Assembly: GCA_003056265.1 (NCBI GenBank)
Contig: NBVN01000005.1
Location: forward strand, 1-32,000
Origin: Zestosphaera tikiterensis
GTDB lineage: Archaea > Thermoproteota > Thermoprotei_A > Sulfolobales > NBVN01
Direction of reading: 5' to 3'
Length of the DNA stretch: 32,000 nucleotides
A model generated the notes under the pieces. That model was not told where the DNA came from and searched no databases. It was given only the letters and a program-made list of their open reading frames with translations. Of this stretch, positions 1 to 32,000 are shown piece after piece (positions within the stretch are counted from its first letter, which is position 1; each line of letters begins with the position of its first letter). The position numbers and the translations under genes were made by a program.

Positions 1-329
1 GTTGTTGTTACGGGTACTGTAGTTGTTCTAATTCCGGTGTAGGTAGTTACTGTAGTAGGTATTGCTGTTGTTGTGGTGTAAGTACGCGTAATTGTTGTAG
101 TGACAGGAACGGGTACGGGGATAGGTATTGGCTGAACAACTGTAGTTGTGGTGAACGTAGTAGTTACTGCTGTAGTTGTGTAGGTAGTTGTGTAGTAATA
201 CGTTACTGTGTAGTAGTAATAATAGCCTTGAGCTAAGAGGTTCTCAACAAAAGGGAGTGGGTTACTACCTAACGCTGCTAACGCGATTAAGACGGTTATT
301 ACCGTTAACATCAGTATTGACTTACGCAT
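1..329 (-). CDS. Secreted or surface protein, N-terminal part: signal-peptide-like start followed by a Thr/Tyr/Pro/Val-rich low-complexity region. The ORF runs off the left edge.
   Basis: The reverse complement from ATG at 329-327 reads MRKSILMLTVITVLIALAALGSNPLPFVENLLAQGYYYYYTVTYYYTTTY... with no stop down to position 1. It is absent from the ORF track because it is open at the window edge. Confidence 0.6.
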   Translation of the reverse strand, partial: MRKSILMLTVITVLIALAALGSNPLPFVENLLAQGYYYYYTVTYYYTTTYTTTAVTTTFTTTTVVQPIPIPVPVPVTTTITRTYTTTTAIPTTVTTYTGIRTTTVPVTT

Positions 330-404
330 AACGACCCTCACTAAGTTAATTTTCTCATTATATCTTTATAAACTTTACCATTCATAAAGTTTGGTAGTGA
401 TTGA

Positions 405-2141
405 TTGGATTTAAGCAGTTTAAAACGTTTCGAGGAGGTTGCTTCAACAATTCTTTGGATATCTTTAATCATCGTTGTTAACTACATCGCTTCAGTTTTT
501 GAAGTCCCTACATGGGTTACTGTAGGTAGGGTTACTTATAGGATCACAGCTCAACCGATGGTTGGGGATGTTGATTTAATGATTTCCACATTCCTCACTA
601 TAGCTTCACTCACTCCGTTAATCGTTAAGAAGGTTAAAGACTTAACTTACGTGGCTTTATTAACTGTGTTAACTGTCCTCACGTATATGTACGTGTTTAA
701 ACTTTCGTTGATTTTATACTCTATAACGTTTTCTACGGCGTTAGCCTTAACTTACGTGAGGTTAGGGTTTAAAAAGGTTGTTTACGGCTTGCTTTACGCG
801 GTAGTTGCTTTTCAACTGCCTTCCCTAATATATTACGTCTCGTTAATGTTAGGTTTTAAAGCGGTTTTCTTAGCCGGCGTTTCAAACTTCATGATAAGGT
901 TTCAAGCTTTAACATGGTTTTTAACACCTACCTCTATGGTTGCGTACGTTGTTTTACTAAGCTTAAGTAAGCTTAAAGTCGTTAAACCTAAGGATGGCGT
1001 GGGTGGGGGTTTAAACGGTTTAAGTGATTCGTCGAAACATCCCTTAAGGATTTACTTAATAGTTGGTGTGGTTTTATCTGTTTTAGTTGGTTTAATAACG
1101 TACTTACCTACTGTTAACCCTTACTTAATACCTACGAACGTTGATTGGATACATTACTACAACGCCCTCAATAGGATGGCTAGGTCTGAAGACTACGTTT
1201 CCGAAGCTTTTAAGGCTTGGTACAGTTTCGGAGATAGAGTTGCTTATATGTTACTGACTTACTGGCTTTGGAGGTTTTTAAACGTTGACTTACGTGTTTT
1301 CGCAATATACCATAACGTGTTGTGGTTGCCTCTATACACTTTAAGTCTTTACTACCTAGCTAAGGAGGTCTTAGGTGTTGAGAGGGGTAAGTACGTTCTT
1401 TTAATAGCTCCCTTCACACCTCAAACCCTAAGCTTTCTATACGGTGGTTATCAAGCGGATTTACTGGCCGTTACTTTAATATACTTCTCAATAGCTTTAG
1501 CTTTAAAACCTAAGTTATGGAGGGCTTGCTTAGCTGTAGCTATATCCACATTAGCTTTATTTACTCACGTATGGAGTTGGACTCAATACTTAATCGTTTT
1601 AACCGCGTACCTAATCTTAACCACCCCACTTACTTTAAAACGTAGGTGGAGAGCCTCACTTAATTTAAGGTTTTTACTAACCCTAACTTTAATGACTTCC
1701 GTAGGGGCTGTTATCGAGTTAATCGGTGTTTACAGGCTCCACATATACAGTAGTTTCGACTTACTTAACACAGCTTTAAAACTCTTAAGTAGGTTTAAAC
1801 CAAGTTTAAAGGGTTACTTAAGCAACCTAGACTTCTACTTAAACATCTATACAGGAGGTTCTTTAAACAACCCGATATATTACGTAGCTTCTATAGCTTC
1901 AGCTTTAACCGTAGGTTTTACAAACGATTTAATATCTTTAAACTACTTAAGCTTCCTAGCCATGACTGCTTTAAGCGGGGTTTACGCACATAGAATTTTA
2001 GTTAACACACCTACAGCCCTCGCTTTAACCACTACCTTAAGTTATTTAGAACCTAACGATAGGAAAGCCTTAATCTTATGTTTGATTACGTCATTCTTAA
2101 GTAAGGCTTTAGGCTTCATACCTAACCTACCGTTAAGTTAG
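405..2141 (+). CDS. Polytopic integral membrane protein, possibly a GT-C-type glycosyltransferase or glycan translocase; family not assignable.
   Basis: 578-aa ORF with a TTG start, hydrophobic almost throughout with many TM-like segments (e.g. ILWISLIIVVNYIASVF, IYLIVGVVLSVLVGLITYL). It heads a same-strand glycosylation gene run. I recognised no catalytic motif. Confidence 0.7.
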   Translation: MDLSSLKRFEEVASTILWISLIIVVNYIASVFEVPTWVTVGRVTYRITAQPMVGDVDLMISTFLTIASLTPLIVKKVKDLTYVALLTVLTVLTYMYVFKLSLILYSITFSTALALTYVRLGFKKVVYGLLYAVVAFQLPSLIYYVSLMLGFKAVFLAGVSNFMIRFQALTWFLTPTSMVAYVVLLSLSKLKVVKPKDGVGGGLNGLSDSSKHPLRIYLIVGVVLSVLVGLITYLPTVNPYLIPTNVDWIHYYNALNRMARSEDYVSEAFKAWYSFGDRVAYMLLTYWLWRFLNVDLRVFAIYHNVLWLPLYTLSLYYLAKEVLGVERGKYVLLIAPFTPQTLSFLYGGYQADLLAVTLIYFSIALALKPKLWRACLAVAISTLALFTHVWSWTQYLIVLTAYLILTTPLTLKRRWRASLNLRFLLTLTLMTSVGAVIELIGVYRLHIYSSFDLLNTALKLLSRFKPSLKGYLSNLDFYLNIYTGGSLNNPIYYVASIASALTVGFTNDLISLNYLSFLAMTALSGVYAHRILVNTPTALALTTTLSYLEPNDRKALILCLITSFLSKALGFIPNLPLS

Positions 2142-2205
2142 GTTTTAACTTAAGTTATCAAGCTTTTAAATCCATGGATTAATTAATATACTTGGGTTAT
2201 ATGGT

Positions 2206-2631
2206 TTGAGTTGGTCGGCCCACACACCATTCCTTAACGGTGTGTTAGATCGGGAGGTTCGGGAAACCCTTAAAAACTGTTTAATACCTGATGAAGTTAA
2301 TTCAGATGTTGTTAGGGTTTACGTTGTTAGAGCTTTAAGGAATGGTGTGTGGGTTAGGTTGAGGAGGGAGTGTAGGGCGTTACTTACTGTTTTAAGTAGG
2401 TATGTGAGGTTGAAGGAGTTTAAATCTGAAGTTCTTAAGGATGTTGTTAGGGAGTCTTTACTTGAGATTGAGCTTAACACGTTTAAAGGTAGGGCTCTAT
2501 ACTACGGCTTCATAATTCTTAAGCTTGAGTTTAACTCCTTAATTGATTCACTACGTAACGTCTTAAGTAGGGCTCTATACTTAGGTGTTTCATATTTGAA
2601 TAATCCCCCGCTGTTTAAGTATTTAAGTTGA
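2206..2631 (+). CDS. Hypothetical protein
   Basis: 141-aa ORF with a TTG start, packed between the membrane protein and the GT2 gene in the same orientation. No motif recognised. Confidence 0.45.
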   Translation: MSWSAHTPFLNGVLDREVRETLKNCLIPDEVNSDVVRVYVVRALRNGVWVRLRRECRALLTVLSRYVRLKEFKSEVLKDVVRESLLEIELNTFKGRALYYGFIILKLEFNSLIDSLRNVLSRALYLGVSYLNNPPLFKYLS

Positions 2632-2641
2632 GTTTGAGGTT

Positions 2642-3571
2642 ATGGGTTACTGCGGTCAACCAACTAAAGACTTAGTGACTGTGGTGATCCCTACCTTAAG
2701 GGAGGTTGGTGGGGTAGGTTTAGTTATTGATGAGCTTAAGTCTTTAGGTTTTAAAAACATTTTAGTTGTTGACGGGGGTTCAGACGACGGGACTGTTGAG
2801 GTAGCTGCTTCTAAAGGTGCGAAGGTAGTTCTTCAGGAGGGTGTTGGTAAGGCTGACGCAGTTAAAACTGCGTTGAAGTATGTGTCAACCCCCTATATGT
2901 TGCTTATCGACGGTGACTACAGTTACGACCCGTCGAGAGTTGATTTAATGCTTTCTTTAATGCCTGAATATGATGAGGTTATAGGTGCTAGGTTATTCGG
3001 TAGGGAAAACATACCTTTAATTAATAGGTTTGGTAACTACGTAATTACGAAGGTTTTCAACATATTATTCGGGACTAAACTTAAAGACGTATGCTCTGGT
3101 ATGTGGTTAATTAAAACGGAGGTTCTTAAGGAGGTTTGGTTTGAAAGTAGGGGATTCAGCGTTGAGGTTGAGGTAGCTGCTCACGTAGCCTCAACTTCAA
3201 GAAGGATTACTGAAGTCGGGATAAACTATAGGGAGAGGGTTGGGAAGCCCAAGCTTAGGAAGTATCACGGACTTAAGATTTTATTCGATGCTTTAAGACT
3301 TACTTGGAGGTATAACCCAGCATTACTGATATTCGGTGCTGGCGCGTTAGCTTTAATCCCCGCCTTAGCTATAGTTTCCTGGGTTGCTTACGAGCTGTTA
3401 ATTAACAACGTAAAACATTACGTATGGGCTATATTAGGAGTTACGTTAGGCGGTGTTGGGGTTATCTCCCTACTATTAGCTATGATTGCTTTATATATTA
3501 AGAGATTTGAGTATAGAGTTATCGAGAAGATAGAGAAGCTTAAGAAGAGTTTAAGCGGGAGTAGTTGTTGA
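2642..3571 (+). CDS. GT2-family glycosyltransferase, dolichyl-phosphate hexose synthase-like, with a C-terminal membrane anchor
   Basis: N-terminal GT-A motifs VVIPTLRE, VVDGGSDDGT and LIDGDYSYD (DxD). The C-terminal hydrophobic helices (LLIFGAGALALIPALAIV, ILGVTLGGVGVISLLLAMIALY) are typical of DPM1/AglD/AglJ-like enzymes. Confidence 0.85.
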   Translation: MGYCGQPTKDLVTVVIPTLREVGGVGLVIDELKSLGFKNILVVDGGSDDGTVEVAASKGAKVVLQEGVGKADAVKTALKYVSTPYMLLIDGDYSYDPSRVDLMLSLMPEYDEVIGARLFGRENIPLINRFGNYVITKVFNILFGTKLKDVCSGMWLIKTEVLKEVWFESRGFSVEVEVAAHVASTSRRITEVGINYRERVGKPKLRKYHGLKILFDALRLTWRYNPALLIFGAGALALIPALAIVSWVAYELLINNVKHYVWAILGVTLGGVGVISLLLAMIALYIKRFEYRVIEKIEKLKKSLSGSSC

Positions 3572-3585
3572 GGTGGGGGTTTGAT

Positions 3586-4524
3586 TTGAGGGTTTTAGTT
3601 ACTGGCGGTGTTGGTTTTATAGGTTCGCATGTTGTTGAGGAGCTTGTTAGGGGTGGTTATGAAGTTGTTGTTTTAGATAACCTCAGTAATTCAGATCTTA
3701 GGAATATTGAGGGTTTTTTAGATGAGGTTGTTTTCTTTAAAGGTGATGTTAGGGATTCTGATGTGGTTTCTAAAGCTGTTGAAGGTGTTGATGCTGTTGT
3801 TCATTTAGCTGCTTTAATAGATGCTGTTGAATCTTTCGATAAGCCTCTACTATATCATGAAGTTAACGTTTACGGAACGCACGTGCTTTTGAAGAAATGC
3901 GTTGATTTAGGTGTTTCTAGGTTTATATACGCAAGCACTACAGCGGTTTACGGCGAGCCTGTGAATGTGCCGACGCCTGAGGATGAGTTTTTAAAACCTA
4001 TTAACCCATACGGGCTTACGAAGGCTTTAAGTGAGAAGTTAGTTAAATACTACTCTAGAGCTTACGGTTTGAAAACAACTATATTTAGGTTGTTTAACGT
4101 TTACGGACCTAAGCAATGGAGGAGTAGGTACGCAGGCGTAATAACTAAATTCATCGAGAGGGTCTCGAAGGGTGAGCCACCAATCATATTCGGGGACGGC
4201 GAGCAGGTTAGAGACTTCATATACGTTGAGGACGTAGCTAAAGTATTCATCAAGTCTTTAGAGGAGGGTGTTGACGGCCTGTATAACCTAGGCACGGGAA
4301 GAGGCGTTAAGATTAAAGACTTAGCTGAGTTAGTAATTAAAGCGTTCGGACTTAAAGAATTGAAACCCATACACGCACCCCCAAGACCTGGAGATATTAT
4401 AAGAAGCGTTGCGGACATAACGAAACTTAAGGAGGTATTTAACGTAAAGCTTACAGACCTGGAGGAAGGCATTAGAAAGACTATTGAAGACTATAAAAAC
4501 CACTCTCGAACGAACGGTAGGTAG
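3586..4524 (+). CDS. NAD-dependent nucleotide-sugar epimerase/dehydratase (SDR, GalE-like)
   Basis: Rossmann motif VLVTGGVGFIGSHVV, then ASTTAVYG and the catalytic YGLTK (YxxxK). The track ORF begins at 3565. I prefer the in-frame TTG at 3586 (LRVLVTGG) behind the purine-rich gaggtggggg. The gene overlaps the GT2 stop. Confidence 0.88.
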   Translation: MRVLVTGGVGFIGSHVVEELVRGGYEVVVLDNLSNSDLRNIEGFLDEVVFFKGDVRDSDVVSKAVEGVDAVVHLAALIDAVESFDKPLLYHEVNVYGTHVLLKKCVDLGVSRFIYASTTAVYGEPVNVPTPEDEFLKPINPYGLTKALSEKLVKYYSRAYGLKTTIFRLFNVYGPKQWRSRYAGVITKFIERVSKGEPPIIFGDGEQVRDFIYVEDVAKVFIKSLEEGVDGLYNLGTGRGVKIKDLAELVIKAFGLKELKPIHAPPRPGDIIRSVADITKLKEVFNVKLTDLEEGIRKTIEDYKNHSRTNGR

Positions 4525-4535
4525 GGGGTAGAAAA

Positions 4536-4547
4536 CTTTAAATATTT
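4536..4547 (+). promoter_or_regulatory. TATA-box-like element (ctttaaatattt) upstream of RNA candidate copy 1
   Basis: Archaeal TATA-like A/T octamer in the spacer just after the epimerase stop. No protein gene follows for about 400 nt. Confidence 0.3.
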
Positions 4548-4616
4548 CAAACCGCATCTCTTTGTATTGGATGTGGTATCGAGACGTAGTTGCGTGTTGG
4601 AACCTACTAATAAAAG

Positions 4617-4862
4617 CCTACTTAGGCGATGGGAGCAACGCTCCAAGCCTGGGTAGGTATAACATAGATGGGAGGGTCGTGCCGTTACCCTCGACAGCCG
4701 CCCATGAACCCATAGTGGTGAAGAAACCACTATGGATGAGGTGGAAGTCCCTACCGCAGACACGAAACGCTACAGTTTCAATCAAAATAACACGGTAGGG
4801 ACAAACGGTTAGAAGCGTTAAGTTGTTAAAGCTGTTTAGTAGCTGTAAATCACGGCTTAGAT
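4617..4862 (+). ncRNA. Unclassified structured RNA candidate, copy 1 (about 246 nt)
   Basis: Intergenic, with no credible ORF. Nested helices are 4617-4627/4647-4657 and 4632-4636/4640-4644, then 4668-4672/4701-4705 enclosing 4672-4677/4687-4692. Further helices are 4711-4719/4726-4734 and 4747-4756/4793-4802. A paralog at 30820-31066 has the same length and compensatory changes. Confidence 0.5.
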
Positions 4863-4940
4863 TCTTTCCCTGCGGTATGCGTAGCTTAATCGCTATATAT
4901 CATAACTGCTACCTCCTTAGTAACGTATGCCGTAGTAGCT

Positions 4941-5171
4941 ATGAAGGTTGAGATTTCCCCGCATGCGAGGAGGTGGTTGGCGATGAGGATGATTTCTGAA
5001 GAGCTTGTCTTTAACGGGGTTGTGGATCCGGATAGGGTTTTATTCGATAGGGAAAGCGGGTATTTTATAGCTGTGAAGAAAGTGAATAACATGTTTTTAA
5101 TTATCGCATACCTACTATTTGAGGAAAGGGTTAGAATCGCCGCAACTTTTCAACGTCCGATCCTAACATAG
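4941..5171 (+). CDS. DUF4258-family protein (putative toxin of a DUF4258/DUF2283 pair)
   Basis: 76 aa. The pattern ISPHARRWLAMRMISEELV...YFIAVKK...LIIAY...RVRIAATFQ matches the DUF4258 layout. A DUF2283 gene follows immediately. Confidence 0.65.
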   Translation: MKVEISPHARRWLAMRMISEELVFNGVVDPDRVLFDRESGYFIAVKKVNNMFLIIAYLLFEERVRIAATFQRPILT

Positions 5172-5196
5172 TTGAGAGAAGAGTTGCGAGCGGGAG

Positions 5197-5430
5197 GTGG
5201 GAACCTCTATGAAGGTTGAGTACGATCCTGAGGCGGATATACTGTATATAAGGATAAAGGATGGGAAGATTAAGGAGACTAAAGACCTAGATGAGGATGT
5301 ATGGATAGATGTAAACGATAGAGGAGAGATTGTTGGAATCGAGATTTGGCAAGCGAGAAAACACGTAATACCGGAGATCCTGAAGTTTCTAAAGAAAGGT
5401 AAGGAAGTTAAAGCTTTCATAGAGGCTTAA
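5197..5430 (+). CDS. DUF2283-family protein (putative antitoxin partner)
   Basis: 77 aa. The start MKVEYDPEADILYIRIKDGKI...IVGIEIW is the hallmark DUF2283 motif (YDxExDxLYI). Confidence 0.8.
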   Translation: MGTSMKVEYDPEADILYIRIKDGKIKETKDLDEDVWIDVNDRGEIVGIEIWQARKHVIPEILKFLKKGKEVKAFIEA

Positions 5431-5433
5431 CCC

Positions 5434-5532
5434 TTGGTTAAAGTTAAAGACGTCGCAGATATAACGAAACTTAAGAAGACTGTTGAGGATTACTTAAGGA
5501 AGTTAAACCTTAGGAAATCCGGCAATGCCTGA
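5434..5532 (+). pseudogene. Orphan 3'-end remnant of a GalE-like epimerase gene
   Basis: The frame reads LVKVKDVADITKLKKTVEDYLRKLNLRKSGNA*. Positions 5455-5477 match 4411-4433 of the intact epimerase at 20 of 23 nt (ADITKLK). The remnant stop overlaps the ATG of the next gene (atgcctga), as in a native operon junction. Confidence 0.5.
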
Positions 5533-6049
5533 TTTACTAACTCATTACGCTACTAGCCTATTACTAACTAGTAGGGTTTCTAGGGTTAGATACGCTGTTT
5601 TAACAGCTTTAATAGGTCTTCTACCAGACGTAGACTCCCTATTAAGAATTCACAGGTGGTTTACACACAGCTTAGTAATCACAGCTTTAGCAACGGCGGT
5701 AGCGGCTGTTTTCATGACCTACGTCAACAGTAGGTTACTTAAGTATGTGTTTTTAACATCAGCTATATACACACTACACATACTTCTAGACATGTTTACA
5801 GCATCAACACCTATAGCGTGGCCTTTAACAAGTAAAGCATACATGATATCTATAGAGTTAAACGGAGCCATAGCTAGCGGCGGTTTTAACATATCTTTAA
5901 ACACAGCATTAGTAAACACCACAGCAGACTTCACACCTAAACAGGTAGTGGAGGGACCGATAGTGACGGAGCAAGGAATTATAGTTGCTATCGGCGTTGG
6001 AGCTACGTTAATACTTGAGAAAACATTCTTAAGGAAAAGCAGGGCTTAG
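5525..6049 (+). CDS. Membrane-bound metal-dependent hydrolase-like protein (DUF457/YdjM-like)
   Basis: N-terminus MPDLLTHYATSLLL, then LLPDVDSLLRIHRWFTHSL (His/Asp-rich motifs of DUF457), with several TM segments. Confidence 0.7.
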   Translation: MPDLLTHYATSLLLTSRVSRVRYAVLTALIGLLPDVDSLLRIHRWFTHSLVITALATAVAAVFMTYVNSRLLKYVFLTSAIYTLHILLDMFTASTPIAWPLTSKAYMISIELNGAIASGGFNISLNTALVNTTADFTPKQVVEGPIVTEQGIIVAIGVGATLILEKTFLRKSRA

Positions 6050-6056
6050 AACGGGT

Positions 6057-7175
6057 ATGCCTCCAGAACTTACGGCACTGGATACCGTCGCTTTAGCACT
6101 TGCGTTAATACACTTCACAACACCACTAACATATTATTACTATATGAGGAGGAAATACCTCAATAAGCCATGGGGGCTAAGCATAAACCCGGGTTTCCAG
6201 CCGAGAGTTACCATCATTATTCCAACGTATATGGGTGCTAAATATATTGCTTCAAGGCTTGACAATATTCGTGAACAGAACTATCCTAGTGATAAGGTTG
6301 AGATCATAGTTGTAGATTCCGCATCGTCTGATGGAACTAGAGAAATTGTTGAGAAGTGGATTAAGCAGAACCCGGATGTTAAGGCAATGCTTATTACTGA
6401 GCCGGAAAGACGTGGAAAACTCTCAGCTGTGTTAGAAGGGTTAAAGCATTTATCTAGGGATAGCGAGATAATAGTACTTACAGATGATGACTGCTTATGG
6501 GAGGCCAACGCCTTACAAAGCGTTGTAAAGTACTTTTCGGATCCATCGGTAGGGGTTGTTTCAGGCAGCATTAGGTACCTTAAAAATAAGGGAGTTGATA
6601 ATACATATAGAGAGTTCTATAATAAGATACGTGTTGCCGAGTCAAAATGGTGGTCAACACCAGTACATAACGGGCCTCTGCTAGCTCTTCGGAGAAGTAT
6701 TCTAGATAAGATTGGAATACCGTATTTCCCGGGAGCTGACGACAGTGCTTTTGCTAGCTATATAGCGTTTGCAGGCTATAGGGCAATCCAGGTTGACGAT
6801 GTATGGGTATACGAGCCAGTAGCGGGAAGACAGTATAGGAGGATGGTGCGAAGAGCAACACACCTATTAACCTACTTCACAAGCCTAAAGAAATACGTGA
6901 AGAAGCAGGGCGTATATGTGAAGACGAGATTTGATAGGATATGGCATATAGAAGCGTACTTACATATATTTAATCCGTTTCTCCTAGCAGTAGCCGTAGC
7001 CCTGCTAATAGCCTCAGCAATTATGGGTAGCACCACCGCTATTATACTACTAATTACTGGAGCAATACTTTTAGCAATCAAGCCATACAGAGCATGGATA
7101 CAAAGCCAGTTATACTTACTAATAGCCGCATTCAGATCTCTAGTAGCAAGAGAAGAAGCCTGGAGCAGAAACTAA
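6057..7175 (+). CDS. GT2-family glycosyltransferase with N- and C-terminal TM helices (possibly processive-type)
   Basis: Motifs IIIPTY, VVDSASSDGT, LTDDDC (DxD) and GRQYRRMVRRA (QxxRW-like position). A hydrophobic C-terminal tail is present. Confidence 0.85.
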   Translation: MPPELTALDTVALALALIHFTTPLTYYYYMRRKYLNKPWGLSINPGFQPRVTIIIPTYMGAKYIASRLDNIREQNYPSDKVEIIVVDSASSDGTREIVEKWIKQNPDVKAMLITEPERRGKLSAVLEGLKHLSRDSEIIVLTDDDCLWEANALQSVVKYFSDPSVGVVSGSIRYLKNKGVDNTYREFYNKIRVAESKWWSTPVHNGPLLALRRSILDKIGIPYFPGADDSAFASYIAFAGYRAIQVDDVWVYEPVAGRQYRRMVRRATHLLTYFTSLKKYVKKQGVYVKTRFDRIWHIEAYLHIFNPFLLAVAVALLIASAIMGSTTAIILLITGAILLAIKPYRAWIQSQLYLLIAAFRSLVAREEAWSRN

Positions 7176-7188
7176 TAGGCAGGAAACA

Positions 7189-8400
7189 TTGAGAGTCGCG
7201 GTGTACACCTATTATTCGGCTCCTTGGAAGCTTTCATCCGGGGATGACAATAGAGTTCACTTCATATCTAGAACTCTAGGACAGTGCCTCTCAAAGCACG
7301 GTAGCATCACTGTTTATAATTTAAGCCTCTTATCAGTAGGGGAAAACACCATTATGTTCAAAGACCGCGTGGTATACGTCTCAATGCCAAGATACCTTTA
7401 CAGAGTCTTAGCTAGGATACTTAAGTGGAGGCAACACTACGATCTGAATCCACTGGCTAAACTTACTCATTACGTTGATGAATTTATTATGGCTCTAAAA
7501 CTGAGGGGTGTTACTAGATCATCTATCACTCTATATGTATTCGGCTCTATGAGCCTCTTCTCTTTTTTCATGAGGCTTCTCGGGTGGAAAGGTACCATTA
7601 TATATGATCCGTTGGCCAACTATGTGCAAACGCTATATCTTCGCTCGAGAATAAGCATGAGAGAAATCCTCCGCTACGGCTTATATCTAGCACTACACCG
7701 TTTGCAACTCAAATGCTCCAACTGCGTAGTATATCCCTCTAAACTAGACCTTGAAAACGCGGAGAGAATGTTCAACGTTAGAAACACCGTGGTAATCCCG
7801 AATCCCGTACCAATATGCTTTGAGAGCCACGAGGAATATGAGAAGCTACGTGCATTACGCCGAGGTGATGAAAGACCCTACTTTATACTACTAGCCGGAG
7901 GCAGAAACAAAGCAAACGAAGAAGCTGTAAAGCTAACAATAGATGTATTCAATAAACTACCGCAAGACACCTTCAAGCTCTACATAACAGGGCCTTGGCT
8001 GGACTTAAAGAATCTCGCGGAAAACTCCAGCATTGAACTCTTAGGCGTTATACCTCAATACGAATTAAAGCGGCTTCTGGCCGTATCTGACTACGGCTTA
8101 TCCCCCATATTTAGTCATGCAGCTGGAACTTTTCTAAAGACACTAACGTATGTTACCGCAGGTTTGGACGTGATTGCTACACCCATATCCCTTATCGGAC
8201 TAAGCATTAAGGCTCTAAGAAAGAGATACGGATATAGTGGAAAAATCTATTTGATACATGATAAAGAGGATTACGAGAAGACTTTGAGCGAACTGATCTT
8301 CAATAAAAATTATGAGCGCGGGAGACCAACTATATGTCACTACCTCGAATTAGAGTTGGTCAACACAGTAAGGGAAACCGGGATATTCATAGGAAAATAG
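7189..8400 (+). CDS. GT-B fold (GT4-like) glycosyltransferase, divergent
   Basis: TTG start. MRVAVYTYY... N-terminus, and a C-terminal half with ILLAGG...LYITGP...LLGVIP...GTFLKTLTYVTAGLDVIATP, which resembles the GT4 nucleotide-sugar binding half. Weak assignment. Confidence 0.55.
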   Translation: MRVAVYTYYSAPWKLSSGDDNRVHFISRTLGQCLSKHGSITVYNLSLLSVGENTIMFKDRVVYVSMPRYLYRVLARILKWRQHYDLNPLAKLTHYVDEFIMALKLRGVTRSSITLYVFGSMSLFSFFMRLLGWKGTIIYDPLANYVQTLYLRSRISMREILRYGLYLALHRLQLKCSNCVVYPSKLDLENAERMFNVRNTVVIPNPVPICFESHEEYEKLRALRRGDERPYFILLAGGRNKANEEAVKLTIDVFNKLPQDTFKLYITGPWLDLKNLAENSSIELLGVIPQYELKRLLAVSDYGLSPIFSHAAGTFLKTLTYVTAGLDVIATPISLIGLSIKALRKRYGYSGKIYLIHDKEDYEKTLSELIFNKNYERGRPTICHYLELELVNTVRETGIFIGK

Positions 8401-8420
8401 TTAGGGTTATATTGTACTCG

Positions 8421-9383
8421 ATGCAAAGCAATAAATATATAGCGCTACTTGAGACTCTACTGAACGATCCTTCAATGCTTGAATTCCTAAGATATAATAA
8501 AGTGATCACTACTATAGGGTTTCTCGCACTACATAGCGATCAAGCTATTCAAGGAATTTTCAAGTTCAAATTACAACGATACAATATCTACTTGGAGGAG
8601 ACAAAGAGATTAGCTGAAAAACTAGAGTACAACGGTATAGAATACACCATAATGAAGACTTTTTCAGCAATCCCTAAGGATATATCCGATATAGACCTAC
8701 TAGTGAGCCCGGAGCATGCTATGGATACTAGGAGAATTCTTCTCAAGCTAGGATTCTATCCAAGAAAAACCGGTCTCGAACAAGACCTATACAGCAAACT
8801 TGTAGACAACGTGACCGTGGATGTAGAGCTTCACACATCTATTGCTGCAGCAGGTTATGAATACTATGATTCACGCAGAGTATTGAGAAGATCCATAGTT
8901 TTCAATGGAATTAGGGTGTCTGAGCCCATAGACTCAGTCTTGATACTGGTAGCACATGATGTCATGAAAGATCTCTATATTCCCCTGGCTCACATACTTG
9001 AGTTTTATTCGCTCCTCAATAATGCCGAATGTGATGAGTTGATTAAGCAGGCATCCCTATACGGTCTTTCACTACCACTGTCTTTCTTTACAATTTTAAC
9101 GGAGTCTATTATAGGTGAGAAACTACGGTGCAAGATGACGAGTCACATATTAAAGCTGTTACTACCAGACCTCGCTAAGGCTCTCAAGATGGATCCCGTG
9201 ATAAAGGTTCCATTATTATTAACACTAACCTCGTATATGGAGAACCTTCAATCCAAAGTAAGGCTTGAAGGCTTTTCCACAACATTGAAACAGCTTATTT
9301 CGCTACCAAGCGGTAAAGGTATTAATGCTCTTATTCACAACGTATTACCGGCCAAACCTGAAGTGAAAGAAATATGGGAGTGA
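8421..9383 (+). CDS. Nucleotidyltransferase-family protein (NTP_transf_5 / uncharacterised nucleotidyltransferase-like)
   Basis: Motif ISDIDLLVSPEHAMDTRRILLKLGF (GS/DxD-type nucleotidyltransferase core). The track ORF starts at 8334 inside the previous gene, so I prefer the in-frame ATG at 8421 (MQSNKY...). Confidence 0.55.
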   Translation: MQSNKYIALLETLLNDPSMLEFLRYNKVITTIGFLALHSDQAIQGIFKFKLQRYNIYLEETKRLAEKLEYNGIEYTIMKTFSAIPKDISDIDLLVSPEHAMDTRRILLKLGFYPRKTGLEQDLYSKLVDNVTVDVELHTSIAAAGYEYYDSRRVLRRSIVFNGIRVSEPIDSVLILVAHDVMKDLYIPLAHILEFYSLLNNAECDELIKQASLYGLSLPLSFFTILTESIIGEKLRCKMTSHILKLLLPDLAKALKMDPVIKVPLLLTLTSYMENLQSKVRLEGFSTTLKQLISLPSGKGINALIHNVLPAKPEVKEIWE

Positions 9384-10117
9384 CCTTAGTAACTTTCCAA
9401 GGCTCCGTCGGGTCAGGGAAAACAACTACAGCCCGTGCCCTAACTGCAATCCTGCGGTCAAGAAGTATTATATCATACTATGTAGACATAGCGGTGTTCC
9501 ATGGATTTGCCTATTTTGTCATCGCAACAATCTCTCACATAGTCCAAAAGCTCGGGGGGTACAGATACGTGGGAAACCACTATCTTACATTATGGTTTAA
9601 CAATAAGAGTCTGCTACGCAAAGTTTATCGTATATCTCTACTTTTAGACATCCCTTCCCTCATCATAGCTGTCATGATACGGGTATACTTAAAAATACTT
9701 CTATGTACTCTCCTGAGAAGATGCTGTACTATTCTCGTAGATGAAGGCCCTCTCACGGCGATGGCTATACACTACTACTTTAGTAGACAGTTCAATACCA
9801 TTAGATTATTCAAGCACTACTATAGAATTGCCTACGCGCTTCTATTCGAGTCCACTAAATCACAAAAGAGCTTCTTCATCATGTTGGAGCAACCGCTAAG
9901 GTCTTCTATTAAAGCCTGGATTAGGAGAGAGAAAACTAATCTAGTAGACTTCAACATGATTTCAACGAGACTAGCCTTCGAGAACATACTGCTTAATTAT
10001 TTATCAGAATCCAGTGGAATACTGGTTTTGAGGCTGAAAGTAGCAAGCATAGGGTCTGTAGTTGCTGAGGTCACTCGTAGAATCCTCACAATGAACACCT
10101 GCTGTGCAAACCCATGA
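9374..10117 (+). CDS. P-loop NTPase/kinase-like protein with internal hydrophobic segments
   Basis: Walker A GSVGSGKTT at the N-terminus and Walker-B-like ILVDEG. Hydrophobic stretches FHGFAYFVIATISHIV and LLLDIPSLIIAVMIRVYLKILLCTLL. The start overlaps the upstream stop. Confidence 0.6.
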   Translation: MGVTLVTFQGSVGSGKTTTARALTAILRSRSIISYYVDIAVFHGFAYFVIATISHIVQKLGGYRYVGNHYLTLWFNNKSLLRKVYRISLLLDIPSLIIAVMIRVYLKILLCTLLRRCCTILVDEGPLTAMAIHYYFSRQFNTIRLFKHYYRIAYALLFESTKSQKSFFIMLEQPLRSSIKAWIRREKTNLVDFNMISTRLAFENILLNYLSESSGILVLRLKVASIGSVVAEVTRRILTMNTCCANP

Positions 10118-10737
10118 GGGGCTCGTTGATAGTTCTCGGAGGACCTGATGGATCAGGTAAAACCACGCTAGCCTTACTACTATCAAGGTACCTTAGTATG
10201 AAAGGGCTTAGAGTTAAGATAGTGTGGATAAGAGGAACGCATACCTTATCATACATTTTAATGGTGTTCTTGAGGAGGTTTAAAGCTTTCAATGAAAAGG
10301 GCCTACACTATTATAGTTTCAATGTCCCCCCGAAGCTCAAAGGCTTTTGGCTTATAGTTGAGCTAGTTTCAATTCTTCCTTTAATAGTCCTCTACTACTA
10401 TATATACCGTTTAGTCTACGACGCCATTATAAGTGAGCGAGGGCTCCTCGACTTTGCTGTATGGGTTTTAACAGGAGTGAAACCAAAGCTAACTAAAACA
10501 GTAACAAGGTTATTTCTTAAAGTATCGATAGCATGGATATTACATTATGAAACAATATACATAAGGGCAGATAAAGAGAAGCTTTTTGAAAGAAAACGTA
10601 ATGAAGCAATTCTAATAAATACAATGTATCCAATCTATGAAATATTGGCGAAAGAGTTGGGACTGCCAACGATAGATACAACAGCTATCTCACCTGCTGA
10701 AGCGTTTTACAGTGCTCTTCAAGTATTTCGTATATAG
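10114..10737 (+). CDS. Thymidylate-kinase-like P-loop protein with an internal hydrophobic hairpin
   Basis: GGPDGSGKTT is the Tmk-type Walker A. Hydrophobic FWLIVELVSILPLIVLYYYIY. ATGA overlap with the preceding paralogous P-loop gene. Confidence 0.65.
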   Translation: MRGSLIVLGGPDGSGKTTLALLLSRYLSMKGLRVKIVWIRGTHTLSYILMVFLRRFKAFNEKGLHYYSFNVPPKLKGFWLIVELVSILPLIVLYYYIYRLVYDAIISERGLLDFAVWVLTGVKPKLTKTVTRLFLKVSIAWILHYETIYIRADKEKLFERKRNEAILINTMYPIYEILAKELGLPTIDTTAISPAEAFYSALQVFRI

Positions 10738-10746
10738 AGTAGCGTC

Positions 10747-12063
10747 TTGAAAAAAATCCTTATAATCTCTATGCCATTTAGGATAGGAATAGGAGGTTTC
10801 CTAAGATCTTATTACGTATTACCAAGGCTTACGAAGATCTTAGTAGATAATGACTATGAAGTAAAACTCTATATACCAGCAAATGCCTTGAGGACATATA
10901 TGTTGTATCATCTTCCTTTAGAAGCTAAACATGATAGCAGTATGCGTTTTAATCCCAGAAACCTAGTAGATAAAATCTCGGAGTCCATACTGGACGAGAT
11001 AAGTGAGCTCGAGAAAAAATCTAGGTATACCTTTGTTATCGAGGAAAAGTTTATCGAAAGGAACATTGAATATAATAAAGGGTTCCTTCTTAGAGAGCTT
11101 AGTCAAAAATCTGTAAATAAGCTGTATGATGCAATATTCTCTAAATTAAGACCACTTCTTATACATGCCTATGAAAGAAGATTTGCTGAGGAAGTCAGGC
11201 ATTTCTTTAAAGATCACATCTACGGATATTCTATGCATGAAACACCTGACGCTGTAACAGCATTAGCTACTTTAAGTTCGAAGCATGTTAAAACAGCTAT
11301 ATTACTTCAAATGGATTTAGGGAAGAAGTTCCTTGAAAAAACAGTTAATATAAGGGCATTTAAGGAATTAAACAGGAGAACTAGGCTTACAGGAATACTT
11401 TCCGTCTCTCCTGCCCCAGTAATTGAAACCCCAGAGATATTTAGTCTAACTAAGAAGGTGGGAATTCTAATACCTGGAGTAGCTTTAAGAGAGGATATTC
11501 TACGTGAAGCAACGGCTAAGGAACCTAACTCTGTAATATATTATGGACGCTTATCCGTTGAAAAAGGTATTTTAGACCTTTTAAAGTCGTGGAGTGTAGT
11601 TGAGAAAAATACCGATGCAAAGCTTTATATAGCTGGGAGATTTGATGCTTATAAAACAAGGACTATGTTTAAGAAAATTATTGAAAAACATCGTTTAAAA
11701 AGAGTTACTTACCTAGGCTATCTTGATCGAGAGAGACTAGTTAAGACAGTGTCACGTTTTTCACTACTTGCTTACCCATCCTATAGAGACGCATTCTCTA
11801 TGGTTGTTCTTGAGTCTCTCGCAATGGGATTAAGAGTTATAGCATATGACATACCGGCAATACGCTACATATATCAAGGAAGTAGAAACGTTGAAGTAGT
11901 TCCTACAGGGAACTTCCAATTACTAGCACAAAAAATCATTGAAAACCTCAAGAAAAACTTTGAAATGGATGACATGACAACTAAGATCTTAAGTCTGTAT
12001 TCATCTTGGAAGAGAGTTACCTTAGAAGAATACAATTGTTTAAACAAGTTTATGAACTTCTGA
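10747..12063 (+). CDS. GT4-family glycosyltransferase
   Basis: C-terminal half YGRLSVEKGILDLL...LYIAG...PSYRDAFSMVVLESLAMGLRVIAYDIPA (EX7E-type GT4 signature). Confidence 0.8.
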   Translation: MKKILIISMPFRIGIGGFLRSYYVLPRLTKILVDNDYEVKLYIPANALRTYMLYHLPLEAKHDSSMRFNPRNLVDKISESILDEISELEKKSRYTFVIEEKFIERNIEYNKGFLLRELSQKSVNKLYDAIFSKLRPLLIHAYERRFAEEVRHFFKDHIYGYSMHETPDAVTALATLSSKHVKTAILLQMDLGKKFLEKTVNIRAFKELNRRTRLTGILSVSPAPVIETPEIFSLTKKVGILIPGVALREDILREATAKEPNSVIYYGRLSVEKGILDLLKSWSVVEKNTDAKLYIAGRFDAYKTRTMFKKIIEKHRLKRVTYLGYLDRERLVKTVSRFSLLAYPSYRDAFSMVVLESLAMGLRVIAYDIPAIRYIYQGSRNVEVVPTGNFQLLAQKIIENLKKNFEMDDMTTKILSLYSSWKRVTLEEYNCLNKFMNF

Positions 12064-12139
12064 CATGGCTATTCAGCTTGTAGAGTGATTTGATTAACAT
12101 GCCAACCAGAGTTTACCGAATAAGGGAGACGCGTTCTAC

Positions 12140-13327
12140 ATGAAGATCCTCAATATCAGTGATGAACTTCGAGAAGGTTTAGCTATTACAGCTTCAATGA
12201 ATCTGCGCGGGCATAAGGTCCTTTACGTGCTACCTGGATCACATTATAAGATCCATCGAGTAAGGCTTCAAACAGACACGGGATCCGTTACTGTTAAATA
12301 CATCGAAATTCCTGTAATACGCTATCCTGGCAGTTCTATAATCTCTACGTTTTTGAAGTGCCGAAATGACCTGTTACAGCAACTATTTGCTACGGAAATT
12401 ATTGATTTTGACATTGTCGTGACTTCATCCTCATACACTTCTTTTTATCTATCGCAATGCGTTTCGAGAATACACCAAATACCACTATTAATAAGGATTT
12501 CGGATTTGGGAATAGTAGGCAAATTTAATGAAGCCATTAAGTTGTTTCACTATTATAATGCATTAATCGAGCTGCCACCTGGTATCTTGCGCCTTTTCAA
12601 ATACGTTACTAGCGGAGATATAGTAATAACTCACACTCATGCGATTTCAAAATTCGTAGAACATTATCTCAATAGGAGAAACATACTGATCTACCCTACG
12701 TATGTTAAAATGCTAACTGAGAACAGTGTACAAGAATCAATAGATGAAAACTATGTGGATATGACGGAACACTCTATATTAGGAATAGTTAACGTAAAAC
12801 GTCCAGCTCTCTCCGGAAAACATGATAGAAAAGCTCTCGAGTGTTTGTATACTATCGCAAAATATAATCCTAGTGTTACTGTTACTATCATTGGTACAAG
12901 CTACAAGGAGGCTTGCACAGTATTGGGAAAATACGAGCTCCCGCCAAACCTAAAACTTCTAGGAGCTATTCGTAACGACCTTATTCTAGAGCATCTATAT
13001 AAGAATTCCTCTTTAATCGTAATTCCTTTCTTTTTCCGTAAAACTATTAGCAATAGACTTCTTGAAGCACTCTTTTATGGAAAACCCGCTTTAATCCCGA
13101 GTAGTCTCAAAGAAGATTTCCCTATGCTAAAGCATGAAGAAAATACATATATGTTCGATGAGTGTGATGAAGCCGCAGTCATGGTTAGATACCTACTTAA
13201 GTCATCTGACGTGTTGGATAGATTGGAGAAGGAAGCGAAGTTGCTATGGGAAGAAACATTCTCTAATCGTATCTTTGGTCTAAAAATGAATTCCGTACTA
13301 AGCTCCCTTTTAGGTTATTTGTATTAA
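12140..13327 (+). CDS. GT-B fold (GT4-like) glycosyltransferase
   Basis: C-terminal NRLLEALFYGKPALIPS motif and overall GT4-like layout (TIIGTS...LLGAI...). Divergent. Confidence 0.6.
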   Translation: MKILNISDELREGLAITASMNLRGHKVLYVLPGSHYKIHRVRLQTDTGSVTVKYIEIPVIRYPGSSIISTFLKCRNDLLQQLFATEIIDFDIVVTSSSYTSFYLSQCVSRIHQIPLLIRISDLGIVGKFNEAIKLFHYYNALIELPPGILRLFKYVTSGDIVITHTHAISKFVEHYLNRRNILIYPTYVKMLTENSVQESIDENYVDMTEHSILGIVNVKRPALSGKHDRKALECLYTIAKYNPSVTVTIIGTSYKEACTVLGKYELPPNLKLLGAIRNDLILEHLYKNSSLIVIPFFFRKTISNRLLEALFYGKPALIPSSLKEDFPMLKHEENTYMFDECDEAAVMVRYLLKSSDVLDRLEKEAKLLWEETFSNRIFGLKMNSVLSSLLGYLY

Positions 13328-13367
13328 AGTATTTATATTCAAATAAGATGAATGGCGTAGCAGTACA

Positions 13368-14570
13368 ATGTCCATTGACATACTAATAGTGAGTACCTAT
13401 TCCAGTAAAACAAGTGCTGCATTTAGACGTATAACCTTTTTCAAAAGTTTTTTGTGCAAAAAAAGCTTTAGCGTCGAATGTTTAATGCTTCCGTTGCTAT
13501 CTATAAGGGGCGTCAAAAAACCGAGCAACCTTTGCATATCATCATCGGTACCTATTATAGCTACAAAATCCATTCTACTTAGTTCTATTCTTAACATGTT
13601 TTTAAGTTTTTCTATTGTTCCATACTTTTTAATACTAAAACCTAGGGTTGTAGTGTTAAGTGTGCCGATGTATTATCCGTTAATTCCCGTATACTTAGCT
13701 TCGAAGCTTTGTAAAGCAAAGATAATTGTTGATATGAGAGATCCCTGGGAAGAGGTTTGCGTTCATAGTTCAGCCATATGTAATAAATATGATCGTATTG
13801 CTGTAAAGCACGTTGTTAGAAAAATAAATTATGCTATATATAGGCGAGCCAACGTCATGATAGCAGTTACCAAAGCTCTTGGAGCGATACTGGAAAAAAT
13901 ATTTAATAGAAAAGTTTTTATCGTAGCTAATGGGGCTGATCTGGAAACCTTTAAGCCCATTGACAAGGAAGAAGCTAGAAGGTACTTCCAACTGAAAGAA
14001 AACGATTTCATAATTGTGTACATGGGGACAGTAGGAACTTACTATAGACTGACAGAAGTGTTAAATGTGCTTAAAAACCTAAAAAGAAAACTCGCTCAAA
14101 AAATTACAGTAAAGCTCTTAGTAGCGGGTACTATAGTTGATAGTCTTCATAAAAGCTTTTTTAAAGCAATAAGCGATCCAGATATCATATACTTGGGCGA
14201 GCTCCATCTTGATAAACTCAAAATAATACTTTCAGCTAGTGATGCTGGGCTAATACCCCGTATAGAAGACCCCATCTTTGACTATGCTATACCTGCAAAG
14301 TTCTACGAGTATATAGCGATGGGACTACCAGTATTAGCATTATGTAGAAAAGAAAGCGAGCTGGCTAGACTCATTATAAAAAACGGTCTTGGTCTCGTAT
14401 GTGAAGCACCTGACGTACAATGCATCGAAGAAGCACTTACAACTTTAGCCATAAACCATAATATTTATGTAAAGCTCAAAGAGAATGCTATTAGATATAG
14501 AAAGTATGTTGATCGTAAAATAGGCGGCGAGATCTTATCAGCTATAGTAAGACGTTTAATGCAACAGTAG
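13368..14570 (+). CDS. GT4-family glycosyltransferase (WcaI-like)
   Basis: IIVYMGTVGTYY, LLVAG and AIPAKFYEYIAMGLPVLA motifs typical of the GT4 C-terminal domain. Confidence 0.78.
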   Translation: MSIDILIVSTYSSKTSAAFRRITFFKSFLCKKSFSVECLMLPLLSIRGVKKPSNLCISSSVPIIATKSILLSSILNMFLSFSIVPYFLILKPRVVVLSVPMYYPLIPVYLASKLCKAKIIVDMRDPWEEVCVHSSAICNKYDRIAVKHVVRKINYAIYRRANVMIAVTKALGAILEKIFNRKVFIVANGADLETFKPIDKEEARRYFQLKENDFIIVYMGTVGTYYRLTEVLNVLKNLKRKLAQKITVKLLVAGTIVDSLHKSFFKAISDPDIIYLGELHLDKLKIILSASDAGLIPRIEDPIFDYAIPAKFYEYIAMGLPVLALCRKESELARLIIKNGLGLVCEAPDVQCIEEALTTLAINHNIYVKLKENAIRYRKYVDRKIGGEILSAIVRRLMQQ

Positions 14571-14580
14571 AGGGAGTAGT

Positions 14581-16395
14581 ATGGTTAACCATCAAGACAA
14601 GAATAAATTGTTAGTGTTGATATTTCTAGAATTCACATTAGCTTTCTTCATGCTAGATCTGAATTTTAGAGCTAGCTCTCTGGTAGATAATTGGCCCTTG
14701 GAAGGCGTCTTGATTGAAACAATTATCGTATTAATGGCTATATCTATTGCCGCATGGTTAATCTTTAGGAAAGTGACGCCATCGCTTATATTCGCAAGTA
14801 TTATTACATTATCTCTATATATAGCTATGCCTGTAGTTAAATATTCAAACGGCAAGGGAATATATGGTATTGGCGATCCGGCAGCACATTATTCTTTTGG
14901 GATGTGGATAATAGAGTGGGGGCATGTCGCGACAAACAATGAACTGTACTATTCGAGTCAATATGGTACTCATCCAGGTAATGGAATAATACCGGCAGTG
15001 GTACACATAACGGCAGGGCTAGATTTACCATTGACTACTTCGATGTACTTAATGATGACAGCTGGATATATTTTGTATTTAATATTCCTCTTATGTCTAG
15101 TGAAACGCCTTAGCTCTGCACATATCAATAGTTATAGCAAATATCTGCTGCTACTCTCTATAATGTTTTTCAATACATATTTCCCTCCATATTATGGAGG
15201 AGTAGAGCTTAGTTATGGTTTTGTTGGTCTTCTTCTTTATACTGTAGTTCTATCATTGCTTAAGACCAAAGATTATTTTCCAAGCAAAACACTTACGATC
15301 TTTCTTCTGGGTTACATTGGTCTGTTACTAACTCACTACTCTACAACGGTAATTATTACTTTCTACTTAGTTCTAACATTTCTAACATCTATAATCCTAG
15401 ACATATTCTTGCACATGCGATCAAAGATGTCTGTCTCGATCGCTTTGCTTCCAGCCGTCGTATTCCTTTGTTATGAATTAATTGTGGATATCCTTTTAAT
15501 ATCCTCTACACTACATTTCGGCCTCCAAAGGTTGGTGTCTCTATATATATCGGAACTAGAGATGGCTGAAAAAGCTATGGAAAAGTATCCTGCACTAACT
15601 TTTCTGGATCTCGTCAAATATTTGTTGAGCAAAAACGTTAAACCTTTGGTTATCCTGAGTAGTATTTCAATGTACATGGTCTTGCTACCAATGTTTACTA
15701 GACTTAGATTACGTAGAAACAATCATTTTAAGTTTTTAGCCTTACTTTTTCTTTCTTCACTTCCAACATGGATATTAGGATGGGCTGGAACTGGGGAATT
15801 TATGAGTGGGGCAAGAGCTATAATGCTTATCCAGTTCGTATACGTGTTGAACATTTTGAGCATTACCTATGATATACTAGAGTCAAAAAGATATGGAAAA
15901 GTGGGATCCTCGTTGATGAGCGTTATAGCATTTACCCTCATCATTTCAGGGTTTATTTTTAATTACGGTCTTCCCTTAGGCCCCTTACTTCAGAGTAAAG
16001 AAGGAGATCTCTTCATGTATCCAGTATCGAGTCAGGGAGCTGTAACTCCATGGGTTCTACATTCTATAGAGTATACCAATAAATTCTTAAAGTATGAAGA
16101 TCCCGATTTCCTATGTTTGGTGCCATATATAGGATACGGTCTTTGTGATTTATTATGGGAATCACCTAAAATACCGAAACACGGTTTTATTTCACCACCT
16201 TCTATAGCTTCTGAGGATGTTATAAAGCTAATAGATGGTTATACTAATGTTGTAGTCCCAATACCATCAAGCGATAAAGTACTTCCAGGGCCTATAGGTT
16301 ACAAAAGCTACTACTTGATACCTTACAACTACTGTTTAAATCGATGTAAGGGTAAAATTTATACTAATGGACTCTACAACCTCTTTACGAGGTAG
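14581..16395 (+). CDS. Large polytopic membrane protein with a C-terminal soluble domain (candidate glycan polymerase or GT-C enzyme; family not assignable)
   Basis: 604 aa with many TM segments across roughly the first 470 residues, then a hydrophilic Tyr/Pro-rich tail. Embedded among the glycosyltransferases. I saw no WWDxG-type OST motif. Confidence 0.7.
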   Translation: MVNHQDKNKLLVLIFLEFTLAFFMLDLNFRASSLVDNWPLEGVLIETIIVLMAISIAAWLIFRKVTPSLIFASIITLSLYIAMPVVKYSNGKGIYGIGDPAAHYSFGMWIIEWGHVATNNELYYSSQYGTHPGNGIIPAVVHITAGLDLPLTTSMYLMMTAGYILYLIFLLCLVKRLSSAHINSYSKYLLLLSIMFFNTYFPPYYGGVELSYGFVGLLLYTVVLSLLKTKDYFPSKTLTIFLLGYIGLLLTHYSTTVIITFYLVLTFLTSIILDIFLHMRSKMSVSIALLPAVVFLCYELIVDILLISSTLHFGLQRLVSLYISELEMAEKAMEKYPALTFLDLVKYLLSKNVKPLVILSSISMYMVLLPMFTRLRLRRNNHFKFLALLFLSSLPTWILGWAGTGEFMSGARAIMLIQFVYVLNILSITYDILESKRYGKVGSSLMSVIAFTLIISGFIFNYGLPLGPLLQSKEGDLFMYPVSSQGAVTPWVLHSIEYTNKFLKYEDPDFLCLVPYIGYGLCDLLWESPKIPKHGFISPPSIASEDVIKLIDGYTNVVVPIPSSDKVLPGPIGYKSYYLIPYNYCLNRCKGKIYTNGLYNLFTR

Positions 16396-17609
16396 TGACA
16401 GTGCAAATCAGAAACTTCTATGCTTTCCTCCTCGACTTCCCCGTTTCACATTACATTAGTGGATGGAGGAATATCAGTAGAACTCATCATTTGCTAGTGT
16501 TTATAGCAACCGATGAAGGTATCATAGGGTTAGGTGAAGGCACTCCATATGCTACTTCACATCTCTCCGACTATATTTATGCGTTAAGATTATTAGGAAA
16601 ACTCAAGGGATGCAATATAGAGGATGCCTTAAGCACGCTTAGAATGACGGAAAACAAGCTATTCGAAAAAAGGTCTACAGTCAACTTTGGAGCGTTCTTG
16701 GCAATCGAATCAGCTCTTCTGGATGCCTTAGCTAAGGCTAGGAAAAGCCCTGTTGCAGAGGTCTTGGGTGGTGCGTATAGAACGACCCTTCCTGTTGCTG
16801 GCACTGTGTTTCTCGGTCATCCGCTGAGGATGGTTAAAAGGATTAGGTGGTGGCTTGAAAGAGGTGTGAAGCATGTGAAGTTGAAGATTCCATGCAACAT
16901 CAATAAGCTGGAACTTTACCTAGATACTGTAATGCGTATAACGCGACTGAGGAATGAAGGTGTAACTCTGAGGGTTGATGCAAACGAATGCTTCAAAGAG
17001 CTGGATAAGGCGTACAAGGCGCTTCAAATAATGAGTAGATACGGTGTTGACATCGTTGAGCAGCCGATGCCTAGGGATAGATTGAGGGAGATCGCCAGGC
17101 TCAGGAAAGCTTTTTCACCGACGATCAAGATTATGCTGGATGAAAGCCTTATGAGACCACAAGACTTAGAGACCTTTGCAACCATGGAGGCAGCAGATAT
17201 CGTGAACTTCCACCCATCAAAACTCGGATGCCCAAGCATAACGCGCGAGGCTATATTGAAGGCTAAGAAACTAGGCTTCGAGGTAAATATAGGGTCATCC
17301 TTAATGACCGAGGTAGGGCTAGCACACTACTTAAACTTAGCGGCATCGCTACCCGAGCTAGATTATCCATTAGAGGAAGTAGGTATAAAAGAATTCTATC
17401 CTTCATATAGTGTGCTTAAACCCCAGAAAAGTGTATTGCTTACTATTACTAATGGAAATATGAAGCTCCCTTCGGACTTAGGTACCGATATAAATTTTGA
17501 AGACTTAAGACTAGATACGCTTAAAGCCTTCTTTGAAAGAGTCGAACCATCATACATACTGCGTGATAAAGTTAAAATGCTACTTAGCAACATAATTAGA
17601 AATCTTTAA
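16395..17609 (+). CDS. Enolase-superfamily enzyme, MLE subgroup (dipeptide epimerase / N-acylamino-acid racemase / OSBS-like)
   Basis: Ordered catalytic and metal motifs: KHVKLKI (KxK), LRVDANE (Asp), DIVEQP (Glu), MLDES (Asp/Glu), FHPSKLG (second Lys). GTG start overlaps the upstream stop by 1 nt. Confidence 0.82.
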   Translation: MTVQIRNFYAFLLDFPVSHYISGWRNISRTHHLLVFIATDEGIIGLGEGTPYATSHLSDYIYALRLLGKLKGCNIEDALSTLRMTENKLFEKRSTVNFGAFLAIESALLDALAKARKSPVAEVLGGAYRTTLPVAGTVFLGHPLRMVKRIRWWLERGVKHVKLKIPCNINKLELYLDTVMRITRLRNEGVTLRVDANECFKELDKAYKALQIMSRYGVDIVEQPMPRDRLREIARLRKAFSPTIKIMLDESLMRPQDLETFATMEAADIVNFHPSKLGCPSITREAILKAKKLGFEVNIGSSLMTEVGLAHYLNLAASLPELDYPLEEVGIKEFYPSYSVLKPQKSVLLTITNGNMKLPSDLGTDINFEDLRLDTLKAFFERVEPSYILRDKVKMLLSNIIRNL

Positions 17610-17700
17610 ATTCATTCGACCATAACTATCTGTAAGGTGTATGCAACAAGATAATATGTTGCATTAGCCAATTGAGTTAAACGGAGGTCTAAGGAATACC

Positions 17701-19488
17701 ATGAAAGTATGCCCTAATCACATACTGTTAGTGATTTCAGCCAATACCGATATACCTAGCAAGGTTCACATGTCTGCGGAGGGATTAAACTTCTCTTATT
17801 CCAAAAACTTATCTAATGGTACTACTAAGATTAGTATTTATGCAAGTAACTCCTGTGGCATCTACGAATCTGAAGAAAAGCTCATCATCATAAGTGGTCT
17901 CTTTAAAGATTCTATTGAAGATTATGCAGATAAGCATATAGACGAAATTCTAGCCTCTTTTGGCCATCAAGGCTTCATAATCTTGATCGATAAGAAGACC
18001 CTCGATATTTACATAGTACAGGGCCCTGTAATATATCAGCCTATATTCTACACGTTGCAAAATGGCGTTGTTTTAGCTTCAGATGATATGAGTACAATAG
18101 TTAAAATTCTCGAGGACGTGTATGATGTAAAACCCTCCATGGATTTACTGGCATTATATGAATTTATTCTAGTAGGCGAGATAGTATCGGCTCGTACCAT
18201 AGTTAAAGGAATAAAACACATTAGAGCCGGCGAATATGTACATATAACTGCCGAGGAATGTTTAGGACTCAATCATACTAATTATTGGGAACCATGGAAA
18301 ATAATAGAATCACCTACACATAATCTAAATGCCAACAAGTCCGATTTACAAATTTTGCTCCAAACACTATTCGAAATAACTAGCGAATACTGTGAAGTAA
18401 ATGAGAGCACCATTGGTGTACCTTTTTCAGGCGGGCTCGACTCAACTATGGTTTTAACTCTTTTATTAAAGGCTTGCAAGAACAAGAAGGTGATCCCGCT
18501 TCATCTAAACGTGGGTAGTATCTACGAGCTTTATTTAACTAAGCAGATACATGAAAGAGTTTGTGAAAGTAATAATGTGCACTGCGTTTATACTCGGTAT
18601 TCCATCACAGAAATTTTAAGCAGTTACGACGAACTACTACATAGACACATATGTTGCATTCCATTCCCTCGACCCGGTGATGCAGCACTTACATACTCCT
18701 TGCTAGCTGAAGCCTTCAGCAATACCGGGGTTAAGTTTGTTATAAGTGGTGATGACGGAGATTGTATTTGGGGCGGTTATGACCTTCCCGCCTACTATAT
18801 TCTTCAATTACTACTCAAGAAGGATTTCAGTAAATTTATTCAACTCATAAAAATCCTCTTCTCGTATGACCGCTCAATTCTAGTTAGATTCATAGCTGAA
18901 ACAGTAGATACCTTCATGAAAACCTGGCTTCCCTCAATCTACTTTACTAGGAGAGCGAAAAGAGTTGCTAGATTGAATCGTGCAAAAAGAAGATTTTACA
19001 AGCTCTTAGCACAATACATTTCTACATTATATGAAAATACACTAAGGCCGTTGTCTACGAATATCTTCAGGGAATATCTTACACGGAGATTCGTGTTTCT
19101 GTCATCTCCCCTAATTAATACGAACGTAAGAGCCCATGAATGTCGCAACATAATTTTGGCCCCTCTTTTTGCTTCACGTAAGTTGCTAGAAATAATAGCT
19201 TCTTTACCAGATGAGCTATTCTTTACCCCATATGGTTTTAGAAGTCTTCAAAGGGTCTTCTTAAAAGTTGCTGGCTATCCCCCATCTATATATAAACAAA
19301 AGAAAAGCGGTTTTTCCACTACCAACTATGTTACTACTGATGCCCAAATAATTACAAAGATAAAGAGTTTGATTAGCACCGATCCGTATATTTCCAAATC
19401 CGTAGATCTTCACAAGTTGGATGCTCACGATCTCTTAAAGGTATATAACGCAAAGCTTAAATACGAATGCCTAATTAAAGACGTATAG
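17701..19488 (+). CDS. Asparagine-synthetase-family (AsnB-like) adenylating amidotransferase or amidoligase lacking the canonical N-terminal Cys
   Basis: PP-loop GVPFSGGLDSTMVL in the C-terminal domain and AsnB-like length. The N-terminus is MKVCPNH... rather than MC..., so the Ntn-glutaminase nucleophile at position 2 is absent. Confidence 0.82.
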   Translation: MKVCPNHILLVISANTDIPSKVHMSAEGLNFSYSKNLSNGTTKISIYASNSCGIYESEEKLIIISGLFKDSIEDYADKHIDEILASFGHQGFIILIDKKTLDIYIVQGPVIYQPIFYTLQNGVVLASDDMSTIVKILEDVYDVKPSMDLLALYEFILVGEIVSARTIVKGIKHIRAGEYVHITAEECLGLNHTNYWEPWKIIESPTHNLNANKSDLQILLQTLFEITSEYCEVNESTIGVPFSGGLDSTMVLTLLLKACKNKKVIPLHLNVGSIYELYLTKQIHERVCESNNVHCVYTRYSITEILSSYDELLHRHICCIPFPRPGDAALTYSLLAEAFSNTGVKFVISGDDGDCIWGGYDLPAYYILQLLLKKDFSKFIQLIKILFSYDRSILVRFIAETVDTFMKTWLPSIYFTRRAKRVARLNRAKRRFYKLLAQYISTLYENTLRPLSTNIFREYLTRRFVFLSSPLINTNVRAHECRNIILAPLFASRKLLEIIASLPDELFFTPYGFRSLQRVFLKVAGYPPSIYKQKKSGFSTTNYVTTDAQIITKIKSLISTDPYISKSVDLHKLDAHDLLKVYNAKLKYECLIKDV

Positions 19489-19513
19489 CCTATACTTTTA
19501 TAGGTGTTCAGGT

Positions 19514-20815
19514 ATGAACGCTATCTGCGTCTTCGGCCTTGGTTATGTTGGTCTTCCATCCGCTGTGGTTTTTGCTTCTAGGGGGTTTAGCGTTGTAGGT
19601 GTTGATGTGGATGCTGGGAAGGTTGAGGCTGTTAACCGTGGTGTTAGCTATCTCCGGGAGCCTGGTCTGGAGGGGCTTCTTAGAGAGGCTGTTGCTGGTG
19701 GTAGGCTTAGGGCTACGATGGATGCTGATGAGGCTTTGAAGCTCTGTAATACAGTATTGATTGATGTCCCTACTCCTGTTAGGGGTGGTGTCGCTGACTT
19801 AAGCTACGTCACTAATGTATTGACAAGGGTTTCTAGGAGGCTTCGCAGGGGTACGCTCGTGGTCATTGAGTCCACTATTCCGCCGGGCACTACTAGTGGT
19901 TTGGCTAGGAGGATTCTCGAGGAGGGCTCCGGACTGAGGGTTGAGGAGGACTTCTACCTTGCCCACGTACCTGAGCGTATTGCCCCGGGTAAGGCTATTG
20001 AGGAGTTGCTGAATGCTCCTAGGGTTGTTGGTGGTGTTGGCCCTAGGTCTACTGAGGTGGCTTTAGCTATCTATAGTAGAGTTAACCCTAACATGATCCC
20101 CACCGACTCCACTACAGCTGAGTTTGTTAAGCTGGCTGAGAACACCTATAGGGATTTAAACATAGCATTCGCAAACCTACTAGCCCTAATGGCTGAGAGC
20201 TTAGGGATAGATGTCTACGAGGCTATAAGGCTAGCTAGCACTCATCCAAGAGTAAGGATCCACCAGCCGGGCCCCGGTGTTGGAGGCCCCTGTCTAACCA
20301 AGGATCCATACATGCTTGCATCACTACTACAGGAATTCTGGGGAACCGAGCTAATTAGGCTCAGTAGGAGGATAAATGAGTTCATGCCCCACCACATGGT
20401 TAAAATAATTGAGCGCGTAGCAGGCTTAGAGGGCTTCAAGCTAAGTGGTTCAAGGATAGCTGTCCTAGGCTCAGCGTATAAGGGTGGAGTAGATGACACG
20501 AGGGAGAGCCCCTCAAAAATCGTAGTTAGTGAGTTGATGAGGAGGGGGGCTGTAGTGATTGTTAACGACCCATATACTAGTGAATCATTTGGGGCTGAAT
20601 ACTATGGAGACGTGTATAAGGCTGTAGAGGGCTCAGACATGGTGGTCATCGTTACAGACCACCCGGAGTACAGGGATCTAGACCTAGAGCGCGTTGGTAG
20701 AGTAGTGAGGAGGAGGGTTATCGTTGATGGTAGGAGGGTCGTAGATCCATATAAAGCTATGTCTCTCGGGTTTAAGTATTACGGCATAGGTTACGGTAGG
20801 GCTTGGAGGATATGA
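19514..20815 (+). CDS. wecC: UDP-N-acetyl-D-mannosamine (nucleotide-sugar) dehydrogenase
   Basis: N-terminal Rossmann ICVFGLGYVGLPSAVVFASRG, GGPCLTKD (catalytic Cys region) and AYKGGVDDTRESP. About 430 aa and directly coupled to a UDP-GlcNAc 2-epimerase gene. Visibly more GC-rich than its neighbours. Confidence 0.88.
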   Translation: MNAICVFGLGYVGLPSAVVFASRGFSVVGVDVDAGKVEAVNRGVSYLREPGLEGLLREAVAGGRLRATMDADEALKLCNTVLIDVPTPVRGGVADLSYVTNVLTRVSRRLRRGTLVVIESTIPPGTTSGLARRILEEGSGLRVEEDFYLAHVPERIAPGKAIEELLNAPRVVGGVGPRSTEVALAIYSRVNPNMIPTDSTTAEFVKLAENTYRDLNIAFANLLALMAESLGIDVYEAIRLASTHPRVRIHQPGPGVGGPCLTKDPYMLASLLQEFWGTELIRLSRRINEFMPHHMVKIIERVAGLEGFKLSGSRIAVLGSAYKGGVDDTRESPSKIVVSELMRRGAVVIVNDPYTSESFGAEYYGDVYKAVEGSDMVVIVTDHPEYRDLDLERVGRVVRRRVIVDGRRVVDPYKAMSLGFKYYGIGYGRAWRI

Positions 20816-21906
20816 GTGTGTTAGTCTTTACCGGTACTAGGCCCGAGATAATTAAGTTAGCTCCTGTTATTAAGAAGCTTGTGGATGAGGGTGTTGAGTT
20901 TACTTACATACATACGGGTCAGCATTACGACTACGAGATGAGTCAGGTGTTTATAGAGGAGCTTGAGCTACCTAAACCGCATTACTCCTTCAGGTTGGAG
21001 AACTATACACCCGCTTCACAGCTTGGTGAGGTAATGATACATATAGATAAGGTGGTGAGTTCTTTAAAGGGTAGGCCTAAGTTAACGCTTGTTCAAGGAG
21101 ATACTAACAGCGTTTTAGGGGCTGCTTTAGCTTCTTTAAGGTTAGGTATTAAGATAGGTCATGTGGAGGCTGGGCTACGTAGCTATGACTGGAGGATGCC
21201 TGAAGAGCATAATAGGAGGATGGTTGACCACATATCGGATTATTTATTCGCCCCTACGGAGTTATCTCGAAGGAATCTTGAGGATGAGAGGGTTTTAGGT
21301 CAGATATACGTAACGGGTAATACGGTTATAGACGCTTTAGATACGTACTTCAGCAGGGTTTTAGAGGTTGAGGGTAGGGTGTTGGAGCAGGTTAGATTTG
21401 ATGAATATGTGTTAATTACGTTACATCGTGCTGAAAACGTTGACGACTCGAAAGTGTTGAAAAGCTTTGTTGAAATTCTCCGTAAGCTACCCATACCTGC
21501 TGTATACCCTATACACCCAAGAACTAAGAGAAGGCTTTTAGAATACGGTCTTTTAAACACTGTTGAATCACTTAACCACATCCAACTACTACCCCCGCAG
21601 GGCTACTTCGAATTTCTAGCGCTACTTAAAAACTGTAAATTAGCTATGACTGACTCAGGCGGTGTGCAGGAAGAGGTAACACACCCTAAAATCAGGAAGT
21701 ATGTGTTAGTTCTTAGAAGCTCTACCGAAAGACCTGAAGCAGTTCAAGCAGGTTTTGCGAGAGTTGTCGGTTTAAACCCTAACGTTGTTTTAGCTGAGCT
21801 GGAGAAGGTTATTTCCTCAAGTAGCGAACCACCTACAACTTCACCTTTTGGCGACGGCAGAGCTAGCGAGAAGATCGTAGAGATCGTTAAAAAAGAGCTT
21901 TATTAA
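20803..21906 (+). CDS. wecB: UDP-N-acetylglucosamine 2-epimerase (non-hydrolysing)
   Basis: VFTGTRPEIIKLAPV, VQGDTNS, HVEAGLRS, HRAENVD and TDSGGVQEE motifs. Overlaps the wecC stop. Confidence 0.92.
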   Translation: MEDMSVLVFTGTRPEIIKLAPVIKKLVDEGVEFTYIHTGQHYDYEMSQVFIEELELPKPHYSFRLENYTPASQLGEVMIHIDKVVSSLKGRPKLTLVQGDTNSVLGAALASLRLGIKIGHVEAGLRSYDWRMPEEHNRRMVDHISDYLFAPTELSRRNLEDERVLGQIYVTGNTVIDALDTYFSRVLEVEGRVLEQVRFDEYVLITLHRAENVDDSKVLKSFVEILRKLPIPAVYPIHPRTKRRLLEYGLLNTVESLNHIQLLPPQGYFEFLALLKNCKLAMTDSGGVQEEVTHPKIRKYVLVLRSSTERPEAVQAGFARVVGLNPNVVLAELEKVISSSSEPPTTSPFGDGRASEKIVEIVKKELY

Positions 21907-21964
21907 CTTATTAACCCACACCAGTAGGTTAGGTTAAAACCTAAATATGGTGAGGCAGTAAGAG

Positions 21965-22282
21965 ATGAGCTTAAGTAGGGGCTACTTAGTTGAGGTTGTT
22001 GTTAAGGAGGTTAGGGGTTTCTGCTCTATCGGTTATAAACCAGGCGATAGATTCATCATCGAGAAATACTACATAAGGAGCAATCAAGAAAAACCTATAT
22101 GCTTACATGCTCTAAGCTCTATGCTCACACTTATAACGCCATTCCTTAAAGGCGTTTCAGCTAGGGATTTAGGTATAGGTTCTGAAGATAACGTAGGCTA
22201 CGTACAATGTCCAGACCCAGGCAAACCCTATACATGCGGCGGTACTGTAGTTTTTGAGTTAAAACGAACAAACCTTAAGTAA
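21965..22282 (+). CDS. Small Cys-containing protein, TIGR04076-like
   Basis: 105 aa with GFCSIGYKPGDRF, ICLHALSSMLTLITPFL and VQCPDPGKPYTCGGTVVFELKR, which resembles the TIGR04076 family as I remember it. Needs an HMM check. Confidence 0.55.
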   Translation: MSLSRGYLVEVVVKEVRGFCSIGYKPGDRFIIEKYYIRSNQEKPICLHALSSMLTLITPFLKGVSARDLGIGSEDNVGYVQCPDPGKPYTCGGTVVFELKRTNLK

Positions 22283-22780
22283 GGTAAAACATACGTAGCT
22301 GTAAACTAAGAAGAATTAACTTTAAACATACGTAAGCACTTAAGAAGTGTTTAAGTAGGGAGTCCTATATAAACATAAATACCACCACATTAACAACTAA
22401 GTGTTTTGTTTCTTTAGGTAGTGATTTTTATTTAGGGAAACCATAGGTATGAGGTCTTTAAGCTAACTTTAGCTAAGCTTACTAGGGATAGTCGTTAAGG
22501 TTTAATTAAGTCTAGGTTTTAAGCACTCCTAAGTTACTTCCTGAAGATATTATAGAGGGTTTTAATGTGATGTTATTAGTTGCTATCACTTAAGAACTTA
22601 AAGCTTAGGGAAACATCTTAAGATTTGCTTAACTCCGCTTTAACTATATTCTCAACCTTAACATTCTTTAAGGTCATTGCTTTGAAGTTGGCTTTCCTAA
22701 ATCTAGTTGAGGTTTAAATGAAGCTGGATTTACACCTCATTAAGCTTTCAGAAATTCTAAACCGTTAAGAGAGTATTTTT

Positions 22781-22809
22781 CCAGCTAAACATAATTAATG
22801 TTTAGCTGG
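22781..22809. repeat. Perfect 11-bp stem / 7-nt loop hairpin (ccagctaaaca taattaa tgtttagctgg)
   Basis: Read directly. The arms are exact reverse complements. Preceded by a T5 run (gagtattttt). Confidence 0.8.
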
Positions 22810-23483
22810 AGCGAGTTATATGTCGTTAGTAGTTAATAGTTCGTTAGCGGTTTCATAGTTTATTCCACGGCCTTCACGGTTAGTTTGAAAGTCCGTCTAA
22901 TTGCCTTAAACTAACTCCTGAATCCCCTCGACGTGATGGTTAGGTAGGGGCTGGGGTTAGGTCTTGAAGACCTCAGATACCGCAACTCACTTTTCAACAT
23001 CTACGCATTAGCTAGAACAACCGCCGGGGCACACCCACAATACTAACCTACGGAAGCCACGGGATCACCGGCCTTAAGGAAGGTATGAACAGAGCGAGAA
23101 ATACATGGCTCTACAGGCTCCACCTCCTAAACACTCCCTAAAAATCAAACCACAGAAAAACAAGGGAGAAACAACCACAGCTGTGGAGTTAAACCCCACG
23201 CACATCACCTTATTCACCACTTCCATAACTTCCACCTAACGCTGAAAACAAAACGACGTTAATGCTGGTTTTGAGAGGCAAGTTATTAGAAAACCTAGCT
23301 TTGATAAACTTAACAGAGCGTAAATCTACACTCAAGAACAGGCCCCGACTAAACGCTCCAGGTCTGCGTTAGGGTTGGTTGGGTAGGGTGTTAGGGAGGA
23401 TGTTTGGGGAGGGCTCTAGTTTCTAGGATTACCTCTCTAGTATGTTAAATATGTTAAAATAGTAGATAAAACTTATGCTGTTT

Positions 23484-23531
23484 GATTAGTTTTAACGTTA
23501 AACACGAATTCGTGTTTAATTGTCTAATCAG
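23484..23531. repeat. 48-bp interrupted palindrome with a perfect 22-bp core (ttaaacacgaattcgtgtttaa, 23498-23519)
   Basis: The core is an exact palindrome centred on gaattc. The outer arms tgattag (23484-23490) and ctaatca (23525-23531) are also reverse complements. Confidence 0.85.
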
Positions 23532-23947
23532 AATGCCGAGTTAGATTTCCAGCCCCCAGACCCAGAAAATCTACTTCTCGATAAGAGGGTTGGAAAAGCT
23601 AATTGGAGGTCAGATCCCATGAGTAGATTTTTAGAGCTTACCCCCAGAAAAGCTAATTCCTTCGTAAGTGTAAATTTACACTCAGAAAGTAGAAAGCAGA
23701 GCCCCAACCTCCAGCAAAAAGCTAAGTAAAAGCTAAAACAGAAAGAAGGGGCTAAGGACTGGGTAGGCATGCCTTATCCTTGATAAGCTTATCAAACCCT
23801 CCCCCCACAAACCTAAACCCAACACCTAGTTAGAACCTAGTGAATTAAAACCTAAGGCTTACGAAAGCATTTTAGAAGATCCTGAAGTAACTGTGGAGGG
23901 CTATAGAGTTAGTAGATGAAGGTAAGGTTAAAGACCCTACAGACTTA

Positions 23948-24196
23948 GTGAAATATTTAAAAATAACACTACCTCAAGCTATAGAATTATTTAACGCAAT
24001 CGCTGAAGCTAAGGGGGTAAAGTTAGCGTCAACTTTAGAAGCTTCTAAAGAGTTGGAAATCCACATTAAAAAAGCTGAGGAACTCATCCCAAAGATTGAG
24101 GAACTCCTCACCAGAAGCGATGAGCTGAAAAGCCTTTACGACCTCGCGGTATTAACAGATCAGAAACTTCTCTTCTCCACTGCGAGACAGTTGTGA
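23948..24196 (+). CDS. Hypothetical helical/coiled-coil protein
   Basis: 82-aa ORF with a GTG start, AT-rich, with heptad-like EELIPKIEELLTRSDELKSLYD. It ends at a TGA that is in frame with a further 58 sense codons. Confidence 0.4.
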   Translation: MKYLKITLPQAIELFNAIAEAKGVKLASTLEASKELEIHIKKAEELIPKIEELLTRSDELKSLYDLAVLTDQKLLFSTARQL

Positions 24197-24373
24197 TTAA
24201 ATCTAAGTTGCGCAAATAGAGTTGGAGACTTCTGTGAAGTAGAACCGCTTACTGAACGTCAAATAGATTTCCTTGAGGAATTAGTTAAAATCGGGAAAGC
24301 AGAAAAAGTAGGTGAGTCAAGAACAGCAGAAGTTCTTAAAAAATATGGGAGAAGAAGTAATGAAGGAAATTAG
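24197..24373 (+). other. Start-less reading frame with a ribbon-helix-helix-like sequence, in frame with 23948-24196 across a TGA
   Basis: Translation is LNLSCANRVGDFCEVEPLTERQIDFLEELVKIGKAEKVGESRTAEVLKKYGRRSNEGN*. There is no ATG/GTG/TTG in frame. The pattern L..(x)..LEELVK.GK...SR.E.. resembles CopG/NikR-type RHH domains. Confidence 0.3.
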
Positions 24374-24497
24374 TAGAGGAAAATCCTACCCAAGATACCG
24401 TATAGACATTAAGAAACGTCCATATATATGCACACTCTGCTGGCATTACATCACATCAAAGGAAAAGAAAGATAACGTGCTGAATGTTCGCATATAA
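24312..24497 (+). CDS. Small hypothetical protein (uncertain)
   Basis: 61-aa track ORF; an internal ATG at 24345 would give 50 aa. It overlaps the RHH-like frame by about 60 nt. No motif beyond a CxxC-like ICTLCWH. Confidence 0.25.
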   Translation: MSQEQQKFLKNMGEEVMKEISRGKSYPRYRIDIKKRPYICTLCWHYITSKEKKDNVLNVRI

Positions 24498-24516
24498 TTA
24501 GTTTTAGATATCTCGT

Positions 24517-24568
24517 ATAGACAATATATTGTGAATTGCTTTCAATTTTCTAGCTTATATTGTCTATA
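24517..24568. promoter_or_regulatory. 13-bp perfect inverted repeat pair (tatagacaatata ... tatattgtctata), a candidate operator over the promoter of the next gene
   Basis: Arms at 24517-24529 and 24556-24568 are exact reverse complements, 26 nt apart. They sit 10 nt upstream of the ATG at 24578. Confidence 0.45.
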
Positions 24569-24577
24569 GGTGGTTTA

Positions 24578-25075
24578 ATGAAGTGGAGGTATTTAAGGAG
24601 GTATTATGGGAGGGTGTTGATTAGGCGTGAGCTTCTGGAGGCTTTCAACTTCGTCTGTAATGAGCTTAAGTTAACTCAACAAGAATGTTTTCTTATGTTG
24701 CTGAAGTTATTCACTATAGTCAGTAGTTCCTTCGGTAGTGAGAGAATTAAGGAAGTCTCCAACAAATTAAAAGAAAGCTTAAAAAGCGAATTCTCTAACA
24801 AAGAAATTGCGGGTTGGTTGGGGGAGTTTTCCGTAAATCTTTCGGTTATGATTCAGAAGGCGGGTTCTTTAGATCGTTTAACGGAATCTATGAGTAAGTT
24901 AATAGAGGAGCAGAGGAGGGTTTTAAAAGAAAATGATTTATTGAGAACCGTAGCTAAAGAATTAGATTCTATTCTAGAGGAAGCTTTAGACAGGCTTTTT
25001 GATTGCGATGAAGATTCTTGGGTGAGGCTAGATGATAGGAGAGATGAGGTTAAAAAGAGAGCTAAACTCCTCTAA
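24578..25075 (+). CDS. Hypothetical protein, basic N-terminus plus coiled-coil C-terminus
   Basis: The track ORF starts at TTG 24560, inside the inverted repeat, so I prefer ATG 24578 (MKWRYLRRYYGRVLIRRELLEAF...). No family recognised. Confidence 0.5.
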   Translation: MKWRYLRRYYGRVLIRRELLEAFNFVCNELKLTQQECFLMLLKLFTIVSSSFGSERIKEVSNKLKESLKSEFSNKEIAGWLGEFSVNLSVMIQKAGSLDRLTESMSKLIEEQRRVLKENDLLRTVAKELDSILEEALDRLFDCDEDSWVRLDDRRDEVKKRAKLL

Positions 25076-25226
25076 CCTTCAGCTATAACAACTACGCTCA
25101 TATCGTTGTTAATGTTTCAGCTTCTTCTAATTGGAGGAGGATTTAAAGCTTAGCTTTATGAAGGACTTAGCTTCTATAGTCAAAGTTCATATGGGTTAAG
25201 GAGTGTTTATTTTAGGGGGTTGAGAA

Positions 25227-26477
25227 TTGCTTAAATTACTCGCTGTTGCCAATCCTTTCCCATGGAGTGGGGGTAATTACAGAGCTATGAAGTCTTTAAT
25301 AAATTACCCATCGTTTGGGATTAAACCTTATTTACTCTTACCTTCTGTTGATTATGAGTCTTACGACGTTAACTTTATCTCAACGCTTGTAGCTAAAGGT
25401 GTTGACGTTGTTGGGTGTTTAGGTTATAATCCTAAGGGTGTTATTACTGCGAGAATTCGAGCTTTGCTACACCCCCTCATACCTAAGGTTTTAACTCACG
25501 TAAATCTAAAAGACCTTCCCTCCGATGTTAATGCCGTTCTTTCTTTTCATGAATTTTGGGAGGCCTTGTGGGTTACGCAATTCGTAGCGTCTAAGATGGG
25601 GAAGCCGTCAATAGCTGTTTTACAGCTTCCCCCGTTTTACGCTTCTAAGAATAGATTGAGGGCATTACGTCAAGCAATTAAAATCTACTATAACAGCTTA
25701 TACGGTAGCAACAACATTAAGGGAGTCGTAACTCGAACGTACTTAAATGCTTTAAACATGTTGCATAGCCGTAGATCTGCGGGCATCTTAAAGAAATACA
25801 GCTTCATCATCGGTATCAGTAAGGCAATATGTGTGGAGACAGGCCTTAACCCATCGAGCAGAGTTTACTGTATGGATCCCGGTGTTACGTTAGATGATGA
25901 AGACCTTAAATTAATTAACGAAGTTCGCGATAGGTTTAGAGAGAAAAAGAATTACGTGGTTTTTGGTGGTAGGCCCGCTGTAGATAAAGGTATTGCTGAA
26001 GGTCTTCTAGCATTTAAGAAAATCACTGAACGCTTTAATAGCTGTAAACTATATATTACTGGTAAAGTTCGTAGCCGTGTGGTCAACCGACTTCTCAAGT
26101 TTGCTAAAAGACTCAGTATAGAAGATAAGATCGTTTTCGCAGGATTCATCCCTAGAAAGGAGCGATTTAGGATTGTTAGAGAAGCTAAGCTCGTACTCTA
26201 CCCAAGCCACGTAGATGGTTTTCCATACGCTATCGCTGAAAGCTTACTTCTAAATACACCAGTCGTTGCCTATGATATCCCCGCTATAGATATATATTAC
26301 AGAGGTTTAGAAGGAGTTAAGATTGTTAAAGAGCTTGACGTGAACGCCATGGTGGATGAAGCAATAAATATTCTGTCCAGCAATAAAGTTGAAGTCGAAA
26401 AACCTAAACTTAGATTATGGAACGAGATTATAGAGGAGGAGATAAACCTTATAAAGCATGTCGCAAGTAAGTCTTAG
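25227..26477 (+). CDS. GT4-family glycosyltransferase
   Basis: VVFGGRPAVDKGIAEGLLAF, LYITGK and PSHVDGFPYAIAESLLLNTPVVAYDIPA (EX7E-like) motifs. Confidence 0.8.
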   Translation: MLKLLAVANPFPWSGGNYRAMKSLINYPSFGIKPYLLLPSVDYESYDVNFISTLVAKGVDVVGCLGYNPKGVITARIRALLHPLIPKVLTHVNLKDLPSDVNAVLSFHEFWEALWVTQFVASKMGKPSIAVLQLPPFYASKNRLRALRQAIKIYYNSLYGSNNIKGVVTRTYLNALNMLHSRRSAGILKKYSFIIGISKAICVETGLNPSSRVYCMDPGVTLDDEDLKLINEVRDRFREKKNYVVFGGRPAVDKGIAEGLLAFKKITERFNSCKLYITGKVRSRVVNRLLKFAKRLSIEDKIVFAGFIPRKERFRIVREAKLVLYPSHVDGFPYAIAESLLLNTPVVAYDIPAIDIYYRGLEGVKIVKELDVNAMVDEAINILSSNKVEVEKPKLRLWNEIIEEEINLIKHVASKS

Positions 26478-26555
26478 GGTTGAAGACACAAATGTAGAGT
26501 TATATAAGGAATGTTTAATCCACTTGACCTTAAGGGTTTTAAAGAGTAGTAAAAG

Positions 26556-26780
26556 TTGTACTTATTATTCAGTTTCAGTGATGGACCTTCAATATATGGG
26601 TTTGTGTTGATTTTAGCTGAGGAGCTTGGGGTCGATAGAGCTCTTGTGAGGCCTGCGGCTTTAAATGACGTAAGGCTTATAGCCAGGAGGCCTAAGGATT
26701 CAAGTCTTAACGTATCTAAAGCTGTGGGGGGAGGGTTTAGCATTACCTCCTGTGAGGGCATGTATGAGGGACTTCATTAA
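26556..26780 (+). pseudogene. rmlD: C-terminal fragment of dTDP-4-dehydrorhamnose reductase
   Basis: ...SIYGFVLILAEELGVDRALVRPAALNDVRLIARRPKDSSLNVSKA... matches the conserved RmlD C-terminus (KRPxxSxLxxxK). Only about 70 residues remain, and stops (tag taa) lie immediately upstream in frame. Confidence 0.6.
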
Positions 26781-26821
26781 AGCCTACAAAACAATGGTTG
26801 AGGATGTGAAGGTGTAGGGAA

Positions 26822-26908
26822 ATGCCTTTCGAATTGTTTAAACGGTTGGATATTCCAGATATAGTTGAAGATGTTAGAGGTTTCTTTAATGACGTGGTCC
26901 TATATTAA
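26822..26908 (+). pseudogene. rmlC: N-terminal fragment resembling dTDP-4-dehydrorhamnose 3,5-epimerase
   Basis: The 28-codon ORF MPFELFKRLDIPDIVEDVRGFFNDVVLY* has the RmlC-like D.RGFF motif at the expected distance from the start, then terminates. Confidence 0.35.
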
Positions 26909-26955
26909 TTGGGAGGGAATGTTTAATAGCTCTGTTCGCGACTTTAAGTCATGAG

Positions 26956-27318
26956 GTGAATAGTGTGGGCCATGTAAGGGAGCTTATAAAGCTGTATCAC
27001 CGTGGTAGGTCTCTGAGCGTTGAAGCGTTGATAGATACAGGTGCTACGACTCTTGTTCTACCCAGGAGGGTGGCAGAGGAGCTCGGTGCTGAGGTGCTGG
27101 GGGAGATGGATGTGGAGCTGGCCGACGGAACGATTAGGAGGGTGCCCTACACAGTTGTAGAGGTCGAGCTAGGCGGCAGGAGGGGTCCTCTTCTCGCCGC
27201 AATAGTTGAAGGTGGAGAGGTATGCGTAGGGGTGGAAGCTTTGGAGAGGCTTGGCCTAGCCGTAGACCCAGCGACAGGGAGAATACACCCAACGAGAAGA
27301 TTTGTAACAAGGCTTTGA
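26956..27318 (+). CDS. Retropepsin-like (clan AA) aspartic protease, paralog 1
   Basis: ALIDTGATTLVLP (DTG active site), ELADGT and VGVEALERLGLAVDPATG. About 120 aa. Very GC-rich relative to its surroundings. Confidence 0.8.
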   Translation: MNSVGHVRELIKLYHRGRSLSVEALIDTGATTLVLPRRVAEELGAEVLGEMDVELADGTIRRVPYTVVEVELGGRRGPLLAAIVEGGEVCVGVEALERLGLAVDPATGRIHPTRRFVTRL

Positions 27319-27880
27319 GGGGATCTCAACTCAGTTGTTAAATGGGGCCCACTTCAGGTGGAGCGGTTCCGATAAGCAGTTAAAGACTAGTAAAGAGGAA
27401 ATGCTTTGAGGAAGTACCGATTCCGGAGGGAGTTAAATCGCTATACTATGTGACGACACCCTCAGCGGTGTAGCTAGTAGAGATGGTAGAGGTGAGGTGC
27501 TGCGCAGGATCTGTATAAAGCTTCTCGAGCGCGACCCAGGCATATTTGAGGTTGCGCTCTTCAGCTCATCGATATATGAGCCGGAACTCTCCAGAGACGT
27601 CGATCCGCTTACGGTCTCCTCGAAGTCGCTTACGGGAGTTCTGCCCCCCTCAGGAACTCCGAGGTAACCAATAGATTTATTTGCTGAGTATACAGCATCA
27701 GTAAGCATCACAACAATTAAAGGACTGAAATAATCATGGAAAAACGCTACAGCCCCCTAAGGGTGAGGAGGAGGTCAGGACATGTGTTCTCTAATGTTAA
27801 CTTAAAATACCATAGCGCTATGCTTTACGTCTTTCCATGGTTGCGGACCAGCATCAAACATTTAAATTCGAGCTTGACTA

Positions 27881-28267
27881 ATGTATTCAGGGTCTGAGTT
27901 AACCATGGGACATACGATGGCTAGGGTGAAGCTATATAATCCATATGACCTATCGAAGCATGCTGAACTGAATCTGCTCGTAGATACTGAAAGCACATAT
28001 ACCTGGGTTGGGCGTGAGGTGTTAGAAAAACTTGAGGTTAGGCCTACGGCTAGATGGAGATTTAGAGCTATTGATGGTAGAATAGTTGAGAGGGATATAG
28101 GTGAAGCTGTTATTGAATGCCTAGGTGAGAAAGCAACTAGAATAGTTGTCTTTGCTGAAAGAAACGACACGGAAGTTCTCGGTGTTGATGCTTTAGAAGG
28201 ACTTAGACTAGAGGTAGACCCGACAACAAGGCAACTTAAAAAGATAGAAGCATTACTAGCTCTATAA
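27881..28267 (+). CDS. Retropepsin-like aspartic protease, paralog 2 (active site DTES)
   Basis: LLVDTESTYTWV, IDGR and LGVDALEGLRLEVDPTTRQL. The likely true start is ATG 27917 (MARVKLYNPYD...). Confidence 0.75.
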   Translation: MYSGSELTMGHTMARVKLYNPYDLSKHAELNLLVDTESTYTWVGREVLEKLEVRPTARWRFRAIDGRIVERDIGEAVIECLGEKATRIVVFAERNDTEVLGVDALEGLRLEVDPTTRQLKKIEALLAL

Positions 28268-28769
28268 ACATCTACAACTTTCTTTCATAGATCCCGGTTT
28301 TTAGCACTCTTCCCCATGTTTCAAACAATTCTCCTTTCATGGAACCCGATAAAGTTGGCATAGAGCCTTTCGTTGAATTGAATAAAGTTAAATGTTTAGA
28401 CTCCTTAGCTGTTTATCCAAGAGTGGTTTTGACTATCATTTATAGTTGCCACCCTCGGATTCATTACGGTCTCTTCAAGCCCATCACTGCAGTTCATCCC
28501 AGATCTCTGAAACCTAGAATCGTTAAATTATCGTTGTAGATAAGGTTTATAAGCTTTAAGACGCTCATAAAAAGGCTGAAGCTATCCTGAAAAACGCCAC
28601 GCCCTCATCGGGGTAAGTCACGAATTAGTTCCCGCCATCAGCCCCTAGAATGTGTGGTTTTCTCATCCCTTACTACGGTTATCTAAACCAACACAACAAT
28701 TATTGAAGTTGCGAAAAGTTTATAAATGTCTACTCCGGCTAAATAGCGAAGCCTAAGACTTAAATACGG

Positions 28770-29159
28770 GTGGTTAATGTGGGTTTTGTATATGTTGACG
28801 TTATTGTTCATGGGGTTGGGATGTCGAGAAGTATTAAGATGCTCGTTGATATCGGCTCTACCTACATAGTTCTTAAGCCGGATGTTATTAAGGAACTTAA
28901 CCTTTACGAAACACCTTATACGGCTGAGGTAACTTTAGCTGATGGGAGGAAGGTTAGAACTAAGCTGTATTTAGCTGAAGTTGAGGTTAAGGGTAGGAAG
29001 GGACCTGCTTTCATAGTTGAGCTAGACACACCAACACCCCTACTAGGAGTTCACGCACTTGAAACCTTAGGCTTTCGAGTCAACCCCGGAACCGGTGAAG
29101 TAGAGGAGATATCACCGGAAGGAGGATACCTACTTAACCAACAAGCCAAAGAAACATAG
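28770..29159 (+). CDS. Retropepsin-like aspartic protease, paralog 3 (active site DIGS)
   Basis: MLVDIGSTYIVLKP, LADGR and LGVHALETLGFRVNPGTGEV. GTG start. Confidence 0.75.
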   Translation: MVNVGFVYVDVIVHGVGMSRSIKMLVDIGSTYIVLKPDVIKELNLYETPYTAEVTLADGRKVRTKLYLAEVEVKGRKGPAFIVELDTPTPLLGVHALETLGFRVNPGTGEVEEISPEGGYLLNQQAKET

Positions 29160-29432
29160 CATATACGTTGAATCCCACCCACGTCTTACGGCTGACCATC
29201 ACCACTTTCAAGAAGTTCTTCATAGATAACTTCAAAACAGTTAACCCCTACGCAGGCAGCTCACATCATGGGTGAGATTCCCTACTAGGTTAACGTAGGG
29301 GTTTAATTGTTGAGAACCTTCTCACGAATACCTACCTATAGAGTTCGTTGAAACCCGCGGTACCTCTATATCCTGTCATTCATGTTTCATTATTTTTATG
29401 TAGTAAGTTATGAATTCTGTATTGTATAGATG

Positions 29433-29665
29433 ATGCGCTTGAGTTACGTAACTGTTTCAGCTAGGATCAGGAGGGAGCCTTACGAAATCTTAGGAGGTAT
29501 GGAGTAGTTATTAGCTATGTTATCATGAAGGTTTTAGAGGAGGAAGTTATGAAGAGGGATAATGAGGAAGTTATGAAGGCGTTAAGGAAGGCTCAGAAGA
29601 TATTAGCGAAGATACCGCCGGAGGAGATAGTTAACGTGATAAGGAGTAGTCGTGAGGAAAGATGA
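29433..29665 (+). pseudogene. vapB: Frameshifted RHH (VapB-like) antitoxin gene
   Basis: Frame 1 reads MRLSYVTVSARIRREP... and stops at 29505-29507. The shifted frame continues ...LRNLRRYGVVISYVIMKVLEEEVMKRDNEEVMKALRKAQKILAKIPPEEIVNVIRSSREER*. Together they form a typical archaeal RHH antitoxin split by a 1-nt frame change. Confidence 0.5.
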
Positions 29666-29694
29666 AGCGAGTTTACGATCCTTCACACTACTAA
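29662..29694 (+). pseudogene. vapC: Stub of a PIN-toxin gene (10 codons)
   Basis: ATGA overlap with the antitoxin stop, reading MKRVYDPSHY*. This resembles the MK.VYLDSS start of VapC proteins but stops after 10 codons. Confidence 0.3.
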
Positions 29695-29936
29695 TACCTA
29701 TAAATATTACAATGCTTACGCTGTACGAGAAGGCTAACCCATTCCCGCCCTGAAGGGTGGGGTTCCTTTAGAAGGTTCATCAGTTTGCATCCTGTTTTTA
29801 AAAGATAAGCTGGACAAGCTTACGAGGGGAGCTATCAGCTTTCGTTGGCTGGTAATCTACCTCAATAAGTAGATCGCTTATGCTTGAAATGCTTATATTA
29901 CTTACTTCGGCATGCTCTATATAGGAGGTATGTAGG

Positions 29937-30212
29937 GTGGTTAAGGTTAAGACTAGCATATACGTGGATAGGGAGTTGTGGGAGAGGTTTAAGAAGTATG
30001 CGTTACGGAGGGGTGTGGAGGTTAGTAAGCTTCTTGAAGATATGGTTAGAGACGAAATGATTGAAGAAATTTTGGATGAGGCGTTGTTGAGTATGGTTGG
30101 TTCGGAGGATTACGAGATAGATTTCAAGCCTATCAAGCCTAGAGAAGGTCTTGTAAGCGAGTTGATTAGAGTTGCGAGGGAAGAAAGAGCTAGCGATATA
30201 CCTAGACAGTAG
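29937..30212 (+). CDS. vapB: Ribbon-helix-helix antitoxin (VapB-like)
   Basis: VKVKTSIYVDRELWERFKKYALRRGVEVSKLLEDMVRDEM is a classic RHH N-terminus. It overlaps the downstream PIN gene. Confidence 0.75.
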   Translation: MVKVKTSIYVDRELWERFKKYALRRGVEVSKLLEDMVRDEMIEEILDEALLSMVGSEDYEIDFKPIKPREGLVSELIRVAREERASDIPRQ

Positions 30213-30642
30213 TGCTAGTGCTATAGTGAAGAGGTATATTGAAGAACCGGGAAGTAATGTTGTAAGAGAGCTCCATTTAAAAGCATACTCTAGGGAGGTC
30301 TTCCTATCATCCAGCATATGGAATGTTGGGGAGGTTTTAGGAGCGTTTGATAGAGCTAAAGTCATCGGTAGAATGTATGAGGAAACATACATCACAGTCA
30401 GGAGGAGATTCCTGTTAGAGACTAGAAGGATGGCGAGGCTGAGATCCCTGCGGGTAGTCCCGTTGAGGATGGGGATCCTAGTGGAGGGCTGGAAGCTCAT
30501 AGAGAAGTATCACATCTACGAAGCCGACGCTATACAACTAGCTTCAGCAAAATACGTGAACGCTTCACAGTTTCTAACAGGGGATAAGCAACTTCATGAA
30601 GTAGCCACAGAAGAGAAGCTAAATAGCATGTATTTAGGATAG
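30172..30642 (+). CDS. vapC: PIN-domain ribonuclease toxin
   Basis: IYLDSSA (Asp1), conserved acidic residues at GEVLGAF, YEADAIQLASA and TGDKQL. TTG start overlapping vapB. Confidence 0.8.
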   Translation: MRGKKELAIYLDSSASAIVKRYIEEPGSNVVRELHLKAYSREVFLSSSIWNVGEVLGAFDRAKVIGRMYEETYITVRRRFLLETRRMARLRSLRVVPLRMGILVEGWKLIEKYHIYEADAIQLASAKYVNASQFLTGDKQLHEVATEEKLNSMYLG

Positions 30643-30819
30643 GAAATTAAATATTCAATTAAAGATTAGTAGCTAACCACACATTTACTTCACGCACACA
30701 AAACCGCATATAGCGAACGCATAGACGTTCGTAAGCATGATTTATTGGGCTGTAACCTATTTGATGTTCGGAGATATAGCTTATAAGCATTTTCACTACT
30801 AATAGTATGTTGGGAGTCC

Positions 30820-31066
30820 GCTTAGGCGATGGGAGCAATGCTCCAAGCCTAAGCAAAAACTTAAACATAGATGGGAGGGTCGTGCCGTTACCCTCGACAG
30901 CCGCCCATGAACCTACGGGATGAGGTAAGCAAGCCCTCTAGGTGGAGGCGGAACTCCCTAGATAAGACCACGAAAACATATGAAATGACTGAAATGAACA
31001 TCTAGGGAGAAACGGTAGTAACGTGTTTAACAAGGTAGTGGAGGCACTCTCTAAGAATGCTTAGAT
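30820..31066 (+). ncRNA. Unclassified structured RNA candidate, copy 2 (about 247 nt)
   Basis: Positions 30821-30851 match 4621-4651 at 30 of 31 nt, and 30865-30913 are identical to 4662-4710 (49 nt). The 3' half is divergent, but helices are kept by compensatory changes (30954-30963/31000-31009 versus 4747-4756/4793-4802). Both copies end in the shared gcttagat. Confidence 0.5.
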
Positions 31067-31095
31067 AGGTATCAACGCTATTTACCTCTAACTAA

Positions 31096-31587
31096 TTAGC
31101 TCTTCAGAGCTTTAACGAATTCGTTAAAACTTTGAGACTTTGCTATAGCATGATCTACGTCTATGACTCTAGCTATGTCCCTATAAGGCTTCTCAGCTTT
31201 GACGACGATCTTACTGATCCTCTCGCTTAATCTCCTCTCCGGATCCACCACATCTTCAGGGTTTTCCTCGCATAAGCCAGCTAGAATCCATGACTCAATA
31301 GATTTGTTAACTCTTAAAACCCTTACTACAACACCTTTATTCTTCAAATCCATTAAGCCCCTACTCACCTCTTTATCGAACTTCTCCAGCGTGTCTTCCG
31401 CTAATCCATGCGTATCCTTTAGAAGTAATATGTAGTTATAAGTGTCTACTAAAGCCCTAGCCTTCCTAACAGCCTTCTCCACTCTGTTACCTCTTAAAAC
31501 GAAGGCTTTACATTTAACGCTAAGTCTCCTACATACCTCCTCAATAAAGCCAGCATCACTGCTACCTTCAACAAATACGGCTATCAT
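31096..31587 (-). CDS. DUF4276/TOPRIM-like small protein, partner of the upstream ATPase
   Basis: MIAVFVEGSSDAGFIEEV (EG..D TOPRIM-like start), LLLKDTHG and KSIESWILAGL (the E.W.LA motif seen in DUF4276/RloB-like proteins). Its start overlaps the ATPase stop (ATGA-type coupling). Confidence 0.6.
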   Translation of the reverse strand: MIAVFVEGSSDAGFIEEVCRRLSVKCKAFVLRGNRVEKAVRKARALVDTYNYILLLKDTHGLAEDTLEKFDKEVSRGLMDLKNKGVVVRVLRVNKSIESWILAGLCEENPEDVVDPERRLSERISKIVVKAEKPYRDIARVIDVDHAIAKSQSFNEFVKALKS

Positions 31588-32000
31588 TCCACATCACCAA
31601 AGAATCTCGAGTACCACGCTTCACCGAGGGTACCGCCTTCCTTAAGGAACTTCCTCACAACCTCGGCTTCACTTCCCTCAATTAACTTCTTAACCTTAGT
31701 TTCCGACCCCACCTTACCCACAATAAAAACCTCCTCAGGATTGACGTAGTCGAGTAGATGTGGTGATTGCGTAGTAAATATTACTTGGGAGGGGGCCTTC
31801 CTCGCTAAATCTACAAGAGCTTCAAGTAGGTTTGGATGCACGTGGTTTTCAGGCTCTTCAACAGCTACAACATTGAACCCTGCGTTAAGTATGAAAGCTA
31901 TTGCTAAAAGCCTTATAGTCCCGTCGGATATGCCCCCAGGCCTAAGGGGTAGGGTGAGGTCTCTAGACTTAAGCCATACCTCAACAACGTTACCCTCTAT
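31584..32000 (-). CDS. ABC/AAA_21-like ATPase, C-terminal part (gene continues beyond the right edge)
   Basis: The reverse complement is open from position 32000: ...GGISDGTIRLLAIAFILNAGFNVVAVEEPENHVHPNLLEALVDLARKAPSQVIFTTQSPHLL... This gives an ABC signature-like SDGT, Walker B VAVEEPE, the H-loop and TTQSP. Confidence 0.75.
   Translation of the reverse strand: MEGNVVEVWLKSRDLTLPLRPGGISDGTIRLLAIAFILNAGFNVVAVEEPENHVHPNLLEALVDLARKAPSQVIFTTQSPHLLDYVNPEEVFIVGKVGSETKVKKLIEGSEAEVVRKFLKEGGTLGEAWYSRFFGDVE

Follow-up and report, generated by a model that had tools for sequence, protein, structure and literature searches.

The stretch of DNA analyzed here, hereafter the window, comprises the first 32,000 nt of contig NBVN01000005.1 of the archaeon Zestosphaera tikiterensis. 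In the spacer 3′ of its epimerase gene (3565–4524), a segment of approximately 195 nt (4614–4810, copy 1) was found to be related to a second segment lying in the same orientation towards the other end of the window (30814–31017, copy 2). A covariance model built from relatives of these sequences scored 189.8 bits for copy 1 and 165.6 bits for copy 2 in cmsearch, and the same search detected no further copies in the 32-kb window. The two segments share a 50-nt block of 100% identity and a 30-nt block of 97% identity, and the existence of two copies, proposed earlier in a sequence-only reading of this DNA, is borne out by these blocks and by the model scores. That reading had placed copy 1 at 4617–4862. 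A conserved unit is present there but it ends at 4808, with 4809–4862 being unconserved flank. Copy 1 was predicted to fold with an energy of −88.1 kcal/mol (z = −7.0 against shuffled sequence), with a weaker fold for copy 2 (z = −2.9 against shuffled sequence). The features discussed below are listed in Table 1.

Table 1. Features of the two ωRNA-related copies in the window; helices are those of copy 1.
Feature	Position	Strand	Basis or remark
Very probable ORF-less mini-IS607 element, copy 1, about 283 bp	4526–4808	+	Left-end GG to right-end GG; left-end and ωRNA matches
Left end (LE), copy 1, with putative BRE/TATA promoter TTTAAATA at 4537–4544	4526–4569	+	Alignment to L030 and L003
tnpB relic, last 75 codons (RuvC-III region to native stop)	4571–4798	+	Inside ORF 4562–4798; tblastn
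Putative ωRNA scaffold, copy 1	4616–4808	+	Pairs intact; covariation; cmsearch 189.8 bits
P1	4616–4627/4647–4658	+	Covariation-supported, 25 sequences
P1b (GGAGC/GCUCC)	4632–4636/4640–4644	+	Consensus helix
P2 (GAGGGU/ACCCUC)	4672–4677/4687–4692	+	Covariation-supported
P3	4698–4702 + 4705–4706/4737–4738 + 4740–4744	+	Consensus helix
P3b	4710–4719/4726–4735	+	Covariation-supported
P4	4747–4756/4793–4802	+	Covariation-supported
Candidate pseudoknot (CCGUU of P2 loop with AACGG of 3′ end)	4682–4686/4804–4808	+	Complementarity
Predicted guide, copy 1	4809–4828	+	Flank 3′ of right end; length assumed to be about 16–20 nt
Degenerate left-end region, copy 2, boundary uncertain	30712–30815	+	Aligns to orphans L042, L019, L031 and L040
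Putative ωRNA scaffold, copy 2	30816–31015	+	cmsearch 165.6 bits; 43/49 pairs; TnpB frame with stop codons
Predicted guide, copy 2	31016–31035	+	Flank after AAACGG

To place this RNA among known families, the whole window was scanned against Rfam with cmscan at gathering thresholds, which returned no match. A permissive scan of positions 4400–5100 (E ≤ 10) gave three weak matches, none of which fell within the scaffold: sR39 and REN-SRE lie beyond 4975, and ssnA lies at 4833–4867 in the 3′ flank. The absence of this RNA from Rfam, suspected earlier, was thus confirmed by both scans. No tRNA or tmRNA is present, and three viral contig scans and a search of a phage collection gave no match. An RNase P-like reading, prompted by the motifs GAGGUGGAAGUCC and ACAAACGG, was dropped because no RNase P model matched at E ≤ 10 and because of homology to tnpB.

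This homology was detected by a BLASTN search against plasmids, in which the one match was to plasmid pGE2 of Pyrococcus abyssi (73.5% identity over 183 nt). The match takes in the final ~170 nt of a gene annotated as tnpB and continues for 12 nt beyond its stop codon, and the C-terminus of the pGE2 TnpB (…HRDILAVWNLYLRALQSDGSNAPSSGGLFADGSPVPLGSTATNEAIWIEKSRWLRWNSLPPTQTN…) is colinear with the product of window ORF 4562–4798 (…YRDVVACWNLLIKAYLGDGSNAPSLGRYNIDGRVVPLPSTAAHEPIVVKKPLWMRWKSLPQTRN…). When six full-length TnpB proteins were compared with the window by tblastn, this ORF aligned with residues 347–413 of the TnpB of locus L023 (E = 3e-25, 69% identity), copy 2 was found to contain a shorter TnpB piece with its frame broken by stop codons, and no other TnpB homology was found in the 32-kb window. 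No TnpA homology was found in the window either. The statement of the sequence-only reading that the gap 4524–4941 holds no credible coding frame can therefore not be retained, as ORF 4562–4798 is the C-terminal end of TnpB. It is, however, barely credible that this ORF is a small protein gene with a functional 78-aa product of its own. Copy 1 and a sister strain both have the frame open, with products 93% identical, but what it encodes is a TnpB C-terminal tail without the catalytic core, it is interrupted by stop codons or frameshifts in copy 2 and most orphans, and it has no Pfam match.

Judged by its homology to the 3′ end of IS607-family tnpB genes, the RNA is an archaeal IS607 TnpB ωRNA (reRNA) scaffold in standalone form, and as such belongs to a known class and is not a new kind of RNA. 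In the TnpB systems that have been studied, the scaffold of the guide RNA (ωRNA/reRNA) is encoded at the tnpB 3′ end (PMC10055086; PMC11061315). The original proposal of a structured RNA with two copies and a promoter-like TATA upstream thus stands, while its description as unclassifiable does not. Conservation at the protein level, which had been regarded as an argument against an RNA, does exist in that the same DNA codes for the TnpB C-terminus in intact elements, but an RNA is not thereby refuted, an overlap with the end of the tnpB ORF being a known property of ωRNAs. In the tnpB-less copies the reading frames are broken, yet 39–49 of the 49 tested base pairs are kept.

To collect related copies, GTDB representative genomes were scanned with the invariant 21-mer GATGGGAGCAAYGCTCCAAGC. 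This gave 38 loci, one of which, in a planctomycete, was rejected as a chance match. Hosts were found among the Desulfurococcales, Sulfolobales, Thermofilaceae, Ignisphaera, Acidilobaceae, Nezhaarchaeota and other Thermoproteota. Metagenomes contributed three further copies, one of them (the orphan L040) by means of a copy-specific 24-mer, and the family totals more than 40 related copies with the Pyrococcus plasmid included. Classification was possible for 33 copies with enough upstream sequence. Ten carry a full or near-full tnpB with the RNA at the gene end, four (copy 1 included) retain a stub of tnpB that is at most 91 codons long, and 19 (copy 2 included) show no tnpB homology upstream of the RNA. 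The tnpB-less elements outnumber intact ones (19 vs 10 of 33) in this sample, in which every related copy except L040 was retrieved by the exact 21-nt pattern and the orphan fraction may be biased.

In the full-length copies examined (L001, L020, L021, L025, L030, and L032), a serine-recombinase gene precedes tnpB and overlaps its start. One of these recombinases, that of L030, was scanned for domains and scored 231 bits on the IS607 family transposase model NF033518 (cutoff 110); Resolvase and HTH_17 domains were also recognized in it. The TnpB proteins of the family match TIGR01766 and a Cas12f1-like TNB domain, with guided_TnpB scores of 88–90 bits falling just below the 100-bit cutoff. A protein search with the TnpB stub returned other short stubs only. 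It should also be noted that one MAG (KUA_Bin18) contains, besides L020, two tnpB-less copies (L007 and L026) which have their LE–ωRNA junction in common but differ in the type of P2 stem (GAGCUC/GGGCUC vs GUCCCG/CGGGAC), a combination which points to independent deletions at the same point or to recombination between a mini-element and a full-length element.

The secondary structure was derived from an alignment of 25 complete copies (A3) with RNAalifold. The consensus comprised 44 pairs, 25 of which show compensatory changes, and an explicit count was made of these pairs together with those of a candidate pseudoknot, giving 49 tested pairs. Standard pairs were formed in 96.6% of cells compared to 31–48% when the partners were slid by 1–3 columns, and changes on both sides were seen in 138 cells compared to 38 ± 5 in shuffles. 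The covariation score was 0.392 against 0.148 in shuffles, with the observed value being reached by none of 500 shuffles. The test for covariation, which the sequence-only reading had suggested, was thus strongly positive.

Most of the helices of the sequence-only reading were recovered. The 11-bp stem 4617–4627/4647–4657 with its GGAGC/GCUCC hairpin (P1 and P1b), the GAGGGU/ACCCUC helix (P2), the hairpin 4711–4719/4726–4734 (P3b, now one pair longer) and the stem P4 are all present, with P1, P2, P3b, and P4 supported by compensatory changes among the 25 sequences. The outermost pair of P4 shows a clean G-C/C-G swap across the family (GGAAGUCCC...GGGAC vs GGAACUCCC...GGGAG). P1b is invariant among the pattern-retrieved copies because the exact 21-mer of the search imposes it, and L040, which was found with the other pattern, has the P1b stem with a different loop. 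The AUGGG/CCCAU helix proposed earlier (4668–4672/4701–4705) found no support: its positions do not covary, and 9 of the 25 sequences break one of its pairs. It is replaced by the pairing of CCGCC (4698–4702) with GGUGG (4740–4744), because of which the stretch GAGGUGGAAG, previously described as single-stranded, is largely paired. The CCGUU of the P2 loop is complementary to the AACGG of the 3′ end in 24 of the 25 sequences, with both sides invariant and the pairing for that reason not supportable by covariation. It is possible that these strands form a guide-proximal pseudoknot like PK1/PK2 of the ISFba1 reRNA.

Copy 1 has every one of the 49 tested consensus pairs intact, the five of the candidate pseudoknot included, while copy 2 retains 43 of 49 in the MAFFT alignment. 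Its P1 is shortened to 30820–30827/30847–30854, the outer part of the helix being gone, and its scaffold ends with AAACGG at 31010–31015. Copy 1 thus looks fully competent and copy 2 partly decayed.

Similarity among all copies stops directly after ...GGGA(C/G)AAACGG. As GG is the core dinucleotide of IS607 recombination at either end of the element (PMC10690162), this abrupt stop points to AAACGG being the transposon right end. Left ends start with GG(G)C(A/T)G, giving GG at both boundaries. In most of the 19 copies without tnpB, a promoter-bearing left end is joined to the ωRNA a short way upstream of it. The tnpB-less copies share the motif GGGC(A/T)G(A/T)AA...TTTAWATA, and it was taken to represent the left end with the BRE/TATA promoter of tnpA because the same sequence occurs just upstream of tnpA in the full-length L030 and L032. 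In copy 1, GGGTAGAAAACTTTAAATATTTCAAACCGCATCTCTTTGTAT aligns with GGGCAGAAATCTTTAAATATTTCAAACTGTATCATTTTATAT directly upstream of L030 tnpA and with the orphan L003, and the left end begins two bases past the epimerase stop codon (4522–4524). The TATA-like motif noted earlier at 4536–4547 is present and conserved as the tnpA promoter in the left end of full-length relatives, and transcription of copy 1 is predicted to start near 4566. No TAM was detected upstream of the left ends, where nothing is conserved beyond GG.

The same arrangement was found repeatedly. The deletion in L007 and L026 runs from the tnpA ATG to 1–2 nt before P1, and in L003 and the group of L019, L031, L040, and L042 a promoter-bearing left end is fused closely to P1, resulting in a recurrent layout of left end/promoter, ωRNA and right end within about 250–290 bp. 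Copy 2 belongs to the L019/L042 group according to the alignment from left end to ωRNA. A TATA-like GCTTATAAGC lies at 30780–30789, about 25–30 nt upstream of its P1, with a second LE-like stretch nearby at 30636–30712.

It remains highly improbable that these copies are a new and independent structured ncRNA with a host function unrelated to transposons, as was originally proposed. The lack of an Rfam match and the strong covariation-supported fold would suit such an RNA, but it is colinear with the tnpB 3′ ends of intact IS607 elements across several archaeal orders and its sequence ends exactly at the transposon right end.

The position of the guide was taken from published TnpB systems, and would for each copy be the sequence directly following the right end (Table 1). 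The predicted guide of copy 1 has no match in the window other than itself. For that of copy 2, one other match was found in the window at 12592–12611 on the minus strand (17/20, with 3 mismatches and the first 9 nt matching). This match lies inside the gene 12140–13327, without GG 5′ of it, and is probably due to chance (about 0.01 expected).

The homology to tnpB 3′ ends, the covarying fold, the sharp right end and the retention of the left end with its promoter are all observed in these sequences. IS607-family transposons encode two proteins, the serine recombinase TnpA and the RNA-guided nuclease TnpB. Each copy is very likely the right-end module of an IS607 element from which tnpA and tnpB have been deleted, and hence an ORF-less mini-element with a standalone ωRNA. 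Such an element of ~280 bp would consist of a left end with a BRE/TATA promoter, an ωRNA scaffold of ~193 nt which overlaps the last ~180 nt of tnpB in intact elements, and a right end finishing in ...AAACGG. Transcription would proceed from the left-end promoter through the scaffold and ~16–20 nt into the flanking DNA, with this last stretch serving as guide. The RNA would then be bound in trans by a TnpB that a full-length element of the family encodes at another locus of the genome. After excision, the TnpB–ωRNA complex would be expected to cut the ‘empty’ donor joint and homologous recombination to restore the element, as in IS605/IS607, for which cleavage of the vacated donor joint by TnpB and restoration by recombination have been described (PMC10055086; PMC10690162). 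TnpA supplied in trans could also move the element via the same ends. By analogy with standalone ωRNAs reported to work in trans (PMC10691335) and with the published ωRNA-bearing PATE elements (PMC10055086), the mini-elements probably use TnpB in trans.

Whether the copies are still active is a separate matter, as they could also be dead wreckage, that is 5′-truncated IS607 remnants which are neither expressed nor mobile and whose fold is inherited and not maintained. This is possible, although we consider it doubtful. The window lacks both tnpB and tnpA, in copy 2 six of the 49 pairs are broken and the left end is degenerate, and the relatives L015, L018, L037, and L039 are clearly decaying, with scores of 58–90 bits. 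The outer part of P1 is disrupted in the sister strain L041, which neutral decay would also produce. Against this, all pairs of copy 1 are perfectly preserved together with an intact left-end promoter, and distinct tnpB-less groups with different left-end types have lost the interval between left end and ωRNA but not the ωRNA, keeping nothing except this and the ends. A single MAG can also contain tnpB-less copies with the same LE–ωRNA junction at separate loci (L007/L026 and L005/L035), helices are kept where the reading frame is destroyed, and standalone ωRNAs have a demonstrated ability to work in trans (PMC10691335). These points argue for continued function over pure decay.

Comparison with related strains showed this region to be variable. 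L041 (JGI 3300005800; 135–334, 961–1112) represents the same locus as copy 1 with 97.3% identity. The 3′ strand of its P1 is replaced by sequence of the copy-2 type, breaking the outer pairs, which suggests gene conversion between copies. It diverges from the window beyond position 5437, where a further ...CTAGACAAACGG terminus on its minus strand may mark the right end of some other element. L042 (JGI 3300005801; 380–2216), with flanks 98.4% identical to the window, carries 1.84 kb of additional sequence inserted between its glycosyltransferase gene and its epimerase gene (window 3574–3582). Within this insertion lie a gene with a B12-binding domain, an ORF of 224 aa and a third copy of the ωRNA, which is of the same type as copy 2 and is 3′-truncated, being without the 3′ half of P4 and the terminal AAACGG. 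No clean empty site was found for the window lineage, L041 being the copy 1 locus itself and L042 a composite insertion.

Downstream of a DUF2283 pair in the window lies the relic of a second epimerase C-terminus (5431–5532; …VADITKLKK…TVEDYLRKLNLRKSGNA, followed by a stop codon), accompanied by a repeat (4407–4434/5451–5478). Because this relic is the older one, the ~1-kb block 4435–5450, which holds the current epimerase 3′ end, copy 1 of the mini-element and a small-ORF/DUF2283 pair, looks to have been inserted into the original end of the epimerase gene or to have replaced it.

On a larger scale, the two ωRNA elements lie as direct repeats (4526–31015) on either side of a cluster of ~26 kb with genes for glycosyltransferases and sugar modification, within which the GC content ranges from 0.36 to 0.46. 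With such a layout, the cluster might more readily be deleted, exchanged or moved en bloc. It is very unlikely, however, that the copies are domesticated guide RNAs steering a (possibly nuclease-dead) TnpB in a TldR-like manner, or the ends of a composite element carrying the 26-kb cluster. Their common orientation around the gene cluster and the strain variability of the locus, with a further ωRNA copy there in a sister strain, are compatible with this, and there is a precedent for TnpB domestication (PMC10705468). The predicted guides, though, match their own flanks only, the lone match with 3 mismatches being without GG; no TnpB-like gene lies nearby within the window; and copy 2 has a degenerate left end.

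Beyond the mini-element interpretation itself, it could be proposed that guide-only ‘promoter + ωRNA’ mini-IS607s are selected and widespread hyperparasites in hyperthermophilic Thermoproteota, and that the two in the window may promote the retention, exchange or mobilization of the strain-variable 26-kb cluster as a unit. Mini-elements would then have arisen repeatedly through deletions that begin at the tnpA start codon and stop at the first helix of the ωRNA, and any such effect on the cluster would come about via TnpB-triggered recombination or by TnpA acting on the outer ends. We regard this extended proposal as rather improbable.

Of the other features of the window, a region of ~1.6 kb (22283–23947) has no ORF above 80 aa, although coding density is high in the rest of the sequence. 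It has no Rfam match, and a weak 12-nt tandem repeat at 23378–23412 was all that was detected there. Three paralogous ORFs of ~120–130 aa (26956–27318, 27881–28267, and 28770–29159), recognized by eye, encode what we take to be retropepsin-type aspartic protease-like proteins. They lie upstream of a VapB-like/PIN pair (29937–30642; the PIN ORF was domain-scanned) and of a region (31096–31841) with a weak DUF4276 match followed by an ORF which, from a look at its sequence, resembles an ATPase fragment.

As standalone ωRNAs are already present in the literature, the novelty of these elements is modest, and consists of an archaeal IS607 ωRNA family that is missing from Rfam. The covariation-supported model could be used to annotate ‘intergenic structured RNAs’ and short spurious ORFs in the Desulfurococcales, Sulfolobales, and Thermofilaceae. 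The promoter–ωRNA mini-elements, frequent in this sample, would provide an archaeal IS607-type example of guide-only elements exploiting TnpB in trans, and a scaffold from hyperthermophiles may be of interest to developers of thermostable TnpB editors.

Among known systems, the window elements most directly recall the OMEGA ωRNAs/reRNAs of ISDra2, SisTnpB1 of Sulfolobus islandicus, ISFba1 and the Cbo IS607 TnpB, with which they share a position at the tnpB 3′ end overlapping the end of the ORF, a scaffold reaching the transposon right end, and a multi-helix organization of ~190 nt followed by a flank-derived guide, with a possible guide-proximal pseudoknot. The ISFba1 reRNA has a 187-nt scaffold with stem-loops and pseudoknots (PMC11061315). 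A right end finishing in GG is also shared with the IS607 TnpB relatives. The window elements differ from the OMEGA systems in being without a tnpB gene, in having a scaffold that matches no curated RNA family, and in being known from sequence alone. The RAGATH-18-derived reRNA of bacterial IS607 TnpB (PMC11061315) and the IS605-orfB/sotRNA motifs have the same role and position. RAGATH-18 was, however, absent among the Rfam matches (whole window at gathering thresholds; copy 1 region at E ≤ 10), and the helices and motifs appear to be different.

Protein-less standalone ωRNAs which borrow TnpB in trans (Altae-Tran 2021, summarized in PMC10691335) are similar to the window type, as are the PATE-like ORF-less IS605 elements (Meers 2023; PMC10055086), which have kept their ends and ωRNA and borrow TnpB (and TnpA). 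In contrast to both, the window elements derive from IS607, which has a serine recombinase and no hairpin ends, and carry their ωRNA directly behind what was once the tnpA promoter; the hosts are hyperthermophilic Thermoproteota. By their description, the ~260-nt IS607-related ‘MITEs’ of Staphylothermus marinus (PMC2678158) are of similar size, come from a similar kind of host (Desulfurococcaceae) and show similarity to the DNA that precedes IS607 transposase genes. They differ in that inverted repeats were described for them and no RNA was proposed.

Follow-up and report, generated by a model that had tools for sequence, protein, structure and literature searches.

Vibrio cholerae VPS carries GulNAcA-glycine, for which conversion of ManNAcA to L-GulNAcA precedes an optional addition of glycine (PMC3901696; PMC13463779). 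The VPS enzymes act in the order VpsA/VpsB, the transferase VpsK, VpsJ, which performs the C5 epimerization, and VpsH, which optionally adds glycine (PMC13463779; PMC3901696). In Archaea, the wall of Halococcus morrhuae contains gulosaminuronic acid and glycine in near-equimolar amounts (PMC4187196), and Methanococcus N-glycans contain ManNAcA6Thr (PMC11407970; PMC2952790). In the ManNAcA6Thr and ManNAc3NAmA6Thr of M. voltae and M. maripaludis, as may hold for the product proposed below, an amide bond joins an amino acid to the carboxylate of an archaeal (2-acetamido) mannuronic acid (PMC11407970; PMC2952790); unlike the locus described here, the ManNAcA6Thr pathway has no reported enolase-superfamily gene. 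Biosynthesis of C5-inverted amino-uronic acids such as L-GulNAcA is poorly understood, and the proposal of a "new class" of epimerase for V. cholerae VPS, made on genetic grounds, dates only from 2026.

A Probable Sugar-Acid Branch in an Archaeal Glycan Locus

A 32,000-nucleotide stretch of Zestosphaera tikiterensis DNA (the window) was analyzed, in which a 20-kb archaeal glycan locus forms the setting of a four-gene set. ORF calling, combined with Pfam and NCBIfam searches of the window, confirmed the four co-oriented genes of an original prediction, all on the forward (+) strand. They encode an MLE-subgroup enolase-superfamily protein (P0001, proposed uronate C5 epimerase; 16395..17609), an AsnB-like adenylating protein (P0002, proposed uronate-carboxylate amide ligase; 17701..19488), a WecC-type nucleotide-sugar 6-dehydrogenase (UDP-ManNAc dehydrogenase; 19514..20815), and the non-hydrolyzing UDP-GlcNAc 2-epimerase WecB (20803..21906). 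Upstream on the same strand lie a GT4 glycosyltransferase (GT4_400; 13368..14570; Pfam Glycos_transf_1) and a 604-amino-acid polytopic, GT-C-like membrane protein (14581..16395), whose stop codon shares 1 nt with the start of the enolase gene. The best explanation of this stretch is a branch for sugar-acid synthesis within an archaeal locus for a surface or protein glycan.

WecB scored 335.5 bits with TIGR00236, above the equivalog cut-off of 210.15, and matched Pfam Epimerase_2 with an E-value of 3e-98. The three UDPG_MGDP_dh domains of WecC and its score of 424 bits with TIGR03026 (cut-off 190) identified it as a member of the nucleotide-sugar dehydrogenase family. Its best specific model was that of the archaeal UDP-ManNAc dehydrogenase (NF040825), at 412 bits under a cut-off of 750; specificity for UDP-ManNAc was predicted because of the translational overlap of wecC with wecB (13 nt). 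UDP-ManNAcA is the most likely product of WecB and WecC together, in agreement with the original prediction.

An Archaea-Only Enolase-Superfamily Clade

The MLE subgroup of the enolase superfamily is characterized by a (beta/alpha)7-beta barrel with a capping domain, three acidic metal ligands, a KxK motif ending strand 2, and a Lys ending strand 6. The fold, metal ligands, KxK motif, and Lys were all found in P0001 by Pfam (MR_MLE_N and MR_MLE_C domains), alignment, and an AF2 model. The KxK, D, E, D, and K motifs that had been read from the sequence correspond to K162-x-K164, D195, E222, D249, and K276; they were (near-)invariant in an alignment of 20 family members, one of which (P0084) carries Arg at the position of K276, and aligned with the catalytic residues of the B. 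cereus N-succinyl-Arg/Lys racemase 2p88. The AF2 model (pLDDT 91.9) superimposed with a TM of ~0.8 on MLE, NSAR, and AEE structures alike, and this comparison of a predicted structure does not resolve to which of the three subfamilies P0001 belongs.

In a profile sequence search, the nearest solved structures were 2p88 (E 3e-39), 1jpm/1tkk, and 3jva, with E-values spanning 3e-39 to 8e-32, followed by muconate cycloisomerases at ~1e-26. P0001 shares the fold, the metal ligands, and the KxK/K acid-base pair with these N-succinylamino-acid racemases and dipeptide epimerases, but only ~22–24% identity. Its own clade is discrete and confined to archaea, comprising ~100 sequence clusters with at least 36% identity, beyond which E-values jump from 1e-64 to 1e-16 and generic muconate cycloisomerases appear.

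In the NCBIfam search of P0001, every named equivalog remained far under its cut-off. A role as o-succinylbenzoate synthase (OSBS, MenC) was rejected on scores of 86.5 bits with TIGR01928 (cut-off 200.65) and 29–71 bits with other OSBS models (cut-offs 130–288), and a menaquinone context on the glycosyltransferases, WecC, and WecB that are its neighbors in ~80 loci. Placement in OSBS or lack of linkage in other genomes, either of which had been named beforehand as refuting the original prediction, was thus not observed. Assignment by score as an AEE or N-acyl-amino-acid racemase was likewise rejected (NF041118, 55 bits versus 500; NF011708, 53 versus 343; DgcA, 64 versus 400).

An AsnB-Like Protein Without a Glutaminase Nucleophile

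P0002 scored 43.9 bits with Pfam Asn_synthase (threshold 21) and 48.8 bits with TIGR01536 (cut-off 267). Its PP-loop SGGLDS, with S243-G-G-x-D247 invariant in the family alignment, and the equally invariant D351/D354 and G358-G359-Y360 identified a PP-loop ATP pyrophosphatase synthetase domain as in AsnB (SGGxDS, acidic residues, GGY). The two-domain fold, which resembles TsnB9, ASNS, CarA, AsnB, and beta-LS, and the SGGxDS PP-loop are common to P0002 and the AsnB family, including the TIGR03108 EPS amidotransferase type, and the acidic and GGY motifs are equivalent to E348 and D351 of AsnB. P0002 is nevertheless highly divergent from that family (E ~1e-7 to PDB sequences) and, unlike the AsnB family at large, its own family is confined to enolase-bearing archaeal glycan loci.

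The N-terminal nucleophile Cys expected at residue 2 is absent from P0002, which starts with MKVCPN, and position 2 was never Cys in 12 aligned members; the Cys near the start of P0002 was not conserved in the family alignment. A glutamine-hydrolyzing AsnB with a class II glutaminase Cys was therefore rejected, and P0002 is predicted to be unable to use glutamine. Beta-lactam synthetase (beta-LS) and carbapenam synthetase (CarA) also lack an N-terminal Cys. P0002 is plausibly a carboxylate-adenylating amide ligase that does not use glutamine. Together with an amino-acid permease gene directly 3' of the AsnB-like gene in two different loci (L040 and L106/L107) and the precedents for amidated ManNAcA and GulNAcA, this supports the part of the original prediction that concerned amidation of the carboxylate of ManNAcA.

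Conservation of the Gene Combination

Linkage was counted over non-redundant loci retrieved via the enolase, with a minimum flank for each count. The enolase clade adjoins a GT4 glycosyltransferase and a GT-C-like membrane protein in ~80 loci, and its most constant upstream partner is an ortholog of GT4_400 (34 of 41 loci with at least 3.5 kb upstream). Among loci with at least 5 kb of downstream sequence, 24 of 28 had a WecC-like gene, and the share was 18 of 20 where at least 7 kb was covered; no WecC lay within reach in L110 and L106, both well covered, or in a few shorter loci. The link of enolase to WecC/WecB persists, with a different gene order and strand, in a clade with only 36% identity. 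The gene combination recurs in numerous independent loci, which represent four or more archaeal lineages, and so lies far beyond chance. Hosts of these loci include Desulfurococcaceae, Ignisphaera, Thermosphaera, and Bathyarchaeia, which are hyperthermophilic and either uncultured or little studied. Minimal loci (e.g., L019, L068) contain only GT4s, the membrane protein, enolase, WecC, WecB, and TIGR04076, and ManNAcA is therefore the sole carboxylate that they encode.

The AsnB-like gene was found in only 14 of the 28 enolase loci. Its family is tiny, with ~15 clusters at E <1e-35 among 1.84e9 representatives, followed by generic AsnB at ~120 bits, and every independently retrieved member was located in a locus that also bears the enolase; none without it was seen among the retrieved members. 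Across 351 genomes of the class, sampled without bias, the distribution was nested: the enolase occurred in 6 genomes and the AsnB-like protein in 3, all within those 6, while WecB exceeded its cut-off in 32. WecC was encoded within ~6 kb of the enolase, on the same contig, in 5 of the 6 enolase genomes. In the enolase tree, loci with and without the AsnB-like gene were intermixed, requiring at least six changes.

Dependence runs from the AsnB-like protein to the enolase, and not in the reverse direction. This result bears on the role that the original prediction gave to the enolase, in which an L-amino acid is joined to the carboxylate of ManNAcA by the AsnB-like enzyme or a different ligase, and the enolase either epimerizes the amino-acyl residue or supplies a D-amino acid, yielding a D-amino-acid-amidated uronic acid. 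Several observations are in line with such a role: among solved structures, the profile search ranks 2p88 and the dipeptide epimerases 1jpm and 3jva closest to P0001, an amino acid bearing an N-uronoyl group is in chemical terms one of the N-acyl amino acids, the two opposed lysines are conserved in the enolase, and ManNAcA6Thr exists in Archaea. However, half of the loci and 3 of the 6 genomes have the enolase but no AsnB-like protein, near-identical enolases are found with (L053, L106) and without (L044, L047, L064) the AsnB-like gene, the deepest enolase clade never has it, and no alternative candidate for an amide ligase is encoded in the minimal loci. An N-acyl-amino-acid enzyme that needs an amide-forming partner was rejected on these counts, and action on an amino-acyl group is considered unlikely. 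P0001 also differs in context from dipeptide epimerases and NSARs, which belong to peptidoglycan recycling or amino-acid salvage rather than glycan synthesis, and, contrary to what would be expected of those enzymes, its gene is independent of any amino-acid ligase. Since the enolase does not require the AsnB-like protein, whereas the AsnB-like family was never seen without the enolase, the probable substrate of the enolase is the uronate, prior to any amidation. C5 epimerization of ManNAcA to L-GulNAcA is thus a more likely function than action on an AsnB-attached amino acid, and the AsnB-like enzyme would be an optional amide ligase.

Proposed Pathway

In the first step of the proposed pathway, which is established family chemistry, WecB would convert UDP-GlcNAc to UDP-ManNAc, which WecC would oxidize to UDP-ManNAcA. 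In the second, the C6 carboxylate would be held by the Mg2+ site of the enolase (D195, E222, D249) and H5, alpha to the carboxylate, would be taken by one of the two opposed lysines (K162-x-K164, K276), after which reprotonation from the other face would yield L-GulNAcA from D-ManNAcA. Its substrate may be the nucleotide sugar or the sugar already put on a lipid-linked acceptor by the neighboring GT4. In an optional third step, the AsnB-like enzyme, with its intact PP-loop synthetase domain and dead glutaminase domain, would activate this carboxylate by adenylation and join it to an amine from outside, be it an amino acid, a different amine, or free ammonia, to give an amidated uronic acid. 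As a reading of sequence and gene content, this complete sequence of reactions has a probability just short of even. The case for a uronate C5 epimerase consists of superfamily chemistry and gene linkage. Weighing against it are the substrates of the nearest solved relatives, which are N-acyl amino acids and dipeptides, the loci with no WecC in reach, and the Arg of P0084. We know of no uronate C5 epimerase in the enolase superfamily, and a literature search found none; if the proposal is true, the reaction type is new to the superfamily.

The proposed pathway resembles the VpsA/VpsB/VpsK/VpsJ/VpsH module in that a WecB/WecC pair leads to UDP-ManNAcA, a glycosyltransferase installs the sugar, and a dedicated enzyme must act first for an optional adenylating ligase to cap the carboxylate with an amine, which is glycine in VPS. 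In both, the ligase step requires the prior step, a nested dependence that on the archaeal side is known from gene distribution. In contrast, VpsJ, with a fold like that of 2-epimerases and ASA dehydrogenase, is unrelated to the archaeal enolase-superfamily protein, as is the PaaK-like ligase VpsH to the AsnB-like protein, and in the loci of the hyperthermophilic archaea the C5-epimerase role and the amine are putative. Tentatively, and with somewhat less confidence than for the reaction sequence above, the enolase clade (D-ManNAcA to L-GulNAcA, nucleotide- or lipid-linked) and its dedicated glutaminase-less ligase, which would attach an amino acid or amine to the product, may be regarded as a non-homologous counterpart of VpsJ/VpsH.

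Other outcomes of enolase catalysis, such as beta-elimination of the 4-OH, are chemically possible. An enolase that takes H5 but performs an OSBS-like or lyase-like elimination or dehydration would form a 4,5-unsaturated or 4-deoxy intermediate, to be processed by, for example, a bi-domain MDR and GFO/IDH/MocA oxidoreductase. Linkage of the enolase to glycan genes fits this reaction equally well, the MLE subgroup includes dehydratases, with OSBS and cis-3-hydroxy-L-proline dehydratase among the NCBIfam matches of P0001, and in 18 of 43 loci the gene that immediately follows the enolase encodes such an oxidoreductase. However, the window and over half of the loci lack it, so that it is not an obligatory partner, no reductase accompanies the enolase consistently and, to our knowledge, unsaturated uronates are not biosynthetic building blocks of glycans; elimination is accordingly given a small probability. 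It is very improbable that P0002 is a cyclizing or peptide-modifying homolog in an incidental glycan neighborhood, acting with the NTP_transf_5 gene and small P-loop protein encoded upstream (8334-10737), since, although lasso-peptide cyclase, beta-lactam synthetase, and carbapenam synthetase share its lack of an N-terminal Cys and its fold is about equally close to CarA, beta-LS, and AsnB, lasso protease, RRE, and precursor genes were looked for and not detected, its family tracks the enolase/WecC module rather than NTP_transf_5 (few loci only), and all its known members are in glycan loci.

The results suggest that the enolase and the optional AsnB-like enzyme constitute a new two-step reshaping and capping of ManNAcA. 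Removal of a proton next to a carboxylate is a reaction for which the enolase superfamily is chemically apt, and a family of ~100 clusters with an unusually clean genomic linkage is a directly testable candidate. Similarly, enzymes that link amines or amino acids to uronic acids are little known, and the AsnB-like family is a candidate group of this kind. If true, the proposed pathway predicts surface-glycan chemistry of hyperthermophilic archaea (Desulfurococcaceae, Ignisphaera, Thermosphaera, Bathyarchaeia); even if the epimerase role fails, an enolase-superfamily family tied to glycan synthesis remains, with a function to be assigned.

Other Genes of the Locus

Orthologs of the 604-amino-acid membrane protein, or analogous membrane proteins of 510–570 amino acids, precede the enolase in most loci. 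This protein had no match in Pfam or NCBIfam; its structural neighbors in the ESM Atlas were membrane glycosyltransferases of the PMT_2/ArnT/DUF2206 type (TM 0.56–0.73), which provide a lead only. Downstream of wecB, the window encodes a small Cys-containing protein of the TIGR04076 family (21965..22282, +; 58.9 bits, cut-off 33), which occurs beside WecB, in either orientation, in many enolase loci.

Gene content of the glycan locus

Between 2.6 and 22.3 kb, the + strand of the window is a glycan locus throughout. Four co-oriented open reading frames were found in this locus at exactly the coordinates of the original prediction, encoding an enolase-superfamily protein (16395-17609, +; Pfam/NCBIfam MR_MLE_N/MR_MLE_C), an AsnB-like protein (17701-19488, +; Asn_synthase/PP-loop), the three-domain nucleotide-sugar 6-dehydrogenase WecC (19514-20815, +), for which the best specific model was archaeal UDP-ManNAc dehydrogenase, and WecB (20803-21906, +; TIGR00236, 335 bits; cut-off, 210). 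A TIGR04076-family protein of ~105 aa with conserved Cys residues is encoded next (21965-22282, +). The WecC and WecB frames share 13 bases, and the stop of a GT-C-like 604-aa membrane protein overlaps the downstream enolase start by one base. Also encoded in the locus are two GT2s, one of them AglJ-like, an epimerase resembling GalE, several GT4s, and one protein each of the NTP_transf_5 and P-loop types.

The NTP_transf_5 (349 aa) and P-loop kinase-like (207 aa) proteins form, with a 247-aa protein, a trio with overlapping frames (8334-10737, +), which was retained in locus L010 and, in part, in L021 and L074. The G+C content of WecC and WecB (0.445-0.478; window 19000-21000) clearly exceeded that of the genes upstream of them for glycosyltransferase, enolase, and AsnB-like protein (0.35-0.41; 11000-19000), which fits a mosaic origin of the locus.

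An archaeal family within the MLE subgroup

All catalytic residues of the MLE subgroup (K162-x-K164, D195, E222, D249, and K276) were present in the window enolase, were invariant or nearly so in an alignment of 20 family members, and aligned with those of Bacillus cereus N-succinyl-Arg/Lys racemase. In a search of 5.8 billion proteins, the enolase belonged to a discrete family of ~100 clusters with 36-80% identity, whose edge was marked by a step in E-value from 1e-64 to 1e-16, where ordinary muconate cycloisomerases begin. Every member with a taxonomic name was archaeal (Desulfurococcaceae, Thermosphaera, Ignisphaera, Acidilobaceae, Pyrobaculum, Bathyarchaeia, Thermoplasmata, and one Archaeoglobales MAG). 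The gene is sporadic in its distribution. No close ortholog was found in 40 relatives (best identity, 33%), whose genomes are small (1.2-2.0 Mb; the archaeal genome that contains the window, 1.8 Mb).

Membership of the MLE subgroup is certain. Profile searches placed N-succinyl-Arg/Lys racemase and dipeptide epimerases closest among solved structures (E-values of 3e-39 to 8e-32), with muconate cycloisomerases at ~1e-26. The AF2 model (pLDDT 91.9) matched MLE, N-succinylamino-acid racemase (NSAR), and L-Ala-D/L-Glu epimerase (AEE) structures alike (TM ~0.8), so that structure search was uninformative for finer placement. No NCBIfam equivalog came near its cut-off (o-succinylbenzoate synthase [OSBS], 86 bits versus 200; AEE, 55 versus 500). 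Homology assigned the enolase to a subgroup and to no specific function. An OSBS (menaquinone) role, considered in the original prediction as a contrary outcome, was rejected on account of its score far below cut-off and the glycan genes surrounding the enolase.

Linkage of the enolase to WecC and WecB

Approximately 90 loci were retrieved via the enolase, and all their open reading frames were scored with the window proteins and family HMMs; partners were counted in non-redundant loci with a minimum flank length. An ortholog of the GT4 at window 13368-14570 (+) was present in 34 of 41 loci with at least 3.5 kb upstream. A WecC-like gene occurred in 24 of 28 loci with at least 5 kb downstream, and in 18 of 20 when at least 7 kb was available. 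The AsnB-like gene was found in half of the former set (14/28). A polytopic membrane protein (510-600 aa) was usually encoded next to the GT4 and the enolase or between the two, and WecC was usually followed by WecB and the small TIGR04076 protein. The link with WecC and WecB was also kept in an enolase clade of only 36% identity, with other gene order and strand.

The TIGR04076 protein adjoined WecB, on either strand, in most loci (the window, L010, L012, L014, L017, L019, L025, L026, L036, L041, L068, L082, L083, and L088) and once separated WecC from WecB; a functional partnership with this pair is possible. Of 43 loci with at least 3 kb downstream, 18 encoded, immediately after the enolase, a bi-domain oxidoreductase of ~720-740 aa in which a Zn-ADH/MDR domain is fused to GFO/IDH/MocA (e.g., L012, 11250-13456; L025, 5844-7913; L022, 11280-13427; L106, 2273-4456), regardless of the AsnB-like gene. 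This oxidoreductase was not found in the window.

Gene-for-gene synteny with window 7189-22282 extended over ~16 kb in an Archaeoglobales MAG (L010/L011, QMZE01000011), with proteins 27-47% identical and the shared order GT4, NTP_transf_5, 239-aa protein, P-loop protein, GT4, GT4, membrane protein, GT4, enolase, AsnB-like, WecC, WecB, TIGR04076. This arrangement suggests either that the whole glycan locus moved laterally from one archaeal phylum to another long ago or that the contig was mis-binned.

Nested distribution of the AsnB-like gene

In a set of 351 genomes from the same class, 6 encoded the enolase family, the AsnB-like family was confined to 3 of these 6, and WecB over cut-off was present in 32. 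The genomes are related to one another, and the counts describe a pattern rather than a statistical test. WecC was encoded on the enolase contig, within ~6 kb, in five of the six enolase genomes. WecB was also there in four of these, the fifth (G213) showing only the first 23 WecB codons at a contig end; in the sixth genome the locus was broken at contig ends. These counts and the co-location with WecC and WecB demonstrated a nested distribution, with the AsnB-like gene inside the enolase and the enolase inside WecB/WecC. In a reverse check, three AsnB-like proteins not retrieved via the enolase (P0125, P0128, and P0006) all had an enolase in their locus.

A quick maximum-likelihood tree (IQ-TREE) was calculated for 43 enolases whose loci had sufficient flanking sequence. 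Loci with and without the AsnB-like gene were mixed in this tree, which required at least six changes of state. Sister pairs of opposite state included the window and L026, and L062 and L019, and near-identical enolases occurred with (L053, L106) and without (L044, L047, L064) the gene. The deepest clade, of Bathyarchaeia type, had WecC and never an AsnB-like gene.

The AsnB-like protein

The AF2 model of the AsnB-like protein (pLDDT 79.8) showed a two-domain AsnB fold, with TsnB9, human ASNS, carbapenam synthetase, AsnB, and beta-lactam synthetase as the nearest structures. The SGGxDS PP-loop was invariant in the family, and its acidic and GGY motifs aligned with AsnB E348 and D351. The N-terminus reads MKVCPN, and Cys at position 2 occurred in no family member, indicating that the protein cannot hydrolyze glutamine. 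An HMM search run exhaustively against 1.84 billion representatives showed the family to be tiny and sharply bounded: ~15 clusters, several of them fragments, scored at E <1e-35, beyond which generic AsnB proteins began at ~120 bits.

A lasso-cyclase- or beta-lactam-type role was weighed because of the missing Cys and the NTP_transf_5 and P-loop neighbors. It was largely rejected, as the family tracks the enolase/WecC module and a search for protease, RRE, and precursor genes found none. Locus L106 carried two AsnB-like genes, a 370-aa fragment (4477-5589) and a full 585-aa copy (8001-9758), separated by fragmented methyltransferase and GT4 open reading frames, which suggests recent rearrangement or decay.

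Proposed order of reactions

The analysis directly established what the genes are, their motifs, the limits of the families, the linkage, and the nested distribution, whereas the substrate and reaction of the enolase and the substrate and amine of the AsnB-like enzyme are inferred. The best current reading, held tentatively at slightly less than even confidence, is a new type of archaeal uronate-tailoring module built from known superfamilies. Enolase-superfamily chemistry needs a proton alpha to a metal-bound carboxylate. Minimal loci contained only GT4s, the membrane protein, enolase, WecC, WecB, and TIGR04076; ManNAcA, expected as UDP-ManNAcA from the family chemistry of WecB and WecC, would then be the sole carboxylate encoded, and the alpha proton its H5. 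With two opposed lysines, C5 epimerization of D-ManNAcA to L-GulNAcA would be the most economical outcome, although beta-elimination by the enolase is possible instead. A literature search found no enolase-superfamily uronate epimerase.

The enolase would act first, on the free uronate, and in some lineages the AsnB-like enzyme would act second, capping the carboxylate; both steps would probably take place on a nucleotide- or lipid-linked sugar. This order is consistent with the occurrence of the enolase independently of the AsnB-like gene, which never occurred without the enolase. For the same reason, epimerization by the enolase of an amino acid attached by the AsnB-like enzyme, as originally envisaged, does not fit. 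An amidated ManNAcA-derived sugar remained plausible, but the role assigned to the enolase in the original prediction was unsupported. Lacking glutaminase activity, the AsnB-like enzyme would probably use an amino acid, another amine, or free ammonia. An APC-type amino-acid permease was encoded directly 3' of the AsnB-like gene in L040 (6648-8021) and L106/L107 (9781-11154/5866-7239), which hints weakly at import of the amino acid or amine. Such a permease is unusual for a polysaccharide cluster.

The same order of steps is known from Vibrio cholerae VPS (structure, PMC3901696), in which VpsA and VpsB form UDP-ManNAcA, VpsK is responsible for transfer, VpsJ is needed for L-GulNAcA formation, and VpsH finally attaches a glycine that assembly does not require (PMC13463779). 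Both parts of the proposal have archaeal precedents: the Methanococcus N-glycan sugar ManNAcA6Thr is an amino-acid-linked uronate (PMC11407970; PMC2952790), and the Halococcus morrhuae wall contains gulosaminuronic acid and glycine in roughly equimolar amounts (PMC4187196).

Other features

Downstream of the glycan locus, two small retropepsin-like aspartic protease open reading frames (26956-27318 and 28770-29159, +; Pfam Asp_protease_2/gag-asp_proteas) lie close to PIN-domain and AbiEii-like ATPase genes. The 16S rRNA match (G000:C14:115846-118146; L009) spanned 2301 bases against a 1478-position archaeal model, indicating at least one large insertion or intron.
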